Below, one piece after another: positions 1 to 64,000 of a DNA stretch of 64,000 bases (the first letter of the stretch is position 1; every line of letters starts with the position of its first letter). The translations under genes were made by a program, and so were the position numbers. Under the pieces are notes generated by a model. That model searched no databases. It was not told the origin of the DNA and was given only the letters and a program-made list of their open reading frames with translations. The stretch spans positions 1 to 64,000 of the IMG/VR virus record IMGVR_UViG_2617271008_000003; one strand, given 5' to 3'. The stretch comes from a virus.

Positions 1-1269
1 ATGAAATTCGACGCCAGAATCGCGAAGCAACTGAAGCCCGGCAGCCATCTGACATTCGCAAGCTTCCCCGGCCTGCGGCTGGAGGTTACCACTAGCCGGC
101 GTAGCTGGATATATCGCTACAAGTCACCTGTTGACAAGTGCATGCGTCAGCAAAAGCTCGGGCAGTGGCCAGAGATGTCGTACGCGTCGGCCATCTCGGC
201 ATGGGAGGAAATTCGAGGCCAGCGCGAGGCGGGCATAGACCCAGTTTTGGCCAAGAAACGTCCCAAGGATGCCGGGAAAGGCTACACGGTAATGCAGCTT
301 TGCGAAGATTTTTTGTCAGGATACATCGATGTCCATCGACAAGCAGATGGTGCGCGCTTGGTACGGCAGAGAATGCTGAAGAAGATCAAACCGATTGAGA
401 AGTTGCAAGCTGCGGAGATTACTCGCATGCAAGCTTTTGATCTACTTAATTCCGAGCGGCATGCTCCACGCAACGCTGCCGTTCTTCGATCCGAACTGGG
501 TGCAGCATGGGACTATGCTCTCGACGCAGCGAGAATTCCGCCAGAGACGCCTAATTGGTGGCGCCTCATCATGGCTCGTCAACTGCGCAGCAAAGGCCGA
601 ATTGTCGCTGGTACGCGCGTGACGGAGAAACGCATACTTACCGACAAGGAACTATCGATCCTCATCCCTTGGCTCAAAAACTTCTCGCCAACGATCGCCG
701 ACGTGCTGACCATGTACCTATGGACAGCATTGCGAGGCGGCGAAATCGTGGCGATTCAGGGCAAGTACATAGCCCAGGAAGACGATGGAACTTGGCTCAT
801 CATTCCGAAAGTGACAACCAAGAATAAGAATCGCTCATCGGCCCACGATCATCGAGTACCGCTAGTCGGCCGAGCACTTGAAATTATTGCGCGCAGGAAA
901 GAGGAATATGGTGATGGGTATCTGTTCCCAACTGACATCCATAAACATATCCCTCAAAAGAGCGTGCAAGCCATCGTTTGGAATCATCAGCCATATGCCC
1001 TAGATGAAGGGCAAACATTACGCCCGGTATTGCCTGTTTCTCATTGGTCGGCCCATGACCTTCGCAGGACGTCGCGAACTATTCTTGCATCTTTGGGGTG
1101 CCCGCATGAAGTCGGAGAGGTCATTCTTGGTCATGTAATACCGGGCGTGGCAGGGGTTTATAACAAATACAGATACGACAAGGAACGTAGGGAGTGGCTT
1201 ACGAAACTCTCTGACTATCTTGAAGGTCTTGCGCCAAAGATCGTCCAGGAGGAAGCAAATCGGAAATAG
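1..1269 (+). CDS. int: Phage integrase, tyrosine recombinase (P4-like)
   Basis: 422 aa ORF. C-terminal R..HDLRRT..LGH..Y catalytic signature typical of P4-family integrases. Sits at the prophage left end. Confidence 0.9.
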   Translation: MKFDARIAKQLKPGSHLTFASFPGLRLEVTTSRRSWIYRYKSPVDKCMRQQKLGQWPEMSYASAISAWEEIRGQREAGIDPVLAKKRPKDAGKGYTVMQLCEDFLSGYIDVHRQADGARLVRQRMLKKIKPIEKLQAAEITRMQAFDLLNSERHAPRNAAVLRSELGAAWDYALDAARIPPETPNWWRLIMARQLRSKGRIVAGTRVTEKRILTDKELSILIPWLKNFSPTIADVLTMYLWTALRGGEIVAIQGKYIAQEDDGTWLIIPKVTTKNKNRSSAHDHRVPLVGRALEIIARRKEEYGDGYLFPTDIHKHIPQKSVQAIVWNHQPYALDEGQTLRPVLPVSHWSAHDLRRTSRTILASLGCPHEVGEVILGHVIPGVAGVYNKYRYDKERREWLTKLSDYLEGLAPKIVQEEANRK

Positions 1270-1438
1270 GTCTTTCTTCGGCCCATGATTCGACTTCCCT
1301 GAATAGCCACCCTACTCTTTTTTGAGAAATACGGCGTGGCTTAGGGAATTCGTTTTTCCTGCACATTTCGTAAATTCTCGCTTCGGAAAGGGAAGTCGTC
1401 TCTGCTACTTGGTGGATATCCAAAAATATCGGTTTCAT
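1199..1438 (-). CDS. alpA: AlpA-family phage transcriptional regulator / excisionase-like HTH protein
   Basis: 79 aa. MKPIFLDIHQVAETTSLSEARIYEMCRKNEFPKP..VGW motif matches the AlpA / prophage CP4-57 regulator family. Convergent with int and overlaps its 3' end. Confidence 0.7.
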   Translation of the reverse strand: MKPIFLDIHQVAETTSLSEARIYEMCRKNEFPKPRRISQKRVGWLFREVESWAEERPISDLLPPGRSLAQDLQDSQRVS

Positions 1439-1516
1439 TTGAACGCCTTGTTAGGAGTTCCCCCGAAAACCAAAGCCCACGCGTTATCGCGATAATTCTA
1501 AGAAATGCTTCGTGCA

Positions 1517-1696
1517 TCAAGATGGATCGTGCTGATCGTGATATTTCTGTGCTCGGGCAAGGCGATCTGCTTCAATCACCTTGCGGGCAGCATCAACCTC
1601 TGATCCCCACTGCTTTTCAACTTCAATCGCTCCGGTTAGCTCGCAGTGCGGGCAATTTCCTAGCCATGGAATTCCATGGGGGCAGTTACCGTTCAT
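1517..1696 (-). CDS. Small zinc-ribbon protein (59 aa, CPHG..CPHC)
   Basis: Not in the ORF track because it is under 60 aa. Strong SD AGGGAGA 5 nt before the ATG. Two CxxC pairs. Confidence 0.35.
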   Translation of the reverse strand: MNGNCPHGIPWLGNCPHCELTGAIEVEKQWGSEVDAARKVIEADRLARAQKYHDQHDPS

Positions 1697-1704
1697 GATT
1701 CTCC

Positions 1705-1929
1705 CTATCCGGTAAGTTCATCGTATTCCTGCTGCTGCGCCTGTTTTGCAATCTCAAAACATGCAGCGCAACAGGTCTTCTTGACTTCAAAGCGGCGAGC
1801 CCATAAATAGCCGGTGAAGCATTCACGCTCTTTAACATCGTCTTTGAGTGTTTGGCATTCTGCGCAGAGATCAAGGATGCGGACTTCCATCTTTCGGCTT
1901 CGCCACGCATCCAGTTGCTTGTTGTTCAT
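1705..1929 (-). CDS. Hypothetical Cys-rich small protein
   Basis: 74 aa ORF with CAEC..CCAAC motifs. Same strand and operon as the DGR. Confidence 0.35.
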   Translation of the reverse strand: MNNKQLDAWRSRKMEVRILDLCAECQTLKDDVKERECFTGYLWARRFEVKKTCCAACFEIAKQAQQQEYDELTG

Positions 1930-2345
1930 GGCATCACTTCCCCATCCCTTTCGTTAGGAAGACTTGGAACAAAGGGCTTGACGTTTTCCCATGAACTGCC
2001 TTTTTGCCCCGGTTCATTACTGTTGGTGCATGCGTTCCGATGGTCAGTTGCATGAGGGCAGCGCTTGTTGCCACATTTGGCGCAAAGGATCATGCGGGCG
2101 TTCATGAAGTCCTGCGGCATGCAGCACTCACACGTACAGCCGATTTTTCCTGATCCCGCGTAGATCCCCGTCCGCATATTCGGGTCGCCGAGGTGTTCGC
2201 GCTCAGCCTCGACATATCCAGCATTGCGCCAAAGTCGCTCGATCATGACGACAAGCCCGTGTCGATCGGCCGGCGTCAGTTCGGTGTTGCAGTCGTTCAG
2301 GCGAGCGATGAGATCTCGCTCATGAGCTGTAGTATGACTCATCAT
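1926..2345 (-). CDS. Hypothetical Cys-rich protein
   Basis: 139 aa ORF with a CTCECC..CAKCGNKRCPH metal-binding-like cluster. Immediately downstream of the RT on the minus strand. Confidence 0.4.
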   Translation of the reverse strand: MMSHTTAHERDLIARLNDCNTELTPADRHGLVVMIERLWRNAGYVEAEREHLGDPNMRTGIYAGSGKIGCTCECCMPQDFMNARMILCAKCGNKRCPHATDHRNACTNSNEPGQKGSSWENVKPFVPSLPNERDGEVMP

Positions 2346-2352
2346 ATGTTTC

Positions 2353-3642
2353 TCAAATGTTTGTCTGACCTCGGTAAGTCTTAGTGAGATCGAAATTTAC
2401 AGATCGCCCGCGCGAAAGAGCGAGATTGGCGAGGCGTGCGCGATTTTGATGGCTGGCGGTGGCTTGGCGCAGCAATCCAAAATATGAATTACTCACAGCG
2501 AGAAAGTTGTCGAGTGATGTGGCCGCTGCTCGCCGGAGCGCTTCGTTACGCGTGCGCTTCCGTGTTTCTCGGCGCCAGGGTTTGATCACCTGGCCGACGA
2601 AATCGATGCCGCGGTCAATCGGTTGAAGAATGGTCTTGCGCGAGTTGATCTGCACTCCGAGGCGCGACGGCAGAAACGCAGTCACATTGGCGAGGATCTC
2701 GTTCAACCGCGCCGGCGACTCATGCAGGAACACGAAATCATCGACGTAGCGGATGTAGTGGCGCGCGCCGAGCACATGTTTGGCATGCTGGTCGAGCACG
2801 TCAAGATAGACGTTCGCGAAGAACTGGCTCGATAGGTTGCCGATCGGTAAGCCGAGGTGGTCAGCCTGCCGAAGTAGTCGTTTATGGGGCGGCACTAGCT
2901 TCAGCATCCATGGATCGCCATGGAATTCGAAGTCGCCCCGTGGATCGTGCATCAGCACGCGCGCGGTCAGATCGCGCCAGAACGGCTCGGAGATCTTCGT
3001 GAGCAACAGATCGAGCAAGATTGGCTTGTCGATACTGACGAAGAAGTTCGCGAGGTCGCACTTCAAGTAGAACGCCGGCCGCGACCAGTTCTGCGTGATC
3101 GAGCGAACCTTTGATTCGAGGCGGCGGGCGGCATAGAGGGTGCCGCGCCCCTTGATACATGCGCAGGAATCGGCGATGAATGCGCGCTCGAAGTGTGGCC
3201 CTATTCGGTTGTACAGCAGGTGGTGCACGATGCGGTCGCGAAACGCAGCAGCCCATACCTCGCGCGGTTTCGGTCGCGTAATTACGAAGCACTTCGATCG
3301 GCCGGGGGCATAGGTGCCGCTGACCAGCTCGTCGTACAGGCGGCGCAAGTTGCGTTCGAGTCGGATCTCGAACGACAGCGCCGCATTGGAATTTCTCTTT
3401 GTTCGCCGGCAGTCCAGATATGCCTCGACCAGCTCGGCGAACGAAATCGACCCTCGATCTGCGGACGGCTCGGGCTCGGAACTCGTTGTCCTGTCGGTCG
3501 TCGTCCTGGTAACCGTTGTTGAAGTTCTGATACCACGCCCAGCCGGATGTATCGTGCTATCTACGTCGCCTGCCCGATTATTCGGGCAGGAAACTGCGCT
3601 GGACCTATCCGCCAACTGGCGGCCGGTATCCTCATTGCGCAT
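2353..3642 (-). CDS. Diversity-generating retroelement reverse transcriptase
   Basis: RT motifs LPIGNLSSQFFANVYL (the DGR-specific ...SQ variant) and YVDDFVF (YxDD box). N-terminal region aligns to Brt-like DGR RTs (LVEAYLDCRRTKR..YAPGRSKCFVITRPKPREV..FRDRIVHH). True start uncertain: the maximal ORF runs to 3795 through the template repeat, and there is no ATG, GTG or TTG in frame near the conserved N-terminus. Confidence 0.85.
   Translation of the reverse strand: MRNEDTGRQLADRSSAVSCPNNRAGDVDSTIHPAGRGIRTSTTVTRTTTDRTTSSEPEPSADRGSISFAELVEAYLDCRRTKRNSNAALSFEIRLERNLRRLYDELVSGTYAPGRSKCFVITRPKPREVWAAAFRDRIVHHLLYNRIGPHFERAFIADSCACIKGRGTLYAARRLESKVRSITQNWSRPAFYLKCDLANFFVSIDKPILLDLLLTKISEPFWRDLTARVLMHDPRGDFEFHGDPWMLKLVPPHKRLLRQADHLGLPIGNLSSQFFANVYLDVLDQHAKHVLGARHYIRYVDDFVFLHESPARLNEILANVTAFLPSRLGVQINSRKTILQPIDRGIDFVGQVIKPWRRETRKRTRNEALRRAAATSLDNFLAVSNSYFGLLRQATASHQNRARLANLALSRGRSVNFDLTKTYRGQTNI
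3459..3547 (-). repeat. DGR template repeat (TR)
   Basis: ~89 bp copy of the VR sequences. On the plus strand it carries T at every position where the two VR copies vary, which is A on the coding minus strand. It codes AWYQNFNNGYQDDDRQDN, rich in AAC codons. Confidence 0.85.
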
Positions 3643-3688
3643 GGCGGTGGCCTCGTGAGCCAGCGGCACGACCAGATTGATATTTCGC

Positions 3689-4066
3689 TCAGTCATGGCG
3701 GCCTTGACCTTCATGAAGCGGGCGACGTTCTGTGGACTTCTTCCATCCATTGGCCTGTTTCCCGATACTCGTCGTCTGCTCGATCGCGCCAGCATAGGCC
3801 GCGCGCGCGATAAGACGCTTGTCCATGCCGAGGCGAAGCAACAGTTCTATCACTTGGAGGCGCTCAAGCAATTCGGCGAGATGCGGCGACTTGTCGGCCG
3901 CGACGTTCGCGCGGAACACCAGCACCATGATATCGATGCATTCGATCGTGATCTTCTCGCCGATGGTGCGCTTGAAGTCGCGAGGCATGTTCTTGACCAC
4001 GTCGGTGACAGTATCGAGCAGCGCATATGCCGCTCGATATATCGGCAGTTGGGTATGGATGGCCAC
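3689..4066 (-). CDS. avd: DGR accessory variability determinant (Avd-like four-helix-bundle protein)
   Basis: 125 aa basic helical protein lying between the target genes and the TR. Resembles the four-helix-bundle (TIGR02436/bAvd) family. Confidence 0.65.
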   Translation of the reverse strand: MAIHTQLPIYRAAYALLDTVTDVVKNMPRDFKRTIGEKITIECIDIMVLVFRANVAADKSPHLAELLERLQVIELLLRLGMDKRLIARAAYAGAIEQTTSIGKQANGWKKSTERRPLHEGQGRHD

Positions 4067-4080
4067 GGTGGATTAAATAA

Positions 4081-4545
4081 TCAAATTACTGAAGGGAGAA
4101 ACCTGCGGACGGCTCGGGCTCGGAACTCGTCGCCCTGCCGGCCGCCGTCCTGGTAACCGTAGTCGAAGTTCTGACACCACGCCCAGCCGGAATTTGACTC
4201 ATATACTTCGGCCGACCAGTACCATGCCGATTCGAACTCGTCGCGTAGGTTCGTGAACAGGAGCGATTGCTCGCGACGTGTAGGCAACTCACCACCTCGC
4301 TCGGCCGCCCATTTCTTGGCCGATTCCCAGTTGACCTCGTCGGCACCGCCCGGCAGCAGGATGACGTAGTGCGCGACCAATCCATCGTTGTTGAGGATTG
4401 CGCCGGCAACGCGTTCGCCAGCAGCGAGTGGAATTGTGACTGCGGGAATGCGCAGTTCGGTGGCAGTGGGCTGCTTCTTGAATTGTTCGATGAGCGCGCT
4501 GATACGAGCGTGTTCGGCCTCGATGGAGGCAAGCGTGATGGTCAT
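4081..4545 (-). CDS. DGR target protein B, DUF1566 / C-type-lectin (FGE-like) fold, VR at C-terminus
   Basis: 154 aa. C-terminal GGELPTRREQ..YWSAEV..SGWAWCQNFDYGYQDGGRQGDEFRARAVRRF matches the DUF1566 end (WRLPT..YWSST..AW..VRCVR). The variable repeat covers the last ~30 codons. Confidence 0.8.
   Translation of the reverse strand: MTITLASIEAEHARISALIEQFKKQPTATELRIPAVTIPLAAGERVAGAILNNDGLVAHYVILLPGGADEVNWESAKKWAAERGGELPTRREQSLLFTNLRDEFESAWYWSAEVYESNSGWAWCQNFDYGYQDGGRQGDEFRARAVRRFLPSVI
4103..4192 (-). repeat. DGR variable repeat VR-B
   Basis: Differs from the TR at 8 positions, all at TR adenines on the coding strand (A to G, T or C). Confidence 0.85.
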
Positions 4546-4575
4546 TGCGATGCTCCGTTGTGAATGGATGAAGGG

Positions 4576-4938
4576 TTAAATCGACAATCTGCGGACGGCT
4601 CGGGCTCGGAACTCGTTGTCCTGTCGGTCGTCGTCCTGGTAACCGCCGTCGAAGTACTGACACCACGCCCAGCCGGAATAGCCAGGATCGGTATCCGGTG
4701 TGTTCGACCAGTACGCTTCAGCCTGAAACTGGTCGCGGTTCTGCTCGTAGGCGATCACGAGCTCGGCGCGGGTCGGAAGGTCGCCGCCGATGCTCTTTGC
4801 CCAGTCGAGCTGTGCCTGCCACGAAGCATCGTCGTTGTCGCCGGGCAGGAGAATCGTGTGCGTCACGTCGCCAGCGGCGTTGACGAAGCCGCAGAGGTAG
4901 ATCTCACCTTCGGCGAGCGGGGGAATCTGGATTTGCAT
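4576..4938 (-). CDS. DGR target protein A, DUF1566 / C-type-lectin fold, VR at C-terminus
   Basis: 120 aa. GGDLPTRAELVIAY..YWSNTPDTDPGYSGWAWCQYFDGGYQDDDRQDNEFRARAVRRLSI. SD AGGAGA before the ATG. Confidence 0.8.
   Translation of the reverse strand: MQIQIPPLAEGEIYLCGFVNAAGDVTHTILLPGDNDDASWQAQLDWAKSIGGDLPTRAELVIAYEQNRDQFQAEAYWSNTPDTDPGYSGWAWCQYFDGGYQDDDRQDNEFRARAVRRLSI
4589..4678 (-). repeat. DGR variable repeat VR-A
   Basis: Differs from the TR at 5 positions, all at TR adenines. The 3' 45 nt on the coding strand (IMH-like, GC-rich) are identical to the TR. Confidence 0.85.
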
Positions 4939-5023
4939 GTTTCATCTCCTAGTAAAATGCTGCGTCAATGAAGTCACTGGTATGAATTCAATTTATGGAA
5001 CGTTTCAGCTTAGATTTGCTTAC

Positions 5024-5233
5024 TCACTTGCCGTCCTCCTCGGCCCGCGCGAAGTCCGCTATCTTTCGGGCAAGTTCTTCGTCGTCCATGCCGAGCGCGC
5101 GCGCGATTGCCAAGCGCGCTTGACTTGCCTGTGAGCGCGATATCGTGGGCAACCGCATGCCATGTGCTTCGCTGTAGTCCGTGACGTGCGCCCGGATGTA
5201 GTCGCAGGCTTCGGTGTATGGGTATCTGCTCAC
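5024..5233 (-). CDS. Hypothetical small phage protein
   Basis: GTG start overlaps the upstream stop (GTGA) inside the repeated GGAGGACGGCAAGTGA coupling motif. Ends ..EEDGK. Confidence 0.45.
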   Translation of the reverse strand: MSRYPYTEACDYIRAHVTDYSEAHGMRLPTISRSQASQARLAIARALGMDDEELARKIADFARAEEDGK

Positions 5234-5475
5234 TTGCCGTCCTCCTTCCTCTTGCGCTTGTCCAGCCACTTTTGAGCCTCGTCGCGCATGGTCGAGTGAG
5301 CTTCATACGAGATCCGGAACATGAGGTGCATGTCGCGGGTTTGTTCCTCGGGCTGGATGCATTCCTCGCGGAGCTTGCCGTTTTCGTCGCGCACGATGAC
5401 CCAGAGAGGGCGGTTTGACCAGCCAGGGCCACTGGCGAATTCGGCGTATGCTGTCACTACTTGTTCTTTTCTCAC
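5230..5475 (-). CDS. Hypothetical small phage protein
   Basis: Same GGAGGACGGCAAGTGA coupling motif at both start and end. Ends ..KEDGK. Confidence 0.45.
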   Translation of the reverse strand: MRKEQVVTAYAEFASGPGWSNRPLWVIVRDENGKLREECIQPEEQTRDMHLMFRISYEAHSTMRDEAQKWLDKRKRKEDGK

Positions 5476-5876
5476 TTGCCGTCCTCCGTGGTGATGCGCG
5501 CCAGCGGTTCCCACAAGCTCATGAGGTGAGCCAGTCGGGGCATCAAGTATTCGATGACTGCCGGCTCGTCAGCGCGGCAAACGTCGATGATCGAGCAGGA
5601 ATGGAAGCCCTTTCGCTGGACCATGAAGAACATCTTCAGCTTGCCATTTCGGTAATACGGGTCACCAGTGAAAGTGGGGCGATTGTCATCATCCATTTCG
5701 TCCCAGTCCCAGCGAAACAGCATGTTGTAGTCCATGTCTGCATCGCCCATTTCGGCAAAGAAGTCAGCCCATGACTTGAATTCCCAGATTGTCTTGTGCT
5801 GTTCCTGGCTATGCGTGTAGCCGCCCTCGGTGCAGTAGTACGGGTGCTTGATTTCCCACAGGTGCTTGTCGTTCAA
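5472..5876 (-). CDS. Hypothetical phage protein
   Basis: TTG start after SD GGAGGTGGAGC, overlapping the upstream stop (TTGA). The long 5472-6419 ORF upstream of this start is a shadow of the 5873-6217 gene. Confidence 0.5.
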   Translation of the reverse strand: MNDKHLWEIKHPYYCTEGGYTHSQEQHKTIWEFKSWADFFAEMGDADMDYNMLFRWDWDEMDDDNRPTFTGDPYYRNGKLKMFFMVQRKGFHSCSIIDVCRADEPAVIEYLMPRLAHLMSLWEPLARITTEDGK

Positions 5877-6217
5877 GCTCCACCTCCAGCTTCGGTGATG
5901 CGCGCCCCGATCTCGGCGGCAGCGCGGGTGATGGCGCGGCGAGTGGCGGCGTTCGCGTCCCCGTGCGGCTCCTCGATCGTCGCCCAGCCGTTCATCTCGT
6001 AGAACTGAGCGCTCGAAGAATGGCTGCTCGCATGCACCATCAGACGCAGATGCACCGCCAGCCGCAGCGCGTCGCCGTCGTCGTTGAGGGGGTTCCACTC
6101 GCGCCATACCCCATCGGCGCGCTCGATGTGCCAATGGTTCGGCGTGCCGCGCTGATAATCCGTCCATTCCGCGCCGGCAGCCTTCGCCGCTAGTCGCAAT
6201 AGTTCTTGATCGTTCAA
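5873..6217 (-). CDS. Conserved phage protein (three paralogs in this window)
   Basis: 114 aa MNDQELLRLAAKAAGAEWTDYQRGTPNHWHIERADGVWREWNPLNDDGDALRLAV... The first 55 aa are identical to 30916-31278, and it is related to 11766-12140. TTG start with SD GGAGGTGGATC. Confidence 0.6.
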   Translation of the reverse strand: MNDQELLRLAAKAAGAEWTDYQRGTPNHWHIERADGVWREWNPLNDDGDALRLAVHLRLMVHASSHSSSAQFYEMNGWATIEEPHGDANAATRRAITRAAAEIGARITEAGGGA

Positions 6218-6498
6218 GATCCACCTCCATCGCGAGCGGCGTCCAGAGCGGATTTGCCGAGTTCGGTGTTGAAGTAGCAGACGACATCGCCCGGGCCGTT
6301 GAACTCATGGCACACGCAGATGCCTCCGCAAGGCGCCAGCGTCTCGCGCTTGTCGAGCAAGCCGCATTCGACGGCGAAGCGCTCGATCTCGGATCCGTCA
6401 ACATCACCCGGGTAGCCATCGTTGCGGTGGGCGGCGAAGACGAGGCCGGCGAATCGAGCGAGCGCGGCGACCTGAGCGTCCGTGTAGGGATGGCTCAC
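6214..6498 (-). CDS. Hypothetical phage protein
   Basis: GTG start overlaps the DUF551 stop (GTGA) after SD GGGAGAG. Confidence 0.45.
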   Translation of the reverse strand: MSHPYTDAQVAALARFAGLVFAAHRNDGYPGDVDGSEIERFAVECGLLDKRETLAPCGGICVCHEFNGPGDVVCYFNTELGKSALDAARDGGGS

Positions 6499-7067
6499 GA
6501 TTTCTCTCCCTTGCGTGCGGCGTCGATAGCCTCGTCGCACGGTAATGGTTTCCAATGCTTCGGTTCGTAGATCAGAGTGCTGACGCCGCTTCCATTCGGA
6601 TGGTTATAGACAGCGTCCTCCACATAAAAGTAGTGATTTACGCGCTGGATTCTCACTGCGGCTTTGGGCCAATGCCAGTGGTTGGTGCCTGGCACTTTGA
6701 GATATCCTCCTTTGACCAAATATTTCCCACTCGCTGGCGCCGTCTCGATCGGTTGCCATTCGCTTTCCGAGATAGCCGGCGCAGCCTTGACGAGCGCAGC
6801 GTAGAGTTCATCCGGCGTACCGTATATGCAGTTCTCGTTTGTCAGCACTGCGCGCATGGCATCGTTCAGCGGCGGCATGGTGATAGTCGGCGCAGGCGAG
6901 GCGGCGAGCAGTTCTCGCGCGCGTTCCTTCGCCAGTTGAAACACGGATTCCAAGGCGTCGGCATTGAATGCCGTGTCGTTGCGCAGTTGCATGATTAGGA
7001 ACGCAGGGTCGCAGCGCTCGATGAATTCGAGGTGCTCTCGGCGTTCGTCGCTCAGCTTGTCACTCAT
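6495..7067 (-). CDS. DUF551-domain phage protein
   Basis: WQPIETAP motif. SD AAGGGAGA before the ATG (MSDKLSDERREHLE). Paralog of 30104-30919. Confidence 0.6.
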   Translation of the reverse strand: MSDKLSDERREHLEFIERCDPAFLIMQLRNDTAFNADALESVFQLAKERARELLAASPAPTITMPPLNDAMRAVLTNENCIYGTPDELYAALVKAAPAISESEWQPIETAPASGKYLVKGGYLKVPGTNHWHWPKAAVRIQRVNHYFYVEDAVYNHPNGSGVSTLIYEPKHWKPLPCDEAIDAARKGEKS

Positions 7068-7090
7068 CGGGTGTCTCCCTTGGTCGGTGC

Positions 7091-7294
7091 TCACGTCAAC
7101 CTCAGATATTCGTTCGTGACGGAATCAAGCTCGTCCTGAGATTCACAGCGATCCGAGCCGCACTCGGCGATGGCATGATTCGCTGCGTCCGTAGCAGCGT
7201 CTCCGGGCCATCCGCGAAGCCGAGCCTCAAGATAGACTTGCCCCCACATGTCAGGTGCGCCGAGTGCCAGCGAGTCAACGATTGGCTTCTTCAC
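7091..7294 (-). CDS. Hypothetical small protein
   Basis: GTG start after SD GGAGG, overlapping the upstream stop (GTGA). Confidence 0.4.
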   Translation of the reverse strand: MKKPIVDSLALGAPDMWGQVYLEARLRGWPGDAATDAANHAIAECGSDRCESQDELDSVTNEYLRLT

Positions 7295-9483
7295 GCTTCG
7301 CCTCCCTTCCCACCCTGCGCGCCCGACACCAGATCGCGCAGGTTCTGCTTTTCCTGCTCGGCGGTTTCGAGCGCATCGCCTTGGTCGAAGCGACCGCCCA
7401 CGAGTGACCATGCAGACGCCAACACCTGCGCCTGCGCCATGATCTCCTCGACGCGCTTGGGCGGGAGCACCGCCTCTCCCGCATCAGCAGGGACGGCGCC
7501 TCGATAGAGCGGCACGACGTGATCGGGCCTCATGTCCGCGATATCCTCGCGATCGAGGTAGACGCTCGCCGGTTTCAGGCTGACGCAATCGAGCGTCATG
7601 TATGCATCCGGCTCGCGCGCCTCGGCCGGTGCGGCGGCCTGCTCGTCTTCGACGATCTTCAACGCTTCGAGCACGTCGAGGAAGAAAACCAGAGGGCCTG
7701 CCTCGTGTTCCTTGCCGTCCCAGTTGTAGCGCTTGAAGGCTGGCATCGAGGCCGGTGCGGCGGCCTGCGCGCGATAAAGCTCGACTTCCATGCGGAGCAC
7801 TTCTGCAAGGCGCTTGACCAGTTCGATCTTGTTGAGCGGGTCATCGGGATGTACGGGATCTTCGCCGCGCAGGGTCACGCAGACATCTGCAAGCGTTTCG
7901 CTCAGTCGGCGGATCACGTAGGCATCCTCCGACTCTTCGGCAGCGTTCGCTTGAGGTGCGGCGGCCTGCGATTCCCGCGCGGCGACCTCGACGGCGCGAG
8001 CGAACTTGGACAACGCAGGATTGATCGGACAGCCCATGATTCGGGCACTGAGGCGCGCGAGGAGGCTGAAATCAAGCTTCGCCGCCCGCTCGTCGGCCGT
8101 GGCCGGGTTCTTTCGCGTGCCATCGTCGATGTCGCACGAGTCCTCCGGACAGCAGACGCCATCGCGGTTCCCTGCGAGGCACACATCGCCGCCGTTCTGG
8201 CAATGCTGCTTCGGCGCTTTCCAGGGCTCGGCCGTGGCCGGCGATACTGCTGCGCGCTCGTTGGCCGCGTCCGCTTCGGAATGAACAACCTGGCTCAAGC
8301 GTTGTTTCAACTCATCAACCATGCGCTGATAGCGGAGCACAGAAGATTCGAGATGCTGGATGATCTTGTCCGCCGGCGGCGATACTGCTGCGTGCATCAC
8401 GATGTCTCTAAGTTCAACAGCCCGTTCAGCGTCTATGAACTTCGCGATTTCGGCTGCGTCGATAGCGGTTCGAAGCGCATTCGCGTCACAAGCATTCAAC
8501 ATTCGGGTGGCCGGCGATACTGCTGCGCGCGCCTCGCGTAATGCTTCCCGGATGGCGTTCTTCACGTTGACGGGATATGCCATGCCGCCGGGACAGTGGG
8601 CATTGGCGATCCAATCGATGCGATCTTCGTCCGTGGCCTCCCCATCAGCTGCGACAGCCTGAGCGGCTATTTCCGGCACCGTCCAATCGCGAGTCGGGCA
8701 GTCTAAGGCTTGCTGGATAGTGCTGGTTGCATCTTGCCCTTCGCCCAATGGCACGGGGCCGAAATCGTGGATCGATGCCACTCTGACCGGCGCGTCGACA
8801 GCCTGAGCGGCCGATTGGACCTCCCCAATGCCGGCGATCTTCATGCTGTCGAAAATCTCGATCGTGCGCGTGTGGGCTTCGGACCAGCAGTCGACAGCCG
8901 ACATTGGCTCGTGAGACTCCGCTGCGCCGTGCGAAGCATCTTCCAATGCGCGCTTGATCGAGCCACGCACGAACCCGTACAGGTCGCGCCGGTCGATCGT
9001 GATCAGGTTCGCCGCGTTATCCGTCTGCGGCTCCGCGACCGGGGCGGCGGGAGCGGCGTCGAGCATGGCGCTCCAAATCTTCTTGAAGCCGGACCAGCCA
9101 TGTTCGTCGTAGGCGAGGTGGCCCGAATCGGCCATCTCGCGGGTGGCCTCGATCGGCACCAGCTTCCACCCCTTCGGTGCGGGCACTCCTGCTCGCGGGG
9201 AGGTGAGAAGTGCGCGGAGATCGGCGACGAGAAGCGGCGTGAAATTGATGGAATGAATTTTCTCTTGGTCGGCGCCTCGAAGAATGGAATATGCATCCAT
9301 GAAAGCTGCCACACGCTTCCGTGCGGCTTCGCGCTGCTCGTCTCGAATCGGGCTGTGTTGCAAAGCAAAAAGTTCGCGGAGGCGCACGAGCGTTTCGCGG
9401 GGGACGCGTGCGATGCCGTTTTCGCTGCTGTCGATCAGGTGGGCGATATCGCGATCCAGATCGGCGGTGGTGTTGTTCGTCAT
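7291..9483 (-). CDS. Large multi-module phage protein with repeated AAAPA / RAAVSPAT linkers
   Basis: 730 aa starting MTNNTTA, like its paralog at 27825. Contains a 50 aa block identical to 27825-29702, and a Cys cluster CCPEDSCD. Confidence 0.55.
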   Translation of the reverse strand: MTNNTTADLDRDIAHLIDSSENGIARVPRETLVRLRELFALQHSPIRDEQREAARKRVAAFMDAYSILRGADQEKIHSINFTPLLVADLRALLTSPRAGVPAPKGWKLVPIEATREMADSGHLAYDEHGWSGFKKIWSAMLDAAPAAPVAEPQTDNAANLITIDRRDLYGFVRGSIKRALEDASHGAAESHEPMSAVDCWSEAHTRTIEIFDSMKIAGIGEVQSAAQAVDAPVRVASIHDFGPVPLGEGQDATSTIQQALDCPTRDWTVPEIAAQAVAADGEATDEDRIDWIANAHCPGGMAYPVNVKNAIREALREARAAVSPATRMLNACDANALRTAIDAAEIAKFIDAERAVELRDIVMHAAVSPPADKIIQHLESSVLRYQRMVDELKQRLSQVVHSEADAANERAAVSPATAEPWKAPKQHCQNGGDVCLAGNRDGVCCPEDSCDIDDGTRKNPATADERAAKLDFSLLARLSARIMGCPINPALSKFARAVEVAARESQAAAPQANAAEESEDAYVIRRLSETLADVCVTLRGEDPVHPDDPLNKIELVKRLAEVLRMEVELYRAQAAAPASMPAFKRYNWDGKEHEAGPLVFFLDVLEALKIVEDEQAAAPAEAREPDAYMTLDCVSLKPASVYLDREDIADMRPDHVVPLYRGAVPADAGEAVLPPKRVEEIMAQAQVLASAWSLVGGRFDQGDALETAEQEKQNLRDLVSGAQGGKGGEA

Positions 9484-9688
9484 GGTGTCCTCAGATCGTT
9501 GGACTCAGTTGCATCGAAGGGCGCGCGGCTCGCATGTGGCATGCGTTTCAATATGAAGCCGCGCGGCTTGCAGTTCGCGTCAGGGTTGTGACGGGGCCCA
9601 GCCGTCACCCGCGCGCCCGTCGATGGAACCGAGGAAAAAGGGGCGTCGTGTGGACCGCCCAAGGCTCGCTACGGGGGCAGCGATTCGG

Positions 9689-10201
9689 TTAAGCAATCTC
9701 CAAGCGATCGCGCTTGATGAGCTTGGCACCAGGTACTTCCTTACCGGCCTTGATCGCTTTGGCGATTTCTGTCTTGCTCGGCTTGGGCTCGGGAGGCTTC
9801 GGTGTTTTCATGAACTCGGCCGGAATCTGCTTTTCATCGAAGATTTCAACAGCAGAGTCACGCTCAATGTGCAGCTTCGCGGAGAACGTACCGTCATGCG
9901 CCTTGATCTCGGTGATACCAGCGCGCTTCATGCTGTCCGCGAGGTAAGCCCGCAGCTTTACTTGCTTGGCGACGATTGCAGCCTTGCGCGCGGCCACTTG
10001 GGCCTCGTGCGCTTCGATGGCGGTCAGCGTGGAATCTTGGTTGAGGATGTAGGCGCAAACGCTCACACCCTTGTCCTTCGTCATCGCCAGCGCTTCGACT
10101 AGTTCAGCCGACAGTTCGCCGGTTTCCTGATCAATCGCGCTCGGATCGTTAAGAAGCTGCTCGACTTGCGAGGACAACGTGTAGAGGCTCAGGGTTGTCA
10201 T
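9689..10201 (-). CDS. Siphovirus Gp157-family protein
   Basis: MTTLSLYTLSSQVEQLLNDPSAIDQETGEL... coiled-coil protein. Start chosen at the internal ATG with SD GAGGG, 10 nt after the upstream stop. Confidence 0.55.
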   Translation of the reverse strand: MTTLSLYTLSSQVEQLLNDPSAIDQETGELSAELVEALAMTKDKGVSVCAYILNQDSTLTAIEAHEAQVAARKAAIVAKQVKLRAYLADSMKRAGITEIKAHDGTFSAKLHIERDSAVEIFDEKQIPAEFMKTPKPPEPKPSKTEIAKAIKAGKEVPGAKLIKRDRLEIA

Positions 10202-10211
10202 GGCTTGGCCC

Positions 10212-10850
10212 TCAGAACGGGATATCGTCGTCCATCTCGTCGAATCCGCCAGTAGGCGCGTTGCCATGGGGCTGACGAGATGTGGTTTGCGGTGCTCCAT
10301 TGCGCTTCTTCAGCGGTCGATGGCGCAGTGACTGAACCACCTTTGCAAGCTGGAGCGGCTGCACCTTGCGGTCGAGAATTTCTGCTGCCATCAGCTCGGT
10401 TGTCGGATCGAAGAATGCGGCCGGCACAACCTTGGTGCCAATCGAGCCGTCGTTTTTCTCGTAGTCTTCGGTCTCGAAGAGGATGCCGATCTTTTTCGAC
10501 ATCAACTCTTTGAACACTTCGGCTTCGACCTCGACCATGCTGGACGAATTGCGGTCCCACTTTTTCACGACGGCGCGAACGGGCTCGATGTTGCGAACGC
10601 GCATGCAGGCCATCATGGCTTGCAGTTGCTTGAAGCCGAACAACGATTCGCCTTGCGCGTTGAGCGTCCAGAGCGAAAAGTTCGCGCTGAGTCGATCATC
10701 CGTCTCGAAAGCGAAGTCGATGCCGCGCGTTCCTTTGGCGCTGGTCACGTCTTCAGCGCGAGAGAAGGTACCGATGAACTTCCCGATTTCGTTAATGCGA
10801 CCACTGCGCTCATCGGCTTGTCGGGCAGCGTTGATGTCAAGTGCGTACAT
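10212..10850 (-). CDS. DUF669-like phage ssDNA-binding protein with SSB-type acidic C-terminal tail (DDDIPF)
   Basis: The C-terminus GGFDEMDDDIPF is the canonical SSB protein-interaction tail. Adjacent to the Sak4-like ATPase, as in known phage Sak4/SSB pairs. Confidence 0.55.
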   Translation of the reverse strand: MYALDINAARQADERSGRINEIGKFIGTFSRAEDVTSAKGTRGIDFAFETDDRLSANFSLWTLNAQGESLFGFKQLQAMMACMRVRNIEPVRAVVKKWDRNSSSMVEVEAEVFKELMSKKIGILFETEDYEKNDGSIGTKVVPAAFFDPTTELMAAEILDRKVQPLQLAKVVQSLRHRPLKKRNGAPQTTSRQPHGNAPTGGFDEMDDDIPF

Positions 10851-10863
10851 TGCGATTCCTTAT

Positions 10864-11529
10864 TCAGGCGGGTGCGTGGATATCGTAGAAAGCTGCGATC
10901 GCGCTATCGATTTCAGCAAGATCGTTCGGCACGCGATCAGCATCGAACAATCCCATCGGGCTTTTAACGGTGTCCCTTCCGTTGTTGCGTGTCGTAAAGG
11001 TGTACTCACCATCACTGACATCGGTGCGAAGCACGATCGTTACCAACCCTTCCATGACGATCTTTTCGTCGAGAAGCTTGCCGATCGTCTTGATCTTGGT
11101 CTTGCCGAAGTCGTCGGTGGCCGTGTGACTGAGGATGTACACTCGCTTGTAATCGGCCAGTGATCCAGCAGCCATGAGAATGTCCCAGGCATGACGAGCG
11201 ATTTCGTTGTACTTGGCAAAGGCTGAGTTGCCGACTTCAACGTCTGTCACCCGGCGCATAAACTCATTCGCTAGAATGTATTGAAAATCATCGATGATGA
11301 TGATTTCCTTCTTGGTCTTCTCCATCGCCTTGACGATATGGTCGCTGTTGTCCGTCACGTAGACCGATCCATCTTGGCCTTTGGCAATAGGCTTCCAGCC
11401 AGTCGACTTAAAAGGCAGCGGCTTCTTGACTGCCTGAATCAGCAGAGTCTTGGCGGGGTCGAGATTGCGCATGCCGGCACTCTTGCCGGTCCCGCTTTCG
11501 CCGATCACCATCGTTGCAATGCTCATCAT
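10864..11529 (-). CDS. Sak4-like RecA-fold ATPase (AAA_24 family) recombination protein
   Basis: Walker A GESGTGKS near the N-terminus. 221 aa. Sits in the recombination module. Confidence 0.7.
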   Translation of the reverse strand: MMSIATMVIGESGTGKSAGMRNLDPAKTLLIQAVKKPLPFKSTGWKPIAKGQDGSVYVTDNSDHIVKAMEKTKKEIIIIDDFQYILANEFMRRVTDVEVGNSAFAKYNEIARHAWDILMAAGSLADYKRVYILSHTATDDFGKTKIKTIGKLLDEKIVMEGLVTIVLRTDVSDGEYTFTTRNNGRDTVKSPMGLFDADRVPNDLAEIDSAIAAFYDIHAPA

Positions 11530-11604
11530 GTTCTCCTTGTAAGTCGTGCCATTCGAGGAATTCTTGAAGTTCTTGTTGCTGTCGGTAGTCAGGTCCGTCT
11601 CTCA

Positions 11605-11865
11605 TCACGCACCCCAAACGCGAGGCACAGACATTCCGTCTTGATTGAGGCGGGCGATCACATACGTGGCACCGGCAGCAATGAGCACAGCCACCAGATA
11701 GCCCGCGATAGGGCTACGCTTGTGCAGGCGTTCGAGCAGATCGCCGAGGTAGTCGAAGGGCGTGTTCATGCGGCACCCATGTTCTTGCCGATCTCGGCGG
11801 CAGCGCGAGTGATTGCGCGGCGCAGTGCGGCGCACTGGTCGCCGCGAGTTTCGTGGTGCCAGCAA
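11605..11865 (-). CDS. Hypothetical small membrane protein
   Basis: Hydrophobic C-terminal segment IAGYLVAVLIAAGATYVIA. Confidence 0.3.
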   Translation of the reverse strand: MLAPRNSRRPVRRTAPRNHSRCRRDRQEHGCRMNTPFDYLGDLLERLHKRSPIAGYLVAVLIAAGATYVIARLNQDGMSVPRVWGA

Positions 11866-12140
11866 ATGAACTCAGCCACATCGGGGGCGAGTTTCTGCTT
11901 GTCGTATGTCTCGCCCACGCTTGCGTAGCTGCCGTAAGCTCCGACGATGAGATTCAGCTTCACCGCCAGCCGCAGCGCGTCGCCATCGTCCGCTAGCGGA
12001 TTCCAGAGGGAATTAGCATCCCAATGTTCCCCCTTTACTTTGTCCGCCGAAAGGCGATACATGCCTTTCCAGAATTCATTCCACCGCAGGTCAAGCCCCG
12101 CCGCCTTCGCCGCCAGTTCCAACAGTTCTCGATCGTTCAT
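11766..12140 (-). CDS. Conserved phage protein, paralog of 5873-6217
   Basis: MNDRELLELAAKAAG...NPLADDGDALRLAVKL... Start at the internal ATG overlapping the upstream stop (ATGA). Confidence 0.5.
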   Translation of the reverse strand: MNDRELLELAAKAAGLDLRWNEFWKGMYRLSADKVKGEHWDANSLWNPLADDGDALRLAVKLNLIVGAYGSYASVGETYDKQKLAPDVAEFICWHHETRGDQCAALRRAITRAAAEIGKNMGAA

Positions 12141-12364
12141 TTCGCTAATCCAGAGAGAATTTCGTCTTTGGCGAACATCGGATTCGCCGCAGTAATCCAG
12201 AAGCCGGCCGCGTTCTTGCACATGCCTGCTGCTTCCATTTCCTCCACCGAACGGCACCGGCGATCAATGCCGAAACCGCCGATGCGGTGTTTGTCGAAAG
12301 CTGCGGTCGAGTTGAAGAACTGCTTGCAGCCTTGACACTGGTTGCGATCGCCGCTGAGGTTCAT
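12137..12364 (-). CDS. Hypothetical zinc-ribbon protein
   Basis: 75 aa with CQGC..C motifs. Confidence 0.4.
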   Translation of the reverse strand: MNLSGDRNQCQGCKQFFNSTAAFDKHRIGGFGIDRRCRSVEEMEAAGMCKNAAGFWITAANPMFAKDEILSGLAK

Positions 12365-12597
12365 CGTGCAACTCCAGTAATCAGTTCAACAGCAGGCGCG
12401 ACGCCCGAAGCGATGAGATACAGCGCAAAGAGGATCGCGAAATCGAGCCAGTCGGGGCGGTTCATGGTCAGCACCAGCAGATATCGTCGTAGAAGATCGT
12501 CGTGAAGCACTCGTGAATCAGATGCCCGTCCGAGCACCGGTAATCCACGCTGTGCAACACGCCGTGCTTGAGGTCGATGTAGGTGTGGGTTCTCATC

Positions 12598-13032
12598 TCA
12601 GGCTCCTGCCTTCGCGAGCGCGTCTTCGCCGAGGCGCGTCAACTGGTCGAACAGTTCGTCGGCATCATCAAACACGCGCCGAGCTTCTTCGGCCGTCGCC
12701 ATGTGCGTGAACCGGACGTCGTGCAGATGGTGGTAATCGCAACCAACCTTTACCGACGTGACGCGACCCTCGTACATCGGGTATTCGAGAAGCGACGGGC
12801 CACCGTGCAAGATCAGCATGTTCGCCGCGTCCTGCCACATTTGCGGGCCCTCGAACTTCGCAAAGTGCGGATGCTGGGGATAGATGTACGCGTAGACGCA
12901 CCAGCGGTTCTGGCCTTCGCTGTCGTACTCGCGGCTGAGGCCACTGCTGTGCCGGCTGATTTCGACCATGAAGTCTTTCCCGCGCCGGCGCCACACATCC
13001 TTGTGATCCCACTGCTGCTTGCTCTCGCTCAT
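12598..13032 (-). CDS. Hypothetical phage protein
   Basis: 144 aa ORF in the operon. No recognisable domain. Confidence 0.4.
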   Translation of the reverse strand: MSESKQQWDHKDVWRRRGKDFMVEISRHSSGLSREYDSEGQNRWCVYAYIYPQHPHFAKFEGPQMWQDAANMLILHGGPSLLEYPMYEGRVTSVKVGCDYHHLHDVRFTHMATAEEARRVFDDADELFDQLTRLGEDALAKAGA

Positions 13033-13056
13033 AAATCCCCCGGTGGTGTCAGTTGG

Positions 13057-13332
13057 TCAGAAGCCGCGATAGACGCGGGCCGGATGAAAGAAGGACGCCG
13101 CGAGTTCGCGCAGTTGCCAGAGAGCCCCATCGGCGTGTCCGTCGGACCAGTGTTCAACTTCGTACACTCCAAGCACCTCGTCTCGGCTATCACGCGCCAC
13201 CCACTTCCAGCAGGGGCGATTCGTCATTACGGACGTTCCCTTTACGAACTGCGATCGAGCTACTGCTTTCCCGTTTCGGCAGATTCCTTTGGGGCCTTGC
13301 AGCCGCTGAGCTTCCATGTCTTTCACCTGCAT
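13057..13332 (-). CDS. Hypothetical phage protein
   Basis: 91 aa ORF. Confidence 0.35.
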   Translation of the reverse strand: MQVKDMEAQRLQGPKGICRNGKAVARSQFVKGTSVMTNRPCWKWVARDSRDEVLGVYEVEHWSDGHADGALWQLRELAASFFHPARVYRGF

Positions 13333-13411
13333 TCGAAAAAGGGAGGCGCCATACAGGCCGCCACCGAAGAACGCCGCGCAATCCGAGGGCCACGCGCAGC
13401 GCTGAGAGTCG

Positions 13412-13615
13412 TTACCAGTGGGTGTCGTTGTCGTCCTGCTTGCCCTTGATGCCGCGGTGCAGCCCGGTGGCCACGAAGGCGAGCACGATCAGCACGATGA
13501 AGCCGGCGGCTTCGAGCCATTCGGTGGGGGTCACAGTTCGTCTCCCAGGCTCACTTTCGGATGGTCCGAGCAGTGGCTGTAGCCGCTGTTGCCGGCGGGG
13601 AAGCTGCGGCCACAC
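13412..13615 (-). CDS. Hypothetical small membrane protein
   Basis: 67 aa with one TM helix AAGFIVLIVLAFVATGL. Confidence 0.35.
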   Translation of the reverse strand: MWPQLPRRQQRLQPLLGPSESEPGRRTVTPTEWLEAAGFIVLIVLAFVATGLHRGIKGKQDDNDTHW

Positions 13616-13911
13616 TGCGAGCAGTAGGTGCGCATGAACTTCTTGCCGCGCGCGCAGGCATCCACGGCGTCATCGAACAGGTTGTCGATCTGCCAGAGAA
13701 AGTGGCGACGGTCCGTGTGAAACGTGCGCATCAGTTGCTCGCGATCCGACTTGTGCAGGTTGGCGAGCTTTTCGAGCACGTCATCGAGCGTGACTGCGCG
13801 GCGCTTGGCGTCGAGTTCCGCAGCCAGCGCGTCCTGGGCGTCGTGGAACTGTTGCAGCGTTCGATCGGACCAGAACTCGACGGCGCGCTCGGTGTGAGAG
13901 AGGGGGCGCAT
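13531..13911 (-). CDS. Hypothetical protein with C-terminal zinc ribbon
   Basis: Start at the internal ATG overlapping the upstream stop. CSQCGRSF..HCSDH motif. Confidence 0.4.
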   Translation of the reverse strand: MRPLSHTERAVEFWSDRTLQQFHDAQDALAAELDAKRRAVTLDDVLEKLANLHKSDREQLMRTFHTDRRHFLWQIDNLFDDAVDACARGKKFMRTYCSQCGRSFPAGNSGYSHCSDHPKVSLGDEL

Positions 13912-13912
13912 G

Positions 13913-14224
13913 TTAGGCCTCGACCTTCGGCAGTGCGGCGATTTGGTCCAGGATCTCCTCGACCTCATGCCATTGAAGATGCCCCAACACGTCGTTGGTG
14001 ATGGGAGTGGAGTAGTCGAGGTGCCACGTATCGTCTCCGAACGTGACAACACCCAATTCCCACTTTCCGTCTTCGCCGCCATAGGTGAAGTAGCCGCGAA
14101 CCACGCTGGCACCGTATCCGTTGTCGAAGCGATAGATCTTTTGCTCGCCCTTGATGCCATGCATCGTTCCGCGATCGATTTCGCGGTAAGGGACGTGCTT
14201 GCTGCTCTCGTTGGTGGTGGTCAT
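13913..14224 (-). CDS. Hypothetical phage protein (first gene of leftward operon)
   Basis: MTTTNESSKHVPYREID... Internal ATG preferred because it has an upstream GGGGG SD and the 14278 start has none. Confidence 0.4.
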   Translation of the reverse strand: MTTTNESSKHVPYREIDRGTMHGIKGEQKIYRFDNGYGASVVRGYFTYGGEDGKWELGVVTFGDDTWHLDYSTPITNDVLGHLQWHEVEEILDQIAALPKVEA

Positions 14225-15007
14225 GTCAGTACCCCCGTAAGTAATATGGAGTGCTAATTGAGTAACAAACAGCTTCATGGAGCCGGGCCGGTGCTGTCAT
14301 CTTTCCGGCTTTGCGGCGATAGGCGTGCAGTAACGCCTCGTTTTATAGCTCGGCAGGACTCGAACCTGCGATATACGGCGCGTGTTGGCCCGCTGCCTCA
14401 TACCAACTCTGTGCTATCGCAGCTCTCGCTCGCATGATTAGCCCGTCAGCCCGGGCATTCCGGCTCCATGAAACTGCTTCCACTCGCGCGCCCGGCTACA
14501 CCTGGTCTAGCCAGCTCCGGGTCGCGCGAGGTTTGCGATCGATTACGACGCCATCAATCGCTACTACGGCTGTCTTGCATCAGGTCCAATCAGACTTCTT
14601 CCAGTAGCCAGCATCGGCCTAGCGTGGTTGGTCTGTCCTGACTCACCGTGCAGATCACACGGGCGCGGGGAATATCTCCGTTGTTCTGGCCTTACGGCCC
14701 GCGCTTGATGATGTGGATCGAGTGGGTTCAGGGCTGGCGGCTTGGCAGGGCGCTACACCTGCTATAGCCGGTCAGTCCGGTGAAAGGCTCGGCGCTTATT
14801 CCGGGCTATTCGCGCTGCCACCTAAGAGTCGTCCTCCGGGGCATCTTTCGACTTGAGCCTCCATCCGTCTTGCACATCGACACAAGACGGCAGCGTGTCT
14901 GCTTTCCACGCCGCAAGCCGCCAGTACTGAAGCTACTCAATCCACGTTGTTAAAGAGCGTTCCGCTTGGGGCGGTAGGTCTGCCAGTGGCGGTGACTTGA
15001 GACGATT

Positions 15008-15047
15008 AAACCATATGGTGTATGTCGAGTCAACACCAAACGGTTTA
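15008..15047. promoter_or_regulatory. Operator-like palindromes (OL candidate): ACCATATGGT and CACCAAACGGT
   Basis: Same ACC-N4-GGT palindrome family as the three sites between the CI-like and Cro-like genes. Confidence 0.4.
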
Positions 15048-15158
15048 TAGCCTACTGCGAATTTGTAACAGCGGGGAAGATGGGGCAGCACGCGGGCACA
15101 AAAACCCGCCGGAGCGGGTTGAGGCGACCTACGATGAAAGACCTATGCGGAGGCGACC

Positions 15159-15359
15159 ATGACACCCAAGGACGTGCTAACCATCTTTGAGCGCTTGAAC
15201 GTAGAGGGAAGAGCCGCAGTGGGCTTGGAATACACCTGCGCGGGATTCGCTGGATGGCTGGCGGAAGCCTGGGACCGCCTAGATGATCGTGACATTGCAG
15301 TTCTGACGTCGGTGGGAGCGACGCTATGGCGCGAAGGGTTCAACGTGCGCCGGATATGA
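15159..15359 (+). CDS. Hypothetical small protein
   Basis: 66 aa ORF with SD GGAGG. Confidence 0.3.
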   Translation: MTPKDVLTIFERLNVEGRAAVGLEYTCAGFAGWLAEAWDRLDDRDIAVLTSVGATLWREGFNVRRI

Positions 15360-15677
15360 AAAGCCCTACGGTGTCACGACCGCCTCGACACACGGCCGGA
15401 TCGACCGCCCTTCGTAGACAAGCACCGCCAGGAAAAAAGTGCGTGTGCGGCCAAGCCAGGAGCGGCAGAAGACCGTTCCGATCGGAGCTGTCGCGGCTAT
15501 CAAGAAGCATTCCCCACTCCGTAAGAAATGTATGATTACGATCAATGTTTGTGCATTCTCCTGGCCACTATGCGTCGGTCTGGTGCAACAGTTTCATGAA
15601 GATGCTGAATTTTTAGATAGCACTTAGACCAAGCCAAGCGAATCCAGTTGAAGCGTCGTCCGTTCCTTGGCAAACTA

Positions 15678-15693
15678 CTGTACAAACATACAG
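15678..15693. promoter_or_regulatory. LexA (SOS) box CTGTACAAACATACAG
   Basis: Perfect CTGT-N8-ACAG consensus, 27-45 nt upstream of the ATG pair at 15720. Confidence 0.55.
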
Positions 15694-15719
15694 TGATTAG
15701 GCCGGATCGAACGGGAGCT

Positions 15720-16019
15720 ATGATGAGCGCGAGCGGAGAGCAGCGGGGGGGATTGCGGTGCAGGCCGGGGGATCTGGCGCGAGTGGTGTATTCCGCGAAC
15801 CCGCTGCTGATTGGGCGAACCGTGTTTATTGAAGGGTGGGGAGGGCATGGACGATGGAACGTCACGCTCCTCGGCGCGCCGTCGTTTGGCCTTGAGTTCG
15901 AGACGAAACGCCCTGTCGTCGGAAACAAGACTGCCTTCAGGGATTCTTCGCTCGCCCCTATTGGGGATCTCGATGGCCGGGAAGAGTCAGTCGGAGGGAT
16001 ATCGGCCGTCGCTTGTTAG
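15720..16019 (+). CDS. Hypothetical protein downstream of LexA box (possible SOS-controlled antirepressor-type gene)
   Basis: The ORF track ORF starts at a TTG at 15648. Preferred start is the ATG at 15720 after GGGAG. Function unknown. Confidence 0.35.
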   Translation: MMSASGEQRGGLRCRPGDLARVVYSANPLLIGRTVFIEGWGGHGRWNVTLLGAPSFGLEFETKRPVVGNKTAFRDSSLAPIGDLDGREESVGGISAVAC

Positions 16020-16436
16020 CGGCGTGGGATCGTCGGGCCCCTTAGCAAGAAGCCCGCTGATGTAGGCCTCTACCTTCGCGCGGCCGAGATCGTCAAGTTG
16101 GGACCATCCGTCCGGCGCTCCCATCAGATTGGATGGCCGCGGGCGAGGGGCTACTAGATCGATTACCTCTCCGCTGGTACTTTCTCTCCATGCGCGCTCG
16201 AACTCCAACGCCACCTTCTCGCCAAACGACTTGGACCGCGCCATATCGTTGATCTGCTGAGGCAATCTTTTCATACGACGAGCGACTTCCGCCTGACCAT
16301 AGATATCTACTAGGGCGGCAAGCGCTTGGCGCCGCATCTCGGTGACTTCAGCGTGTGTCAAAAGTTGATCGTCCATGTGCGAAATTAGACCATCGCACAC
16401 CATTTGGTGAAATAAACCGAATGGTGTTGAATGCAT
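15987..16436 (-). CDS. CI-like phage repressor (XRE-type HTH, no S24 peptidase domain)
   Basis: HTH GQAEVARRMKRLPQQINDMARSKSFGEKVALEFERAW. Divergent from the Cro-like gene with operator palindromes in between. Candidate start ATG lies inside the operator CACCAAATGGTG, suggesting a leaderless transcript. Confidence 0.55.
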   Translation of the reverse strand: MHSTPFGLFHQMVCDGLISHMDDQLLTHAEVTEMRRQALAALVDIYGQAEVARRMKRLPQQINDMARSKSFGEKVALEFERAWRESTSGEVIDLVAPRPRPSNLMGAPDGWSQLDDLGRAKVEAYISGLLAKGPDDPTPLTSDGRYPSD

Positions 16437-16450
16437 AAACCATACGGTGT
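16397..16450. promoter_or_regulatory. Three operator palindromes (OR candidate): CACCATTTGGTG, ACCGAATGGTG, ACCATACGGTG
   Basis: Tandem near-perfect ACC-N4/5-GGT palindromes in the 86-bp divergent intergenic region. Confidence 0.55.
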
Positions 16451-16704
16451 ACTATTCCCGTATGGACAAGCTCAAATCCTTCCTGGCTGGCTACCGACCC
16501 GACGACCGAGAGGTGTTCGCTGCTCGTTGCGGGACCACTGCTGCATTTCTCAGAAACGTCGTGTACGGGCAGCGCAAGCCCGGAGAAAAGCTATGCGTCG
16601 CGATCGAACGCGCTACCGAAGGCGCAGTGACGCGCCGCGATCTTCGCCCCGACGACTGGCAGGACATCTGGCCCGAGCTGGTCGAGCTGAAGGAGGTCGC
16701 ATGA
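16447..16704 (+). CDS. Cro-like DNA-binding protein (YdaS/Cro family HTH)
   Basis: 85 aa ...FAARCGTTAAFLRNVVYGQRKPGEKLCVAIERATEG.. typical of the YdaS-like Cro family. Divergent from the CI-like gene. Confidence 0.55.
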   Translation: MYYSRMDKLKSFLAGYRPDDREVFAARCGTTAAFLRNVVYGQRKPGEKLCVAIERATEGAVTRRDLRPDDWQDIWPELVELKEVA

Positions 16705-16984
16705 ATTCAGTCGGATTCCATCGCTTCCCAGGCGCGCGGTCCAAACAAGCATTCGAGTCTCGATAGGTTTCGAGACTCAACCAGTGGTCTCCATCCGCGT
16801 TTAACCCCCGACGCGGTGTGGTTTGGCAAGTCTTCGGGCTTGCCCTTTTTATGAGGTGCTGGCTTGCGATGCGCAGGCTGGTCATGAGAGTTCCGTGTTA
16901 AGGCATCCTAAGCGACGCCTAAATTTGACGCGGTGCGCAATGGTTAAGGCAACAAGCAGCAACGGAAAAAACAATAGGTACCTG

Positions 16985-17413
16985 ATGAAGAATTTCAATG
17001 AACTGGTCCAGCTCGCACTGCCGACGATTGTCGACATCCCTGCGCCTCGCCAGTTGGACGAGCAGTTGATCGCTTCCTGCAAGGACTATTCGGATGCCGT
17101 GTGCTTGTGCCTGGAGAGCCGTCTGCGCCGTATTCGCGAGGGCGAGATCGCTGAATATCTCGGCTTCTCGGCTCCGCATCTGGCGAAGGTCAAGGGTGGC
17201 CGAGGCTACCTGACGACAGACCAGGAGTTGATTCTTCAGCGTCTATGTTCGAACTGGGCGATCAAGCAATACGCCGAGATGCGTGAACGAGAAATCGAAC
17301 GGTTGATCGAGCAGGATCGCCCTGCCCTGTCGGCCGACATGGAGGCCATGGTGATGCGTCTGGTTGAGCAGCGCCTGGCGGAACACCAACAACGTGCAGT
17401 GAGGTCGGCATGA
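16985..17413 (+). CDS. Hypothetical DNA-binding protein (CII-like position)
   Basis: HTH-like EIAEYLGFSAPHLAKVKGG. Start uncertain; alternatives at 16823 and 16940. Confidence 0.35.
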   Translation: MKNFNELVQLALPTIVDIPAPRQLDEQLIASCKDYSDAVCLCLESRLRRIREGEIAEYLGFSAPHLAKVKGGRGYLTTDQELILQRLCSNWAIKQYAEMREREIERLIEQDRPALSADMEAMVMRLVEQRLAEHQQRAVRSA

Positions 17414-17595
17414 AAGACTGGGCACTTTTTAACGGGCCTGCGCTCGTGGTGATCGACATCCCGACACGCACCTATGTCCGCTACTTCGGCAACAAGATGA
17501 CGATCCGCGCACGATCCGAAGAGGGCTATCTGACTGCGGCGGAGATCGAGCTGTTTCGGGTCGATCCGCATCGGTTCATGGGCATTCCGGAATAA
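17410..17595 (+). CDS. Hypothetical small protein
   Basis: 61 aa ORF. ATGA overlap with the upstream gene. Confidence 0.3.
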   Translation: MKDWALFNGPALVVIDIPTRTYVRYFGNKMTIRARSEEGYLTAAEIELFRVDPHRFMGIPE

Positions 17596-17607
17596 CGGAG
17601 CGACACA

Positions 17608-18543
17608 GTGACTGAAAGCGTAGCCCCGTTGACGCCTCCAGACTGCGACTTGAGGGATTTCCCCTTCATGCCGCTCGACATCGTTCGCTTGTTCAATTCG
17701 GAGTTTCATGCACGCAGCACTGATGCGGAATTTCGAGCTGGATTCACGCTCTGGTGTAAGTCGTTCCACCAGGTTCCTTCCGCCTCGATTCCTGACGACG
17801 ATGTTTCTCTGACGCGCCTTGCCGAAATGGGCCGAGACGTAAAGGGATGGAAGAAACTTCGCGATGGTGCATTGTATGGCTGGGTGAAATGCACGGATGG
17901 TCGCTGGTATCACCCGGTTGTCGCAGAAAAGGCACTTGAGGCATGGAATGGCAAGAAAGCCCAGCGTGCGCGTACATCCAAGGCGCGCCTACAGGCTCTG
18001 TTGACGCGTCTGTCTCAGGCTAAGGATTCCTTAGATTCTGCGTCTATCGAAGATAGCATACAGACTCTATTGGGGACTCTGTCACAGACTCTGTCACAGA
18101 ACGAATTCAAGTCTGTAACAGAGTCTGTCAATGCTTCGCTGACAGAAGCCAAGAGAAAGGGAAAGAGAGAGGGAGAGGGAAAGGGAGACTCTAGTAATTC
18201 CGTTCCTGGCGGAACGGGCGCTGAAGCGCCGACCGACTCAGGGTCGATGACGAAGGATGAGCTTTGGAGCGCCGGCAAATCCCTGCTTGAACAATCGGGG
18301 ATGCCTGCCAAGCAATGCGGAACCTTTGTCGGCAAGCTCGTGAAGGATTACGACGCGGAAACCGTGATGGATGCGGTGCGGCGCGCTGTGCTGGAGCGCC
18401 CCGCTGATCCCGCGTCGTTTCTGAAGGCGACCTGCCAGCACATTGCGGGCGAGCTCGCCGGGAAAAATGCAAAGCCGAGCCGCCACGGCGGGTTCGATCA
18501 AATCGACTATCGCGAAGGAGTGGCACCCGATGGTTCGTTCTGA
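17608..18543 (+). CDS. Phage replication protein (DUF1376 / YdaU-like N-terminal domain)
   Basis: N-terminal FPFMPLDIVRLFNSEF...FRAGFTLWCKSFHQVPSASIP matches the DUF1376 primosomal/replication family. Lies upstream of the DnaC-like loader. Confidence 0.55.
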   Translation: MTESVAPLTPPDCDLRDFPFMPLDIVRLFNSEFHARSTDAEFRAGFTLWCKSFHQVPSASIPDDDVSLTRLAEMGRDVKGWKKLRDGALYGWVKCTDGRWYHPVVAEKALEAWNGKKAQRARTSKARLQALLTRLSQAKDSLDSASIEDSIQTLLGTLSQTLSQNEFKSVTESVNASLTEAKRKGKREGEGKGDSSNSVPGGTGAEAPTDSGSMTKDELWSAGKSLLEQSGMPAKQCGTFVGKLVKDYDAETVMDAVRRAVLERPADPASFLKATCQHIAGELAGKNAKPSRHGGFDQIDYREGVAPDGSF

Positions 18544-19309
18544 GATTACGCAACTGACGCGTCCGTCGATCTGCGAAACGCATGGCGTGTTCGAGGAAAA
18601 GGGCATGACGCTTCCGTTCGGCGGGCGCCGGACGATTTGGGCGGGCTGCCCTGCATGTGAGCAGGCCCGGGCTAATGCAGCCGCAGCGGAGCGTGCAGCA
18701 AACGACAAGCATGAACGCCAGGCGCGCATCGAGCAGCGGCTTGACCGAGCCGGTATTCCGGCTCGGTTTCGCGATCGGACGTTTGAAAATTTCGTCGCTG
18801 ATACCGAGCCGAAGCGCGCAGCTTTGCGCGTGGCGCGAGAGTTCGCCGACGCATTTCCCGAGCACCTGAAGAACGGCACGACGATCGTGTTCTCGGGCAA
18901 GCCCGGCACTGGCAAGAGCCACCTGGCTATCGCCGCTGCGATGGTGGTGATGCAGCGTCACACGGCGATGTACATCAATGCGCTCGACATGATTCGGATG
19001 GTGCGGGCGACGTGGCGCCGGGACTCAGAGGTTTCGGAATCGACCGTGCTGTCCGACCTGTCGTCCGTGGCCCTGCTGGTCATCGATGAGGTGGGAATGC
19101 AGTACGGCACCGAAGGCGAGCAAGTGATCTTGTTCGACGTGATCAACCGTCGCTATCGCGATCTCATGCCGACCATTTTGCTCACGAACCTGGGCGTCAA
19201 GGGCATGAAGGAATTTTTGGGCGAACGCAGTTTCGACCGAACCCGCGAAGGCGGTATATGGGTCGCCTTTGACTGGGATTCATATCGTGGATCAAGAAAA
19301 GCAGCCTGA
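18530..19309 (+). CDS. DnaC/IstB-like AAA+ helicase loader
   Basis: Walker A GKPGTGKSHLA and Walker B LLVIDEVG. Start chosen at the ATG after AAGGAG; the ORF track ORF begins at 18443. Confidence 0.75.
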   Translation: MVRSEITQLTRPSICETHGVFEEKGMTLPFGGRRTIWAGCPACEQARANAAAAERAANDKHERQARIEQRLDRAGIPARFRDRTFENFVADTEPKRAALRVAREFADAFPEHLKNGTTIVFSGKPGTGKSHLAIAAAMVVMQRHTAMYINALDMIRMVRATWRRDSEVSESTVLSDLSSVALLVIDEVGMQYGTEGEQVILFDVINRRYRDLMPTILLTNLGVKGMKEFLGERSFDRTREGGIWVAFDWDSYRGSRKAA

Positions 19310-19490
19310 AAGGATCTGTCGAACCTGCCGTCATGCCTCCACGGAACAGGGCAATGAATCGCACTACCGAGTTGGCCTGAGGAACTGCAAGCATCGTCCG
19401 ATATGGATGTTCGTTATGGGAAATCAGACGTGCGATAGGTGGGCGCCAACAATGACGCAGAAGGCGCGGGAAAATTTTGATGACGCATGA
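19269..19490 (+). CDS. Hypothetical Cys-containing small protein
   Basis: 73 aa CRTCRH...C..C. Confidence 0.3.
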   Translation: MTGIHIVDQEKQPERICRTCRHASTEQGNESHYRVGLRNCKHRPIWMFVMGNQTCDRWAPTMTQKARENFDDA

Positions 19491-19799
19491 GTGAGGTATG
19501 TGATGAGCACAACCGTTGTTCGTGAATGCTTACGTAGCACTGCTTACGGTTCGTATGGGTATCGGATCGCCAAAGATGCGGGAGTTCCTTACCTCGCGAT
19601 CGAGCAAGCGATTTCATACATGGCGAGACGCGGCCAATTGGATCTCGTCCAGCGTGGCCGCACGTTGATGGACTCGATCTGGCGTCTTCCCACGGACAGC
19701 ACGCCTGCCGTTTTTCATGCTCTTGAGACGCTCACGAAGTTCCAACAGGCTGCACACAAGGCGACCACCGCCCGTCAAATGGAACTGGAGATTGCATGA
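19491..19799 (+). CDS. Hypothetical phage protein
   Basis: 102 aa ORF. Confidence 0.35.
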   Translation: MRYVMSTTVVRECLRSTAYGSYGYRIAKDAGVPYLAIEQAISYMARRGQLDLVQRGRTLMDSIWRLPTDSTPAVFHALETLTKFQQAAHKATTARQMELEIA

Positions 19800-20287
19800 T
19801 GGGAACCACCAAGAAACCGCGACGCAAGTACGATCCGAATCGTTGCATCCTCCGCATCTCGAACAATGTTGAGCGCCGGATGGATGCCAATCCGCTCACC
19901 GAAGATCGCCAGCGCGATCTCGGCCTTCAGTACCACATCGCATTCGAAAACATGCTTCGAGTTGGCAATGAGGAATCTTGGTACATCCTCGCCGGATCGA
20001 TGAACGTTGCTCTTGTTCTCGCAGAAAAAGGGTATGGCGAGGAATACATCCCCGAGATCAAGACTGCCATGTTGGGTTTGATGTCGATCAAATACAGAGC
20101 AGACGCGGGTGGTCCATGGAAGTTTGGCGAAGCGGGCGAAAAAGCGATGCGGCGTGCGATCGAGTTACACGATCAATGTCAACTTGCGACGCGCAAGGAA
20201 ATCAAGCAAGCGCTTCAGGTGATTGTGGAACGTGCTCGGCAAGGGCACATGTACGCAGCAGAAGACTGCCTTCTGGAGGTGGTGTGA
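19796..20287 (+). CDS. Hypothetical phage protein
   Basis: 163 aa ORF, ATGA-coupled to neighbours. Confidence 0.4.
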   Translation: MMGTTKKPRRKYDPNRCILRISNNVERRMDANPLTEDRQRDLGLQYHIAFENMLRVGNEESWYILAGSMNVALVLAEKGYGEEYIPEIKTAMLGLMSIKYRADAGGPWKFGEAGEKAMRRAIELHDQCQLATRKEIKQALQVIVERARQGHMYAAEDCLLEVV

Positions 20288-20289
20288 TG

Positions 20290-21006
20290 GGTGCGAAAGC
20301 TTGGACTGAAGACGAGATTAAGTATGTTCGCGATTGGTATGCATCCGGGAAGATGATTAAAGATTGCAAAATTCCTGGAAAATCCTCCGATGCGATAAAA
20401 AGCTATGCACACAGCCATGGCATTGAAAACCCGAAATATCGGGCATGGACGGAAGAAGAGGATGCAAAGCTCTCGAAGATCTGGGAAACCGACGAAACCA
20501 TTAAACATGGCATGCACATTCTCCCCGGTAGAACATACAATGCGGCACGGGTTCGTGCTCGACTCTTGAAATTAGACGCGAAAAAATCGGCTCGCATTGG
20601 ATCGAAATCTGTGATTTTATCGCTCGCGATAAGTACCATGAAAAAACGCGGACCCATGACTGTCGATGAAATTGCAAATATCGCCGGCATCAATCGATCG
20701 TCTTTACGGCAAGTTTTTAAAAAGGTACGGGGCATAGACGTTCATGTGTCCGGCTGGAAAAAGGTGGATGCGAATCACCAAAGCATGATTTTTGCCGTCG
20801 GTCCCGGCCAAGATGCGCCGAAGCCGGCGCCGAAGACGTGCAATCAAAGCTGGAAGGAGTACAAGCGGAAGAAAGCCATCGAAAGGGGGAAATATAACCC
20901 CTTCTCGATCGCCGCCGGATTAATCAATGTGCCAGATGCGCCTCAAGGACGTGTGTACAAACAAGACATGACGATCTACTCGAATAATCTGGAGGACGCA
21001 GCATGA
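20290..21006 (+). CDS. SANT/Myb-like HTH protein
   Basis: Two W..EDE..W repeats (WTEDEIKYVRDWY, WTEEEDAKLSKIW). Start at the ATG overlapping the upstream stop. Confidence 0.4.
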   Translation, partial: GAKAWTEDEIKYVRDWYASGKMIKDCKIPGKSSDAIKSYAHSHGIENPKYRAWTEEEDAKLSKIWETDETIKHGMHILPGRTYNAARVRARLLKLDAKKSARIGSKSVILSLAISTMKKRGPMTVDEIANIAGINRSSLRQVFKKVRGIDVHVSGWKKVDANHQSMIFAVGPGQDAPKPAPKTCNQSWKEYKRKKAIERGKYNPFSIAAGLINVPDAPQGRVYKQDMTIYSNNLEDAA

Positions 21007-21425
21007 TGAGCCTGTACGTTTCCGGCCCGATGACGGGTCGTCCGAATATGAACTTCGAGGCCTTCAACGATTTGACATGTCGTCTTCGATGGCTTGGCTA
21101 TACCGTGACGAATCCGGTTGAAATCAACCCTGATCCATCGGCCGACTGGCTGGACTGCATCGCTGCTGACATTGCAGCCATGCGCTACGTGGACGGAATC
21201 GTTCAAATGCCTGGCTGGGAGACATCCTTCGGAGCGTGGATCGAATACCTTGTCGCTTTGAAATATGGGCTTGATGTCTATTGCGTCGCAGATTCAAGGA
21301 TCGGTTATATCAAGAAAACCGCATCGCACCCGCTTTCGATCTGGTCGTCAATTTCCTATGCCGGAGCCCTTCTTGCCTTGCGCTGCTTCAAAACGAAACG
21401 GGCAAAATATCGGGAAGCGGTGTGA
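21003..21425 (+). CDS. DUF4406-family protein (nucleoside 2-deoxyribosyltransferase-like)
   Basis: MMSLYVSGPMTGRPNMNFEAFNDL... matches the DUF4406 N-terminal pattern (YLAGPMTG..N...F). Confidence 0.55.
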   Translation: MMSLYVSGPMTGRPNMNFEAFNDLTCRLRWLGYTVTNPVEINPDPSADWLDCIAADIAAMRYVDGIVQMPGWETSFGAWIEYLVALKYGLDVYCVADSRIGYIKKTASHPLSIWSSISYAGALLALRCFKTKRAKYREAV

Positions 21426-21428
21426 GCC

Positions 21429-21650
21429 ATGCAGTCCCGTCGTGCATCCATTTGTGAAGCGGCCACCAGTACCGCAATCGGCTGCCTGATCAATATGGTG
21501 ACGAATTATGTTGTGCTTCCGCACTATGGAATGCGGATCAGCATGGCTGATAACTTTGCGCTGACGGCAATTTATACAGCAATCAGCTTCGCACGCTCAT
21601 ATGGCGTCAGAAGACTGTTTGCAAACATTCGAGAACGAAATATCAGATGA
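21429..21650 (+). CDS. Hypothetical small membrane protein
   Basis: 73 aa with two hydrophobic segments. Confidence 0.35.
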   Translation: MQSRRASICEAATSTAIGCLINMVTNYVVLPHYGMRISMADNFALTAIYTAISFARSYGVRRLFANIRERNIR

Positions 21651-21678
21651 ATTTTCAGACAATCAAGCCACGCGCTAG

Positions 21679-22888
21679 GGAAACGCTGATTAATAGGCAA
21701 ACGCGCAAGCTTGTCGGCCGTGCTGACGCGCAAATTCCGGATGCCGAAGTGAATCGCAGCGAATTCGGGGAAGTTTGCCCCGGGAAAGCGCCTCATTTCC
21801 TGCATTTTTCATACACGTGACGGACTACTGCCATGAACCGAGCGCAACCGATTTCGCGCGATCACCAAGTTCGCCAAAGCGAACAGGCTGAACAGTTGCG
21901 CCGTGTTCTTCGCCAGTCCCTTGTAGCGCACCTTGCGATGACGGAACAGGTTCTTGACGACGTGAAACGGATGCTCGACCCGCGCGCGAATTTGTGCCTT
22001 GGTTCGCTCGAGCGCGATCACCAGATCCTTCAGTGCACCATCCTGCATCGCCTTGATCTTTCCTCGCTTGGCCGCCACGCGCCACTTCACCGACAGGTCC
22101 TTCATTTCATTGCGCTTGTCTACGCCGATGTAGCCCGCGTCGCCGAACGCTTCTTGCTCGTGACCATGCAACAGCGCGTGCGCTTGCGAAACATCCGACA
22201 CGTTGGCGGACGTGCCGACCACGCTGTGAACCAGCCCCGAATCGGCATCGACGCCGATGTGCGCCTTCATGCCGAAGTGCCACTCGTTGCCTTTCTTCGT
22301 TTGATGCATGTCCGGATCGCGACGCTTCTCGGCGTTCTTGGTCGACGACGGCGCTTCGATGATCGTCGCGTCGACCAGCGTGCCTTCCTTCATCATCAGC
22401 CCGCGTTCGCACAGCGAGGTGCCAATCTCGTCGAACAGTTTGCGCGTCAGGTCATGTTCAAGCAGCAGGCGCCGGAACTTCAGCAGCGTGGTCGCATCCG
22501 GCACGGTCTCGACGGCCAGATCTATCCCGGCGAAGGCTCGCATCGCGATGCTGTCGTACAGCGCATCCTCCAGCCCTTCGTCCGACAGGCTGTACCACTG
22601 CTGCAGGAAGTAGATTCGAAGCATCCGCTCCAGACCGATCGGCGGGCGGCCACGCTCGCCCTTCGGGTAGTACGGCTCGATTGCCATCAGCAACCGCGAC
22701 CACGGCACCAGCTTCTCCATCTCGTCCAGGAAACGCTGGCGCCGGGTCACGCGCTTCTTGCCCGCGCTTTCCGCTTCCGCAAAGCTCATTTGCCGTTTCA
22801 TCGTCGTGGATTCGTTCCGTGAACTGTCTTCTACAACGTCCTCGGCTACGTCAGCGATGACCGCCGAGCCGGATAAATCAGTGTTTCC
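21679..22888 (-). mobile_element. IS5-family insertion sequence (1210 bp) with CTAG target-site duplication
   Basis: Terminal inverted repeats GGAAACGCTGATTAATAGG (left) and GGAAACACTGATTTATCCGG (right, reverse complement). Flanked by 4-bp CTAG on both sides. Encodes a single DDE transposase. Confidence 0.8.
21809..22801 (-). CDS. IS5-family DDE transposase
   Basis: 330 aa. N-terminal MSFAEAE..RQRFLDEMEKLVPW and C-terminal ..HPFHVVKNLFRHRKVRYKGLAKN are typical of the IS5 family. Confidence 0.9.
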   Translation of the reverse strand: MKRQMSFAEAESAGKKRVTRRQRFLDEMEKLVPWSRLLMAIEPYYPKGERGRPPIGLERMLRIYFLQQWYSLSDEGLEDALYDSIAMRAFAGIDLAVETVPDATTLLKFRRLLLEHDLTRKLFDEIGTSLCERGLMMKEGTLVDATIIEAPSSTKNAEKRRDPDMHQTKKGNEWHFGMKAHIGVDADSGLVHSVVGTSANVSDVSQAHALLHGHEQEAFGDAGYIGVDKRNEMKDLSVKWRVAAKRGKIKAMQDGALKDLVIALERTKAQIRARVEHPFHVVKNLFRHRKVRYKGLAKNTAQLFSLFALANLVIARNRLRSVHGSSPSRV

Positions 22889-23039
22889 CTAGATGCATGA
22901 TGGACGCCGCATCCGGACGTCGTATCTGGCGTATCACCTTCCCTGATAGCCACACGAGATACATAGCATCGTCTCTCGATGGAGCAATTGGCGTCGCGTT
23001 TCGCTGCCGGCTGGCCCGGCTTACCGCTAGGAGCTACGT

Positions 23040-23210
23040 ATGATTTTCACATCAGAATTGATCGTTCGCGTCGGGATTCTCCAGCGACAAATTGTCGAGG
23101 CTAGTGCGAAGGGATTTTCGAAGAATGGCGCCGCACTGAAGCTCGTCAACGAGCTCAAGGATCTGGTCGATGACCTTGAAGCCAAGGCAACGGAGGAATA
23201 TCTCAAATGA
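23040..23210 (+). CDS. Hypothetical small coiled-coil protein (56 aa)
   Basis: Below the ORF-track size cutoff. SD GGAGCTACGT before the ATG. TGA/ATG overlap with the next gene. Confidence 0.3.
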   Translation: MIFTSELIVRVGILQRQIVEASAKGFSKNGAALKLVNELKDLVDDLEAKATEEYLK

Positions 23211-23710
23211 GCAAAGAAAATCCGAAGGATGCCATCGCTGTCAACAAGATGCCGAGCCATCTAGTATCGCCGATCGTCAAGGCATACCAAGCAATCGCCA
23301 GTTTCCTTGGCAACGTGAAATACGGGGCGTGGAACTATCGCGTTGCCGGCGCACGCGCTTCGGTCTATCGGGCCGCTCTCGATCGACACATGGATGCATG
23401 GTGGGAAGGCGAAGAACTGGATGCGATGGATGGAACGCCGCATCTAGCCAATGCCCTTGCCTGTATCGGGATCCTGATCGACGCAAAGCACGCGGGAAAG
23501 TTGATCGATGATCGGCCGCCGAGCCTTGGTCCGGAGCTTGCCAATGTGCGTGCTGAATTCGAGGCCATGATGCCGAAGATTCGTGAGCAATATGCTGATC
23601 GCGATCCGCGCCACTACACGATCAACGATGCGATGAACGAGCATGCGGCTCGCGAGGAAGATGCTCGTCTGATCGAGTCAAGCAATAGCTCCGCCATCGT
23701 CCAAATTTAG
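23207..23710 (+). CDS. Hypothetical phage protein
   Basis: 167 aa ORF. Confidence 0.4.
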   Translation: MSKENPKDAIAVNKMPSHLVSPIVKAYQAIASFLGNVKYGAWNYRVAGARASVYRAALDRHMDAWWEGEELDAMDGTPHLANALACIGILIDAKHAGKLIDDRPPSLGPELANVRAEFEAMMPKIREQYADRDPRHYTINDAMNEHAAREEDARLIESSNSSAIVQI

Positions 23711-23836
23711 CGAAAAAATCTTGCCGATCAAGTAGATATCCGTCTGCGAACTCGGCAAGATACAAATAGGAATCCGAATTTTAGTTCGATGGTTCGATGG
23801 TTTGGTGAGACAGTCGCAGGTTCTGTGAGGCTTGCA

Positions 23837-24250
23837 ATGCAAGAAGTTCTCTATCGCGAGTTTGTGATCCGCAACGGCAGCATACTGGCGGCCGCATTTG
23901 CATTCGTCAAGGCGAATGCCAAGGTATTTGCCGATCGCGGCCGACCCTTGCGAATGATCTTGACCTCGGAAGAACGTAAGCGAAATGCCGAACAGAATCG
24001 CTTTTACTTTGGCGTTGTGCTTCGTGACATTTCCGCTCAGGCATGGGTTGATGGGCAGCAGTTTGGAAAAGCGGCTTGGCACGAATATTTCGCGACCCAA
24101 TACGGGGTAATGGAAGAAATGCGCCTTCCTTTCGGCGAGATCGTGTTGCGCCGCAAGTCCACGACGGACATGACGGTTGGCGAATTCTCGACGTACATGA
24201 ACCAGATTCAGGCATATGCGGCTAACGAGCTTGGGGTGGAGTTCGAATGA
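23837..24250 (+). CDS. ninB: NinB/Orf-family recombination protein
   Basis: Aligns with lambda NinB: ..ERKRNAEQNRFYFGVVLRDIS..W...TDMTVGEFSTYMNQIQAYAAN.. Internal ATG start. Confidence 0.65.
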   Translation: MQEVLYREFVIRNGSILAAAFAFVKANAKVFADRGRPLRMILTSEERKRNAEQNRFYFGVVLRDISAQAWVDGQQFGKAAWHEYFATQYGVMEEMRLPFGEIVLRRKSTTDMTVGEFSTYMNQIQAYAANELGVEFE

Positions 24251-24450
24251 AAGTCAGAGAAAAAATGCATGAAAAGTTTGATGTCGAACAAATTGCTAAG
24301 TGCGCTGCATCGGAGAGAGTTCAATTCATGCTTTTTGGGAATGGGTTCCTTGAGGGAATGCTTGCCGCAGCAGAAATACTTGAATCTGAATGGTTCAAGA
24401 CGCAGCAAGAGTGCGTAGAGGCGATCCGCAAGGCTTCGAGGAACGTGTGA
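24247..24450 (+). CDS. Hypothetical small protein
   Basis: 67 aa ORF, coupled to ninG. Confidence 0.3.
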   Translation: MKVREKMHEKFDVEQIAKCAASERVQFMLFGNGFLEGMLAAAEILESEWFKTQQECVEAIRKASRNV

Positions 24451-25049
24451 AAGCCACCCTCAAGCCCAAGAAGTGCCGCGTGTGCCGGGTTGTATTCCAG
24501 CCAGCGCGCTCGATGCAGGTGGTCTGCACGCCGCATTGCGCAGGCGTACTGGCCGAGCGCGCGCGGGCGAAGAAAGCCGAGCAGGCAAAGCGTGCGGAGC
24601 GTAAGAGCCTGCGCGAAGCCAAGACGAAGCTCAAACCCCGGTCTGCATGGATTAGGGAAGCCCAGGCAGCCGTCAACAAGGTTGCGCGCCTCCGAGATAT
24701 CCGCGCAGGCTATGGATGCATTTCGTGCGGTTCTCGGCCAGAACAGCGATACGGTGGCTCTGTCGATGGCGGTCATTTCCGATCGGTTGGCAGTGCGGCG
24801 CATGTGCGGTTTTACCTCCCCAACATAAGGTTGCAGTGTAAAAAGTGCAACCAGCAACTTGGAGGTGCGCACGCGAATTACCGTGTCGGGCTAATCGAGC
24901 GGATCGGAATTGAGCGCGTCGAGGAAATCGAGTCGATGCAATGGACGGCGAAATGGTCAATTGAGTACCTGCAAAGGCTCAAGCGGATTATGAACAAGAA
25001 GGCTCGTCGCCTGGAGCGGCGTATCGAGATGGATAGGGAGGCGGCATGA
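24447..25049 (+). CDS. ninG: NinG/Rap-family protein (recombination-associated endonuclease)
   Basis: KKCRVCR..F..C..HC... CISCGS... CKKCNQQLGGAHANYRVGL is the lambda NinG zinc-cluster pattern. GTG start overlaps the upstream stop. Confidence 0.65.
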   Translation: MKATLKPKKCRVCRVVFQPARSMQVVCTPHCAGVLAERARAKKAEQAKRAERKSLREAKTKLKPRSAWIREAQAAVNKVARLRDIRAGYGCISCGSRPEQRYGGSVDGGHFRSVGSAAHVRFYLPNIRLQCKKCNQQLGGAHANYRVGLIERIGIERVEEIESMQWTAKWSIEYLQRLKRIMNKKARRLERRIEMDREAA

Positions 25050-25543
25050 GTTACCCCCGGAAAATCTTGTTTTTGGATATTGATGGAGTTTTGAATAGCC
25101 ATCGAACCGTTTATGCTGCCGATGGCTTCCCGCATGGATTCGAGGGCGCTGACAAGCATCGATTCGATTGGGTTGCAGTTGGGCTGATTCGTAAGATATG
25201 CGAACAGGAGGAAGTTTCGATTGTTCTTTCATCATCGTGGAGGATCATTCATACGGTCCATACATGTGCAAATGGGCTTGATCTTCCTATCTTCGATCGT
25301 ACTGAGAGCCTAGCGGGCAATCGTGGCACCGAGATTCAAGAATGGCTTGATCGTCATCCTGACGTCGAACAGTGGGCCATAGTTGACGACAACAGCGACA
25401 TGCTGGAATCGCAACGCGATCATTTCGTGCAGACCAATCACGAAGACGGGCTTTCCTATGCCGATTACAAGGCGCTTCAGCGAATCCTTCGCGGAGAGCT
25501 TGGCGGTTCATATCGGAATGCATTGTTTTGGGAGGATCAATGA
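25046..25543 (+). CDS. HAD-superfamily phosphatase (polynucleotide-kinase-phosphatase-like)
   Basis: Motif I FLDIDGVLN (DxDGV) at the N-terminus. 165 aa. Confidence 0.55.
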   Translation: MSYPRKILFLDIDGVLNSHRTVYAADGFPHGFEGADKHRFDWVAVGLIRKICEQEEVSIVLSSSWRIIHTVHTCANGLDLPIFDRTESLAGNRGTEIQEWLDRHPDVEQWAIVDDNSDMLESQRDHFVQTNHEDGLSYADYKALQRILRGELGGSYRNALFWEDQ

Positions 25544-25589
25544 AGCAATTTTATCGAGCGGAAGTCAGGCGCACGAAGCGGGAGGCGGC

Positions 25590-25799
25590 ATGACCATTCG
25601 TCAAATCAGCGAAGACGAATACTACGGAATCGTCGAGTCCGCAGTGATGGAAGGATATGATTTTGATGAAGCCATCGGGATCGCGCATGACCAACTGAAG
25701 TATTTGTACGGAAAGCATGCCCAATTCGATCTGCCGCATAACGCGGAAATAGAACAGCGGCTTCAGGAACTCTGCGAAGAAGATGGAGATGAAGAATGA
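25590..25799 (+). CDS. Hypothetical small acidic protein
   Basis: 69 aa from the internal ATG with SD GGGAGG. Confidence 0.35.
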   Translation: MTIRQISEDEYYGIVESAVMEGYDFDEAIGIAHDQLKYLYGKHAQFDLPHNAEIEQRLQELCEEDGDEE

Positions 25800-26017
25800 G
25801 CAAAGTAACAGAGTGGTATCCGGCGAACGTGAAGCCGGTGCGGGTGGGGGTATATGACATCCAAGACAAGTCGATTCGCTGCAACTGCTGCTGTACGTGG
25901 GCACATTGGGATGGCGAGAAATTTGTCAGGTATGGGAAGTTTGGTGGAGTGATGTATGTGACGCAAGAAGTGCGTGATGTCAGAACGTGGCGCGGCCTTG
26001 CGGAGAAGCCAGCATGA
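25796..26017 (+). CDS. Hypothetical small protein
   Basis: 73 aa with a CNCCC cluster. Confidence 0.3.
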   Translation: MSKVTEWYPANVKPVRVGVYDIQDKSIRCNCCCTWAHWDGEKFVRYGKFGGVMYVTQEVRDVRTWRGLAEKPA

Positions 26018-26077
26018 TCAGCGGACCTAAAAAGTCGATCGGTTCACGGGCCTGTCAATCGACCAAGCCGACATAAG

Positions 26078-26278
26078 ATGCCTCGCTACTGGAGAGAAGC
26101 AGACGATCCGCTCCGAGTGTTGGAGCGCCGAGAGTCAAGGACATGCGCCGGCTGTCAGCATTTGCAACGAGACATGCTGTTCGGGCAGATCAAGTTCTCT
26201 TGCGGCAAGCACGTGCGGCCGGCCGCTACGGAAATTTGCGACATGAGGAAATGCCCGAAGTACGTGGAAAAATCCTGA
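26078..26278 (+). CDS. Hypothetical Cys-rich small protein
   Basis: 66 aa CAGCQH..C..C. Confidence 0.3.
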   Translation: MPRYWREADDPLRVLERRESRTCAGCQHLQRDMLFGQIKFSCGKHVRPAATEICDMRKCPKYVEKS

Positions 26279-26351
26279 ATCATCAATAGCATTCCTAAAC
26301 GAAACGGCTACAATTTCGAGACACACAAATATTGCTTTTCTCGGGGGAAAC

Positions 26352-26867
26352 TTGCGCGGGGAAACCGTGATTCGAGAAAAGATTGTCAGCGCCACGCAGT
26401 CGAGCAATCTTCGGTGGGATGCTGAGTATGAACGCGCAGTAGATCGTCTGACAGCGCTAGGCCATGCCGACAAGCTTGGGTCTGCGCTCATCCGGGCGAA
26501 ATACCTAAACGATGCAGGATCGGCGCTCATTGCGGTTTCGCTTTTGGCGCAACGCTGTACGTCGATCAAGAAAGGGATGCAGATCGGCTACGCGATGCAA
26601 CTATCCCGTGTGGCCTTCTTCGAATGGATCGTTGACATGTGCGACCACTGCAATGGGACGGGCATTCGCGATGGTGCCTCGTGCTCGAAATGCAATGGCA
26701 CTGGTGCGCGACAGCATTCTGACTACGAGCGTGCAATGCGGGCAGAAATTGAGGTCAGCGATTGGCCGAATCATCAAAGGTCATTTGACGCAGTGACGGC
26801 AGCATTGCAAGCCGCAGTTGGTCGCACTCAAGGCAAGGTGCGATCGTCGTTGGGGGATGAAACATAA
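26352..26867 (+). CDS. Zinc-finger protein at the Q (late antiterminator) position
   Basis: CDHCNGTG...CSKCNGTG duplicated zinc-finger motif. Position after the nin genes. Assignment to the Q family is tentative. Confidence 0.35.
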   Translation: MRGETVIREKIVSATQSSNLRWDAEYERAVDRLTALGHADKLGSALIRAKYLNDAGSALIAVSLLAQRCTSIKKGMQIGYAMQLSRVAFFEWIVDMCDHCNGTGIRDGASCSKCNGTGARQHSDYERAMRAEIEVSDWPNHQRSFDAVTAALQAAVGRTQGKVRSSLGDET

Positions 26868-26946
26868 AAGGCTGGATGACTTTATCGGCTTCCTCGCGAA
26901 GCCATGAGTTTGTGCAGACAAATTTTATTCACATGAGGATTTAATC

Positions 26947-27822
26947 ATGTTTCAAATCATTGCAATCATATTGTTTTCAACGATCGCGGTATTCGCAGTT
27001 CGAATCATCCCGACGTTTTTTCACGCGAGATCGTTGTCGTGGGGAATGTCTAGTGCAGTGGGGATTGGCTTTATGGTTGGCAGCTTACTAATGGCCTGTT
27101 TCACGCAGGTAGCGCAGTCGCATATCGGCATCGTGACCACTTTCGGCAAAATCCAGGCCGAAACGCTCGGCGAGGGGCCGCACTTCGTCGCGCCGGTTTC
27201 GCGCGTTCACGAGGTGTTCGTCGGCACTGACGTTGCGCGCGTCGACAAGGCACAGGCCGCCTCGAAGGATCTCCAGTCAGTCCACACGGACCTGACCATG
27301 AACTACCGCGTCGACCCGTCCAAGGCCCGCGCACTGTTCGCCATGGCGCCATCGCTCGACTACGAAAGCGCCTATGTGCAGCCAGCCATGCAAGAAGTGT
27401 TCAAGGCCGTCGTCTCGCGCTACACCGCCGAGGAACTGGTGACGAAACGCGCACTGGTCTCGACCGACATCCAGAACGCACTCGTCGCGAAGCTTGCCGG
27501 CTACGGCTTCATCGTGCGCGACATCAACATCACCGGATTCGCCTTCAGCAAGGCATTCGACGACGCGATCGAGGCAAAGGTGACAGCTAGCCAGAAAGCC
27601 GAGCAGGCTGAGCGCGACTTACAGCGTGTCAAGTACGAGGCTGAGCAGAAGATCGCTGCCGCGCGTGGTGAGGCCGAGGCGATCGCTATCCAGGCCACAG
27701 CCATCAAGACCAACGGCGGCGAGGAATATCTGCGCCTACAGGCCATAAATCATTGGGACGGCAAGTTGCCCGTCTATCTGGCACCCGGTGCGCCGATGCC
27801 CTTCATCAACGCGGGGAAATAA
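26947..27822 (+). CDS. SPFH/band-7 (prohibitin/stomatin-like) membrane protein
   Basis: N-terminal TM helix. SPFH core ..GIVTTFGKIQ..GPHFVAPV..TDLTMNYRVDPS.. and a C-terminal coiled coil. Confidence 0.75.
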   Translation: MFQIIAIILFSTIAVFAVRIIPTFFHARSLSWGMSSAVGIGFMVGSLLMACFTQVAQSHIGIVTTFGKIQAETLGEGPHFVAPVSRVHEVFVGTDVARVDKAQAASKDLQSVHTDLTMNYRVDPSKARALFAMAPSLDYESAYVQPAMQEVFKAVVSRYTAEELVTKRALVSTDIQNALVAKLAGYGFIVRDINITGFAFSKAFDDAIEAKVTASQKAEQAERDLQRVKYEAEQKIAAARGEAEAIAIQATAIKTNGGEEYLRLQAINHWDGKLPVYLAPGAPMPFINAGK

Positions 27823-27824
27823 CC

Positions 27825-29702
27825 ATGACGAACAACACCACCGCAGTGCTGACGGACGAGCAGATTCTCGCGCTCAATGCCGGCGAAATCCATTTCAGCG
27901 AATCGCCGTCTAAGTACCCTGAATTCGGCCACGGCACTCAATACCACGCCGGAGCGCCGGGTGTGCTCAGTTTCGCCCGCGCCGTCGAACGCGCCCTTCT
28001 CACCTCCCCGCGAGCAGCAGTGCCTGCGCAGTTCGATACCGCTATGGATCTGATGATCGATGCTGGATGCGAGTGCCTGTCGCCCGAGCAGATGGATCGC
28101 TTTGAAGTGATGTTCGCTGGCGACGTCGATGCTTGGGAGCGCCTGTATCGCTGCATCGTTAAGCGACTCGACGCTGCTGCCAGTACCTTAGTAGCCGACA
28201 AGGCCGACGAGCGGGAAAAATTTTACGCACGAGGCTTACAAGATGGCATTCGCATAGCTGAAAGCCGAAAATCGCAGCCCGCCGCACCGGGCGGCATTGA
28301 TATTGGCGTGGACTGTCTGGCTCGATTGAGGAAACTGATGGTGCGTTTCGGCATCGCTAGCGATGGATCGCTTGAAGGATTCGGAGCGCGACTGGAGACC
28401 CACCTCAATCGGCTTGTTCGAGTCGCAAACGCTTTTCTTGATAATGTCGCCGCTCCCGCCGCCCCGGTCGCCGAGGCCGAGCCGATCCCGATGCTGCTGT
28501 TCTGCCCGCGGTGCGGCACGCAGCACATCGACGCGCCCGAGGATGCCGAGTGCGATGGCGAGGTTGTGCATAGCGCAGGATGGTCGAACCCGCCGCACCG
28601 GTCGCACCTGTGCCACGCATGCGGGATCGTGTGGCGGCCGGCCGATGTTGCAACGGTTGGCGTCGAGGCGATCGAGACGAGCGGCAAGGCCGATACATGG
28701 ACCAAGGAAACGCCCTGGATCGGTCATAACCGACCCGCCGCTCAGGCTGTCGCCGCTGATGGGGCGCGGTCCTGGCATCACGAGCTGAAGACCGACCCGG
28801 ATGTGTTCGCCGCCGTTCTGGCCGGCGACAAGACACACGAGATCCGATACAACGACCGCGGCTTCAAGGTCGGTGACACGCTGCGCCTGCGCGAGACGAG
28901 GTACAGCGGCGAGAGCATGAAATGCCAGCCCGACGATTACCCGCTGGAATACACCGGCCGCGAGGTCACGCGGGTGGTGAGCCATGTGCTCGACGGATAC
29001 GGCTTGATGCCGGGCTGGGTGGTTCTGTCGTTCGCGTCCGAGCGCGCAGCAGTATCGCCGGCCACCCGAATGTTGAATGCTTGTGACGCGAATGCGCTTC
29101 GAACCGCTATCGACGCAGCCGAAATCGCGAAGTTCATAGACGCTGAACGGGCTGTTGAACTTAGAGACATCGTGATGCACGCAGCAGTATCGCCGGCCAC
29201 GGCCGACGAGCGGGCGGCGTTCGTCTCGCTCATCGGTTACGAACGCCCGGAAACCGAAGGCTGCGCGGTAGACGTGTGGGATAGCCATCGCGCGACGTGG
29301 AGTGCAGCTATCGAGTTTGCCCGCGCATCGCAGGCCGCCGCCCCGGCCGCGTTCAATTGCGACGAATGCCGCGATACCGGTCAAGTCTGCGTCGGCACCA
29401 GCGGCCGGGAGGACGATGGCAACGCGCTGGAATTCGAGCGCTGTCCGTCGTGCGGCTACGGCGACGAGGCCGCCGCACCGGCCGAGGCGCGCGAGCCTTT
29501 CCCGTACCAGAAGACCTTCGACGCGATTGCTGCGGCTACGTCGATTAGTGCCGGGGGCCACGTGTCGATTTCTGTCGAAGCGTTCCGCAAGGCATTCGGC
29601 GCTATCCCTTCTGATGCGGGAGAGGCGGTGGCGATGACTCAGGCTGAACTCGATGCCCAGCCGAACTGGATCAAGAATGCTCTTCCGCCGGAGGGCGCAT
29701 GA
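27825..29702 (+). CDS. Large multi-module phage protein with DUF3850 (ASCH/PUA-like) domain and zinc ribbons
   Basis: Starts MTNNTTA like 7291-9483. HELKTDPDVFAAVLAGDKTHEIRYNDRGFKVGDTLRLRE is the DUF3850 signature. Shares an identical 50 aa block with 7291-9483. Modules are joined by AAAPA / RAAVSPAT linkers. Confidence 0.55.
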   Translation: MTNNTTAVLTDEQILALNAGEIHFSESPSKYPEFGHGTQYHAGAPGVLSFARAVERALLTSPRAAVPAQFDTAMDLMIDAGCECLSPEQMDRFEVMFAGDVDAWERLYRCIVKRLDAAASTLVADKADEREKFYARGLQDGIRIAESRKSQPAAPGGIDIGVDCLARLRKLMVRFGIASDGSLEGFGARLETHLNRLVRVANAFLDNVAAPAAPVAEAEPIPMLLFCPRCGTQHIDAPEDAECDGEVVHSAGWSNPPHRSHLCHACGIVWRPADVATVGVEAIETSGKADTWTKETPWIGHNRPAAQAVAADGARSWHHELKTDPDVFAAVLAGDKTHEIRYNDRGFKVGDTLRLRETRYSGESMKCQPDDYPLEYTGREVTRVVSHVLDGYGLMPGWVVLSFASERAAVSPATRMLNACDANALRTAIDAAEIAKFIDAERAVELRDIVMHAAVSPATADERAAFVSLIGYERPETEGCAVDVWDSHRATWSAAIEFARASQAAAPAAFNCDECRDTGQVCVGTSGREDDGNALEFERCPSCGYGDEAAAPAEAREPFPYQKTFDAIAAATSISAGGHVSISVEAFRKAFGAIPSDAGEAVAMTQAELDAQPNWIKNALPPEGA

Positions 29703-29941
29703 CTCTCGGCGAACTCATCAAATCGCGCCGCGAAGCGCAAGGCATGACGCTGGACGAGGTTGCCGATGCGGCTGGCTGCTCGAAGTCCTATCTGTGGGAA
29801 ATCGAGAATCGCGTCGGCTACAAGGTCAGCTTGATCAACGCCGTGCGTCTATCTGTTGCGCTGGGTATCCACATCAATCTCTTGGCGTCGGCAGTTCTTG
29901 AATCTGCTGCGCAGGATGGGAAGGGAGGCGATCGTGGCTAA
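29699..29941 (+). CDS. XRE-family HTH transcriptional regulator
   Basis: LIKSRREAQGMTLDEVADAAGCSKSYLWEIENR is a canonical HTH_3. Confidence 0.7.
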   Translation: MTLGELIKSRREAQGMTLDEVADAAGCSKSYLWEIENRVGYKVSLINAVRLSVALGIHINLLASAVLESAAQDGKGGDRG

Positions 29942-30103
29942 ACCGCTCGCAGGCAAACGCGCGTTCGAGGCCATGGGCCGGCGCGCAAGATCAAATGGAA
30001 TCCCAATCGGATTTGGACTTCGCCATCGTTCCGCATGGCCAAAATGGGCACGAGTCGCGTGGGCATACGGATGGACGCAACAACGAAAACCGGGAGACAC
30101 CCG

Positions 30104-30919
30104 ATGAGCGACAAGCTGAGCGACGACGAACGCGCACGCCTCGACGCAGAGGTTAGGCGCGACTACGAAATGAGCGCGAAATGGCCCTTCGATGCGTCTG
30201 ACGCCTGGTGGAATGACGACAGTAGATACGTTGCGCTACCGGCGGTCGATTCGGCGCACGCGGCAGCACGGGCCATCATCCGTGACCTGAGCGACCGCGG
30301 CGGCATCAAACGGGGTTTCGAGAACATCGACGAGGAAACGCGCGGCGAGATCGTGGCGAAGCTTGCGGCCATCATCCGGGCCGCCTCGCCTGCGCCGGCT
30401 ATCCCTGCCGGAGACTGGCAGCCTGTCGAGACGGCGCCAGAGGGCGAGCTTGTCGTGGTCTTCTGGCTTGATCCGAACGCCGCAGTCGAGCTGGAGTGTT
30501 ACGACTTCGACATGCTGGAAGACGGCTCCTGGCGCCAATGGACGGATCACTATGAATGGGCACACTCGGTCGCCCCAGTGACAGAGGTGCCCTGCACTAT
30601 GCCGCGCGAGCATCCACCCTACACGCACTGGAAGCGTCTCGGCACACCGACAGAGCCTGCGCCGGCTATCTCGGAAAGCGACGTACTCCGGCATCGCGCA
30701 CTTGCCGCTGAGGCGCGATGTGACCACGTCATCAAGATCCTGACGCGCATACACGGCTCCCTTTTGCCGAACGAGATGCGTCTGCCAGACGGCCGCGTTT
30801 TCGAGTTCAACAACCCCAAAGTCGAGCACGAAATGCTGCGCGGCCTGCGCGATGCGATCCGCGCAGTGCCCGACGAGATCGCCGCTATTGACGCAGAGCG
30901 CAAGGAGAATCAATCGTGA
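30104..30919 (+). CDS. DUF551-domain phage protein (paralog of 6495-7067)
   Basis: MSDKLSDDERARLD start with SD GGGAGA. DWQPVETAPEGELVVVFW motif. Confidence 0.6.
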   Translation: MSDKLSDDERARLDAEVRRDYEMSAKWPFDASDAWWNDDSRYVALPAVDSAHAAARAIIRDLSDRGGIKRGFENIDEETRGEIVAKLAAIIRAASPAPAIPAGDWQPVETAPEGELVVVFWLDPNAAVELECYDFDMLEDGSWRQWTDHYEWAHSVAPVTEVPCTMPREHPPYTHWKRLGTPTEPAPAISESDVLRHRALAAEARCDHVIKILTRIHGSLLPNEMRLPDGRVFEFNNPKVEHEMLRGLRDAIRAVPDEIAAIDAERKENQS

Positions 30920-31278
30920 ACGATCAAGAACTGTTGCGACTAGCGGCGAAGGCTGCCGGCGCGGAATGGACGGATTATCAGCGCGGCACGCCGAACCATT
31001 GGCACATCGAGCGCGCCGATGGGGTATGGCGCGAGTGGAACCCCCTCAACGACGACGGCGACGCGCTGCGGCTGGCGGTGAAGCTGGGACTAGCAGTGAG
31101 AGTGCTGGAGAAATGCGTGTTCGTGGAAAGCGATCCCGAAACTCTTCTCGGTCAATCTTCCGTGAGTGAATTGGAGATGTACGGCCGTCCCCGAGATCCC
31201 TACGCCGCCACCCGCCGCGCCATTACCCGCGCTGCCGCCGAGATCGCCCGCACTACTGATACCGGAGGGGAAGCGTGA
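30916..31278 (+). CDS. Conserved phage protein, paralog of 5873-6217
   Basis: First 55 aa identical to the minus-strand copy. Confidence 0.6.
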   Translation: MNDQELLRLAAKAAGAEWTDYQRGTPNHWHIERADGVWREWNPLNDDGDALRLAVKLGLAVRVLEKCVFVESDPETLLGQSSVSELEMYGRPRDPYAATRRAITRAAAEIARTTDTGGEA

Positions 31279-32024
31279 GCAACTTCGTCAAAAAGTTTGA
31301 GCGCAATTCCGAAGGCCGAGATTTTGCCGTCGGTGATATCCACGGGCACTTTTCTAGACTTGAGGCCGCCCTCATGTCCATAAAATTCGACCCATCCCAT
31401 GACCGACTGTTCTCCGTTGGCGATCTTGTTGACCGTGGCCCGGAGTCGGAGCGAGCACTCGGCTACATCGACATGCCATGGTTCCACGCAGTACGCGGGA
31501 ATCACGAGGACATGGCGATACGCTGGCCTGCCGGAAACATGGATGCAGGGAATTACGTGGCAAATGGCGGTGCATGGAACGTGTCGAACCCTCCGTTTGC
31601 AGCACAGGCTATTTCCGATGCTTTATCGATGCTCCCGATCGCAATCGAAGTGGAGACAAGCAGCGGAACGGTCGGCATCGTTCATGCGGATTGTCCGTTC
31701 CCGACGTGGCGCGATTTCGTCGTCTCGCTCGACGACAGCGGGATGTCCAACAAAATGCGCAAGCTGGTTTTTGAGGCTGCTCTCTGGTCACGCGAGCGCA
31801 TCCAGTCCGAGGACAGATCCGGCATCCCTGATGTTCGGGCTGTCATCGTCGGCCATACGCCACTGAAACACACTGTCGTGCTTGGGAACGTCTATCACAT
31901 TGACACTGGCGGTTGGACGCGCGACGGGAAATTTACACTGCTCGAACTCGATTCTTTGGTAGCGCACTATGCCAACGAAGTCCTCGACTGGAACGCGCAC
32001 ACCACCACAGAGGCCGGAAAGTGA
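31275..32024 (+). CDS. Ser/Thr protein phosphatase (PPP-family metallophosphoesterase, lambda-PPase-like)
   Basis: Motifs GDIHGH, GDLVDRGP and GNHE in order. Confidence 0.8.
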   Translation: MSNFVKKFERNSEGRDFAVGDIHGHFSRLEAALMSIKFDPSHDRLFSVGDLVDRGPESERALGYIDMPWFHAVRGNHEDMAIRWPAGNMDAGNYVANGGAWNVSNPPFAAQAISDALSMLPIAIEVETSSGTVGIVHADCPFPTWRDFVVSLDDSGMSNKMRKLVFEAALWSRERIQSEDRSGIPDVRAVIVGHTPLKHTVVLGNVYHIDTGGWTRDGKFTLLELDSLVAHYANEVLDWNAHTTTEAGK

Positions 32025-32260
32025 GCGACATAAAGCCTTGCGAGATTCCATGTCCAAAATGCGGAAGCAGCGACGTGACACGCAAATTTTGGGGCGCTGG
32101 TGAACGCCGCCAAGCAACTGAATACGAAAAGCAAACAATGGGAAAGTACGCAACAGTCACCTGTTGGAATGCGGTTGCTAACCGCGATCATATCGGGCAC
32201 TTCTGCCACTGCTGCAAGTTCAGATGGGAAACACTCCCGATGAGAAAAGACAAAGCTTGA
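32021..32260 (+). CDS. Hypothetical zinc-ribbon protein
   Basis: CPKCGSS...CHCC. GTG start overlaps the upstream stop. Confidence 0.35.
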   Translation: MSDIKPCEIPCPKCGSSDVTRKFWGAGERRQATEYEKQTMGKYATVTCWNAVANRDHIGHFCHCCKFRWETLPMRKDKA

Positions 32261-32311
32261 TTACGTAATACAAATGATCCTAGAAAATCACAACATGTAG
32301 TGAAAAAGTCC

Positions 32312-32339
32312 TTGCAAGCCCCAAAGTATTGCCTATAAT
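32312..32339 (+). promoter_or_regulatory. Sigma70-like promoter TTGCAA-N16-TATAAT
   Basis: Near-consensus -35 and perfect -10 in a low-GC intergenic region. Confidence 0.5.
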
Positions 32340-32345
32340 CGCACT

Positions 32346-32478
32346 TGAGCCTGTCGCAACGCGTAGATAAACGAGCTACGATAGACAGGAGCCGGAAACG
32401 GCAACCCCATCGAAGCGGATGGGTAGTCACGCCTCGGATTTCTTCAGCCCCGCCAGCTAACGCTCGCGGGGTTTTTTA
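32346..32478 (+). ncRNA. Candidate small RNA (~130 nt) bounded by strong promoter and intrinsic terminator
   Basis: Two internal hairpins (CCTGTC..GACAGG and CCCATC..GATGGG), then the terminator CCCCGC-loop-GCGGGG followed by TTTTTTATT. Confidence 0.35.
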
Positions 32479-32480
32479 TT
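32448..32480 (+). terminator. Rho-independent terminator
   Basis: 6-bp GC stem plus a T6 run. Confidence 0.55.
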
Positions 32481-32490
32481 GCGCTGCGCC

Positions 32491-32694
32491 ATGCCTGAAC
32501 CACTGCTCTCGATTGACGAGAAACTGGCGCTACAGCGGTGGACACTTGAATCCTTTGATTTCCTGATTCTGTCAGGAGCAATCGAGGTTCCATGGTCGCC
32601 ATCCGATGCTGAATATGATGCGCTGGTTGGGTATTACCGGGCTGGATTGACGCCCGGAGACGCGGCGGAAGCGCTCTTTGCCCCGCGTCATTAG
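32491..32694 (+). CDS. Hypothetical small protein
   Basis: ATG start (MPEPLL). The ORF track ORF begins at a TTG at 32479. Confidence 0.3.
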   Translation: MPEPLLSIDEKLALQRWTLESFDFLILSGAIEVPWSPSDAEYDALVGYYRAGLTPGDAAEALFAPRH

Positions 32695-32725
32695 CTCCTG
32701 AATTCTCTCACCCTAGGCGGCACGC

Positions 32726-32950
32726 ATGGCAACCAGGAAAGCAAAAGTGATCCCGGTTGTTGAATCGCCGGTAGGGCACACATGCCGCGAGTGTCGACAT
32801 GTGCTGGTAAAGCGTGGCGATGGCCTCTACTGCCGTCGCTACCCTCCCGAGTTCGTCTATGAGCCCGCTACGGGCCTAACGGATACGCGCAATCCAGAAG
32901 TCCAGCCAGACTGGACATGCGGGGAATTCGCTGCACATTTAGCGTCTTGA
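32726..32950 (+). CDS. Hypothetical zinc-ribbon protein
   Basis: CRECRH...C..C. Confidence 0.35.
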   Translation: MATRKAKVIPVVESPVGHTCRECRHVLVKRGDGLYCRRYPPEFVYEPATGLTDTRNPEVQPDWTCGEFAAHLAS

Positions 32951-32964
32951 GATAGGAGCGACGC

Positions 32965-34149
32965 ATGACCGAAAGAATTGATCCGGAATTGCGTCAATGG
33001 GCGACGCCTCGTCAAATTGAGTTCATCGAGGCCATTGAGAAACATGGCACGATGAATGCTGCTGCTGTTGCAATGGGCCTTAGCGCTGGCAGCATCAGCA
33101 ATTCGATGCGAGGGTTGAAAGCCAGGGCTGCTCGCTTAGGCTATGCGCCTGGTCATTGGACTGGCGGCGTTGCGCCTGGCTACGTCACTGGCAAAGTAAC
33201 CGTAGCCGTCAACGCGAAGACGGGCGAGGTCGAGCGCTATTGGCAGCGTCAACATCCCGACGCAAACCGGCTACAGGAGATGATGCAGGCTGCTGCGGAG
33301 GCAATGGCTGAGAGTCTGCCGCGAGTGCATGCGATCCCGGCTCCCGAGCATATTGACGAAGCGCTATGCAATCTTTATACATTCACTGATTGCCACGTTG
33401 GTGCTTTGGCGTGGCATCGTGAAGGCGGTGCAGACTGGGATTTGAAGATCGCAGAGCAAACGCTGGTCGCGACGTTCGCGCATATGGTCCAGGCATCGCC
33501 GCTCGCGAAGATCGGTTTCATCAACCAGCTCGGTGACTTCCTGCATAGCGACGGCTCAAACGGATTGATGCCCGTGACGCCAATGCACGGACACATTCTC
33601 GACCAGGATGGCCGGTATGCGAAGGTGGTGGCAACGGCAATTCGGATTCTGCGTCGAATCGTTGATTTCGCCTTGGAGCGACACGAACAGGTTGTCGTGT
33701 TGCTCGCAGAAGGTAATCACGACATGTCCTCGTCTATATGGTTGAGGGCAATGTTTAGCGCCTTGTATGAAAACGAGCCGCGCATCCGTGTAATCCAGTC
33801 GGAACTGCCCTACTACGTCTACCAGCATGGTAAGACGATGTTGGCATTTCATCACGGCCATCTCAAAAAAAATGACGATCTGCCGCTGCTTTTTGCTGCT
33901 CAGTTCCCAAAAGTTTGGGGCGAGACGAGCAAGCGGGTTTGCCATGTCGGACACCGGCACCACATCGAAGAGAGAGAGCATTCCGGGATGACGGTTATCC
34001 AGCATCCGACGATCGCGGCTCGCGATGCTTACGCCGCACGTGGCGGATGGTTCTCGGAGCGCTCAGCTACGGCGATCACTTATCACCGTGATTTCGGTCA
34101 GGTTGCACGAAATACGGTCACTCCGGAAATGTTTGTGGAAGCCGCATAA
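32965..34149 (+). CDS. Metallophosphoesterase with N-terminal HTH domain
   Basis: N-terminal HTH TPRQIEFIEAIEKHGTMNAAAVAMGLSAGSISN, followed by DCHVG, GDFLHSDG, EGNHD, HHGH and GHRHH calcineurin-like motifs. Confidence 0.55.
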   Translation: MTERIDPELRQWATPRQIEFIEAIEKHGTMNAAAVAMGLSAGSISNSMRGLKARAARLGYAPGHWTGGVAPGYVTGKVTVAVNAKTGEVERYWQRQHPDANRLQEMMQAAAEAMAESLPRVHAIPAPEHIDEALCNLYTFTDCHVGALAWHREGGADWDLKIAEQTLVATFAHMVQASPLAKIGFINQLGDFLHSDGSNGLMPVTPMHGHILDQDGRYAKVVATAIRILRRIVDFALERHEQVVVLLAEGNHDMSSSIWLRAMFSALYENEPRIRVIQSELPYYVYQHGKTMLAFHHGHLKKNDDLPLLFAAQFPKVWGETSKRVCHVGHRHHIEEREHSGMTVIQHPTIAARDAYAARGGWFSERSATAITYHRDFGQVARNTVTPEMFVEAA

Positions 34150-34936
34150 AAGGCGATTGAGCCTTGTATCTATTTTTCGGATAATCTCAAAGTATCCCAA
34201 AGGCCGATAAAGCGCGGATTTGGAATATTGCAGTATTCCGGCAGTAGGTTGGTGCCTAGCTCGGAGGTATCGCGCAAAGCGATTAGCCGAGACGCGGATC
34301 AGACATGAGTGCCGCGATCATGGAAAACCGTGTCAGCACGCGATTCCTGTTCTCCAATGAGACACCTCCAGGAAGGCGCGTAGAACATAGCGCGAGACCG
34401 ATGCAAATGGCGACGAGCCGAAAGGCATGCCCTGTCGACCGAAGGTGTTGGCGCGCAACCGTTCTTTGCCGACTGGCTCACGAGACGAGCCTTCTCCCAA
34501 AACCCGGAAACTGCTGGCGAGGCCAGTCGAACGCATCTATTGCGATGAACGGGTCGCCGGGTCTTGGGAGAGCGCAGTATGGCGTCCGGTGGGTGGTGCT
34601 CACCCTCATGCCGGAGCCGCGTATGGAGCCGCAATCCTTAACTGCGGTGACGGGCGGAGAAAATTAGCGTGCCGCCGGTTGGTCTCCGTTATCGGACCGT
34701 TTTCACGCATGCTTTCGTCTAGAGGCCTAGGACGGTGGGTCATGGCTAACGCCTACTCGCAAACTCTGGTTCGAATCCAGAAGGCAGCCGTGAGAGCGAA
34801 TCGCAGTTCGACGGGAGGAATCCCGCACGTTGCGATAGTGCAGGCTGATGCGCGCAAGATAGCCAGAGCCGGTTCGGTGCGGCCGAGGCGAAACCCCGAA
34901 AGCTGGAGATCAGCACCGGCCGCTCTCTCCATAGTT

Positions 34937-35012
34937 GCCGGTTTAGCTCATCAGGTAGAGCGACGGATTTGTAATCCGTAGGCGGTGGGTTCGAGCCCTA
35001 CAGCCGGCACCA
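34937..35012 (+). tRNA. tRNA-Thr (anticodon TGT)
   Basis: Folds as a canonical cloverleaf: 7-bp acceptor, D stem GCTC/GAGC, anticodon stem ACGGA/TCCGT with loop TTTGTAA, T loop TTCGAGC, CCA encoded. Confidence 0.85.
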
Positions 35013-35141
35013 GAATTTCCGGTCTGAACCCGGCGCGATCGGTGGAAAGCCGATCAAGGGGTAGCCCACTGTGCGGGCATCGATGGAAGTGGCGATGTTA
35101 AATGAGCCGCCCCCGGACGCGGCTACCACAACACCATATAC

Positions 35142-35234
35142 GGAAGAGTTAGCCGAATCGGCATAGCGGCAGCGGTCTTGAAAACCGAAGGCCCAGTAAT
35201 GGGTGTGTGAGTTCGAGTCTCACCTCTTCCGCCA
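35142..35234 (+). tRNA. tRNA-Ser (anticodon TGA), type II with long variable arm
   Basis: Perfect 7-bp acceptor GGAAGAG/CTCTTCC, T arm GTGAG-TTCGAGT-CTCAC, anticodon loop CTTGAAA, variable stem GCCCA/TGGGT, CCA encoded. The D arm is slightly irregular. Confidence 0.6.
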
Positions 35235-35239
35235 TCTAT

Positions 35240-35329
35240 GGAAGGTTGCCAGAGAGGCAATGGGTCGGCTTGCTAAGCCGTAGCCGATGCGTAAGCGTCG
35301 CGTGCGTTCGATCCGCACGCCTTCCGCCA
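35240..35329 (+). tRNA. tRNA-Ser (anticodon GCT), type II
   Basis: Acceptor GGAAGGT/GCCTTCC, D stem CCA/TGG, anticodon loop TTGCTAA, T arm GTGCG-TTCGATC-CGCAC, CCA encoded. Confidence 0.6.
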
Positions 35330-35382
35330 CTAAATCGGCCGCGCGATCAGGCGGCCGATGGGCCATAACTGGCAAGAACAAT

Positions 35383-35461
35383 TCCGCGAAATCCGAGCTT
35401 GGTGCACGGACCTGACTGTTAATCAGAGATTAGCTGAGTTCGATCCTCAGACGCGGAGCCA
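35383..35461 (+). tRNA. tRNA-Asn-like (anticodon GTT), possibly degenerate
   Basis: T arm CTGAG-TTCGATC-CTCAG, anticodon loop CTGTTAA, 6 of 7 acceptor pairs, CCA encoded. Overlaps and argues against ORF 35358-35639. Confidence 0.45.
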
Positions 35462-35684
35462 TTTACTAATCCGGATGGCGGCAGGAGCATGGGCGGTGCC
35501 CTTCCTGTTTGCCTGCCGGACCTTCACGCATGCGCTCTTATGCTTCTGCCCCGGCGGAGGCTTCAGTCGGCCGACAGAGAACGCAGTCGTGAAGGCAAAA
35601 CAGAATCGGCCGCGCACTGCGATGGCAGCCTACGGGTAAGTGGGCCGAGAGTTGAACCTTCTTCATTTCGCACAGGGAGCGAGC

Positions 35685-35870
35685 ATGCATTTGACATCTG
35701 ACGACAAAAGCAACGTTATCGGTCTAGCAGCCGCAGCAGCGGCCGAATGGGCCAAAGAAAACGTCAAACGTGGATCTATCGTTGATGGTCCGTCCGACAA
35801 AAGCATTGGGGAAAAGATTGGCGAGATTGTGGCCAACGCCGCCCTTAGCGCCGCGGAGCTGCTGAAGTAA
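35685..35870 (+). CDS. Hypothetical small protein
   Basis: 61 aa from the internal ATG. Alanine-rich. Confidence 0.3.
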   Translation: MHLTSDDKSNVIGLAAAAAAEWAKENVKRGSIVDGPSDKSIGEKIGEIVANAALSAAELLK

Positions 35871-35877
35871 TTCGAAT

Positions 35878-35953
35878 TGCGGGTGTAAGCCAACGGTAGA
35901 CAGCGAGGCTCATAACCTCGAAGCAGCCAGTTCGACTCTGGCCCCCGCAACCA
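35878..35953 (+). tRNA. tRNA-like sequence (anticodon CAT, Met/Ile-like) with defective D arm
   Basis: Good T arm GCCAG-TTCGACT-CTGGC, anticodon stem CGAGG/CCTCG with loop CTCATAA, acceptor 6 of 7 pairs, CCA encoded. The D stem does not pair. Confidence 0.3.
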
Positions 35954-36042
35954 AAATCACCGCCGGCTAAGGCTATTCAGCCATCCATAGCCGCTCGCCG
36001 TGCAACGCGGCATGCCGGGAAACCGGCACTCATTCTTAAGCC

Positions 36043-36402
36043 ATGGCCTATCCCAGCAATCAGAACAACGCTGCCGGTGCGATTCCAGTGTATATCGTGT
36101 CGCAGCCTGGGAATGGTCCGTGGCCGAACGTGCAAAGCAATGCGTCAGGAGCCATCCCGGTCGTGTTCGTAGCCCAGCCAGGAGCTGGGCCGTATCCGAA
36201 CGATCAATCAAAGGCCGCTGGAGCAATCCCGGTCCGCGTCGTGAGTGCTCCGACAGGCGCCGGGCCATTCCCGAACAGCCAAGGTCAGGATGGCGGCGCT
36301 ATCCCCATCTGGGACGCTACCACGCTTGAGGCGCACGCCACGGCGTATCCGAATGCGCAGAATGTGGCAGGCGGCGCTATTCCTGTTTGGCGGGTTAATT
36401 GA
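36043..36402 (+). CDS. Tandem-repeat protein (4-5 copies of ~25 aa unit N..AGAIPV.(V/I).S.PG.GP.PN)
   Basis: Units PSNQNNAAGAIPVYIVSQPGNGPWPNV, QSNASGAIPVVFVAQPGAGPYPND, QSKAAGAIPVRVVSAPTGAGPFPNS, QGQDGGAIPIWD..., QNVAGGAIPVWRVN. Confidence 0.5.
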   Translation: MAYPSNQNNAAGAIPVYIVSQPGNGPWPNVQSNASGAIPVVFVAQPGAGPYPNDQSKAAGAIPVRVVSAPTGAGPFPNSQGQDGGAIPIWDATTLEAHATAYPNAQNVAGGAIPVWRVN

Positions 36403-36441
36403 GTGAAATTCTCCGGGCAGTTGCGCCCCTGAGAGAAATGA

Positions 36442-37098
36442 ATGCCAAAGCAAAAGCGGGAATCTGAGCGAAAAGCTTTCGCTGATCGTCCTAAACCTCC
36501 GGAATCTTTGTTTGATGCCGGGAACTGGTTCCGGCGATTCATGCCGGCAGATGGGGTGCTGGATTGGGTAAGCCGCACGCTTCTTACAGAGGGTTCGTCT
36601 TTGTACAACCCAGATCATTTCCATCTCAAGGATGCCGACATTGAGTTTCTATGGGCGGCGCAAGAGAACTCAAGCAAGATGCGTCGCGTCGTCGGCCAAT
36701 GCGAAGAAGTTACCTTTCGTTGTGGGGCGTGGCAAAAAGGGCGCCAAGAGCAACAGATGCATGAGTGGTTCGGGCGCGTCCCGACCTATCTCATCACGCT
36801 CGATGCGATGTATGTGGCTGAGTGTTCGGATATCGAATGGTGCGCGCTGATCGAACATGAGCTTTATCACATAGGCCATCGTACTGATGAGTTCGGCGCG
36901 CCAGCATTCACGAAGGAAGGATTGCCGAAACTCGGCATCCGCGGGCACGACGTCGAGGAATTCGTTGGCATCGTCCGGCGATATGGCATCGGCGCAGGCG
37001 AAACAGCCAAACTCATCGAGGCATCACGGCGCGCTCCAGAGTTCGGCCAACTCAACATTGCGCAGGCTTGCGGGACTTGCCTGTTGCGCGCGGCTTAA
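36442..37098 (+). CDS. HExxH-motif putative metallopeptidase
   Basis: HELYH zinc-binding motif. 218 aa. Upstream of the packaging genes. Confidence 0.45.
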   Translation: MPKQKRESERKAFADRPKPPESLFDAGNWFRRFMPADGVLDWVSRTLLTEGSSLYNPDHFHLKDADIEFLWAAQENSSKMRRVVGQCEEVTFRCGAWQKGRQEQQMHEWFGRVPTYLITLDAMYVAECSDIEWCALIEHELYHIGHRTDEFGAPAFTKEGLPKLGIRGHDVEEFVGIVRRYGIGAGETAKLIEASRRAPEFGQLNIAQACGTCLLRAA

Positions 37099-37117
37099 CT
37101 GATCACAGGGGATCAGC

Positions 37118-37381
37118 ATGGATACACAGGATTTTGGTGGAGAACCTATCGCCCCGGTCGTCGCAGGACTCGCCGCCAAGACATGGGCCATCGTGCAGTT
37201 TTTTGCCTACATGATCCCCGATGAGGATCGAAGTAAGGTCGATTTCAATGCGACTGCCAAGGCAATTAAAGTGGTTGAGGCAGCGGCCGTGGGCAAGCCT
37301 GGGAATGAGTCGTCGCACGACCAACTTTCTGCCATTCTCGAAGTGTTGAGTGCGTACTACGACTGGCGCGTTAACGTCTGA
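37118..37381 (+). CDS. Hypothetical phage protein
   Basis: 87 aa ORF. Confidence 0.35.
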   Translation: MDTQDFGGEPIAPVVAGLAAKTWAIVQFFAYMIPDEDRSKVDFNATAKAIKVVEAAAVGKPGNESSHDQLSAILEVLSAYYDWRVNV

Positions 37382-37417
37382 CCCTACTTTCCCTCTACTT
37401 ATACAAGATTCCACATT

Positions 37418-37900
37418 ATGGCAACGCTCAAAGATGACGTGAAAGCGTTCATCGTTCGGGCGCTGGCGTGTTTCGATTCCCCCACCGATGTTTGTCGGCA
37501 AGTCAAAGAGGAATTCGGCATTGAAGTCACGCGCCAGCAAGTCTCGGCGTATGACCCGAATCGGCGTATCGCGAAGGATCTCAGCGACAAATGGCGACTA
37601 ATCTTCGAAGAGACCCGCAAGAAGTTTCTGGCCGACGTGTCGACCATTCCCATCGCTAGTCAGGCATTCCGTCTCCGCGCACTGAATCGGATGTATGAGC
37701 GTGTCCAAGGTCAGGGAAACATGGCGCTGGCCGCTCAATTGATTGAACAGGCCGCCAAAGAATCGGGTGGCGCATTCACCAATCGTCGGGAAATGACTGG
37801 CAAAGATGGTTCTCCTTTGATCCCGACGAATCCACAAGAAATGACCGATGAACAACTCGCTGCCATCGCCGCAACAGGCAGCGCGCGAGCTGCTGATTAG
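37418..37900 (+). CDS. Putative terminase small subunit (DUF2280-like)
   Basis: 160 aa protein immediately upstream of, and overlapping, the large terminase. N-terminal DNA-binding-like region. Confidence 0.45.
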   Translation: MATLKDDVKAFIVRALACFDSPTDVCRQVKEEFGIEVTRQQVSAYDPNRRIAKDLSDKWRLIFEETRKKFLADVSTIPIASQAFRLRALNRMYERVQGQGNMALAAQLIEQAAKESGGAFTNRREMTGKDGSPLIPTNPQEMTDEQLAAIAATGSARAAD

Positions 37901-39392
37901 GAGGAAGGCCCGGGATAGCGTTCTCGATTACGCGAACGCTATTGAAATCCCGGGTAAGCCTGCTGGCGAAGATCCGGATACGGAATTCTTCGAGCTTATC
38001 GAAACGACGATGGCTCAGCATCATCGCCTCATCCTTGAGACGATGGAGCGCATCAGCAAGACGCCGCACGGCCGGGCAATGTTCTTCATGCCGCCTGGCT
38101 CGGCTAAGAGCACGTATGCATCGGTTGTATTCCCTTCTCGTTACTTAGGAGCGGAGAAGAACCGCAAGGTCATTTTGGCCAGCTACGGCGATGACCTGGC
38201 GCGCAAGATGGGTCGCCGCACGCGGTCGATCATCAAGCAGAAGCGGTTCAAAGGAATTTTCGGCTGCGAACTGACTGCCGAATCGTCGGCGGCGCAAGAG
38301 TTTTCGCTGACTAACGGTAGTGAGTACATCGCGACCGGCATTCTCGGTGGCGTGACCGGCAACCGAGCGAACGGCATCATCATCGATGATCCGGTCAAGG
38401 GTCGCGAACAAGCCGACTCGCCGACGATTCGCGATAAGACGTGGGACGCCTATAACGACGATCTGAAGACTCGTCTTATCCCTGGCGGCTGGGTGGTCAT
38501 CATCCAGACGCGCTGGCATGAAGATGATCTTGCTGGCCGCATTTTGCCGGAAGACTGGAAAGGCGAGTCCGGGCCGATCCTCTGTCGCGACGGGAATGTC
38601 TGGGAGGTTGTGTGCCTCCAGGCCCGATGCGAGGTGCAGAACGATCCGCTCGGCCGGAAAATCGGCGAATACCTCTGGCCGCAATGGTTCAGCGAAAAAC
38701 ATTGGGCGCAGTTCGAGAGCAATGTCCGCACGTGGGCATCGCTCTATCAACAGTTGCCCAGGCCGCTCGAAGGAACGCTATTCAAGGTCGAAAACATGCT
38801 GGTCAATGGGGCACCGATCCCATGGCCGCAACGATGCGATTACGTCTTTGCCGTGATGGATTCCGCACTGAAAGCGGGAGACAAAAACGATGGCACAGGC
38901 GTGACCTACTTCGCCCGCAACAGACATATCGGTCACAAGCTGATCATACTCGATTGGGACATCACGCAGATTGAAAGCGATCTGATCGCCGAGTGGTTCC
39001 CCAATGTCATGTCGCGCGTGGAAGAGTTAGCGAGGCTTTGCGGGGCTCGCATGGGCAGCGCTGGCAGCTTCGTAGAGGATAAGGGCAGTGGTATCACCCT
39101 CCTTCAACGAGCTGCACGCAGCGGCTGGCCTGCGCAGGCGATCGACAGCAAATTGACCTCGATGAGCAAGGATGCTCGGGGCACTGGCGTTTCGGACTTT
39201 GTCCATTGCGGCGATGTGAAGATCAGCGAGCACGCATACAACAAGATCGTTGAATACAAAGGCCGCTCGCAAAACCATTTCCTGAGCCAATTCTTCGGGT
39301 ATCGGCTCGGCATTCCCAATCAGTCCGATGACCTGTACGACACGGGCGTCTACGGCATAGCAATTGGCCTCGGAGATAGCGACGGCCTCTGA
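37848..39392 (+). CDS. terL: Terminase large subunit
   Basis: 514 aa. ATPase P-loop FMPPGSAKSTYAS. C-terminal nuclease region with conserved acidic residues. Confidence 0.8.
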   Translation: MNNSLPSPQQAARELLIRRKARDSVLDYANAIEIPGKPAGEDPDTEFFELIETTMAQHHRLILETMERISKTPHGRAMFFMPPGSAKSTYASVVFPSRYLGAEKNRKVILASYGDDLARKMGRRTRSIIKQKRFKGIFGCELTAESSAAQEFSLTNGSEYIATGILGGVTGNRANGIIIDDPVKGREQADSPTIRDKTWDAYNDDLKTRLIPGGWVVIIQTRWHEDDLAGRILPEDWKGESGPILCRDGNVWEVVCLQARCEVQNDPLGRKIGEYLWPQWFSEKHWAQFESNVRTWASLYQQLPRPLEGTLFKVENMLVNGAPIPWPQRCDYVFAVMDSALKAGDKNDGTGVTYFARNRHIGHKLIILDWDITQIESDLIAEWFPNVMSRVEELARLCGARMGSAGSFVEDKGSGITLLQRAARSGWPAQAIDSKLTSMSKDARGTGVSDFVHCGDVKISEHAYNKIVEYKGRSQNHFLSQFFGYRLGIPNQSDDLYDTGVYGIAIGLGDSDGL

Positions 39393-39403
39393 TAAATACC
39401 CTC

Positions 39404-39586
39404 ATGGCAGAAATCACCATTTCCGGTTCGACGCTCTCATCGAGCCTGATGGATCTGCTCGGTGCCGATGACATCGTGCCAGGCTCGGAGCCGAGCTACC
39501 AGCTTTGCAAGACGATCTACGTGAGCCATCCGCTCGGCGGCAAGATCGTAGATCAACCGATCAAGCTGGCAATGAGCCAGAAGCGG
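39404..39586 (+). pseudogene. Portal protein gene, N-terminal fragment (interrupted by IS3-family element)
   Basis: 61 codons, then the IS insertion brings a stop 7 codons later. Same frame as the C-terminal part at 40790-42022. Confidence 0.6.
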
Positions 39587-39610
39587 GGTAGTCCCCCCAA
39601 GAATTAACGG

Positions 39611-39925
39611 GTGTTCAAGGTAGAATTTTCTAGCAGCAGGATCGACAGGAAATTTTGCATGAAGACGTCCAGATTCACGGAAAGCCAGATCATCGGGATT
39701 TTGAAACAGGCCGAAGCCGGAACACCCGTGCCGGAGTTGTGCCGCGAGCACGGGATGAGCAGCGCGAGCTTCTACAAATGGCGCTCGAAATACGGCGGCA
39801 TGGACGCGGCGCTGATGACCCGGATGAAGGAGCTTGAAGCGGAGAACGCGAGGCTCAAGAAGATGTACGCCGAAGAACGACTCAAGGCCGAAGTGGTGCG
39901 TGAGGCGCTCGAAAAAAAGTGGTGA
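39611..39925 (+). CDS. IS3-family transposase OrfA (HTH)
   Basis: [47 protein letters not shown] is a classic IS3 OrfA. Confidence 0.9.
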
Positions 39926-40746
39926 GGCCATCTCGTCGGCGCGAGATGGCCATGCGTGCTGTCAAGGATCGGGCGATGAGCGTACGGGCGGCCTGTGAGG
40001 CGTTTGGCGTGAGCGAGACCTGCTACCGCTACCAGGCAAAGCGCTGCCCGGAAAACGGGGTGATCGCCGAGTGGCTTGTGAAACTCACGCATAACCAGCG
40101 CAACTGGGGCTTTGGCCTATGCTTCCTGTACCTGCGCAACGTGAAGGGCTTCGTCTGGAATCACAAACGCGTTTACCGCATCTATCGCGAACTGGAACTG
40201 AATCTGCGGATCAAGCCACGCAAACGACTGATGCGTGAGCAACCGGAACCACTGGCCGTGCCGCAGGCACTGAACGAGTGCTGGTCAATGGATTTCATGC
40301 ACGATCAGCTTGCCGATGGGCGTAGCATCCGGCTGTTCAACGTGATTGACGACTTCAACCGGGAAGGCCTGTGCATCGAGGTGGACTTCTCGTTGCCGGC
40401 GCTACGTGTTATCCGGTCCCTGGATCAGGTGATCGAATGGCGCGGCAAGCCGCTGAAGATCCGCTGCGACAACGGACCGGAATATGTCAGCGATGCGCTC
40501 AGGGACTGGGCCGCTCGACGCGGCATCGTTCTGCAGTTTATCCAGCCCGGCAAGCCACAACAGAACGCGTACATCGAGCGTTACAACAAAACGGTTCGAT
40601 ACGACTGGCTCGCCCATTACCTCTTCGAGACCGTGGCCGACGTTCAGGAGTATGCGACGAAGTGGCTGTGGTCATACAATCACGAACGCCCGAACACGGC
40701 CATTGGCGGCGTACCGCCGAAACAGAAGTTGCTTATCGCGCCATAA
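39919..40746 (+). CDS. IS3-family transposase OrfB (DDE integrase core)
   Basis: DDE region ..[27 protein letters not shown]. Overlaps orfA in the -1 frame at the A6G motif. Confidence 0.9.
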
Positions 40747-40789
40747 CCTCTACTTCTGACCGCCGTTAAAAACGGGGGGACTACCGCGG

Positions 40790-42022
40790 AAGATCTCAAT
40801 TCCTGGCGGCCCGGAGGAACGCATCCGCGAAGCCTTCGAACGCAAGTGGAAGGAGATCAACGCCGATGCCTATATCGCCAACACATGGCGACTAGCGAAG
40901 ATTTACGGTGCTTCCGCGATCGTCTACGGCGCGAAGGATGTTGAAACCAATCAGCCGATTGCGCCCGAGGAACTGGCAAAGCTTCAGTTGTACTTCAACG
41001 CGCTTGATCCGCTGAACACGGCAGGCTCGCTGGTGCTGAACCAAGATCCGAACGCGCCCGACTTTCAGAAGCCGACCATCGTTACCGCTGCGGGCCAGAC
41101 ATATCACCCGTCGCGCTCTCTCGTGTTCTTCAACGAAGCCCCGCTATACATCGAGTACACCAACTCGGCATATGGCTACACGGGTCGCTCGGTCTATCAG
41201 CGCGCGCTTTACCCGCTGAAATCCTTCGTGCAAACGATGGTCGCGGACGATATGGTCTCGCGCAAGGCTGGCGTCATCGTAGCCAAGATGAAGCAGGCTG
41301 GGTCGATCGCCGATCGCGCGATGGCCGTGCTCCAGGGCATTAAGCGAAACGTCGTCAAGGAAGCGCAGACCAACAACGTCATCAACATCACGCCAGAAGA
41401 AGACATTGATACGCTGAACTTGATGAACGTTGACAAGGCGTTGGCCGGGTCGCGAAAAAACATTCTTGAGAACATCGCAGCGGCTGTCCCTCAGCCCGCC
41501 AAGCTGCTGAACTCGGAATCGTATGCCGAGGGGTTTGGCGAAGGCACTGAGGACGCGAAAGAAATCGTGCGCTACATCGAGCATGAGCGTCAGATGGTTC
41601 AACCGCTATACGAATTCTTCGACAACATCGTCATGCGCCTGGCATGGAACGAGGAATTCTTTGCCGCGCTCCAAACGGCTCTTCCTGAATACAAGAAGTT
41701 GACCTACAACGATGCGTTCTACCAATGGAAGAACGCATTCGTCGCCGAGTGGCCGTCGCTTCTCGTTGAGCCTGAGAGCGAGTTGGTCAAGGTCGATGAC
41801 GTCAAGCTCAAGGCACTCATTGCTGCGGTCGAAGTGCTGAATCCGAATCTCGATCCGGCCAATAAAGCGCATGTCATCCAGTGGTTCGAAGACAACCTCA
41901 ACGACATCAAGCATCTGTTCTCCAACCCGATGACTCTTGATTACGAGTCGTTGAAAGACTACGTGCCGCCTGAGTCCACTGGAGAACCAAGCGAGCCGGA
42001 ACCGTTCAATTCGAAAGTCTGA
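40790..42022 (+). pseudogene. Portal protein gene, C-terminal portion (open frame resumes immediately after the IS)
   Basis: The frame is open from the IS junction (KISIPGGPEERIRE...) into the ORF-track ORF 40988-42022. Followed by a MuF-like gene, as in Mu-like head modules. Confidence 0.6.
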
Positions 42023-42852
42023 TGGCTGAATCCTTCTACTCCGTCGTCACTGATGCGATCCGCGATTTCGAGGAAAACGGATTCGACAGCGCCGAGCGAT
42101 TGCAGTATTGGGTCGAGCGAATCCGATCGGCTGCCGTCGCTTCGATGACGCCTGAGAGTGTGCTCAACGAAACACTGACACGCACACTCCAAGGCGTCTA
42201 TAAGAAGATGATCGACGGAGGACAGATTATCCGCACGCATTCTGGTGTGTCGCGGTTCACGGTTGATCGCCTGAAGCCTCAGCTTCGCGCCGAGCTAGAC
42301 CGTCGCATGATGGTCTCACGCAGTCTCATCAAGCTCAATCGTGAGCAGATGGTCGAGAAGACTGTACAGCGTTTCGCCGGCTGGGCGTCATCGATACCTG
42401 CCGGCGGCAGCCGGGCGATCGAGGTCAAGGAGGTGAAAGACAACCTCCGTAAAGCGCTCACTTCCCTGCCCTTCGAAGAGCGTCGCGTTCACATTGACCA
42501 AACCGCGAAATTCACTGCGGCCCTTAACGAAATCGTCGCCGTTGATAGTGGCGCGATCGCTGTGCAATGGAACATTCGACATTCAGCCGGCTATCACAAT
42601 CGTCCCGACCACAAAGAGCGCGAAGGGAAAATATATCTGCTTCGTTCAAGCTGGGCCAAGGATAAAGGGCTCGTGAAGCCAGGGCCTGCCGGCTACTACG
42701 ACGACGTTACCAGCTTCGGCGAAGAAGTCTTTTGCTCGTGCTTTGGCCGCTGGTTGTATTCCCTGCGCGACTTGCCCCCTGAAATGTTGACCCAAGCCGG
42801 TGAGAAAGCGCTGGCCGAGGCAAAAGCGAAGATCAAAGCGATGAGAGCATGA
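42022..42852 (+). CDS. Phage head morphogenesis protein (Mu F / SPP1 gp7 family)
   Basis: 276 aa directly after the portal, ATGA-coupled. Central ..[21 protein letters not shown].. region typical of MuF-like proteins. Confidence 0.55.
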
Positions 42853-42853
42853 C

Positions 42854-44767
42854 ATGCCATTAGAGAAAGGATCGTCCAATGCGACGGTCGGACACAACAT
42901 CGCAGAGCTGCGCAAAGCGGGCCACCCCGAAGACCAAAGCATCGCAATCGCAATGCGCGAAGCAGGTCGCAGCAAGGCGGATTCCGACAAGGTGAAAGCA
43001 GCCGGCGTGCTGATCGTCGCGGATGGCAATGTGCTGTTCCTGCGGCGCGGAAGCCGTGGCGATCATCCTGGCGAGTGGGCGTTTGCAGGTGGCCACATTG
43101 AGGACGGCGAGACGCCTGAAGAAGCCGCCCGGCGCGAGACGCAAGAAGAAACCGGATACGAGCCGCACAAGCTGATCGAGCTTGGCAAGTCGGATGATGG
43201 CGCAGTCGAATTCACGACGTTCTACAACGAGTCGCGACCTTTCGATGTCGCGCTGAGCGACGAGAGCACCGAATTCCTTTGGTCCCCGCTCGGATCGTGG
43301 CCCGAACCGTTGCATTCGGGATGTCGATTTGTACTGGAGTCCGATGCATTCAAGGCGGTCCGCAAAGCCCACATGACGGAGACGGACCTCGCGCGAGCGA
43401 TGGTCGCAGGCGAATATTCGTCGCCACAGTTCTTCCGGAACATGTGGCTTTTCGATATCCGCATCACCGGTACTGGCACTTCGTATCGATCCAAGGATAA
43501 CGAATACGTATATCGGCCTCCTGAGAATTATCTCAACGATGACTTCCTCGCTCGATGCAGTGGGCTTCCTGTAATCATTGACCATCCCGAGAAAGCAACA
43601 CTTGATTCGAAGGAGTTCGATGATCGTGTGGTAGGCACCGTACTTCTTCCCTATATCAAAGGGGATGAAGTGTGGGCCATATCTCGCATTTACGACAAGG
43701 CAACCGCGACTCTCATGTCGCAAGAACAGCTTTCCACGTCGCCATCCGTCGTATTCCGAAATCCAGATGTAGAAAACGCCACCGTGACCCTCGACGGTGG
43801 CCAAAAGCTGTTGATCGAGGGAAATCCAATCCTGCTCGACCATATCGCTATTTGCGAAGTCGGCGTGTGGGACAAGGGCAGATCGCCATATGGCGTATCC
43901 ACCACCAACGTTCAGGAACCTGAAATGACTGAAGAAGAGCGTAAGGCCAAGGCGGACGCCGAGGCGAAGGAAGAACTCGAAGCGCGCGCGAAGGCTGACG
44001 CTGAGGCCAAGGCGAAGGCTGACGCCGAAGAAGAAAAGGCGAAGGCTGATGCAGAAAAGTGGGACAAGCTGATGTCCGCAGTCGATTCGCTGAAGGCCGA
44101 TATGTGCGCCCGCATGGACGCGCTGGAAGGCAAGAAGGACGATGCTATGCCGGCCGATGAGCTGGCAGTTGACAAGGCTAAGGCCGATTCGGAAGCCGAA
44201 GAAAAGGCCGCCAAAGAGAAGGAAGCCGAGGCGGCCAAACTGAAGGCCGAAGCCAAGGAAGAAGAAGCCAAAGCAGATGCTGCCGCGCGTGAAAGCGCTC
44301 TGCTCGACCGCGTTGCTCAGCTCGAAAAGATGCTGGTTCAAACCGCTCAGCTCACGCCGAAGCCCCTGAGCGATGCAGACCATGCGGCATTCGCAGACGT
44401 GCAAGCCAAGGCCGATAGCATCTATTCGGCGTTCGGCAAGCAGGCATCGCGCGCGCTCAACGGCGAAGACGTGCTCGCCTATCGCAAGCGCCTCGCCGCT
44501 CCGATGAAGTCGCACAGCGCCGCATGGAAAGACGTCGACCTGTCGAAGCTCGATGCATCGGTGTTCGAAATCGCTGAAGCCGCGATTTACGCAGATGCGA
44601 TGGATGCTGCTATCCGACCGGTTGGTGCTGCCGAAGGTGGCCTGCGCGCCGTGACCAAGGATACCGGCACGGGCCATCGCGTCACGACCTTCTACGGCAA
44701 GCCGAGCGACTGGATGGACGACTTCCGGGCGCCGCGCATGAAAGCGCAACTTCGCCGAAGCCACTAA
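42854..44767 (+). CDS. NUDIX hydrolase domain fused to phage scaffold/prohead-like protein with Lys/Ala/Glu-rich coiled coil
   Basis: Nudix box [23 protein letters not shown] near the N-terminus. Long [23 protein letters not shown] low-complexity coiled coil in the C-terminal third. Position between MuF and capsid. Confidence 0.6.
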
Positions 44768-44833
44768 GGCTAGTAGTCGCAAACACGAGGGCCGCCACTG
44801 CGCGGGCCTTTCTCATTTCTGGATAGGAAAATC

Positions 44834-45721
44834 ATGGCATTGAATACGCCTTTCTACCCGTACGCGACTACGAACGCCGCAGGCTCGTTCTCCGTACAGA
44901 GCGCTGGTTATGTGCAGGGTGTCTACCAAGACGAACCCGCGATCCGATACTCGCTGGCGTCCGGTACGCTGTCGCCCAACGCAACCGGCCCGATCTGGGG
45001 CGGCATGGCGATCTCGGAAAGCATTGCTCCCGCGAGCAATTACGATCGCACGCTGGGCGGAACGATTGTCCCCGCAACGGCAGTCTCGAACATCACCGGT
45101 TTCTCGGTCTTCAACAACGCCTATTCGATGGTGGGCTCGCCCTCCAGCCCGGTTCCCCTCGCCGGCAATGCTGGTGCGTCAGTCGCGTTCTTCCGTCTGG
45201 GCTGCGGCATCCGCATTCCGGTCGCAATGGACCCGTCGCTCGTGTCGCTCGATGGCAGCCTGATCACGACTCAGGTTTCGTGGGACTTCAACAACCAGGT
45301 GCTCCAGCCCTACGATGCTTCGACTCCGACGTATTCGATCACATCGCAAACGGCGACCTTCTCGAATGGCGTGTGGACCGTTGTTGTCGTGATGGCCGCG
45401 GCGTCGCCGGTCGGCGGTGTTGGCGACCTGATCAACATCAGCGGCGCAACGAATAGCGGCACGGGCGGCAATTCGCTCGTCAACGGCAATCAGACCGTTA
45501 CCGCTTTCATCGACAACCAGCATTTCAGCTATCAAGTTGTCGCCCCGGCCGGCGCAATCGGCACGATCGCCGGCACGCAAGTGCTGAACTATGGCACGGG
45601 CGCGCTACCGGTGAAGATCCTCGACATCAATGCCGGCAACAGCATGACCGTCGTCTACAACCCCACTACCGGTGCAGCTACCTGGAATCGCCAGGGTTAC
45701 GCGGCCCTCATCCAGATCTAA
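44834..45721 (+). CDS. Phage head structural protein (capsid or decoration candidate)
   Basis: 295 aa Gly/Ser/Thr-rich beta-type protein between the scaffold and the putative major capsid. Preceded by a hairpin. Confidence 0.4.
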   Translation: MALNTPFYPYATTNAAGSFSVQSAGYVQGVYQDEPAIRYSLASGTLSPNATGPIWGGMAISESIAPASNYDRTLGGTIVPATAVSNITGFSVFNNAYSMVGSPSSPVPLAGNAGASVAFFRLGCGIRIPVAMDPSLVSLDGSLITTQVSWDFNNQVLQPYDASTPTYSITSQTATFSNGVWTVVVVMAAASPVGGVGDLINISGATNSGTGGNSLVNGNQTVTAFIDNQHFSYQVVAPAGAIGTIAGTQVLNYGTGALPVKILDINAGNSMTVVYNPTTGAATWNRQGYAALIQI

Positions 45722-45730
45722 GGACAGAAC

Positions 45731-46750
45731 ATGGCCAATATCGTAGCTGCACAGATCCGGGTCAATCCTCATTATGAGATCCCGGAAATCCTCCTGCCGT
45801 ATCAACAAGCGTCGGGTGCGTTCGACCTGATCGCGACGGGCGATCCGCTCGTTCGTCTTGGCGAAGGCGATCTCGCTGTCTACATGAAGCGGATGGACGT
45901 TCGCACCGAGGTTGCGACCAGCCAATTCGCTCCGAACCAACTGCCGAGCTGCACGGTCGTCTACAGTGAAATCAGCACGCCGACGTATCTGATCCAGTCG
46001 CGCGCCGAGTACGATCACCACGACACCGCCGCTCTTGGTCGCGTCGGTGCATCCACGGTGGAAGCCCATCGCCTCGCAATGCGTCAGGGCACGTTCCAGC
46101 AACAACGGAACCTGCTCCTGTATGGCGCAAATCCGGCGAACGGCGAAGGGCTGCTGAATACGCCGGGAGCAACGGCTCTCAACCTGCCTCCCGATTCGAA
46201 CGGCAATACAACCGTCGTCACATATGACAACGGCCAGTTCGCGCTCTTCCTTTCGCAGACCATCGGCGCGATCAAGTTCCGCACGAATCAAATGGGCATG
46301 GCGGCGAAGTTCTCGATCACCACGACTCAGCGCGTGCTCGAAAACATCAGCTACAACGTCGTTCAGCTCACGCAGTTCCAACGCACCGGCGCCGGTACGG
46401 ATTCGGGCCGCGGTCTGGTGGATGCCGTGCTCGAAAGTAACGAGGACGAAATCACCTGGTCGTGCGACGACACGCTGATCGGCAAGGGTGCGGGTGGTAC
46501 CGATCTGATCATCATCTCCATGCCGGAAGTGAAGAAGCCGAAGGGCGGCAAGATCAATACCAACGCGTTCGCCGAGCTCACTCCGGGCTCGGCCGCGTGT
46601 GCGCTTCAACTGGTCGACCGTGCGGCACCCACCGAGATCATGGCGCCGCTTCCCCGTGGTGCCGTCGATGTGGTGTCCGAACTGCGCAGCACGTCGGGTT
46701 GGTCGGTCCGTCCGGAAGCACTCACGCTTCTGAGCGTTCAGTACCAGTAA
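45731..46750 (+). CDS. Putative major capsid protein
   Basis: 339 aa. Position after the scaffold, followed by a large stem-loop terminator. Abundant-protein codon usage. Family assignment not certain. Confidence 0.45.
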   Translation: MANIVAAQIRVNPHYEIPEILLPYQQASGAFDLIATGDPLVRLGEGDLAVYMKRMDVRTEVATSQFAPNQLPSCTVVYSEISTPTYLIQSRAEYDHHDTAALGRVGASTVEAHRLAMRQGTFQQQRNLLLYGANPANGEGLLNTPGATALNLPPDSNGNTTVVTYDNGQFALFLSQTIGAIKFRTNQMGMAAKFSITTTQRVLENISYNVVQLTQFQRTGAGTDSGRGLVDAVLESNEDEITWSCDDTLIGKGAGGTDLIIISMPEVKKPKGGKINTNAFAELTPGSAACALQLVDRAAPTEIMAPLPRGAVDVVSELRSTSGWSVRPEALTLLSVQYQ

Positions 46751-46847
46751 TGGTTAGCCCCGCAGATAGGTTGCGCAACTGACAAGCACGCCCCCTGTCG
46801 TGTTTCTGCGGGCTTCTTACACAGGGTTAAATCTCACAGGGAAAACC

Positions 46848-47363
46848 ATGTCACTTTTCATCGCAAATTGCAGCAAGCAGAATTTTGAGATTCATTACTG
46901 GGTCGAGGGTTCTCCGAACAAGCCAGTCGTCACCAAGATCAGGCCTGGCGCACAAGAGAACATCTATCCACAAGGCAATCGCGTTGACCATCAGCGCATC
47001 ATTGACCAGCATCGTCCATACGGTTTGATTCCTGTATCCGAGATCGACCGTCACGATGGTTTCGTCGGTCAGTGCTACCAGTTCGACACGCCCATTCCGC
47101 TCGACCGTCTTCAATCGACGATGAAGCGCAACGACGAAGACCTTTACGCTGAAGCGCAAGAACGACGGAAAGAAGCCGCTGCGGCCACCGACGATACCGT
47201 TCGCCGTGCCGCCCAAGAGTCGGAAATGAAGGTCGGCAACTTCGAGGTCGAGATCACGGAAGTGGAGCAGAAGGGCGTCGATCAGACAGTCCACGAAGTC
47301 ATCACCGTGACCGCGGATGCTCCGCAAGAAACCCGTCGTCGCGGCCGTCCTCGTAAGAGCTAA
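46848..47363 (+). CDS. Hypothetical virion protein with C-terminal AT-hook-like RRRGRPRKS
   Basis: Internal ATG start with SD. The basic tail suggests DNA binding. Confidence 0.4.
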   Translation: MSLFIANCSKQNFEIHYWVEGSPNKPVVTKIRPGAQENIYPQGNRVDHQRIIDQHRPYGLIPVSEIDRHDGFVGQCYQFDTPIPLDRLQSTMKRNDEDLYAEAQERRKEAAAATDDTVRRAAQESEMKVGNFEVEITEVEQKGVDQTVHEVITVTADAPQETRRRGRPRKS

Positions 47364-47366
47364 TCC

Positions 47367-47870
47367 ATGTGCACTCCCTGCTTTCCTCCGCTCCCTGGCA
47401 TGGGAGTGCTTGCTCCATGGCAGACGCAAACGGCACCCAATGCGACGGACCTGTACACGTTCCTGACGACGGTTGCTGGCGTCCCCACTGCCGCGTTGCC
47501 CGAGAACAGCCCGTACCTAACATGGGCACTGAGCTACGCAGAAGAAAAAACGCTTCTGGTTCTGTATGCGATCGGCCAGGACTACTACTGTTTCGCCGTC
47601 TACTGCCTTGCTACATCGTTTCTGCTGAATTGGTGTCCCGATCAACAGGGACAGACCTTCTTTACTACCGCGCGATCCGACATGAAGCTCAACAGCTTCG
47701 TGCCGGGCGTGGTCAATTCTGCGGCCGATCAGGGCACGTCCGATTCGTTGCTGTCGCCCGATTTCTTGAAAGGCCTAACCCTCGGGCAGTTGCAGGCGTT
47801 AAAAGACCCGTATGGGCGAGCTTGGCTAGCCGCTCAACAGGACCTCGGCGCCATATGGGGTATTAGTTGA
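47367..47870 (+). CDS. Hypothetical head-tail joining protein
   Basis: 167 aa in the neck-gene position. Confidence 0.35.
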   Translation: MCTPCFPPLPGMGVLAPWQTQTAPNATDLYTFLTTVAGVPTAALPENSPYLTWALSYAEEKTLLVLYAIGQDYYCFAVYCLATSFLLNWCPDQQGQTFFTTARSDMKLNSFVPGVVNSAADQGTSDSLLSPDFLKGLTLGQLQALKDPYGRAWLAAQQDLGAIWGIS

Positions 47871-47878
47871 GGTAAAAA

Positions 47879-48439
47879 ATGGCTGCGAAAGATCTTCCCA
47901 TGCCTATGGCGGAAGGCGGCGGAAGCTATTCTCCCGTCCATGTAGGCACAGCAAGCACTTCCCCCAGTCGCATCACGCTTCACCTAGGCGTGATTGATTT
48001 GCCCTATGTCGAACAGGAAAGTAAGGGCAAAAGCAAAAAGAAGCAGAAGAAAAGCGCAGTCACGAAGACCACTGGCGAAGTCGCCAAAATCCTCGAAGAA
48101 AAATATGGCGTCCTCGATACATTCGCTTTTGCGCGTCTCCCCGACATCGCTAAGGCGCTTGAGGAATCCATCGCCGGACAACTCGAAAACATGTTGATGG
48201 GCGGCCGTCCTTCAGGCAATCCGTTCGCGAGCGCCGAATCGTCGATCACGACGATGATGAAGAACTTCATCTCGTCTCAGCAGATTGAGCACATGGGCAT
48301 TGAAGGCGTCCCGACTCAGGCCGCTTTGAACGGCGTCAACCATCGCCTGAAGCATCCGTATGCGAAGGGCAATCCTCGTCGCCCATCGTTCATTGACACA
48401 TCGCTTTACTGGTCTACGCTAACCGCATGGGTTGATTAA
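47879..48439 (+). CDS. Hypothetical virion protein
   Basis: 186 aa with a KGKSKKKQKK basic patch. Confidence 0.35.
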   Translation: MAAKDLPMPMAEGGGSYSPVHVGTASTSPSRITLHLGVIDLPYVEQESKGKSKKKQKKSAVTKTTGEVAKILEEKYGVLDTFAFARLPDIAKALEESIAGQLENMLMGGRPSGNPFASAESSITTMMKNFISSQQIEHMGIEGVPTQAALNGVNHRLKHPYAKGNPRRPSFIDTSLYWSTLTAWVD

Positions 48440-49389
48440 TGCCATCTATTGCTGAATCGCTAGGCACGCAAAGCCAACTGGCGAGCACACTCGCGGCCGG
48501 CGTTGACCAGATTTCGCAAAGCCAGGAAATCACCTTCACGAGGTATAGCCAGTCGGTCTTAGCTTCTGACGGATATGTGTTCTGGGTGAATACCGGCCAA
48601 ACGCAAACGGTCAAGGGCTCGTTACATCAGGTGACCGATCAACAGCAGAACGAAGACGAAACGATTGATATCAATCGCATCATCTTCACGGCCTTGGACC
48701 CGATTGACGACTTCAACACGGTGGCACCCACCGACTTGTTCATAGGCGAGATCGACGGCATCAAGTTCTCGTTCAATGCGCGGGGCTCGCTGTACAGGCA
48801 GGCCAATTTGTATCACTACGTTGGCAATGCGGTCTATCCGGCGCTTGCATCGCAGTTGATCGATAGCGCTGCCGACTTGCCTGCCGGGCCGATCGTCTCA
48901 AACAGCTTGCCAATCTGGCTGGCACAAAGCACGCCGCAGCTTCCCATCTACCCATCGTATTTGGTCCCGGCCAATGTTGTGCCTCCCTATGTGGTCGCAC
49001 ATATAGAGCCGGATGCGACGGAAGCGCCCTCGTTCCCGGACTACGTTTGGCCTGGAACAGTTGTGCCGAATTCGGGTGGTTCCCCGCTACACAACCTCCC
49101 AAGCTCTCAGCTCGCGAAAGACAGAGTTCGTCTGACGATGTATGGCTTAAACAACCAACAGGCCATCCAGTTCTACGCGTCCCTGATCGATTACTCGCTG
49201 AACACCGACAACTTCGGATTCGGCAATTCGCCAGCAATCAAGGACGCGAAGCGCACGCAATCCGAACTCAACGTGATTGCGATGAAAAAGACGCTCGACA
49301 TTGATGCTTGGTATTTCCAGACCACTTCTGACGCGATCGCGCGCCGGCTGATTCTTGAGGCCGGCTTCAGTTCTATCACCACCAGCTAG
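48439..49389 (+). CDS. Hypothetical virion protein
   Basis: 316 aa, ATGA-coupled, followed by a strong intrinsic terminator. Confidence 0.4.
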   Translation: MPSIAESLGTQSQLASTLAAGVDQISQSQEITFTRYSQSVLASDGYVFWVNTGQTQTVKGSLHQVTDQQQNEDETIDINRIIFTALDPIDDFNTVAPTDLFIGEIDGIKFSFNARGSLYRQANLYHYVGNAVYPALASQLIDSAADLPAGPIVSNSLPIWLAQSTPQLPIYPSYLVPANVVPPYVVAHIEPDATEAPSFPDYVWPGTVVPNSGGSPLHNLPSSQLAKDRVRLTMYGLNNQQAIQFYASLIDYSLNTDNFGFGNSPAIKDAKRTQSELNVIAMKKTLDIDAWYFQTTSDAIARRLILEAGFSSITTS

Positions 49390-49412
49390 ACCGGGGCATC
49401 CCGACTGGCAAA

Positions 49413-49440
49413 CATTGCCCGCCTTGAGCGGGCTTTTTTC
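49413..49440 (+). terminator. Rho-independent terminator GCCCGC-CTTGA-GCGGGC-TTTTTTC
   Basis: Perfect 6-bp GC stem followed by a T6 run. Confidence 0.6.
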
Positions 49441-49454
49441 ATTCTGGAGTAGAA

Positions 49455-49838
49455 ATGCCCCAAGGTCCGCTTCAAGCAAACGTAGCAGTCAATAGCACCG
49501 TAACGCCGAAAACATCGGCTCCCCTTCAACTGGATGCCAGCGGCAATCTGCTCGTCGGCGTGGGGTCAACCAACAAACTCAACGTCTCGACGATCACTGC
49601 GGTTAAGGCTGCGCCCGGACGTGTTTGCAAGGTCACGGTTATTACTGCTGCGACGGCAGGCAATTTCGCGGTCTATGACGTCGCCACGACGGGCGCTGCC
49701 GCAACTGCCAACGCAATCATCAAATACACCGCCTCGTGGCCGGCTGTCGGCACGGTCATTTCTCTGGATTTCCCTTGCCTTGCTGGGATCGTTGTTGATC
49801 CGGGCACGAGTGGCGTCGTCGCTGTCTCGTTCGACTAA
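49455..49838 (+). CDS. Hypothetical tail-associated protein
   Basis: 127 aa Ala/Thr/Val-rich protein. Confidence 0.35.
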   Translation: MPQGPLQANVAVNSTVTPKTSAPLQLDASGNLLVGVGSTNKLNVSTITAVKAAPGRVCKVTVITAATAGNFAVYDVATTGAAATANAIIKYTASWPAVGTVISLDFPCLAGIVVDPGTSGVVAVSFD

Positions 49839-49856
49839 TAACCGGAGCACGCCCAC

Positions 49857-51179
49857 ATGGCGACCACGATCACGCCCACAATCGTAACGGTCAATACGAC
49901 CGTTACGCGCGCGCCGACTGTCTCGCAGCTTCAGCAAAGTGGCGCGATTGTGTCGGCGGGCGGCACCACTCTGACCGCAGGCACATATCAGTATTGCGGC
50001 ACTCTTTCGGCGGTCACGTCGATTCTCGCGACTCCGCTTGCACTGTCCGGCCTCGTATGGTCGAACGGTGTTGTAACTGCCACTACGTCGGCTGCGCTTT
50101 CCCTGTCTACGGGTCAGACATTCACCACGACCATCGCTGGTGCGACGCCGGCAGGTTACAACGGCACGTTCACGGCCACGGTGACTGGTACGAGCACGTT
50201 CACCTATGCGCTCGCCACGAATCCAGGTAGCGAGACCGTACCGGGCACGTATCTGCCGTCCAATGCTGGGTTCGTCAATAACGCAGCCACAACGTTCTTC
50301 GCACAAGGCACATCGGTTGGTGTGTATGTGCTCGAACTTGGATCGGTAACGACTGCGGCGGCCGGCATTACAGCGCTTCAGACGTGGATCACTGCGAACA
50401 GCAATCCGCAAGTGTTCTATGCGTACCTGCTACCCGCTTCATGGGACGCTGCGTCTTCCGTGGCGCTGAACACGATGACGGCGAACTACGAAAGCCCAAG
50501 CGGGCAGACGTATTTCTTCATCACGACGACCGTTTCGAACCTCCCGAATTACGCATCAAACAAGGCTGTCTACGCTCAGGTTCCGAGCCCGACCAAGGCA
50601 TCAACGGAGCATCAGCTCGCGGCTGATTTCTATCAGTGGCTCGTGAACAATCCGGGTTCTGCGAATCCGTTGGCCCCGATGTCGTTTCGCTTTGTCTTCG
50701 GAGTTACGCCGTGGTCTTCGGTGAATAACCAGACCAACATCAACACGACGCTTACTAACTTCGGCAACCTGATTTCCACCGGTGCAGAAGGCGGCATATC
50801 CACTGCGTGCATTTTCAAAGGCACGACGATGGACGGCGAGCAAGCGGCATGGTGGTACGGCGTCGATTGGTTCCGTATCCAGGTCAAGCAAGCGCTGGCC
50901 AATGCCATCATCAACGGCTCGAACAGCAATCCCCCGCTGCTTTATAACCAAGCGGGCATCAACACGCTGCAAGCCATTGCGCAGAACGTCGGTAACTCCG
51001 CCGTTGTGTTCGGCTGCGCATTGAGTGTCGTCGTGAATGCGGTTCCCTTTGCGACCTACACGCAGCAAAACCCGAACGACTACAACAACGGTATCTACAA
51101 CGGTCTTTCGGCAACGCTGGTCGGTCAAAACGCCTTCCTGTCGATCACCTTCAACCTCGACGCTGTTCAGTTTGCTTGA
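49857..51179 (+). CDS. Putative tail sheath protein
   Basis: 440 aa, directly followed by a tube-sized gene, chaperone pair and tape measure (Mu/P2-like order). Confidence 0.5.
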   Translation: MATTITPTIVTVNTTVTRAPTVSQLQQSGAIVSAGGTTLTAGTYQYCGTLSAVTSILATPLALSGLVWSNGVVTATTSAALSLSTGQTFTTTIAGATPAGYNGTFTATVTGTSTFTYALATNPGSETVPGTYLPSNAGFVNNAATTFFAQGTSVGVYVLELGSVTTAAAGITALQTWITANSNPQVFYAYLLPASWDAASSVALNTMTANYESPSGQTYFFITTTVSNLPNYASNKAVYAQVPSPTKASTEHQLAADFYQWLVNNPGSANPLAPMSFRFVFGVTPWSSVNNQTNINTTLTNFGNLISTGAEGGISTACIFKGTTMDGEQAAWWYGVDWFRIQVKQALANAIINGSNSNPPLLYNQAGINTLQAIAQNVGNSAVVFGCALSVVVNAVPFATYTQQNPNDYNNGIYNGLSATLVGQNAFLSITFNLDAVQFA

Positions 51180-51197
51180 TGATAGGAGAAAACGAAA

Positions 51198-51641
51198 ATG
51201 CCTAATCCCTATCTGAACGCAGGACCGCTGAACCGCGTCCGATGCCATGTCGTGGTTGCTTCATATCCGACGTTGAACGTCACGGCTCAGAACATGGGCA
51301 AGTCGTTCGCACGGATCGAATTCGAAGGCGACTTCACGCAACAAATCGAAACCGCAACCGGTGTCGTGAATTCGCCCGAGCCATATGTTATGGCGACGGT
51401 CAATATCGGTTTGCTGCGGCCGCAGCCGCTTTCTGCTGCATGGCTTGCCCAAGCTCAGGATACAAGCGTCCTCGGTGACGTGACGATCTACAGCGACACG
51501 TCATCGTTTCCGGCGATCCAGCTCAACGACACCAGCATTCGAATGCTTGATCCGGGCGCATACGATGGAACCGACCCTGTGACGCGCCTGGTGTTGCGAG
51601 GGACATTCAACATCAACAATTCGCTCTGGTCGTTCACGTAA
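51198..51641 (+). CDS. Putative tail tube protein
   Basis: 147 aa between the sheath and the chaperones. Confidence 0.45.
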   Translation: MPNPYLNAGPLNRVRCHVVVASYPTLNVTAQNMGKSFARIEFEGDFTQQIETATGVVNSPEPYVMATVNIGLLRPQPLSAAWLAQAQDTSVLGDVTIYSDTSSFPAIQLNDTSIRMLDPGAYDGTDPVTRLVLRGTFNINNSLWSFT

Positions 51642-51734
51642 TCCCCCTGCGCTGCGGCTAGGACACGCGATCCGAACGCCAGCACCTTACTGGCTGCCGC
51701 AGCCCTTCCTAAGGGCTGACAAAGGTATCAGCAC

Positions 51735-52373
51735 ATGCGCATTGATGAAAAACGGAATCTCGTGATTCCTATCGTGACAGACACGATCACACAGAATGTT
51801 GACGGCAAAGACGTGGCGGAAAGTGTTGTTCGAGTCTATGGCTACCATTCTCCGATTTCTCGCGAAGTATTTGAAGCGAACTTCCGAGTGTTGGCGGCTA
51901 CGAAAGCGGCGCTTTCGAGTAAGGGCTCGCACTACCTCATAGGAGCTGGCCCGCGCGTTGCCGCACTGACCCTGAAGGATGAGGGACGGAAAGATGCCGC
52001 TGCGCGCGGTTCCTTCGACGGCGATGGCAATGTCGTCGATCACGATACGCAAGCGTTTCTTCAGGAACTGAAGCGCCTGACGACGGTGTTGTGTGCCGGC
52101 CCGAATGGCTGGGATCTGCTTCCGGTCGATGTTGCGATCCAGCAAGAAAAAATCGACGCAGAGGATTGGGAGGAAGCTCTAGCGAGCTTGGTTTTTTTTA
52201 CCTCTCAGTATTCGATGGCAAAAAAGGCGGATCGCCAGAAGGCGCTAGAGGCAATGGCCGGATTTCTTGGCGGATCGACTACATCCTCGACGCCTACGGA
52301 ATTCATCGCCTCTTTGCAGAAATCGACGCCTGTCGCACCTACGAAAAACACACCTTCCTCGATAGCATACTGA
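51735..52373 (+). CDS. Tail assembly chaperone (frame 0 product)
   Basis: Contains the A AAA AAG slippery site at ~52220-52227 in the XXXYYYZ register. Confidence 0.55.
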   Translation: MRIDEKRNLVIPIVTDTITQNVDGKDVAESVVRVYGYHSPISREVFEANFRVLAATKAALSSKGSHYLIGAGPRVAALTLKDEGRKDAAARGSFDGDGNVVDHDTQAFLQELKRLTTVLCAGPNGWDLLPVDVAIQQEKIDAEDWEEALASLVFFTSQYSMAKKADRQKALEAMAGFLGGSTTSSTPTEFIASLQKSTPVAPTKNTPSSIAY

Positions 52374-52489
52374 CCTACATCACTGGAGAAGGATTCTCTG
52401 AGGTGTTTGAGCAGTACGATGCGCCGTTTAAGACCGCACTCGAATATCGCAATCGATATCTGCTGCAAGCACTAAAGAGACCAGCATGA
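52091..52489 (+). CDS. Tail assembly chaperone -1 frame extension (expressed as frameshift fusion)
   Basis: Open in the -1 frame across the slippery site. The fusion would read ...QYSMAKK/GGSPEGARGNG... and ends at an ATGA overlap with the tape measure gene. Confidence 0.5.
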   Translation: MCRPEWLGSASGRCCDPARKNRRRGLGGSSSELGFFYLSVFDGKKGGSPEGARGNGRISWRIDYILDAYGIHRLFAEIDACRTYEKHTFLDSILTYITGEGFSEVFEQYDAPFKTALEYRNRYLLQALKRPA

Positions 52490-54093
52490 CAGCTAAAAGC
52501 ATCATTGATATCGAGATCAACGACTCGAAGTTCAAGGAGTTTCATGCGCTCTTTACGGAGTACCAGAAACGCCTTGCGGAAATGCCGGAGGATTGGAAAA
52601 AGGTCGTTGATGTAATCGACGATGCCGGAAGCGGCATGGATGAGTTCGCAACAGCATCCATGCATTCGAAAGACTTCCTGATGATCTCGGCTATCCAGGC
52701 AGATGCGATTTCGAAGGGAATGCTGCGCGCCACATCGTCTCAGGACAAATTCAACTCCAAGGCCAAAGATGGAGCAATCCAGGTTGGCCGGATGGCTAAG
52801 TTTTCCAAGGAATTCGAAAAATCCATCTTCAACATGAGCAGGGTATTGCTCAAGTTGGGAGCGGTGGGCGTCAGTGGTATTGGAAGCGCCGTGGGTGCAG
52901 TGTATGGGGCGACCAGTATGCTCGCCGGCCAAAACTTGCAAGCACGTGGCCTTGGCCTGAGGATCGGACAAACTCAGGCTTTCAACGCCAACTTTGAGCG
53001 GTTCGGCCTCGGCGCATCGGATCTTGGAAATGTCGCCAACGCTCAAGGTGATGTGTCGAAATGGCGCGCGTTCATTGCGGCCGGCCTCACGCCGGAGCAG
53101 ATCCAAGGCGAGGACGCTGAGCAGTTGACTTACGACTTTGCCCGTGCGGCAAGCGGAAAGTATCGAGAGTGGCAAAAGGCCGGGATGCCTGCGGCTTCCA
53201 TGGCCCAGGCCTATGGCTTCACTGACGTCCTGTCACTTCAGCAATTGCGCACTGGCGCGAGCTACACCGATCAGCAGTTCATCGCGGCGCAAAACAAGAC
53301 GCTTGCCGATGCGAAGGCTAATGAAGTCAATCAAGGTGTTGCTGACCAAGCGTCTGAAGTAAAAGCCGCCCTGCAATCTGACTGGGCAAAGGTGCTCAAC
53401 ACGTTCAATGAGCAGTTGGCAAGCGCATCTCCAGAACTCAAGATACTTGGCGATTCGGCTGCCGCAGCAGCAGTCAATCTATTGAAGGTTGCTGGTCCGG
53501 AAGCAAAAAAAGTATTGGATGCGCTACAAGGGCCGCCAATCTCGAAAGACCAGGCCAAGAAGGAAGGTGGCGTTGTTGGCGGATTGGCAACGATGGGGTA
53601 CTGGCTTCGCAGTCATATCCCAGGCCTTTCGAATGATTCGTCTCAGCTCGAATCAGCGATGACGTTGCCCGCTGGAATTTTGGGGGCGCAGTATCAGATC
53701 GAATCCAGTGGTGGGAAAAATCTGAAATCTCCCAAAGGCGCCCTTGGCCCGATGCAGTTCATGCCGGACACGTGGAAAGAATGGGGTCGTGGAGACATCA
53801 ATAATCTCAACGACTCGATGGATGCGGCAAGTCGGTACGACAGCTATCTGTTGAAAAGATATGGTGGGGATGTTCGCAAGGCTCTTGCTGCTTACAACTG
53901 GGGCATGGGAAATCTCGACAAGGATATTGCGAAAAATGGCGATAACTGGGAATCCCACGCCCCGCGCGAAACACAACAATACATCAGCAAAATCATGTCG
54001 TTGATGGCAAAGCAAGGTCAAAACGTCAACATCAACATTACCAACTCGACGGCAGCGAACGTGGCAACGTCGATGAATGCTGCACCTCATTGA
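52486..54093 (+). CDS. Tape measure protein with C-terminal lytic transglycosylase (SLT) domain
   Basis: SLT motifs QYQIESSGG, GPMQFMPDTW and AYNWGMGN in the last 130 aa. Confidence 0.7.
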   Translation: MTAKSIIDIEINDSKFKEFHALFTEYQKRLAEMPEDWKKVVDVIDDAGSGMDEFATASMHSKDFLMISAIQADAISKGMLRATSSQDKFNSKAKDGAIQVGRMAKFSKEFEKSIFNMSRVLLKLGAVGVSGIGSAVGAVYGATSMLAGQNLQARGLGLRIGQTQAFNANFERFGLGASDLGNVANAQGDVSKWRAFIAAGLTPEQIQGEDAEQLTYDFARAASGKYREWQKAGMPAASMAQAYGFTDVLSLQQLRTGASYTDQQFIAAQNKTLADAKANEVNQGVADQASEVKAALQSDWAKVLNTFNEQLASASPELKILGDSAAAAAVNLLKVAGPEAKKVLDALQGPPISKDQAKKEGGVVGGLATMGYWLRSHIPGLSNDSSQLESAMTLPAGILGAQYQIESSGGKNLKSPKGALGPMQFMPDTWKEWGRGDINNLNDSMDAASRYDSYLLKRYGGDVRKALAAYNWGMGNLDKDIAKNGDNWESHAPRETQQYISKIMSLMAKQGQNVNINITNSTAANVATSMNAAPH

Positions 54094-54841
54094 TATGGCG
54101 ATCGTATCCACTGCATTCCGAAATTCGTATGACCTCGCGTTCCAAGTGTCTCCCATTATCCTGGTCGGCGGGATTGCGGCAAATACGCTCGGCGGCATGC
54201 TTCCGTTGATCGCTCTGACCGGCCAATTGGCGGGATTCGTGCAAGGCACCCTTTCTAGTGGTGGCCTTAATACGGATGATTTTTTTGCCAGTTTTATCAC
54301 CGTGCCTGGGTCGACATTGGTGAGCCAACAGATCGCTACATACCCATTCGCGAACCAATCCGTGGCCGCCAATGCGACGATTCAGCAGCCGCTGAATATC
54401 AGCCTGCGCATGATTGCTCCGGTGAAAGACACGGCTGGATATCTGACAAAAACAGCCATATGGACAGCTCTCAAGACGTCAATCACTGCTCATAATGCAG
54501 CGGGCGGTCTTTATCACGTTGCGACGCCAGCATATATCTACACGAATTGCCTCCTAACCCAAGTCACTGATGCGACAGGCGGCGGCACAAAGCAGCAACA
54601 GGTTGAGGCGCAGTGGGATTTCATTCAGCCTCTCGTGACTCAACAGCAGGCGACTAACGCGCTCAACGGACTTATGTCCAAGCTAAATAGTGGAGCAGCC
54701 ATTTCCGGATCGGCTCCTGCCGCCGGGTCTTCCTTCTGGTCGAGTGTTGCAACTGCGGTTGGTTCTGCCGCGCAGAGTGCCGTTCAGAACGTCAACCAAG
54801 TGGCAGGCGTGGTTAATCAATATCTTAGTTCTCCGCTCTGA
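54077..54841 (+). CDS. Hypothetical tail protein
   Basis: 254 aa after the tape measure gene. Confidence 0.4.
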   Translation: MLHLIDMAIVSTAFRNSYDLAFQVSPIILVGGIAANTLGGMLPLIALTGQLAGFVQGTLSSGGLNTDDFFASFITVPGSTLVSQQIATYPFANQSVAANATIQQPLNISLRMIAPVKDTAGYLTKTAIWTALKTSITAHNAAGGLYHVATPAYIYTNCLLTQVTDATGGGTKQQQVEAQWDFIQPLVTQQQATNALNGLMSKLNSGAAISGSAPAAGSSFWSSVATAVGSAAQSAVQNVNQVAGVVNQYLSSPL

Positions 54842-55119
54842 TGACCACGCTAATCCCCTTTTCTCCATCGAACGCGTCGAATCCGCCATTTTCGACACCG
54901 GTTACCCTGGATGGCGCAAGCTACGTCTTGAATGTCGGGTGGAATTTTTACGGACAGCGCTACTATATGACGATTTCAGATACGTCCGGGAATGTCATAT
55001 GGAATGGCGCCATGGTCGGCTCTCCACTGTCATATGACATATTCCTTGCGCCCGGTGTTTTTAGCCAATCAACAATCTTGTTCCGAGAAGATTCGGGGAA
55101 CATCGAGGTGACGCCGTGA
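54841..55119 (+). CDS. Hypothetical small tail protein
   Basis: 92 aa, ATGA-coupled. Confidence 0.35.
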   Translation: MTTLIPFSPSNASNPPFSTPVTLDGASYVLNVGWNFYGQRYYMTISDTSGNVIWNGAMVGSPLSYDIFLAPGVFSQSTILFREDSGNIEVTP

Positions 55120-56075
55120 GGTATTACGAACTCTCCTTAACACCGCAGGGTGCGACGAAACCTCTGCGTGTGTGGAGTTCGCACCCTAACAACGTTATCG
55201 ATCCTGGCGCCCTTCAAATCGAGTATGACGTACTTGTAGGACCGTATGGCATACCAACCGGTGCATCGACAGTTGTATTGCGTGGGATTGCACTACAAGA
55301 TTTAACGCAACCTCAGCAGTTCGCCGGCATGTCTCTAGAGTTGAAGGCAGGCATGCGGCCAGGTCTTCCTCTGGTCAATCCGGCGCAAGCTGGAACGATC
55401 CTGAAAGGACAAGTATTTCAGGCATTCGGAAACTGGGAAGGCGTCAACCAGACTGTAGACTTCGTTGTCCTTCCAGGCGGATATACAATCGACAATCCGG
55501 GCAATTTTGTTTTGAACTGGCGAGCAGGAACAGAATTGTCTGATGCATTATTGCAGACTTTGGATGTCGCATATCCCAATACCCCGTTATCCATAAACAT
55601 CAGCACTGATTTAATTCAGAACCATGATGAAATAGGGGTTTATGACACTCTGGATCAGCTCGCACAAGTTGTTGGCGACATCAGTGAAGGAATTTTTGAC
55701 AATCGAGTAACGATTGGGATTCAGGCAGGCAAAATCATTGCCTATGACACCAATTACAAAACGTCTCCCATCCAGCTCGCATTTACGGATTTTGTAGGTC
55801 AACCGACATGGATCAATGTCAATACGATCCAATTAAAGTTAGTGACGCGCGCTGATTTGCAAATGGGCGCGATTGTTAGGATGCCGGCAGGGTTACAAAA
55901 TCTCCCAGGCTTCGTTACGACGACCCAATCAGCCTATCCTTCAAGCATCAAATATCAAACAACTTTTCAGAATTATTTTATCGTTCAAGAAATGCGCCAG
56001 ATCGGGAATTTTCGTTCGCCCGACGCAACGCAGTGGGTAACGATCGTCAACTGCATCTTGAATCCAAATGGCTGA
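55116..56075 (+). CDS. Putative baseplate hub/late control D-like protein
   Basis: 319 aa, immediately before the gpV-like spike gene. Confidence 0.4.
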   Translation: MRYYELSLTPQGATKPLRVWSSHPNNVIDPGALQIEYDVLVGPYGIPTGASTVVLRGIALQDLTQPQQFAGMSLELKAGMRPGLPLVNPAQAGTILKGQVFQAFGNWEGVNQTVDFVVLPGGYTIDNPGNFVLNWRAGTELSDALLQTLDVAYPNTPLSINISTDLIQNHDEIGVYDTLDQLAQVVGDISEGIFDNRVTIGIQAGKIIAYDTNYKTSPIQLAFTDFVGQPTWINVNTIQLKLVTRADLQMGAIVRMPAGLQNLPGFVTTTQSAYPSSIKYQTTFQNYFIVQEMRQIGNFRSPDATQWVTIVNCILNPNG

Positions 56076-56694
56076 CAACTACGACAAGCTATGGGTACAG
56101 AAGAGCGCCAATCAACTAGCGCTCAATCGTGCTCAACAAGCTATTCAGAAGTTAGGAAGAGCGCTTCCTTGTCGCGTTGTTGACGTAAACGGCGCCATCG
56201 TCACTGTCGCTTTCGAAATCCAAAACTCGCCTCAAGCTCTTCCGAACGTCACGATCCCCAAAGCAGAAAGTCCGTGGATTCGGATGCCGACGCAGGTTGG
56301 AGACAAAGGCGTTACGATGCCTGCGGATGCATATCTGGGTGGTATCTCGGGCCTGGGTGGTGGAGTTGCTACGACGACGCAGCGAGCGAATCTGACTGCC
56401 CTCGTGTTTGTTCCAGTCAGCAACTCATCGTCAGCGCCCATCGATTCCAATATGGCGCAGATTCAAGGACCTGCGGGCGTCATACTTCAAACGGCAGACG
56501 GCAATGTTGCTCTAACTTTGAATGAAACCGGCATCACAATCAAGATTGGCTCGCAGACATTCACATGGGATGCCGCAGGCGTCAATTTCCCGGTTCCTAT
56601 TACTGCTCCGGATGTGATTTTGCCGAATGGGGCAGTCAATCCTCATGTCCACTCTGATCCGCAAGGTGGCAACACTGGACCCATGATCGGTTAA
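56068..56694 (+). CDS. Baseplate assembly protein V / spike (gpV / Mu gp45-like)
   Basis: N-terminal OB-fold-like region and C-terminal ..VNPHVHSDPQGGNTGPM.. characteristic of the gpV family. Confidence 0.55.
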   Translation: MADNYDKLWVQKSANQLALNRAQQAIQKLGRALPCRVVDVNGAIVTVAFEIQNSPQALPNVTIPKAESPWIRMPTQVGDKGVTMPADAYLGGISGLGGGVATTTQRANLTALVFVPVSNSSSAPIDSNMAQIQGPAGVILQTADGNVALTLNETGITIKIGSQTFTWDAAGVNFPVPITAPDVILPNGAVNPHVHSDPQGGNTGPMIG

Positions 56695-57332
56695 TCGGGA
56701 AGCCACGCATCAAAGGAATTCGGATCAAACCTCGGACAGATATCGCATAGTTTGCTTACTCCATCTGCCTGTATCTGATCAACGATCGATGATGGATGAT
56801 GTCGCTGAGCTGAGAACCATTGCAGCATGTGTCGACAAGGGAAAACATATAATCCCTGCTCTGCCTTTGCTTCCAAGTGGCGAAGATGAGGCACGACATG
56901 ATCAAGGTTTCGATAGGGTGCGAGCGGATCAAATGGATTGTCTATAAGACGAAAACAATGCGCCCTAAAGTCTTTTGCAGAACAAGAGTCCGCAAAACAT
57001 TTCACGACTGCTTCGAGAAGAAAGGCTTGTTCCATCTCGCCGATGACCATCCGACCGCGCGCATAGAAATGCGTCCCCTTCCAGCCGCGCACATAGTGGA
57101 TCAAATCCATGGCCTGAGTTGCGCCTTCAAACGTCGGCAAAAATCCTGACACGAATATCTTCAGCGTCTCAAGGTCTCGGACAGCAAATAACGGCGCTTG
57201 CTTTGCCGCTTCTAGAGCCAATGGGAATACATCCGACCGACTTTTCACAAAAAGCACGATGACAAGATATTTGTGCGACTGCATCGACAAGTTTTCGTGA
57301 GAAAAAAATTTCGGCGGATAGTTGTCTGTCAT
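56691..57332 (-). CDS. Reverse-strand hypothetical gene of lower GC content (~48%) inserted inside baseplate cluster
   Basis: 213 aa ORF on the opposite strand in a ~640 bp stretch whose GC is ~12 points below its flanks. No recognisable domain. Confidence 0.45.
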   Translation of the reverse strand: MTDNYPPKFFSHENLSMQSHKYLVIVLFVKSRSDVFPLALEAAKQAPLFAVRDLETLKIFVSGFLPTFEGATQAMDLIHYVRGWKGTHFYARGRMVIGEMEQAFLLEAVVKCFADSCSAKDFRAHCFRLIDNPFDPLAPYRNLDHVVPHLRHLEAKAEQGLYVFPCRHMLQWFSAQRHHPSSIVDQIQADGVSKLCDICPRFDPNSFDAWLPD

Positions 57333-57338
57333 ATATAG

Positions 57339-57695
57339 GTGAGTGGAATGAGGACGTGGGGAAGATCGTATAACGACGACGGAACATATCAGTGGATCGA
57401 GGTAACGCCGGATGTTAATGGATATGAAGATAACATTTGGCTTACCACCCTGGTGCAGGCTCTGAAGCTTAACCTAGGCGAATCCCCCTTCTATGCAAAC
57501 CTGGGGATTCCTCAGCAGCAGACGATCGTTACACAAGTCTACCCCGACTTCTATGTGTCTCAGATCCAGCAGTATTTCGCGCCTCGATTCGCCTCCTTGA
57601 CCATCATTCGCGTCCCTGCTTCGTTCCCACCTGTCTATCAAGTGAACGCTTTGTGTCATAGCGGCGCCATCATCAACGAAACAATCGCGACATGA
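57339..57695 (+). CDS. Baseplate wedge protein W-like (gp25/GPW lysozyme-like fold)
   Basis: 118 aa, the size and position of GPW. Confidence 0.45.
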   Translation: MSGMRTWGRSYNDDGTYQWIEVTPDVNGYEDNIWLTTLVQALKLNLGESPFYANLGIPQQQTIVTQVYPDFYVSQIQQYFAPRFASLTIIRVPASFPPVYQVNALCHSGAIINETIAT

Positions 57696-59110
57696 CCACT
57701 TCATCCACGCCTATTCCGCTGGTCATGACGACAGCGGGCCCGTCTACGACTCCGCCCGCCACGCTGTATGCCAATCTGATTGACTATGTTGCGTCGCAAG
57801 ATCCGGGTTATACGGTCCTCCCTTCTGGCCTCATTGATGACATCAGCGGAACCGACGTAGGGGCGATGGTGGCGATCGACCAAGCCAGGGTTGACGCCAT
57901 CAATAGCGTAACGCCGTATGGGGCGAACGCTTTCATCCTTGCGCAGCTAGGCGCGCAGTTTGGTATTGCACAAGGCACCAGCGCAAACGCGAGCGTCTAC
58001 GTTCAATTTTCCGGGCCGGCCGGCTATGTGTTGCCTCCCGGATTTTTGGTGTCGGATGGATCGAATCAATACGCGCTGCAAGACGGGGGGGTGATTCAAA
58101 CAGGAGGGCTCAGTTCCCAGTTGTTTGCCGTCGCCACAAATAGCGGCACCTTCGCTATCCCGGCGAACACGGTCACGCAGATCATCACTTCAGTACCGAG
58201 CGCCTATGCAGTAACAGTTACGAATCCCGAGGCAGGCATTCCAGCGACGTCGGCAGAGAGTGTACAGACGTATCGCAGCCGCGTCCTTTTGGCGGGACAA
58301 GTGGCCTCGGTGGGTACCCCGGCTTTTCTCAAGACTCTGCTTGGCAAGATCAATGGTGTGCAACAGCGCCTCGTCTCGATCAATCAGGTTACTGGAGGGT
58401 GGCAAGTCGTATGCGGCGGCGGTGATGCATATGCAGTCGCTGCTGCAATCCTACAGGGCGTTGGTGACATTGCTTTGCTCCAGGGTTCGCGACTAGCTAT
58501 CACGGGGATGACGAACGCCAATCCGGTGGTCATCCAAACGAACCTTGCCAGTGGATATGCAACCGGCCAAACCATTACGGTGACAGGCGCGACGCCAAGC
58601 GCTTTCAACGGCACATACACCGTTGCATCGATCTCCGGAACCTCCATTACGACTACTACGAACGGCACAGGATTCGGTACTTATGTAAGCGGTGCAACGC
58701 TTTCGCCCAACCCGCGTAACGTGAATGTCTCGCTGTTCCAGAACCCGAACACATACAACATTACGTTCGTCAATCCGCCCCAACAAGTCGTGACGATGGC
58801 CGTTACCTGGAACACGACGCTGCCGAATTTCACGGGTGGCAGTTCAGTGAATCAACTCGCGGCACCAGCTCTCCAGACGTACATCAATTCGATCTATGCA
58901 GGACAGCCGATCAATCTGAATGAGGCGACGGCAACGTTCCTAGATGCGGTGGCGTCTGTCATTGATGGGCCGAATGTGACGACCCTTCAATTTTCGGTAA
59001 CGATCAACGGAGTTCCGGTCACGCCTGCCGCTGGGACAAACATCATCTCAAGCGACCCGGAAAGCTACTTTTTCTGTTCAGCGACTGGCGTAACCGTAAC
59101 GCAGGGGTAA
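57692..59110 (+). CDS. Baseplate J-like protein
   Basis: 472 aa, ATGA-coupled to the W-like gene. Confidence 0.5.
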   Translation: MTTSSTPIPLVMTTAGPSTTPPATLYANLIDYVASQDPGYTVLPSGLIDDISGTDVGAMVAIDQARVDAINSVTPYGANAFILAQLGAQFGIAQGTSANASVYVQFSGPAGYVLPPGFLVSDGSNQYALQDGGVIQTGGLSSQLFAVATNSGTFAIPANTVTQIITSVPSAYAVTVTNPEAGIPATSAESVQTYRSRVLLAGQVASVGTPAFLKTLLGKINGVQQRLVSINQVTGGWQVVCGGGDAYAVAAAILQGVGDIALLQGSRLAITGMTNANPVVIQTNLASGYATGQTITVTGATPSAFNGTYTVASISGTSITTTTNGTGFGTYVSGATLSPNPRNVNVSLFQNPNTYNITFVNPPQQVVTMAVTWNTTLPNFTGGSSVNQLAAPALQTYINSIYAGQPINLNEATATFLDAVASVIDGPNVTTLQFSVTINGVPVTPAAGTNIISSDPESYFFCSATGVTVTQG

Positions 59111-59113
59111 TGC

Positions 59114-60010
59114 ATGCAGATCGAGTCGTTCAGCATACAGCCTCTTCAGCAAACTATTCCGTCATATCTGTACAAAGAGTACAGCGACGATGCTTCTCTG
59201 CAAGCGTTCGTAGATGGATACAACAGTCTGTCTCAGGGGTATCTTGACTGGTTCAACCAAACGCCGCTTGGTCTGTACACGTCGCCGTTCATCACTGGTT
59301 CGCTGCTCGATTGGATCGGTCAGGGTATCTACGGGATTCGGCGTCCTGTTCTCGCTTCACAGACGACGGTGCAGCGAGCCGGGTACGACTCGGTGCCATA
59401 CGACACGCTGGCATACAACGAGCAGTATTTTTCGTCCAGTCAAACGGCTTCACTCGCGAATGACGATATCTACAAGCGTGTCTTGACGTGGCACCTGTAT
59501 CGCGGCGACGGGATGCAGTTCTCGATGCAATGGTTGAAGAACCGGATCTCGCGGTTCGTCAACGGCGCCAATGGTGCTGATTGGCCGGTATTGAACGATC
59601 CGCCGTCGATCACGGTGTCCGGCACGGTGTTTTCGGTGATCGCGCTGGATAGCATCGGCCTAGAGGCGCTCCAGCTCTGCTATTCCAATGGCGCGCTCCA
59701 GTTTCCATTCGAGTATCAGCTTCAGATTAGCATCGTCAAATTCGTCAACAACGGCGGTGTGTTGACGATGGATTATCCGCTCGTCTATCCGACTAGTCCC
59801 GTAGGTCTTGCGGCCGGCGCAGTATGGTGGAACGGCGGAGTGATTTCGGTCATCCCTGGTGTCACACCCAATCCTGCGGCGCCCCCGCTTTTCTTCGCAA
59901 CGACCTTCCCTCTTCAACTGTTGGCGCTCGGTGGCGGAAACCTTCCGCTGACCAATCCGGGCGTCAGCGGTCAACTCTGGAATGACGGCGGCGTTGTCGC
60001 CATCGCATAG
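59114..60010 (+). CDS. Tail protein I-like (baseplate wedge / fibre attachment)
   Basis: 298 aa ending GQLWNDGGVVAIA. Followed by a terminator. Confidence 0.45.
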   Translation: MQIESFSIQPLQQTIPSYLYKEYSDDASLQAFVDGYNSLSQGYLDWFNQTPLGLYTSPFITGSLLDWIGQGIYGIRRPVLASQTTVQRAGYDSVPYDTLAYNEQYFSSSQTASLANDDIYKRVLTWHLYRGDGMQFSMQWLKNRISRFVNGANGADWPVLNDPPSITVSGTVFSVIALDSIGLEALQLCYSNGALQFPFEYQLQISIVKFVNNGGVLTMDYPLVYPTSPVGLAAGAVWWNGGVISVIPGVTPNPAAPPLFFATTFPLQLLALGGGNLPLTNPGVSGQLWNDGGVVAIA

Positions 60011-60027
60011 CAAGACATCGATTCAGT

Positions 60028-60056
60028 GAAGCCACCTTCGGGTGGCTTTTTTGTTT
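60028..60056 (+). terminator. Rho-independent terminator AAGCCACC-TTCG-GGTGGCTT-TTTTGTTTT
   Basis: 8-bp stem followed by a T-rich run. Confidence 0.55.
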
Positions 60057-60147
60057 TCGGCTCCCGATAGATCGACGGATCGAAAGCGCGTTTCCCTGGA
60101 CGCGCCCTCGGGAGCCCCTTATCCAGGAATTCTCAGGGGAATCCCCT

Positions 60148-61113
60148 ATGACTGTTTTCACCTTCGTCAACAACGTCTCGACCACTCTCGCAGGCGCGAT
60201 CACTTCTACGGCTACCTCACTGACGCTTTCAAGCGCGGCGAATCTGCCTTCCACGATCTCGGCCGGGAAACCGCTCGTGATCACGCTGAATGATCGCGCG
60301 ACGGGTCAACAGTTCGAGATTATCTACGCAACCTCAGTATCAGGCGCGACCCTCAGCGGTCTACAACGTGGCCAAGAAGGCACGACTGCACAAGCATGGT
60401 CGACAAATGACTACGCATGGAGCGGACCGACTGCGGGACAAATGGGCTCGCTCAATCCCGGTCGTCTGCTGAACGTGCAAACGTTCATGGTTGCCGGAAC
60501 GTTTCAATATACGCCGACGCCGGGCATGGCGTTTGTCATCGCTTATTGCCAGGGGGCGGGCGCGGGTTCGGGCGGTGTAAGCGCGACCAGTTCTGGATCG
60601 GCTTCCATCAGTGGCGGAGCTTCTTCGGGAGCACTCGCGGTCGGCAAATTCACCGCTTCGGATATTGGTTCGTTTCAAACCATCACTGTCGGCGCTGCTG
60701 GTACTGCCGGCGCTGCTGGGAATAGCTCAGGCGGCAGCGGCGGTGACTCCATATTCGGGACGCTTATGCGCGCGCAAGGTGGATTCCCGAGCCAAGGCTT
60801 TGGACCTACCGGAACATCAACCGGCACTGTTCTCGTCATAACCGGTGCCGGTGCACAAACCCATCCCGTAGCAACCGGAGGCAATCTCATGAACATCTCT
60901 GGTGCGCCGGGCTCTTTGAGCATTGGCGGAGCGAATATCGGCGGCGCTGGCGGTGCAAGCGCGGTTGGCGGCCTCGGTGGCGGATCGCCTCTGGCAGGCG
61001 GCGGGATTGGTCCGGGGGCTGGCGGCGGGGGGGTGGCGATCAGTGGCGCGACAGGCGATACCGCAGGCAATCCGGGCCTCGTCGGCGCAATCTTCGTCTA
61101 CGAGTTTTCCTGA
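60148..61113 (+). CDS. Tail fibre protein (Gly-rich C-terminal region)
   Basis: 321 aa. The last third is dominated by GGxGGxG repeats. Confidence 0.55.
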   Translation: MTVFTFVNNVSTTLAGAITSTATSLTLSSAANLPSTISAGKPLVITLNDRATGQQFEIIYATSVSGATLSGLQRGQEGTTAQAWSTNDYAWSGPTAGQMGSLNPGRLLNVQTFMVAGTFQYTPTPGMAFVIAYCQGAGAGSGGVSATSSGSASISGGASSGALAVGKFTASDIGSFQTITVGAAGTAGAAGNSSGGSGGDSIFGTLMRAQGGFPSQGFGPTGTSTGTVLVITGAGAQTHPVATGGNLMNISGAPGSLSIGGANIGGAGGASAVGGLGGGSPLAGGGIGPGAGGGGVAISGATGDTAGNPGLVGAIFVYEFS

Positions 61114-61322
61114 TGAACGAAATCTACGGCCTCCCGCAGCCACTTACTGGCGGTGAGCTTGTGAGCATCAAGCAAAAGCAAAACGGCGAATGGGCGGAAT
61201 GCACGATGCCGCTCGCGATGCTGATCCAACTGATGACCGCATTCGCGGCATCGCTTCCCACCGATAAGCCCACATCCGCCGGCCAGCTTTGGAACGACGC
61301 CGGAATGGTAGCCATTTCGTAG
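61113..61322 (+). CDS. Tail fibre assembly chaperone-like small protein
   Basis: 69 aa ending SAGQLWNDAGMVAIS. Confidence 0.4.
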   Translation: MNEIYGLPQPLTGGELVSIKQKQNGEWAECTMPLAMLIQLMTAFAASLPTDKPTSAGQLWNDAGMVAIS

Positions 61323-61329
61323 AGCACCC

Positions 61330-61875
61330 ATGATGAAAAAACTGATCGCTGCGGCGCTGTTTGCGCCGCTGTCGGCGCTCGCCCAGACATACCCGAGCCC
61401 GACATTCAACAACATCACGGTCAACGGTACCGCGACGATCGCGAACGCGACTTTCACGAATCCGCCGTCTTTCCCGAGTGGGATTCCGATCGCTAGCCTA
61501 TCGAGCATCGCAGCGAATACGGTGCTCGCGAATGTCACCTCTGCAACCGCTGGTGTAACCGCAGTTTCGATTCCTTCATGTAGCGGGTCGGGTAGCGCGT
61601 TGGCCTATGCCAGCGGAACGGGGTTTAGCTGCGTGACCGGCCTTGCTTCGCTTTCGTCACCAACCTTCACCGGCACGCCGGCCGCGCCAACTGCAACGAC
61701 TGGCACCAACACGACGCAGATCGCAACCACAGCATTCGTCAATAGCTCGATCTCGGGTATGTCGTCATCGACATTCGGATCACTCTATCTCACTTGGTTC
61801 AACAGTTTGCCGACAACTCTTCCGGCAAGCGCAGGCGTTCTCTGGAACAACGGCGGGGTTCTCTCCAAGTCATGA
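61330..61875 (+). CDS. Tail fibre-like / secreted Thr-Ser-rich protein with signal-peptide-like N-terminus
   Basis: N-terminal MMKKLIAAALFAPLSALAQTYPSPTFNN. C-terminus AGVLWNNGGVLSKS. Confidence 0.4.
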   Translation: MMKKLIAAALFAPLSALAQTYPSPTFNNITVNGTATIANATFTNPPSFPSGIPIASLSSIAANTVLANVTSATAGVTAVSIPSCSGSGSALAYASGTGFSCVTGLASLSSPTFTGTPAAPTATTGTNTTQIATTAFVNSSISGMSSSTFGSLYLTWFNSLPTTLPASAGVLWNNGGVLSKS

Positions 61876-63770
61876 AAAAACTTATCCTCTCGCTTCTGCT
61901 GATTCCAGCTTTTGCTCTCGCGCAGTCGTACCCGACGCCGACGTTCAATAGCCTGAGCCTGCAAACCCCGCTGACGCCCGCAAACGGCGGCACTGGAACG
62001 ACTTCAGCAACAGGCACTGGCTCCGTTGTTCGGTCAAGCTCGCCAACAATTGCGAGTCCGACGATCACCGGCTCTCTGTCCGCGAGCGGCGCTACTTTCT
62101 CCGGCGGCATCTCGGCTAATGGGGTGACTTCGACGTCGAACTTCGTCGGCCCCAATGCCTATTCGATCTACACATCAACGGGGATCAATAACGGCGGCGG
62201 CATTCAAGTATTTGACGCGTCGCACGGGAACTATGTTGGCATCTTGAACAACGGCACGACCGTTGGTCAATTCGGGTCTTACGGCGCGACGATTGGCTCA
62301 TCTGTCTATCCCACGATCGTCGCACCGATCAATACCACTGCGACAACGACCAACGGTTCGGCAAACATCACGGTCACGAGTGCGGCCGGGATCACGACGG
62401 GGATGGGAGTGTATGGGAGCTTCACTGGTGGCTGTTCCGGACCTTCGGCGGCGTTCCAGCAATCCTATGTGACGGCAATTTCTGGAACCACCGTCACCAT
62501 GAGTTGCGCGTCCACGGCCACGAATTCGAGCCCGGTCGCCGTTCAATTCGGCCAGCAACGATACAGCACAACCTCAACTTTGATCGCAAGTGATCTTGGG
62601 GCGCAGACCCTGAAGGTAGGCGCTGCGTCACAGGGAAATTCCTCTGCGTGGCTGAACCAAGTATCGGGCGGCAATGACTATCGCCTCACGGCAGCGGCCC
62701 AGATCGTGGCACCGCCTTCGGGAGGTTATGGATTGGTAGTCGGCTCGCGGTCATCGGATGCGACAGGCGGCGCGGCTGCATTTCCGATCGCAAGTTTCCT
62801 GTATCTGGACTCATGGGGCAACAGCGAATATGGGTCCGAGAATCTGTATTTGCAGGACAACTTGCTCGCGGCAACTGCCGGGAAGGGTCCGCACATCCAG
62901 TTCGAGCAATCCATCAATAGCCAATGGGGATCGCCGCCTAGCGAAGATCCATACAATATCAACCAGGTAAATCAGACGATAGGCCACCGCTATGATTGCG
63001 GCACCGGCCAATCTACTACGTCCGGTCTGAATGGATGCACTAGCGCTATTGACATAGTGCCCAACCCTCAAACGTTCGAAAATGGTATCGTCGTTGCTAA
63101 CGGCGCTCTCGATACAGGAGGCGGCACTAGACAGGCTAGCGTAATTTCGATGCCGACAATGACCGGATTTACGTGGTTCAGCGCGCCATCTACTTTTTCA
63201 TCGGCCGTTTATTCCCCCAGTGCTGGAGTATTGTATTCTCTGGTTCCCGCAGGTGGCCAGTTCAATAACATTGTCAATGGCAATACAGTTACTACCATTA
63301 ATAGCACTGGCTTGACTGTTAATGGCTTGATTACCCCTTCTTCCACGAGTGGCATCAAAGGAACAATTGTGGGAGATAATGCAAATGCAGGTAGCGTAGG
63401 TGAATTCGTCAATTCGAATTTCTCCAGCGTCAGCATGACGACGAGCGGGACGGCACAGAATCTGACGAGCATCAGCCTGACGGCCGGAGATTGGGATGTG
63501 ACCGGCGCCGCAACATACACCTCGGGTAGCGGTGCCACACAGACGATCTGGCTCGCCGGCGTGAACACGACTTCGGCGACGCTTCCATCGTTGGGAAGCT
63601 ACTTCCAAAGCGGAGGCTCGATCACGGCGACGGGCGCGGCTTCAGCAATCCCACCGGTCACGCGCATCAACGTGTCGAGTACGACGACGGTCTACTTGGT
63701 CGGAGAATCCGTGTTCAGTGGTGGAAGTGTGACAGCATCTGGGTTCTTGCGCGCTCGGCGCGTGCGGTAG
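61872..63770 (+). CDS. Large tail fibre-like / secreted beta-rich protein with signal-peptide-like N-terminus
   Basis: N-terminal MKKLILSLLLIPAFALAQSYPTPTFNS, homologous to the preceding gene. Gly/Thr/Ser-rich. ATGA overlap with the previous stop. Confidence 0.45.
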   Translation: MKKLILSLLLIPAFALAQSYPTPTFNSLSLQTPLTPANGGTGTTSATGTGSVVRSSSPTIASPTITGSLSASGATFSGGISANGVTSTSNFVGPNAYSIYTSTGINNGGGIQVFDASHGNYVGILNNGTTVGQFGSYGATIGSSVYPTIVAPINTTATTTNGSANITVTSAAGITTGMGVYGSFTGGCSGPSAAFQQSYVTAISGTTVTMSCASTATNSSPVAVQFGQQRYSTTSTLIASDLGAQTLKVGAASQGNSSAWLNQVSGGNDYRLTAAAQIVAPPSGGYGLVVGSRSSDATGGAAAFPIASFLYLDSWGNSEYGSENLYLQDNLLAATAGKGPHIQFEQSINSQWGSPPSEDPYNINQVNQTIGHRYDCGTGQSTTSGLNGCTSAIDIVPNPQTFENGIVVANGALDTGGGTRQASVISMPTMTGFTWFSAPSTFSSAVYSPSAGVLYSLVPAGGQFNNIVNGNTVTTINSTGLTVNGLITPSSTSGIKGTIVGDNANAGSVGEFVNSNFSSVSMTTSGTAQNLTSISLTAGDWDVTGAATYTSGSGATQTIWLAGVNTTSATLPSLGSYFQSGGSITATGAASAIPPVTRINVSSTTTVYLVGESVFSGGSVTASGFLRARRVR

Positions 63771-63771
63771 C

Positions 63772-64000
63772 CTATCGAGCCTTCGTCGCGCCCCCGTCGA
63801 AGGCGTGACGCGTCCCTGCGAAGAGTTTGGGTATTCGATGGCCGAAAGAGATCGCAGGCTTCTCGATCAAATACCACGATAGCGCCCCGAGTAGGATGGC
63901 GGCCGGCATTGCTATCATTTGATTCACGTAAGGGCCGCCATCTGGCAGCAAAGCTGCAACCACTTGCTGCGTCGGCCAACCGTAGACGTACACGCCATAG
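63772..64000 (-). CDS. Acyltransferase-3 (OafA-like O-antigen acetylase) C-terminal end, truncated by window edge
   Basis: ..AILLGALSWYLIEKPAISFGHR is the typical acyltransferase_3 C-terminus. The gene continues beyond position 64000. Confidence 0.5.
   Translation of the reverse strand, partial: YGVYVYGWPTQQVVAALLPDGGPYVNQMIAMPAAILLGALSWYLIEKPAISFGHRIPKLFAGTRHAFDGGATKAR

Follow-up and report, generated by a model that had tools for sequence, protein, structure and literature searches.

The Burkholderia gladioli prophage analyzed here, from the strain with assembly GCA_000756855.1, carries a cassette on the minus strand of positions 2353-4938 of the window, by which we mean the whole 64,000-nt stretch of DNA studied. 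The list of open reading frames (ORFs) and the repeat alignment place its parts in the order target A, target B, avd, template repeat (TR) and reverse transcriptase (RT). An initial annotation, made from the sequence alone, had described these parts as a complete diversity-generating retroelement (DGR) with two targets, and our examination of ORFs, repeats and Pfam matches recovered all of them with the order, strand and positions that it had proposed. The features of the locus are as follows.

4576-4938, minus strand: target A, a 120-aa ORF for a small C-type-lectin/Lcl_C (DUF1566)-like protein
4587-4677, minus strand: VR-A, the variable repeat (VR) at the 3' end of target A
4081-4545, minus strand: target B, a 154-aa ORF with a predicted N-terminal helix followed by a C-type-lectin/Lcl_C-like domain
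4101-4191, minus strand: VR-B, the variable repeat at the 3' end of target B
3689-4066, minus strand: avd, 125 aa, accessory variability determinant, a four-helix-bundle protein
3545-3727, minus strand: RT-15 structured RNA (Rfam RF03018), a covariance-model match
3457-3547, minus strand: TR, the reference copy of the three-copy family
3459-3484 (TR), 4103-4128 (VR-B) and 4589-4614 (VR-A), minus strand: invariant GC-rich 3' element, GAGTTCCGAGCCCGAGCCGTCCGCAG
2353-3642, minus strand: DGR RT, 429 aa from the ATG at 3642, as annotated in the source record
1199-1438, minus strand: alpA (Pfam Phage_AlpA)
1-1269, plus strand: tyrosine integrase (Pfam Arm-DNA-bind_3, Phage_integrase)

The integrase and alpA genes detected by the Pfam search adjoin the cassette, which lies, as judged from Pfam matches and ORF context, at the distal end of the leftward early operon. 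The ORFs that flank the cassette are without a homologue in any of 85 related loci, which marks the cassette as a discrete mobile unit. A cysteine-rich 139-aa ORF that follows the RT gene and the ORFs that precede target A were considered as accessory genes of the element and ruled out, as neither is conserved (0/85 loci in each case); they also gave no Pfam, PHROG or PADLOC match.

The TR and the two VRs form the sole three-copy repeat family of this kind within positions 1500-6000. The TR, for which a length of 89 bp had been given, aligns over 89 nt with VR-B and over 91 nt with VR-A, and the VRs end 20 nt (VR-B) and 11 nt (VR-A) from the stop codons of their respective genes. VR-A is 95% identical to the TR and differs from it by five mismatches (four A>G and one A>T), and VR-B differs by nine (eight A>G and one A>T), all of them on TR adenines. 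With 23 adenines in the 91 nt of the TR, the hypergeometric probability of adenine-only mismatches is 7e-4 for VR-A and 1e-6 for VR-B, each VR being taken separately. The proposed restriction of substitutions to template adenines thus holds for 14 of 14 differences in the alignment of the three copies, and it extends to relatives, where 134 of 137 TR/VR mismatches in five related phages and 1902 of 1998 in 78 genomic loci are found at adenines. Among Burkholderia homologues of target B, the hypervariable columns coincide with the VR (W-x-Q-x-F-x-x-G-x-Q-x-x-x-x-Q-x-x-E), which is comparative evidence for transfer from the TR. The TR of the examined strain has also lost half of its AAC codons, a trait that the initial annotation had missed.

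The TR, VR-A and VR-B share an identical GC-rich 26-mer and diverge only beyond GCAG(A/G)T; the 64 kb contain exactly three copies of this 26-mer, whereas none is expected from shuffles. The core GTCCGCAGA is almost invariant across 80 loci, including at synonymous sites of the VR frame. This 3' element is likely the region of cDNA initiation and homing (IMH-like). Comparison of the TR with both VRs revealed no IMH/IMH* difference, the feature that confers directionality on DGRs, within the repeat, and no stable hairpin follows the VRs, where the DNA folds more weakly than shuffled controls (z = +1.4 and +1.5); hairpins after the VR are missing in most DGRs (Wu et al. 2018).

The open frame of the RT spans positions 2353-3795 and its conserved domain starts at about 3441. 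Candidate starts of translation are the AUG at 3642, located within RT-15, and a non-canonical AUU at 3443 that follows the TR and has GAGGG in front of it. The protein matches Pfam RVT_1 (4e-14) and its best PDB match is bRT (8ub7; 8e-35, 124 bits), whereas matches to group II and retron RTs reach 4e-9 or worse and 40 bits or less, in agreement with its description as a DGR-type enzyme. The IGNLSSQ and YVDD motifs reported for it are both present, and in the alignment with bRT PIGNLSSQ corresponds to PIGSLTSQ, YVDD to YMDD and LKCD to LKSD. RTs of the DGR clade carry the motif [I/L/V]GxxxSQ where group II and retron RTs have QGxxxSP. The NCBIfam matches of the RT are generic, spread over many RT families and all far below their cut-offs, and PADLOC likewise returned only generic RT matches; a reading of the enzyme as a defense or retron RT was dropped on these grounds. 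The identification of Avd is supported by PF22296 (bAvd; 2.7e-13, 50.8 bits against a 40-bit cut-off) and the protein scores 52 bits with NCBIfam DivGenRetAVD, under the 80-bit cut-off of that model. An avd homologue occurs in 82 of the 85 related loci.

Targets A and B, tandem genes that each bear a VR at the 3' end as initially described, encode proteins that are 47% identical to each other, and target B is 100% identical to B. gladioli DM48_311. The AF2 model of target B (pLDDT 87.7) shows a predicted C-type-lectin/Lcl_C fold, with the Lcl C-terminal domain (8q4e; E 1e-4, TM 0.51-0.59) as top Foldseek match in the PDB, followed by C-type-lectin-like domains. A lectin fold is predicted for target A through its identity to the modeled target B. 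Searching a viral structure library for a target function yielded DUF1566 and lectin matches only. The DUF1566/C-type-lectin assignment made for both proteins is therefore upheld at the level of the target B model, but not by Pfam, as PF07603 (Lcl_C, formerly DUF1566) scores 27.1 bits for target A and 25.0 bits for target B, short of the gathering threshold of 34.9. Because these scores fall below the cut-off and the modeled fold matches 8q4e, we regard the targets as probable distant members of Lcl_C by fold that are sub-threshold by sequence. The name DUF1566 is still used by sources, and a precomputed PF07603 match is recorded for a protein identical to target B. A hydropathy check revealed no lipobox, signal peptide or hydrophobic segment in either target (maximum Kyte-Doolittle(19) value of 1.26 for target A); the reported lack of a signal peptide agrees with this check, which is its sole basis.

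Could the repeats and the RT be unconnected? Under such a reading, gene duplication and ordinary gene conversion would have produced two paralogues and a pseudogene fragment, next to an RT belonging to an unrelated retron, group II or defense system. It would account for the paralogy of the two targets and for the generic matches of the RT to many families in PADLOC and NCBIfam. However, differences lie on adenines of the non-coding copy only, in all 14 cases here and in 1902 of 1998 in relatives; moreover, the RT scores 124 bits with bRT against 40 bits or less with retron and group II RTs, its NCBIfam matches are all far under the cut-offs, an Avd is present and Rfam detects no retron or intron RNA. 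Adenine specificity effectively refutes this explanation, to which we attach next to no weight, and the presence of a real and complete DGR in the B. gladioli prophage is confirmed. A different question is whether the DGR still operates. It could be weakened in the examined strain, because its TR is poor in AAC (4 trinucleotides, the lowest number in 80 loci, where relatives have a median of 8), its TR/VR differences are few (5 and 9, against 7-18 in relatives) and its changes are biased toward A>G (12 of 14, compared with 909 of 1902 among relatives). These same traits, with half of the AAC codons of the TR gone when compared with a sister strain of B. gladioli and with 79 relatives, speak for a decaying or silenced DGR in which the architecture is intact, diversification has stopped and the TR/VR differences are fossils of past activity. 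Against this, the four ORFs are all intact, RT-15 scores at full strength, the RT catalytic motifs are present and there are no non-adenine mismatches, whereas drift after inactivation would add such changes. In addition, both VRs carry every non-adenine change peculiar to the TR of this strain (GGT, TAC, the first-position G of four codons and TTC CGA GCC CGA); TR-to-VR transfer is therefore recent in the lineage and homing took place later than the erosion of the TR. We consider decay unlikely and favor an intact DGR, which is very probably a module of four genes and a non-coding RNA, placed at that end of the leftward early operon which is nearest to the integrase gene.

A third alternative concerns the use to which this DGR is put. 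If the targets were receptor-binding parts of the virion, such as tail-fiber adaptors, the element would serve host-range switching as in Bordetella phage BPP-1. Tail proteins are the majority of viral DGR targets described so far (Roux 2021), and host-range alteration is one of the possibilities named by the authors of the Burkholderia cenocepacia phage Magia genome (PMC7883833). We nevertheless find this assignment improbable, as the target genes are located in the early/lysogeny region by the integrase gene, ~33 kb away from the terminase gene, and their 120-154-aa products contain no other domain. Moreover, sensitive blastn searches with the TR and tblastn searches with both targets over the 64 kb returned only the three known copies, with no further target and no additional VR or lectin paralogue among the structural genes. 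Five phage genomes of differing types likewise contain this cassette within the early region, each time with unrelated flanking genes. One of these five phages is classified in Detrevirus, which we take to be a siphovirus genus. One is a myophage according to its own paper. Devoid of an export signal and co-transcribed with early genes, the targets are most likely cytoplasmic binders of variable ligands that act during induction or lysogeny, and their features suggest a function other than host-range switching. They constitute an unusual class, being small proteins devoid of an export signal, encoded among early/lysogeny-region genes and belonging to a module shared between unrelated temperate phages.

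The gap between avd and the TR contains a structured RNA that had escaped the initial annotation. RT-15 is matched over its full length (model positions 1-192); at 172 bits the match exceeds the gathering score of 82, and it covers the last 39 nt of avd and the entire gap to end 3 nt into the TR. An RT-15 model that we built matches 79 of 80 related loci, always in this position and strand orientation, and its helices exhibit compensatory changes at 40 of 53 pairs across the 79 loci. The drawn structure is paired at 93%, and sliding the partner lowers this value to about 37%. Also overlooked initially, the RT reading frame traverses the 3' end of the TR, leaving no untranslated spacer after it; this frame is kept across the TR 3' end in 78 of 81 loci. 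Weinberg et al. (2017) linked only RT-10 to a DGR, left RT-15 and other RT motifs unassigned and suggested that many of the RT motifs might be retrons, whereas RT-15 is here the 5' flank of a DGR TR in 80 of 81 loci. Our literature search found no paper linking RT-15 to DGRs.

BPP-1 (mtd-avd-TR-Sp-brt) harbors the experimentally defined DGR prototype. The two elements share Avd, a TR between avd and the RT gene, adenine mutagenesis and a C-type-lectin VR at the target C-terminus, and their RTs are homologous (124 bits), with the K29-equivalent, the fingers and the PIGxLxSQ and YxDD motifs aligned, except for an insertion of about 30 aa between two aligned blocks of the B. gladioli enzyme. BPP-1 has a single target, a tail-fiber protein, whereas two targets are present here. 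In BPP-1, a 140-nt untranslated spacer (Sp, Rfam RT-10) follows the TR and supplies the priming adenosine; in contrast, the B. gladioli element lacks both RT-10 and an untranslated spacer, its RT frame continues through the TR 3' end and a 183-nt structured RNA precedes the TR. The BPP-1-type spacer is a trait of the DGR prototype and not of the family as catalogued.

By analogy with BPP-1, the transcript that comprises RT-15 and the TR would be bound by an RT-Avd complex and the TR copied into cDNA from a start near the invariant GTCCGCAG, with random misincorporation opposite adenines. The cDNA would then replace the 3'-terminal ~90 coding nucleotides in each of the two target genes, re-randomizing about 10 surface residues of the C-type-lectin binding face per protein, while the TR would remain the master copy.

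Around the TR, Rfam searches detected neither RT-10 nor any other RT motif, even at E<=10, and the priming step therefore cannot be mapped by homology. RNAalifold analysis of the RT 5' coding region in 80 loci yielded only a 4-bp GCAG:CUGC pairing, which was set aside as evidence of structure given that it shows no compensatory change. Nor did covariation point to a priming duplex, as variants at the TR 3' end (C189A in 5 loci, positions 194/195 in 6 loci) are unaccompanied by complementary changes in RT-15 or the RT 5' end, and the invariant AAUCUGG of RT-15 shows no covariation. We tentatively put forward, as a possibility to which we give somewhat less than even weight, that this lineage combines a rearranged DGR RNA, in which RT-15 located 5' of the TR replaces the roles of Sp, with cytoplasmic hypervariable targets. 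The ~185-nt RT-15 would then mediate RT-Avd binding, the cDNA stop and perhaps priming, as Sp does in BPP-1. With the TR inside the RT ORF, a single RNA would serve as RT messenger and as mutagenesis template, and RT translation would be in competition with the folding of RT-15. If this holds, hypervariable lectin binders made in the cytoplasm from an early operon would form a target class beyond the tail-fiber and cell-surface paradigms. Current mechanistic models of DGRs stem from one phage, in which the priming RNA is located after the TR, and surveys of other DGRs looked no further than 40 nt upstream of the TR. The clade with RT-15 thereby provides a natural test of how general the BPP-1-derived priming model is, and its presence in cultured phages of Burkholderia and Pseudomonas makes it accessible to experiment. 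RT-15, an orphan Rfam family, gains a function-linked context as the conserved 5' flank of the TR in a spacer-less DGR clade.

As a kind of DGR, the cassette is not novel but an ordinary member of a widespread and already catalogued lineage, and the rarity implied initially was overstated in view of the precedents in Wu et al. (2018) and DiGReF 2012 and of the ~80% identical cassette of phage Magia. The two-target layout is found in 66 of 78 analyzable related loci of beta- and gammaproteobacteria. Wu et al. (2018) reported two targets in 13% of DGRs and DUF1566-class VRs in 14%, about half of these targets being short and DUF1566-only. In their category 'd'/CLec2 (DUF1566, DUF823, Fib_succ_major; e.g. 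Legionella LdtA), the VR overlaps a DUF1566/Lcl_C-type lectin domain, as here, and the best structural match of target B is itself the C-terminal domain of Legionella Lcl. LdtA is a surface lipoprotein, unlike the B. gladioli targets with their lack of lipobox, signal peptide and hydrophobic segment. DiGReF 2012 lists two-VR DGRs in B. glumae BGR1, B. thailandensis MSMB43, Ralstonia pickettii 12J, Pseudomonas fluorescens WH6 and Sideroxydans, and its 'group 3' has a TR that overlaps the annotated RT ORF. Our genome scan for relatives returned the same genera, and we infer from host taxonomy and architecture alone (two VRs, TR/RT-ORF overlap) that these entries belong to the same lineage. The cassette consequently changes little as a DGR, since the lineage already figures in catalogues and in the genome of a published phage; the position of RT-15 directly before the template is its one under-described feature.

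The published genome is that of Magia (MT701587; Microbiol Resour Announc 2021, PMC7883833), which was reported with a "potential DGR". Its cassette is ~80% identical in nucleotides along the whole length (window positions 2368-4943), has the same order of target (120 aa), target (154 aa), avd, RT-15, TR and RT, shows adenine-only substitutions and is likewise located between early recombination genes and the integrase gene, although its flanking genes are unrelated. The Magia TR is AAC-rich and contains 27 adenines, against 23 here. The cassette is also present in phages vB_E192a and vB_PL1. In the Magia paper, genes 47 and 57 are given as targets, and gene 46, the homologue of target B, is left as hypothetical; blastn and tblastn searches detected no counterpart of a remote target of the gene 57 type in the 64 kb. 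In many relatives, the annotated RT start codon lies inside RT-15.

The diversity-generating retroelement (DGR) cassette comprises four tightly spaced minus-strand ORFs and one repeat family, with the following genes in and beside it:

4576-4938, minus strand: target A, an ORF of 120 aa
4081-4545, minus strand: target B, an ORF of 154 aa
3689-4066, minus strand: avd, an ORF of 125 aa
2353-3795, minus strand: open frame containing the reverse transcriptase (RT)
1926-2345, minus strand: Cys-rich ORF of 139 aa, beginning 8 nt past the RT stop codon
1199-1438, minus strand: alpA, separated from the cassette by three small unassignable ORFs
1-1269, plus strand: tyrosine integrase, beyond the same three ORFs

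The short intergenic gaps (30 nt between targets A and B, 14 nt between target B and avd) make co-transcription of the two targets and avd likely. Target B is 100% identical to Burkholderia gladioli DM48_311, and the window sequence matches contig KN150850.1 of assembly GCA_000756855.1. On the target-A side, the same strand encodes a PHROG-5086 protein, a Gam-like protein, an SSB and a Sak4-like annealing protein; the large terminase subunit is located at 37.8 kb of the window. With int/alpA on one side and these early genes on the other, the cassette is the final module of the leftward early operon of the prophage, which upholds the placement proposed in the initial annotation. The Cys-rich ORF has no match in Pfam, PHROG, NCBIfam or PADLOC and, since no homologue adjoins any of 85 related cassettes, we consider it strain-specific cargo outside the DGR.

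A repeat search returned a single three-copy direct repeat of 91 nt (3457-3547, 4101-4191 and 4587-4677). Two copies lie near the 3' ends of the targets, stopping 20 nt short of the target B stop codon and 11 nt short of that of target A, and the third sits past avd, ahead of the conserved RT region. An invariant 26-mer, GAGTTCCGAGCCCGAGCCGTCCGCAG, has exactly three occurrences in the 64 kb and none in 100 shuffles, and a sensitive search with the RT-adjacent copy and both target proteins found no further repeat copies or target paralogues in the window. On the coding strand, the target A and target B copies differ from the RT-adjacent copy at 5 and 9 positions, all 14 of which are adenines of the latter (23 A in 91 nt), with adenine-only probabilities of 7e-4 and 1e-6 when the two are tested separately. 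The alignment thus bears out the adenine-restricted substitution claimed earlier and identifies the RT-proximal copy as the template repeat (TR) and the others as variable repeats (VR-A and VR-B). Substitutions are A>G (12) and A>T (2) and fall at positions 1 and 2 of TAT, AAC and GAC codons; the template read in the VR frame encodes SGWAWYQNFNNGYQDDDRQDNEFRARAVRR. The 26-mer shared by TR and VRs contains no IMH/IMH* difference, and no hairpin follows VR-A or VR-B.

The RT matches RVT_1, and among solved structures bRT of the Bordetella phage BPP-1 DGR is by far its closest relative (8ub7; 8e-35, 124 bits); the next-best structural-database matches, group II and retron RTs, reach 4e-9 or worse, which marks the RT as DGR-type. 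In the alignment, PIGNLSSQFFANVY corresponds to PIGSLTSQLFANVY of bRT, YVDD to YMDD and LKCDLANFF to LKSDFSKFF, and the N-terminal FAELVEAYLDCRRTKRN aligns with WENLLDAYRKTSHGKRR; the aligned motifs take in residues that are catalytic or template-contacting according to the bRT cryo-EM paper. NCBIfam and PADLOC returned only generic, sub-threshold RT matches. The avd product passes the Pfam bAvd threshold (50.8 bits versus 40), in agreement with its assignment as Avd-like. The two targets share 47% identity, and assignment to the DUF1566/C-type-lectin fold is borne out by a structure model of target B but not by profile scores: Pfam Lcl_C (formerly DUF1566) gives 25 and 27 bits, under the threshold of 34.9, whereas an AlphaFold2 model of target B (mean pLDDT 87.7, 117 homologues) best matches the Legionella Lcl C-terminal domain in the PDB (8q4e, E 1e-4), ahead of intimin, NK-receptor and snake-venom C-type-lectin domains. 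A viral structure library returned DUF1566 and poxvirus and herpesvirus lectins for the target model. The initial observation of a complete DGR is confirmed and its interpretation supported.

Upstream of the TR, Rfam RT-15 (RF03018) matches at full length at 3545-3727 on the minus strand (172 bits versus a gathering score of 82), beginning in the final 39 nt of avd and ending 3 nt inside the TR. The RT-1 to RT-19 motifs were reported from the neighbourhood of RT genes by Weinberg et al. (2017), who tied only RT-10, the spacer between TR and brt in BPP-1, to a DGR and proposed many of the others as possible retrons. Our literature search found no paper mentioning RT-15 alongside DGR terms, and the record of Pseudomonas phage Cruim01 annotates RT-15 as misc_RNA without comment. 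A scan of species-representative genomes yielded 291 RT relatives in Burkholderia, Paraburkholderia, Cupriavidus, Ralstonia, Pseudomonas and other beta- and gammaproteobacteria, the best 80 of which form our locus set (78 with enough upstream sequence). The covariance model, which derives from six phage copies, matches 79 of the 80 loci, always on the RT strand, and the matches end 89-134 nt ahead of the conserved RT N-terminus, with the TR occupying the gap. Compensatory changes affect 40 of 53 base pairs and 93% of cells are paired, against 28-42% with the partner slid by 1-3 columns, in an alignment fitted to the model and hence biased towards the structure. The helix closing the multi-branch junction is 100% paired with four co-varying pairs, and its 3' strand ends just a few nucleotides upstream of the TR. 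In this DGR clade, the orphan 'RT-associated' motif RT-15 thus forms the conserved flank on the 5' side of the TR. Its position and conservation suggest that it may take the place of the BPP-1 spacer.

In BPP-1, the TR is followed by a 140-nt untranslated spacer, which is the source of the priming adenosine and pairs with the TR 3' end, and with the avd 3' end to halt cDNA synthesis. In contrast, the conserved RT N-terminus in the window begins at most 30 nt from the TR, with no in-frame ATG, GTG or TTG in between. In the RT frame of relatives, the TR-terminal GTCCGCAGA invariably encodes (x)-Ser-Ala-Asp, and at least eight different spacings (44-68 nt) separate GCAG from the conserved Asp-Cys-Arg codons, with phase preserved in 78 of 81 loci. 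An open RT frame covers no less than the 3' two-thirds of the TR in 79 of 79 loci; in 63 it spans the entire TR, and in 57 it extends into RT-15 by at least 100 nt. Because the frame stays open and in phase despite varied linker lengths, our conclusion is that RT translation in this clade probably includes the 3' part of the TR, which would leave no untranslated spacer after it. The RT start codon varies by subgroup, being an AUG within RT-15 in Burkholderia-type members, within the TR in many Pseudomonas members and just past it in Haboob. Candidates in the window are AUG 3642, the start of the 429-aa RT annotated in the source record, and AUU 3443, with GAGGG upstream. As ATG 3642 lies within an RT-15 helix, RT-15 folding and RT translation may compete.

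RT-10 has no Rfam match around the window TR. RNAalifold recovered only an invariant 4-bp GCAG:CUGC pairing of the TR end with the RT Asp-Cys codons, and in the rare cases where the TR 3' end varies, neither RT-15 nor the RT 5' region shows a complementary substitution. AGA codons are rare in GC-rich genomes, and GTCCGCAGA is near-invariant even at sites synonymous in the VR frame, its AGA arginine codon included; this constraint points to a role at the nucleotide level, probably in initiation and homing.

Comparison of target B with its Burkholderia homologues shows a conserved scaffold and many alternative residues in the VR-encoded columns, W-x-Q-x-F-x-x-G-x-Q-x-x-x-x-Q-x-x-E. In a sister strain of B. 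gladioli, an 89% identical cassette has an AAC-rich TR (AAC CAG AAC AAC AAC CAC CAG AAC AAC), where the window TR reads TAC CAG GAC GAC GAC CGA CAG GAC AAC. Every derived non-adenine base of the window TR is common to both window VRs. The synonymous markers specific to the window, GGT and TTC CGA GCC CGA, likewise occur in both. Because these bases are shared and all remaining differences fall at adenines, information has passed from the window TR to both VRs after the TR changed. This evidence for activity is comparative and falls short of proof of present activity.

The same comparison indicates erosion of the template. The window TR holds 4 AAC trinucleotides versus a median of 8 in 79 relatives (range 5-10, setting aside three zero values due to pattern-match failures). 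Relative to the TR of the sister strain (3998-4088 of its locus), the window TR (3457-3547) has exchanged six ancestral adenines for G or T within 24 nt, and 6 of 12 differences fall at A where ~3.6 are expected, in this single comparison. These six changes match the element's own mutation spectrum and could have arisen by drift, by conversion of the TR from a VR or by a mutagenised cDNA homing into the template. The eroded TR lowers the diversity obtainable from the window copy and is the chief argument for a weakened element.

The cassette (2368-4943) is ~80% identical to those of Burkholderia phages Magia, vB_E192a and vB_PL1 and ~65% identical to those of Pseudomonas phages Cruim01, Haboob and phPA-G, all of which share the order target-target-avd-TR-RT in the early region. 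In these phages, 134 of 137 TR/VR mismatches are at adenines, as are 1902 of 1998 in the 78 loci (A>G 909, A>T 661, A>C 332). Two VRs are present in 66 of the 78 loci, three in 6 and one in 6, most of the latter being interrupted by contig ends. DiGReF (2012) lists two-VR DGRs in B. glumae, B. thailandensis, R. pickettii and P. fluorescens and includes a class where the TR overlaps the RT ORF; in the survey by Wu et al. (2018), 13% of DGRs have two targets and 14% have VRs of the DUF1566 class, roughly half of the corresponding targets being short and single-domain. The tandem small DUF1566-fold targets, initially singled out as unusual, are therefore the norm for the clade, and the element belongs to a known, catalogued DGR lineage. 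The present analysis adds the RT-15-TR link, evidence placing the TR within the frame of the RT, and the template erosion seen in this strain.

The Magia genome announcement (PMC7883833) named its element 'a potential DGR' and cites genes 47 and 57 as targets, not gene 46. Gene 46 (6714-7178 of the Magia locus), annotated 'hypothetical protein', is the target B homologue and nevertheless has a VR with 11 mismatches, adenine-only. Burkholderia-type cassettes of ~79% identity also occur in Hujiaoplasma phage zrk29-1 (OP650936.1), whose host is listed as a Tenericutes bacterium, and Shewanella phage vB_Sb_QDWS (OK094664.1); each record is exactly 47,902 bp, and the two may be one phage under two host names, or a contaminant.

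Standard DGR targets are tail fibres in phages and exported surface proteins in cellular genomes (Roux 2021). Against a virion role for the targets described here, they are small (120-154 aa), are encoded among early genes and belong to a cassette that moves as a module among phages with unrelated flanking genes. In addition, neither has an export signal by a heuristic that is not a signal-peptide predictor (no 19-residue Kyte-Doolittle window above 1.4, no lipobox). On these grounds, the targets probably act intracellularly. Sequence and structure searches gave no indication of a ligand or pathway, and an anti-defence or exclusion role is speculation.

Elsewhere in the window, 'Mu Gam-like / host nuclease inhibitor' PHROGs match only the last ~40 residues of a 730-aa early-operon ORF (7291-9483, minus strand), the Ala- and acidic-rich remainder being unassigned. 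Two int-alpA RNA motifs (51651-51715 and 60060-60128, plus strand; 45.7 and 45.5 bits, gathering score 35.8) lie far from int/alpA at 1-1438 and suggest that the right part of the window holds a second mobile element or additional modules of the integrase/alpA type. A Proteo-phage-1 RNA (34254-34338, plus strand) is followed by a cluster of four tRNAs (Thr-TGT, Ser-TGA, Ser-GCT and Met-CAT) in low-GC, phage-like DNA (region 34254-35953). GC content across the whole window is 50-62%, well under the ~68% of the B. gladioli chromosome, so the entire 64 kb looks horizontally acquired.

Follow-up and report, generated by a model that had tools for sequence, protein, structure and literature searches.

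The window, a stretch of 64,000 nucleotides of viral DNA, almost certainly carries a diversity-generating retroelement (DGR), located close to the integrase in the early region of a large Burkholderia gladioli prophage of myovirus type, with a template that is partly eroded. Three repeats (the template repeat, TR, and two variable repeats, VRs), an exclusive adenine bias, and every protein and RNA component of the cassette are observed directly, as is the conservation of the reverse transcriptase (RT) residues that promote adenine mutagenesis. The preliminary description had read the locus as a DGR in which one TR and two VRs end in an IMH-like invariant block and mutagenesis is specific to adenines. 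This reading holds in all its parts, and Burkholderia phage Magia carries the same cassette, annotated there as a DGR (PMC7883833). All ORFs of the cassette (Table 1) are intact; a scan for promoters and terminators was uninformative.

Table 1. Features of the DGR cassette, given in window positions.
Feature	Positions	Strand	Description
Target gene A	4576-4938	minus	120 aa; single-domain Lcl_C/DUF1566; VR-A at C-terminus
VR-A	4587-4677	minus	5 differences from TR, all at TR adenines
Target gene B	4081-4545	minus	154 aa; paralogue of target A; VR-B at C-terminus
VR-B	4103-4191	minus	8 differences from TR, all at TR adenines
avd (accessory variability determinant)	3689-4066	minus	125 aa; four-helix bundle; Pfam bAvd
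RT-15 RNA (Rfam RF03018)	3545-3727	minus	overlaps the 3′ end of avd; stops at the first bases of TR
TR	3457-3547	minus	VR-frame sequence SGWAWYQNFNNGYQDDDRQDNEFRARAVR; inside the RT ORF as called
Eroded part of TR	3490-3511	minus	3511, 3505, 3502, 3499, 3495, and 3490 are T or G; A in the TR of every close relative
GC-rich IMH-like block	3459-3484	minus	the same in TR, VR-B (4103-4128), and VR-A (4589-4614)
DGR reverse transcriptase	2353-3642	minus	429 aa in the source-genome gene call; Pfam RVT_1

Differences between the Template and Variable Repeats

The three copies, of 89-91 nt each, lie on the minus strand. An independent recovery of the repeat family places them at 3457-3547, 4101-4191, and 4587-4677, within 1-2 nt of the coordinates first proposed. 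In a base-by-base comparison on the minus strand, VR-A differs from TR at TR positions 17, 22, 28, 31, and 32, which correspond to window positions 3531, 3526, 3520, 3517, and 3516 on the TR side and 4661, 4656, 4650, 4647, and 4646 on the VR-A side. VR-B differs at TR positions 17, 28, 31, 47, 50, 54, 59, and 61 (4175, 4164, 4161, 4145, 4142, 4138, 4133, and 4131 on the VR-B side), and a ninth difference, A to G, falls at the extreme edge of the homology (TR position 90, window position 3458; 4102 in VR-B). That the differences would be confined to template adenines is borne out by the three-copy comparison, in which 13 of 13 mismatches (5 in VR-A and 8 in VR-B; 14 of 14 with the edge site) are at TR adenines and none at C, G, or T. 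The 89-nt TR contains 22 adenines, and the probability of all 10 distinct variable sites falling on adenines is 1.3e-7.

On recheck, the codon changes reported earlier (TAT to TGT; AAC to TAC, GAC, or GGC; GAC to GGC; CGA to CGG) are all correct, as are the resulting peptides WCQYFDGG (VR-A) and WCQNFDYG..DGGRQGD (VR-B) against WYQNFNNG..DDDRQDN in TR. The AAC codons said to run through TR are present, but there are four only, two of them adjacent, because TR is eroded; TR positions with AAC in relatives are GAC or TAC in the window TR. A search of the 64 kb with the 26-nt invariant block, allowing up to 3 mismatches, found no VR beyond the three known copies, and a version of TR with each adenine replaced by N matched these copies and nothing more.

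The Invariant 3′ Block and Its Flanks

The GC-rich block at the 3′ end, identical in all copies, is real; its length is 26-28 nt (GAGTTCCGAGCCCGAGCCGTCCGCAG), not the ~45 nt initially given. Adenines inside the block are unmutated in VR-A and VR-B. In the family profile, adenine variation amounts to 0-9% within ~21 nt of the 3′ end vs 40-75% further 5′, such that mutagenesis has a sharp 3′ limit ~21 nt from the end of homology. The copies part after ..GCAGA(T), where TR continues with CGAGGG, VR-A with TGTCGA, and VR-B with TTTCTCC.

There is no mismatch between IMH and IMH* inside the window repeat. DNA folding of the 110 nt that begin at the IMH-like block, in the window and five relatives, revealed no conserved GC-rich hairpin of the BPP-1 hairpin/cruciform type 3′ of the VRs. 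Since both the internal mismatch and the post-VR structure are absent, the directionality features of BPP-1 are not visible in the window. A strong hairpin does occur directly 3′ of TR, within the RT coding sequence, in the window and in Burkholderia relatives. It was dropped as a candidate priming structure, as the RNAalifold consensus of 41 clade members is −0.79 kcal/mol with no covariation.

Avd and Reverse Transcriptase

The avd gene sits between the targets and TR, and its product matches Pfam bAvd (E 2.7e-13, 50.8 bits; curated cut-off 40). PDB matches of Avd were DARPins only and are spurious, arising from a helical low-complexity stretch. The RT downstream of TR is of the DGR type; its best PDB sequence match is the Bordetella bRT (8ub7_A, E 1.4e-34), with homology starting at residue 68, right after TR. 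The enzyme harbors the motifs LPIGNLSSQ and YVDD and conserves the residues equivalent to R74 and I181 of bRT. The motif [I/V/L]GxxxSQ defines DGR-clade RTs (PMC7826257). It is present here as IGNLSSQ together with YxDD, and the assignment to this clade is made by motif and bRT match.

The RT-15 Structured RNA

The window contains a full-length match (1-192) to the RT-15 covariance model, scoring 172 bits vs a gathering score of 82. RT-15 is found in 16 of 16 sampled relatives, its end lying 0-6 nt from the TR start in each, and the window score is as high as theirs. An independent RNAalifold fold of RT-15 comprises 49 pairs, 22 of which show compensatory changes. No conserved RNA structure was detected 3′ of TR. 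Because RT-15 ends at the TR start across all loci examined, abutting it in 17 of 17, it is assigned as the 5′ domain of the DGR RNA. RT-15 had been described just as located near RT genes and of unknown function, only RT-10 being tied to DGRs (Weinberg et al. 2017; PMC5737381). No mention of RT-15 or RF03018 was found in the literature searched.

Target Proteins

Both target ORFs are closed by their VRs, with the stop codon 9 to 20 nt past each. The VRs occupy the C-terminal ends of ORFs that Pfam and profile searches identify as Lcl_C/C-type-lectin-like. Targets A and B share 47% identity, and B has an additional N-terminal helix. Their Pfam Lcl_C matches (E 5.5e-6 and 2.5e-5) are both under the gathering score. 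The best structural match of the targets is the Legionella Lcl C-terminal domain, which their family profile matches with E 0.004 (8q4e_A). A PDB search with target A as a single sequence gave no match, and a Foldseek search of the target model against the PDB returned nothing significant (best E 0.36); the model is only moderately confident, its overall pLDDT being 68 and that of the VR loop under 50. Up to 14 codons can be recoded in each target, and adenine substitution there never yields a stop codon.

The target genes lie >30 kb away from the structural genes, and no signal peptide or lipobox is apparent in either product by inspection. The diversified proteins are apparently cytoplasmic and small, encoded in an early operon beside the integrase. 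This target class, short DUF1566/CLec2 proteins occurring as two targets, is already catalogued. In category "d"/CLec2 of Wu et al. 2018, exemplified by Legionella LdtA, VRs map to weak DUF1566/Lcl_C matches, short proteins consisting of the domain only make up about half of the targets, and 13% of DGRs have two targets (PMC5758913). The window resembles this category in its short domain-only proteins, weak DUF1566/Lcl_C match, and two targets. It differs in that LdtA is an exported surface lipoprotein, in contrast to the signal-less products of a phage early operon. No text on DUF1566 or prophage targets was found in Roux et al. 2021.

Relatives of the Cassette

Identity between the cassette and the DGR annotated in phage Magia is 80.6%. 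The DGRs of Magia (MT701587/NC_070954), vB_E192a, and vB_PL1 have the same gene order (target A, target B, avd, TR, RT), with 80-81% nucleotide identity to the window over ~2.5 kb. They also share the repeat length and an identical 3′ end (..GTCCGCAGAT), adenine-only differences in both VRs, and a position near the integrase in the early part of a temperate phage. Outside the cassette, the prophage is unrelated to the Magia-group phages at the nucleotide level; the cassette alone is in common. The Magia TR has 8 AAC codons, one AAT, and 26 adenines, compared with 4 AAC and 22 adenines in the window TR. In the Magia GenBank record gene 47 is the sole labelled target, yet gene 46 carries a VR too.

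The clade counts at least 223 relatives in species-representative genomes. Two VRs are present in 66 of 80 loci from such genomes, and at 76 species-representative loci 1862 of 1894 TR-VR mismatches are at template adenines. In five related phages the differences of both VRs are adenine-only (19/19, 26/26, 22/22, 21/21, and 26/26). Two pairs of near-identical phages differ almost exclusively inside the VRs, with 14 of 14 differences there in one pair (7075 bp) and 29 of 30 in the other (5624 bp). TR is placed between avd and RT in every locus examined and is non-coding in the VR frame. With 5 and 8 changes, VR-A and VR-B rank among the least altered VRs of the family (median 12, minimum 5). 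Searching for proteins identical to Avd yielded just the source genome, B. gladioli assembly GCA_000756855.1, and an exact 64-nt TR-plus-flank pattern found no element with the same TR among viral contigs. The window DGR is an ordinary member of this described and widespread family, the nearest phage relative of which is already DGR-annotated.

Proposed Mechanism

We infer transcription, priming, homing, and present-day activity; the mechanism is proposed by analogy to Bordetella phage BPP-1. The operon would be transcribed from the minus strand, and an RT-Avd complex would bind the RNA comprising the RT-15 structured domain and TR. During reverse transcription, random nucleotides would be placed opposite template adenines. 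The cDNA would then take the place of the matching VR that terminates each of the two small paralogous C-type-lectin-fold (Lcl_C/DUF1566) genes, probably anchored by the GC-rich invariant 3′ block and by 5′ homology (TCCGGCTGGGCGTGG).

Erosion of the Template

The sole unusual feature of the window DGR is that its own template is without six adenines. These are lost relative to every close relative, within the stretch identical to VR-A, leaving 18 mutable TR adenines, at TR positions 17-62, vs 23-24 in relatives. From avd through RT, the closest relative diverges from the window by ~0.8%, and yet the two TRs differ at 7 sites, each A in the relative and G or T in the window, and outgroups have A at 6 of the 7. 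VR-A equals TR without mismatch over TR positions 33-91 (59 nt), and identity over the eroded stretch has a P of 0.006 under family per-site rates. Most simply, the six TR adenines were overwritten with VR-A bases via non-mutagenic gene conversion from VR-A to TR. Through the erosion, the theoretical protein repertoire per target falls from about 5e13 to about 1e10 (about 3,700-fold). Because six template adenines carry VR-A bases, the template appears to be imperfectly shielded, and the eroded TR thus suggests imperfect TR protection.

Alternative Explanations

Ordinary paralogous repeats, diverging through recombination and point mutations without any reverse transcription, are hardly conceivable as the source of these copies. 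The target genes are indeed true paralogues, with 47% identity, and some non-mutagenic exchange among copies seems to occur, but the base-specific pattern effectively refutes this explanation: the adenine bias is exclusive (P ~1e-7 in the window; 1862/1894 in the family), TR is non-coding in the VR frame within an avd-RT interval in every locus, and only the VRs differ between near-identical phages. For the erosion itself, mutagenic self-homing, in which mutagenized cDNA would have entered TR instead of gene conversion from VR-A, is a somewhat unlikely route. TR and the VRs are identical to the end of homology with no internal IMH* mismatches, so that TR looks like a possible target. Moreover, each of the six or seven changed TR sites is an adenine position within the 3′ part, where changes would be expected if the cDNA came in at the 3′ block and was resolved at a variable point further 5′. 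Self-homing would nonetheless require a second, non-mutagenic event, since 10 adenines stayed unchanged in the 59 nt over which VR-A equals TR (P 0.006). The bases acquired by TR also code Tyr, Asp, and Arg, which are recurrent states in the expressed VRs of relatives, and a copy of a selected VR therefore fits better than random cDNA.

It is unlikely that the element is a relic whose diversification is past and has now stopped in this strain, the repeats being frozen footprints. Such a state would agree with the few TR-VR differences (5 and 8 vs a family median of 12), the shrunken set of mutable adenines, the 59-nt identity of VR-A and TR, and a turnover not visible from sister genomes, the exact Avd and TR look-ups having found none. 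Against it stand the intact ORFs, the conserved catalytic and adenine-mutagenesis residues of RT, an RT-15 score equal to the relatives' level, and the pattern of VR-B, which agrees with the eroded TR at 6 of 6 eroded sites and differs only at remaining adenines. This pattern suggests homing after erosion (rough P 0.02 for coincidence), and at eroded sites TR 46, 49, and 58 the VR-B base is one that the closest relative's VR-B does not share. The pattern was downgraded as proof of post-erosion homing, because at 3 of the 6 eroded sites the base recurs across all VRs, a probable effect of selection, which leaves only the other three informative. VR differences from the closest relative were likewise rejected as proof of recent activity, given that the target scaffolds are ~9% divergent and avd to RT ~0.8%; for this reason the target module may differ in history from avd-RT.

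Comparison with BPP-1

The BPP-1 system (Mtd/Avd/TR/bRT) and the window DGR each combine an RT with Avd, have a TR, and place the VR at the C-terminus of a C-type-lectin fold. In both, mutagenesis is adenine-specific, a GC-rich 3′ element is exempt, and AAC-type codons give no stops. The RTs are homologous (E 1.4e-34), and the R74 and I181 equivalents are kept. There are several differences between the two systems. BPP-1 diversifies a tail-fibre protein of 381 aa through one VR, in contrast to the two stand-alone proteins of 120 and 154 aa in the window. Unlike BPP-1, the window has no IMH/IMH* mismatch inside the repeat and no post-VR hairpin, and its TR falls inside the RT ORF as called. The conserved RNA structure of BPP-1, Sp (Rfam RT-10), lies 3′ of TR (PMC5737381), whereas RT-15 lies 5′, on the opposite side.

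Biological Implications

Because RT-15 lies directly 5′ of TR, TR falls within the RT frame, and no IMH/IMH* asymmetry is seen, an RNA architecture other than that of BPP-1 may be considered for this large proteobacterial prophage clade. Coupled with targets that act as intracellular binders in phage-host or phage-phage conflict, and not as adsorption proteins, such a reading is speculative and rather improbable. If the architecture differs, priming, template-boundary definition, and TR protection would be achieved otherwise, and imperfectly, as the eroded TR indicates. Sp, the structured element of the one system whose mechanism has been dissected, lies on the other side of TR from RT-15. RT-15, so far an orphan Rfam family, becomes assignable as the 5′ part of the template RNA in a DGR clade that counts at least 223 representatives at species level, and the window TR provides a natural case of template erosion. 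What such small, hypervariable, signal-less proteins of lectin fold do in the early regions of temperate phages would be of specialist interest.

Repeats and adenine bias

A repeat search of the window returns a single family, made up of three direct repeats of 91 nt at 3457–3547, 4101–4191, and 4587–4677, offset by 1–2 nt from the coordinates of the preliminary description; no additional variable repeat (VR) was found within the window. With 3547..3457 on the minus strand as the template repeat (TR), VR-A (4677..4587, ending target gene A) has mismatches at TR positions 17, 22, 28, 31, and 32, and VR-B (4191..4101, ending target gene B) at positions 17, 28, 31, 47, 50, 54, 59, and 61. The counts of 5 and 8 agree with those first reported, with one further VR-B mismatch at position 90, the extreme edge of homology. 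When the minus-strand alignment is counted by TR base, every mismatch, including the edge site, falls on an adenine and none on any other base, bearing out the claim that the differences lie exclusively at template adenines. The 89-nt TR contains 22 adenines, and the probability that all 10 distinct variable sites hit adenines by chance is 1.3e-7.

The codon changes and peptides originally listed are all correct on recheck. The amino acid is altered by 12 of the 13 changes, the sole silent one being CGA to CGG in VR-B, and in the VR frame 19/22 TR adenines and 9/10 variable sites fall on the first or second codon position. Two details had been overstated: the invariant 3′ block, put at ~45 nt, is a stretch of 26–28 nt common to the three copies (GAGTTCCGAGCCCGAGCCGTCCGCAG), and the "run" of AAC codons in the TR amounts to only four. 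The interpretation of the repeats was nonetheless right, and together with the associated genes they constitute a bona fide diversity-generating retroelement (DGR).

Cassette genes and prophage setting

The cassette reads, on the minus strand, target A, target B, avd, structured RNA, TR, and reverse transcriptase.

Features of the window and of the DGR cassette
Feature	Position	Strand	Remarks
Tyrosine integrase	1–1269		window start
Reverse transcriptase	ORF end 2353	minus	Pfam RVT_1
TR	3547..3457	minus	template repeat
Structured RNA RT-15	3727..3545	minus	Rfam RF03018
avd	4066..3689	minus	Pfam bAvd, above curated cut-off
Target B	4545..4081	minus	154 aa; Lcl_C (DUF1566) Pfam match below cut-off
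Target A	4938..4576	minus	120 aa; Lcl_C (DUF1566) Pfam match below cut-off
GC-rich 3′ block	3459–3484, 4103–4128, 4589–4614		same block in related loci L001–L090
TR differences from L087	TR 37, 43, 46, 49, 53, 58, 64; window 3511, 3505, 3502, 3499, 3495, 3490, 3484	minus	
Terminase	37848–39392		
Tail sheath gene	49857–51179		

Among proteins of solved structure, the reverse transcriptase best matches that of Bordetella phage BPP-1 (bRT; 8ub7_A, E 1.4e-34). The alignment contains LPIGNLSSQ, corresponding to the DGR signature [I/V/L]GxxxSQ, and YVDD, as well as equivalents of bRT R74 and I181, the two residues for which a role in promoting adenine mutagenesis has been reported (PMC7826257). The called start of this gene, ATG 3642, lies within RT-15, so the ORF as called crosses the TR in the +1 frame and would translate it as a Thr/Arg-rich N-terminal extension. 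No ATG, GTG, or TTG occurs between the TR and the first bRT-homologous residue (window 3441–3642, minus); Pseudomonas relatives have an in-frame ATG-ATG within the TR. Directly 3′ of the gene is a Cys-rich 139-aa ORF (1926–2345, minus) without a Pfam match, and L087, the closest relative, from another B. gladioli strain, has a 143-aa ORF at the equivalent position.

Targets A and B are paralogues (47% identity), and their family profile matches the Legionella Lcl C-terminal domain (8q4e_A, E 0.004). Inspection reveals no recognisable signal peptide in either. Short targets consisting of DUF1566 only have been catalogued as category 'd'/CLec2, and two-target cassettes make up 13% of catalogued DGRs (PMC5758913).

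The integrase, terminase, portal/protease-like, and tail sheath genes place the whole window within a large myovirus-type prophage, with the DGR in the integrase-proximal early region, >30 kb away from the structural genes. The only assembly found to carry this exact Avd protein is GCA_000756855.1, and target A is 100% identical to Burkholderia gladioli protein DM48_312.

The prophage also carries an insertion sequence related to ISBmu23 (21790–22892; ~84% nucleotide identity to the Burkholderia phage KS5 copy), a Proteo-phage-1 RNA with four clustered tRNA genes (one Thr, two Ser, one Met) located upstream of the terminase (34254–35953), and two int-alpA RNA motifs in the late-gene region (51651–51715 and 60060–60128). 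A 730-aa ORF with a Mu Gam-like C-terminus (7291–9483) contains three 31-nt repeats spaced by ~137 nt (8227–8530). Two more pairs of repeats (47 and 57 nt; 81–85% identity) are separated by ~5.9 kb (5907–6082 vs 11788–11990).

Relatives of the cassette

Nucleotide-level sharing with known phages is limited to the cassette (about 2368–4943) and involves Burkholderia phages Magia, vB_E192a, and vB_PL1 plus two doubtful-host records. The Magia record and announcement already call the cassette a 'potential DGR' (PMC7883833). Across both VRs, mismatches in these five relatives are adenine-only (19/19, 26/26, 22/22, 21/21, and 26/26). Two near-identical phage pairs come closest to a time series: OP650936 and OK094664 have 14 differences in 7075 bp, all within VR-A, and vB_E192a and vB_PL1 have 30 in 5624 bp, 29 of them within VR-A or VR-B. 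The DGR of the clade thus acts on both targets.

The Magia GenBank record labels gene 47 alone as a target; gene 46, a 'hypothetical protein' (4714–5178 of that locus), holds a second VR with 11/11 differences adenine-only. OP650936 ('Hujiaoplasma phage zrk29-1') and OK094664 ('Shewanella phage vB_Sb_QDWS') are both 47,902 bp long, with 99.8% identity across the compared 7 kb. Their cassette is ~80% identical to Burkholderia cassettes, on which basis the recorded hosts look doubtful.

A scan with one genome per species found at least 223 reverse transcriptase relatives. The best 80 of these loci include representatives of Burkholderia, Paraburkholderia, Cupriavidus, Ralstonia, and Pseudomonas. 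Of the 80, two VRs lie upstream in 66 and three in five, and 1862/1894 TR–VR mismatches, counted in 76 loci, lie at TR adenines. In the family, adenine mismatches comprise 907 A>G, 636 A>T, and 319 A>C. Over the 3′-most ~21 nt of homology, adenines are almost invariant (0–9% variable), those further 5′ are 40–75% variable, conserved CAG and GAG codons excepted, and non-adenine positions are ~1% variable. By sparing adenines in the last ~21 nt, the family follows the published rule that mutagenesis ends just upstream of the invariant 3′ element, the IMH (PMC5758913). As a new member of an already known, widespread, and annotated family, the window's copy has low novelty.

RT-15 as a 5′ domain of the DGR RNA

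RT-15 matches at full length with 172 bits (gathering score 82), overlapping the TR by 3 nt in the window and also the 3′ end of avd, both here and in L007–L077 (copies at about 3680–3920). It is present in 16/16 sampled relatives, its 3′ end lying 0–6 nt from the first TR base in each. An RNAalifold consensus of 17 sequences, obtained independently of Rfam, has 49 pairs, 22 with compensatory changes. On the 3′ side of the TR, a comparison of 41 clade members detects no conserved structure; the window's hairpin there is lineage-specific.

The discoverers listed RT-1 to RT-19 as role-unknown motifs near reverse transcriptase genes and tied only RT-10 to a DGR (PMC5737381); no mention of RT-15 was found in the searchable literature. 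Since RT-15 ends at the first TR base in 17/17 loci, we infer that it is the 5′ domain of the DGR RNA in this clade. In BPP-1, the Sp structure (RT-10) is on the 3′ side of the TR (PMC5737381), whereas RT-15 is on the opposite side.

Exchange between copies and an eroded template

The 21-nt zone exempt from adenine mutagenesis evolves in concert within each locus, reading TTCCGAGCCCGAGCC in all three window copies and L087 and TTGCGCGCCCGCGCC in all Magia-type copies. This pattern points to non-mutagenic homogenisation of TR, VR-A, and VR-B. The GC-rich block reads ..CCGAGCCCGAGCC in the window and L087 and ..GCGCGCCCGCGCC in Magia-type elements. No IMH/IMH* mismatch occurs inside the repeat, and no hairpin was found after the VRs.

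The mutable region of the window's TR has 18 adenines, compared with 23–24 in 11/11 close relatives examined, and its AAC triplets number 4 against a family median of 9. L087 is 95.9% identical to the window's cassette over 2701 ungapped bases, with 14 differences in about 1710 positions of avd, RT-15, and reverse transcriptase. Their 91-nt TRs have 7 differences, at each of which L087 has A and the window G or T. Since 6/7 of these sites are A in outgroup TRs, the window state is derived; the six lost adenines (A>G or A>T) lie at 3490–3511 (minus), matching VR-A segment 4620–4641.

All of these differences fall in TR 33–91, the stretch over which VR-A is identical to the TR; from family per-site rates, the probability that every adenine there is unchanged in VR-A is 0.006. 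The simplest reading is non-mutagenic gene conversion, in which the TR would have been overwritten by back-conversion from VR-A. Mutagenic self-homing into the TR followed by a faithful copy is less parsimonious than such VR-A-to-TR conversion. By either route, each target loses theoretical diversity, from about 4.9e13 possible protein variants down to about 1.3e10, and no stop codon is reachable by adenine mutagenesis in either TR version.

VR-B equals the eroded TR at 6/6 eroded sites and differs only at remaining adenines, which hints at homing into VR-B after the erosion. At three of these sites the base recurs in all VRs, probably due to selection, so the argument rests on the other three (rough P 0.02). 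Present activity of this DGR copy is likely. L068, with 13 adenines in its TR and 4/10 TR–VR mismatches at adenines, is probably a decayed DGR, and its state shows that a template can erode beyond the level seen here.

Two modest additions, both checkable, result for this family: RT-15 can be assigned to the 5′ side of a DGR template, and the window supplies a naturally eroded template.

Follow-up and report, generated by a model that had tools for sequence, protein, structure and literature searches.

Mosaic cassette-protein blocks in the two divergent arms of a single Burkholderia gladioli prophage

In phage lambda, the Ea22/exo-xis region of the leftward early operon holds a mosaic accessory protein between the recombination genes and xis/int; Ea22 is not known to be made of ordered-linker cassettes. 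Shufflons and invertible tail-fibre or pilin segments (Rci, Gin/Cin/Hin) depend on a recombinase of their own that acts at short specific sites lying within a few kb. The modular theory of phage evolution, due to Susskind and Botstein, goes together with conserved sequences at lambdoid gene boundaries; the concept is restated in PMC3974807. Phage-type polyvalent proteins often lie beside late or virion genes, are packaged or delivered with the DNA, and may undergo processing by a peptidase domain of the MPTase type; their description by Iyer et al. 2017 makes no mention of ordered, DNA-conserved linkers, the word "linker" occurring 0 times (PMC5512222).

The window, the whole stretch of 64,000 nucleotides that was analysed, comes from Burkholderia gladioli (GCA_000756855.1, KN150850.1) and is one lambdoid prophage. 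An earlier note on this DNA had spoken of two arms of one prophage, and the layout agrees: integrase, leftward early operon, a single repressor/Cro pair, and a rightward operon with replication genes, nin-type genes, tRNAs, terminase and tail genes. The tandem prophage that the note also considered is not supported, since integrase, immunity region, replication set and structural set are each present once.

1-1269, integrase
1705-14224, leftward early operon
9689-11526, minus strand, recombination module directly upstream of g015
9689-10201, minus strand, Gam-like/Sipho_Gp157 protein
10212-10850, minus strand, SSB
10864-11526, minus strand, Sak4-like annealing protein
15987-16704, repressor/Cro pair, the sole immunity region: repressor-like g029 (minus strand) and Cro/YdaS-like g030 (plus strand)

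Each divergent early operon carries a block of three gene types in the same order: an "MTNNTT" cassette protein, an "MSDKLSD" protein and a phrog_5086 ("MNDQELL") protein. These gene types, their relative order, opposite strands and positions were found as first noted.

7291-9483, minus strand, g015, 730-aa cassette protein, left copy
7091-7294, minus strand, g014, 67-aa ORF whose start overlaps the g015 stop
6495-7067, minus strand, g013, 190-aa "MSDKLSD" protein, left copy
6214-6498, minus strand, g012, 94-aa ORF
5873-6217, minus strand, g011, phrog_5086 protein, left copy
26947-27822, plus strand, g051, Band_7/SPFH gene immediately before the right block (its TAA stop is followed by CC and the ATG of g052)
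27825-29702, plus strand, g052, 625-aa cassette protein, right copy
29699-29941, plus strand, g053, HTH_3/HTH_31 regulator
30104-30919, plus strand, g054, 271-aa "MSDKLSD" protein, right copy
30916-31278, plus strand, g055, phrog_5086 protein, right copy
11766-12140, minus strand, g020, third phrog_5086 paralogue

The module recurs in its gene types and their order, not gene for gene: g014 and g012 have counterparts nowhere in the right block, nor g053 in the left. The large proteins are not paralogous over their full length; BLASTP aligns a 51-aa identical cassette only. The supposed DUF551 pair, g013 and g054, shows no significant similarity (BLASTP E=0.05), what they share being limited to ~12 codons at the start, a linker "AASPAP" and a WQP(I/V)ETAP motif; the DUF551 label itself was rejected (one scores 11.3 bits in Pfam, below the cut-off of 22, and the other has no match). 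The third MNDQELL paralogue is genuine, g011, g055 and g020 all matching phrog_5086 with E 1e-29 to 1e-30; g020 repeats g011 in direct and g055 in inverted orientation, and its likeness to both is limited to conserved end and middle segments of ~45 nt.

Two long inverted repeats, surrounded by about 12 collinear matches of 23-51 nt, connect the blocks.

8377-8530, left arm, 154-nt perfect inverted repeat inside g015
29042-29195, right arm, 154-nt perfect inverted repeat inside g052
6053-6217, left arm, 165-nt inverted repeat, perfect run 6053-6199
30916-31080, right arm, 165-nt inverted repeat, perfect run 30934-31080

The identical block of ~150 bp reported inside the large ORFs is identical at 154/154 nt; it comprises one cassette (TRMLNACDANALRTAIDAAEIAKFIDAERAVELRDIVMH) flanked on both sides by linker L4. 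The first 165 nt of g011 and g055, described as essentially identical, agree at 163/165 nt, including a 147-nt perfect run, so that both identities exceed the 50 bp that the note had set as the lower limit for its reading. The "VMH" variant of the shared cassette is confined to the two copies in the window, the four other carriers having R; the variable segment inside the 165-nt repeat is absent from every other locus fetched. Elsewhere g015 and g052 match at the DNA level only in 23-38-nt patches, placed at the start codon or at Ala/Pro-rich linkers, and the window contains five occurrences of the 14-nt AAVSPAT linker core, where 0.08 would be expected by chance.

Between the termini "MTNNTT...QGGKGGEA", g015 holds 13 cassettes, separated by linkers in the following order.

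L1 to L4: L1 LLTSPRAG, L2 AAPAAPVAE, L3 AAQAVAADG, L4 AAVSPAT (three copies)
L5 to L8: L5 ATADERAA, L6 SQAAAP (two copies), L7 AAAPAEAREP, L8 PADAGEAV

In g052, with 9 cassettes, the N-terminal heptapeptide and the linker order of g015 are kept, the C-terminus differs (...ALPPEGA), and only one cassette is common to both proteins; its cassettes include a DUF3850/ASCH domain (aa 319-403) and two that are zinc-ribbon-like. The AlphaFold2 model of g015 (pTM 0.28) has helical segments of good confidence, interrupted at most linkers (L1, L2, L3, L5, L6, L7, L8) by stretches of pLDDT <50, a putative beads-on-a-string arrangement; through the two L4 linkers around the shared cassette, however, the prediction runs an unbroken helix in place of a flexible spacer. 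Cassette content across proteins comprises ASCH/DUF3850 and zinc ribbons, with Lar-like, VRR-NUC and HTH by source names, and a segment that resembles Mu Gam/host-nuclease-inhibitor family profiles in their N-terminal part. This content, together with the early-operon position, suggests that the cassette proteins are fused strings of small accessory domains with a putative role in host takeover or anti-defence.

The family comprises at least 81 Burkholderia prophage proteins (81/120 matches have at least four linker motifs), a set obtained by a word-indexed search with g015 as single query and therefore biased toward members sharing g015 linkers. Eight distinct linkers in fixed order separate ~300 slot-specific cassette types: linkers are strictly ordered in 77 of the 81 proteins, with 4 out-of-order pairs among 566 adjacent ones, and 598 cassettes fall into 309 clusters, the number of clusters being inflated by missed linkers, since the splitting is regex-based and approximate. 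In clusters with at least three members, 98% of members have the same left linker, and the consensus of an 80-sequence alignment has conserved linkers and unconserved cassettes. All g015 cassettes and 8/9 of those of g052 recur in other proteins at 86-100% aa identity, no single protein having more than four of them. Linker codons are the same in 13-17 ORFs of different genomes, including the rare GCA GCA GTA, GCT CAG GCT and CCT GCT, and the identity extends to linkers and loci outside the search-pattern selection; part of it could stem from a recent common ancestor of the whole family, or from strong constraints on codons and amino acids in Ala/Pro-rich segments. Among HSPs of at least 80 nt, 93/145 internal ends lie no more than 9 nt from a linker, where 26 would be expected.

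As in the modular theory, short conserved DNA flanks interchangeable modules and is proposed to target homologous recombination, and the start and stop junctions of the block genes are alike in this respect (for example the GGKGGEA stop region and the ATGACGAACAACACCACC start); unlike there, the joints of the cassette proteins lie within one reading frame, encode Ala/Pro-rich linkers, and number eight in fixed order between ~50-residue cassettes instead of whole genes. With polyvalent proteins (Iyer et al. 2017, PMC5512222) the family shares many small variable conflict-related domains in one polypeptide and extreme mosaicism; it differs in its place in early operons, and neither g015 nor g052 showed a peptidase domain. 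Phage phi1026b gp43 (NC_005284.1) is likewise encoded in an early-left operon running toward the integrase; it and related B. pseudomallei/thailandensis prophage proteins, annotated as hypothetical proteins only, have some cassettes in common with the family, among them EDRIDWIANxHCPGG...NAIREALREAR and HCQNGGDVCLAGNRDGVCCPEDSCDIDDG, but have linkers of their own (EQPAAAPI, APSPADERAA, ASANETGAE, PEPRAEVT) and other termini. Lambda Ea22 is similar by position only, at a leftward-operon site between recombination genes and xis/int; no sequence or Pfam match to the cassette proteins was found. Inverted repeats in coding sequence that could swap C-terminal segments by inversion recall the shufflons; here the prophage has no invertase among its scanned proteins, and the repeats are 20-25 kb apart, spanning the phage regulatory core.

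The left copy sits at the canonical site of the block, in the leftward early operon after the Sak4/SSB/Gam-like genes and toward the integrase, a synteny also seen in prophage loci L010, L005, L002, L006, L008 and L014 and at phage phi1026b gp43. The recombination module is 95% DNA-identical to that of L010, whose gene order likewise runs on into an MTNNTT gene. The right copy is an extra left-arm-type block inserted into the nin region. Its GC content is 62.5%, compared with 53-56% in the flanks; it is absent from 43/43 IMG/VR loci with the NinB/NinG/NinI/exonuclease backbone; and its DNA matches (85-98%) only leftward-operon blocks of other Burkholderia prophages. The chimeric history raised in the earlier note is therefore supported. 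The first 100 codons of g054 are 94-96% identical to left-arm genes of L005 and L010, and g053 with the g052 3' end has 95% DNA identity to the left-arm pair of L014 (P0012 and an HTH gene) that adjoins the integrase. The abutting g051 may be part of the same insertion.

A plain segmental duplication that carried the left block over to the right arm, with ordinary divergence and no special role for the linkers, would account for the corresponding gene-type order and block ends (5873/9486 and 27822/31278) and for the 62% GC of both blocks, and yet is improbable: identity, instead of declining gradually, either stands at 91-100%, in the linkers and one cassette, or drops sharply to undetectable, right-block cassettes are 96-100% identical to those of other genomes and not to those of g015, and it is L014 and not the left arm that matches g053 and the C-terminus of g052. 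Two side-by-side prophages, tandem or back-to-back, each contributing one block copy, have a precedent in IMG/VR contig 643692013_000008 (107 kb), where two family genes converge ~10 kb apart and an integrase adjoins one of them. For this window we give that reading very little credence, because integrase, repressor/Cro pair, replication module and terminase/portal/tail set each occur once, the left arm is without structural genes and has the layout of the complete left arms of L014 and phi1026b, and NinI lies 31 kb from the integrase end, a distance close to the 24-30 kb that separate it from the contig start in related IMG/VR contigs of 65-68 kb. An assembly artefact, with a mis-join or a collapsed repeat behind the apparent inverted duplication, is the least credible; the record is a scaffold-level assembly (KN150850.1), but the ~150-nt repeats lie within intact long ORFs with different unique cassettes on either side, coherent operons flank both blocks, and the same contig was reported for two samples.

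The note had further proposed that the repeats could mediate inversion. This is physically plausible, because perfect inverted runs of 154 and 147 nt are present and Sak4, SSB, a Gam-like protein, NinB and NinG are encoded; there is no sign that it occurs, the exact proteins being known from one contig only (reported for 2 samples) and in one arrangement. A programmed, shufflon-like switch between the two inverted cassette genes, with about nine in-frame joints, would through crossovers at any joint invert the central segment, swap C-terminal cassette strings and give a lysogen population with many protein combinations. Collinear in-frame inverted matches at the start codon, L1, L2, L3, L4, L5, L7, L8 and the 154-nt cassette fit such a switch, as do the phage's own recombination proteins, and all products would presumably remain in frame. 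We nevertheless regard it as very unlikely: the integrase is the only site-specific recombinase, with no serine or tyrosine invertase among the scanned prophage proteins; most joints are just 23-38 nt; the immunity region lies between the repeats, so that any inversion would reverse the orientation of both it and the replication region with respect to int/xis and late genes; a single arrangement is on record for the B. gladioli genome; and 13 of 14 other IMG/VR contigs with family members are single-copy, the two-copy one having converging copies in two adjacent prophages, so that none has the two-arm layout.

The explanation that we consider probable as a whole is one prophage with mosaic cassette blocks, an insertion in the right arm, recombination at linkers, and exchange between the arms. 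The copies are alike only in patches because each gene family is mosaic; as the large genes are ~50-residue cassettes on DNA-conserved linkers, the copies share only linkers and one cassette that was probably exchanged recently. Each linker, being unique, 23-38 nt long and in frame, could serve as an in-register crossover site at which cassettes are interchangeable and the slot is kept. Homologous recombination there, by host RecA or phage Sak4/SSB, would swap cassettes with frame and order intact, and we infer it from sequence features, namely ordered linkers, slot-specific cassettes and identical linker codons. The cognate SSB stimulates Sak4, which belongs to the single-strand annealing proteins (PMC5928155), and short as well as diverged sequences can be recombined by SSAPs (PMC5499656, PMC8093625); the Gam-like/SSB/Sak4 module is likely the machinery for short-homology exchange. 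An occasional crossover at the repeats could invert the intervening 18-25 kb and produce in-frame chimeric genes; such inversion would presumably arise as a by-product and not through a programmed switch.

Perfect over 154 nt and 147 nt and razor-sharp at their edges, the two runs would record a recent exchange between the arms, through gene conversion or replacement of a cassette; they could also stem from each arm having acquired one and the same cassette allele independently. Two observations favour exchange within one genome. The shared-cassette variant, like the phrog_5086 variable segment that the two arms have in common, is unique to this genome. In two co-resident prophages of another genome, the block is 97% identical over 2.5 kb and the upstream DNA is unrelated.

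Three gene types lie on both strands of the window, as the earlier note had read them, and the six ORFs were reproduced by an ORF listing and a codon-usage gene call at the following positions.

5873-6217, minus strand: left 'MNDQELL' ORF (g011), 114 aa
6495-7067, minus strand: left 'MSDKLSD' ORF (g013), 190 aa
7291-9483, minus strand: left cassette ORF (g015), 730 aa, MTNNTTA...
27825-29702, plus strand: right cassette ORF (g052), 625 aa, MTNNTTA...
30104-30919, plus strand: right 'MSDKLSD' ORF (g054), 271 aa
30916-31278, plus strand: right 'MNDQELL' ORF (g055), 120 aa

The third MNDQELL gene (g020; 11766-12140, minus strand) is real as well; g011, g055, and g020 are all full-length matches to phrog_5086, a family of no known function (E=2.8e-29, 9.3e-29, and 2e-30, respectively; ~107-109 of 110 profile positions). 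According to a repeat finder and self-BLASTN, the near-identical block in the large ORFs is 154/154 nt (8377-8530 versus 29042-29195), and a second long inverted match of 206 nt (6047-6251 versus 30882-31086) is 92.7% identical. Base-by-base comparison of g011 and g055 bore out their N-terminal identity over 165 nt (163/165 positions, with a perfect run of 147 nt); both the 154-nt and the 165-nt match are sharp-edged, similarity being gone outside the edges. As the inverted matches were not confined to identities <50 bp, these two being far longer, the observation of inverted modules stands. The claimed paralogy of the large proteins shrinks to one identical 51-residue cassette, nothing else being found by BLASTP. 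The DUF551 label and the similarity of g013 and g054 had to be dropped: the pair gave a BLASTP E=0.05, the gathering threshold of Pfam PF04448 (22 bits) was not reached, the whole proteins had no PF04448 match at E<=0.1, and domain-sized pieces reached 11.3 bits (E=0.69) in the case of g013, with no match in that of g054; the likeness to DUF551 consists of a WQP(I/V)ETAP-type motif only.

The phrog_5086 genes are mosaic too. In g011, g020, g055, and five related loci fetched from IMG/VR (L002, L005, L006, L008, L010), three conserved segments are set apart by unrelated inserts: ~45 nt at the 5' end (MND.ELL.LAAKAAG), ~45 nt in the middle (WNPL.DDGDALRLAV), and the 3' end (RRAITRAAAEI). The middle segment keeps 95% identity even with gp26 of Burkholderia phage BcepC6B. 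Megablast of both block regions against 50,697 phage records gave only 41-54-nt matches, to BcepC6B gp26 (a phrog_5086 gene), and no close sequenced phage was found in that collection.

The 730-aa g015 protein occurs once in public assemblies, on scaffold KN150850.1 of B. gladioli GCA_000756855.1 (window position = record position minus 428,855). The prophage is laid out as follows.

1-1269: tyrosine integrase at the window start; host genes immediately outside
Right of the integrase: AlpA-type excisionase and diversity-generating retroelement (DGR)
To 14224: leftward early operon, including Sak4-like annealing protein (10864-11526), SSB (10212-10850), and Gam-like/Sipho_Gp157 (9689-10201) genes
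15987-16704: repressor/Cro-like pair
Rightward operon: DUF1376 replication protein, DnaC-like loader, NinB, NinG, Band_7, second block, NinI-like phosphatase, exonuclease
Right of the exonuclease: four tRNAs, followed by genes for terminase, portal, baseplate, and tail fibres

One integrase, one immunity region, divergent early operons, replication genes, a nin-type region, and late genes are present; as every core module occurs in single copy, this is one lambdoid prophage. The earlier suggestion of two arms of one prophage is thereby retained and that of tandem prophages is not. The DGR is complete (2353-4938, minus strand), with a reverse transcriptase (2353-3642/3696), bAvd (3689-4066), two Lcl_C-like target genes (4081-4545 and 4576-4938), a template repeat (TR; 3457-3547), and variable repeats (VR) at 4101-4191 (90%) and 4587-4677 (95%). 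TR-VR mismatches in the repeat core (9 and 5) all fall at TR adenines, and adenine-only mismatch is the hallmark of such elements; the region is 81% identical to IMG/VR 643692013_000006 (L068). A transposase (21809-22789, minus strand; phrog_3598, E 6e-142) runs against the genes of the nin region in which it lies, and an IS3-type orfA/orfB (39659-40746, plus strand) lies between terminase (37848-39392) and portal (40988-42022); because of these two insertion-sequence transposases, the prophage may be defective. The tRNA cluster (34937-35953, plus strand; Thr(TGT), Ser(TGA), Ser(GCT), Met(CAT)) is located between the exonuclease and packaging genes. Self-comparison also gave two imperfect palindromes, one of 46 nt (83%; 18084-18128) within the DUF1376 replication-protein gene (17668-18543), which by analogy with lambda O could be part of an origin, and one of 36 nt (83%; 48652-48687) within a structural gene.

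Beyond the 154-nt block, self-BLASTN gave ~10 collinear inverted matches between g015 and g052 (23-38 nt, 91-100%), which map to the MTNNTTA start and to Ala/Pro-rich linkers of both proteins. These linkers (L1-L8) are, in order, LLTSPRA(A/G)VPA, AAPAAPVAE, AAQAVAADG, (R)AAVSPAT, PATADERAA, SQAAAP, AAAPAEAREP, and (V/I)P(A/S)DAGEAV. Their order is identical in g015 and g052, and the stretches between them are unrelated. The same, often unusual, codons encode them in both copies (GCA GCA GTA TCG for AAVS; GCT CAG GCT GTC for AQAV), and the 14-nt core of the AAVSPAT linker occurs 5 times in the window versus 0.08 expected. Beyond GC-rich Ala/Pro codons, nothing that all linkers share (a Chi-like site, for example) is evident by eye.

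A search with g015 against 5.8 billion proteins, on which the taxonomic breadth of the family rests, returned 158 matches. All named ones are from Burkholderia (gladioli, glumae, pseudomallei, thailandensis, cenocepacia), and the typical match is 85-100% identical across just 5-30% of the query. Among the 120 matches listed, the MTNNTT start is present in 57, the QGGKGGEA end in 48, and at least four linker motifs in 81, strictly ascending in 77 of these 81; only 4 of 566 adjacent linker pairs break the order. In an 80-sequence alignment, the consensus consists essentially of the linkers, with unconserved columns between. These proteins are defined here as the ordered-linker cassette proteins of B. 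gladioli/glumae prophages, and both g015 and g052 belong to them, having the MTNNTT start, L1-L8 in order, and the codons of the family majority. The common C-terminus QGAQGGKGGEA, which overlaps the ribosome-binding site/start of the next gene, is found in g015 (...GAQGGKGGEA) and not in g052, which has the rarer ...ALPPEGA in common with family protein P0012.

Splitting at the linkers yielded 598 cassettes (median ~51 residues) in 309 clusters (greedy clustering, >=50% identity over >=80% of the longer member); single-linkage clustering was rejected, since unrelated cassettes were chained via leftover linker residues. In clusters with at least three members, the left-hand linker is the same for 98% of members; cassettes are thus specific to their slot, the position between two linkers. 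All 13 cassettes of g015 and 8/9 of g052 recur in other family members at 86-100%, with a maximum of four shared with any one other protein; other proteins combine cassettes of g052 with cassettes of g015, so a single pool serves both copies. In the B. pseudomallei group the architecture recurs with another linker set and some shared cassettes; gp43 of the isolated phage phi1026b ('hypothetical'; L071 5455-6969, in the early-left operon, towards the integrase) is a member. This analogous family, from B. pseudomallei, thailandensis, and cenocepacia prophages (P0082-P0120), has linkers EQPAAAPI, APSPADERAA, ASANETGAE, and PEPRAEVT and an ...ARTGGA end. On IMG/VR 643692013_000008 (107 kb), two family genes (L003 4099-5706, plus strand; L002 3184-5106, minus strand) converge ~10 kb apart; one is of a divergent subtype (MTDPNTTT..., ending ...DSEGGEA), an integrase adjoins the L002 copy, and the pair resemble genes of two neighbouring prophages more than a two-arm layout.

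IMG/VR scans with one linker pattern and a start-codon pattern gave 14 contigs with family genes, and codons were compared first in 14 ORFs (12 fetched loci and the two window ORFs) and later in four loci. Throughout, a single codon string dominates at each linker, departures from it being limited to single synonymous changes, and this conservation extends to linkers and loci outside the search patterns; codon use in the surrounding cassettes is GCA 18%, GCT 13%, GTA 6%, and CCT 10%. In all-against-all BLASTN of family ORFs (HSPs of at least 80 nt), 93 of 145 internal HSP ends lie <=9 nt from a linker, versus 26 expected from linker coverage (17% of sequence). Slot fidelity, fixed order, DNA conservation, and breakpoint enrichment together form the pattern expected of in-register homologous recombination at the linkers, which would swap cassettes; plausible machinery would be the phage's Sak4, SSB, Gam-like protein, NinB, and NinG (PMC5928155, PMC5499656, PMC8093625). 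It is possible, if rather doubtful, that the linkers are an evolved device, in-frame and non-interchangeable homology 'overhangs' comparable to Golden Gate sites, by which phage recombinases would be able to shuffle ~300 cassette types between co-resident Burkholderia prophages with frame and order kept. Early host-takeover/anti-defence proteins would be diversified in this way, and two inverted copies would permit exchange within one genome by gene conversion, occasionally by inversion. If true, Botstein's linker hypothesis would be realised inside a gene, and early proteins would be diversified through recombination.

Phage mosaicism is usually ascribed to illegitimate recombination followed by selection, and clear cases of conserved 'linker' DNA guiding homologous exchange are, to our knowledge, rare. 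Conceptually, the modular theory of phage evolution comes closest, with homologous recombination targeted by conserved boundary sequences (restated in PMC3974807); the joints of the present family are instead intragenic, in frame, distinct, and ordered. No prior description of an ordered-linker architecture was found in the searchable literature, which covers few of the subscription journals. Inverted paralogous genes in a prophage are, as such, ordinary. The ordered-linker family offers a compact testable case, comprising at least 81 proteins and ~600 cassettes, with eight joints in fixed order, a slot fidelity of 98%, and homology breakpoints concentrated at the joints. For annotation and assembly, the short perfect repeats that cassette genes produce, both within a prophage and from one prophage to another, are of practical concern, as such repeats can drive rearrangements or mislead paralogy-based analyses.

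Because identity is perfect, edges are sharp, and the genes are otherwise unrelated, recent gene conversion or replacement of cassettes between the two arms would best account for the stretches they have in common. The shared cassette ends 'VMH' in both window copies, with R at that position in four other carriers, and the variable segment inside the 165 nt that g011 and g055 have in common is absent from all other phrog_5086 genes fetched, their likeness being limited to the conserved end and middle segments of ~45 nt. Both copies may, as a possible alternative, have received these stretches from a common recent donor. Exchange between the arms has a parallel in IMG genome 2826589760, where L005 (6005-8532; contig _000005) and L010 (2865-5404; contig _000006) are 97% identical over 2.5 kb, exactly the MTNNTT and MSDKLSD genes, and the upstream recombination-gene region is unrelated. 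This combination of a shared block with unrelated upstream DNA indicates a probable block exchange between co-resident prophages. A third family member of that genome is in contig _000003 (L064), giving three prophage contigs with one each.

The usual place of the block is in the left arm. L010, L005, L002, L006, and L008 carry, on one strand, recombination genes followed by MTNNTT, MSDKLSD, and phrog_5086 genes; the block genes of L002 point to an end that carries an integrase, and L010 is 95% identical in DNA to window 9375-11737. P0012 (encoded in L014), with its g052-type C-terminus, is followed by the same HTH gene as g053, the regulator gene behind g052, and is placed in the left arm beside the integrase; phi1026b gp43 is likewise left-arm. 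Among 43 IMG/VR loci sharing the NinB/NinG/NinI/exonuclease backbone, none has the block upstream of NinI, and one (L033) has a lone phrog_5086 gene there. Right-block DNA matches elsewhere only left-arm blocks (L013, 88%; L010/L005/L067, 85-86%; L014, 95-96%; L010/L005, 96%), and past 31278 similarity to NinI loci is down to 65-75%. GC content is 62% in both blocks and 53-56% in the flanks of the right block. From these comparisons, namely the left-arm-only DNA matches, the 43 block-free nin loci, and the GC values, the right copy is judged to be a left-arm-type block inserted into the nin region, which supports the 'chimeric history' considered in the earlier note.

Inversion of the DNA between the repeats had also been envisaged. 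The perfect inverted runs of 154 and 147 nt, spaced 20.5 and 24.7 kb, suffice as substrates for recombination by RecA or by the phage. Both genes would stay in frame after a crossover in the 154-nt run, and inversion would reverse the genes for immunity, replication, and recombination with respect to int/xis and the late genes. Rare spontaneous inversion would be likely; a programmed inversion switch is most improbable. Shufflon and Gin/Hin systems have a dedicated invertase beside the invertible segment, whereas no invertase was found among ~50 window proteins scanned (PHROGs or Pfam) or in precomputed Pfam calls for both arms. For the exact g011, g055, and g015 proteins, a single contig (reported for 2 samples) with a single arrangement was found, and the two-arm layout is absent from other IMG/VR contigs with family members, the sole two-copy contig looking like two adjacent prophages.

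AlphaFold2 modelling of g015 with the mosaic family alignment, of only moderate confidence overall (pLDDT 61.7, pTM 0.28), gave confident, mostly helical segments and stretches <pLDDT 50 that coincide with L1, L2, L3, L5, L6, L7, and L8; both L4 copies around the shared cassette were modelled as continuous helix. The prediction fits beads-on-a-string without a fixed global fold. At pTM 0.28, the global model itself is meaningless. Pfam searches with whole proteins and ten separate cassettes gave only DUF3850/ASCH above threshold (g052 aa 319-403; 74.2 bits versus a gathering threshold of 22.9), zinc-ribbon matches being sub-threshold. A PDB sequence search matched this ASCH cassette to 3iuw ('activating signal cointegrator', E 1.7e-4) and gave nothing else for g052 and nothing for g015. 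Zinc-ribbon-like modules occur among the cassettes, the C-terminal cassette matches the N-terminal part of 'Mu Gam-like / host nuclease inhibitor' PHROG families, and cassettes of relatives are named Lar-like, VRR-NUC, HTH, and DUF551 in their sources. The most reasonable reading is an early-expressed string of small, putative host-takeover or anti-defence domains, roles suggested by cassette content (ASCH, zinc ribbons, Lar-like, VRR-NUC, HTH, Gam-like). Polyvalent proteins of the phage type share this many-domain conflict theme; they are described as often encoded beside late/virion genes and as packaged or delivered with the DNA, an MPTase peptidase being proposed for splitting (Iyer et al. 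2017, PMC5512222). The genes g015 and g052, in contrast, lie in early operons, and no peptidase domain was found in either with Pfam or PHROGs. They mark a large unannotated class of early-operon proteins in Burkholderia prophages, phi1026b gp43 among them.
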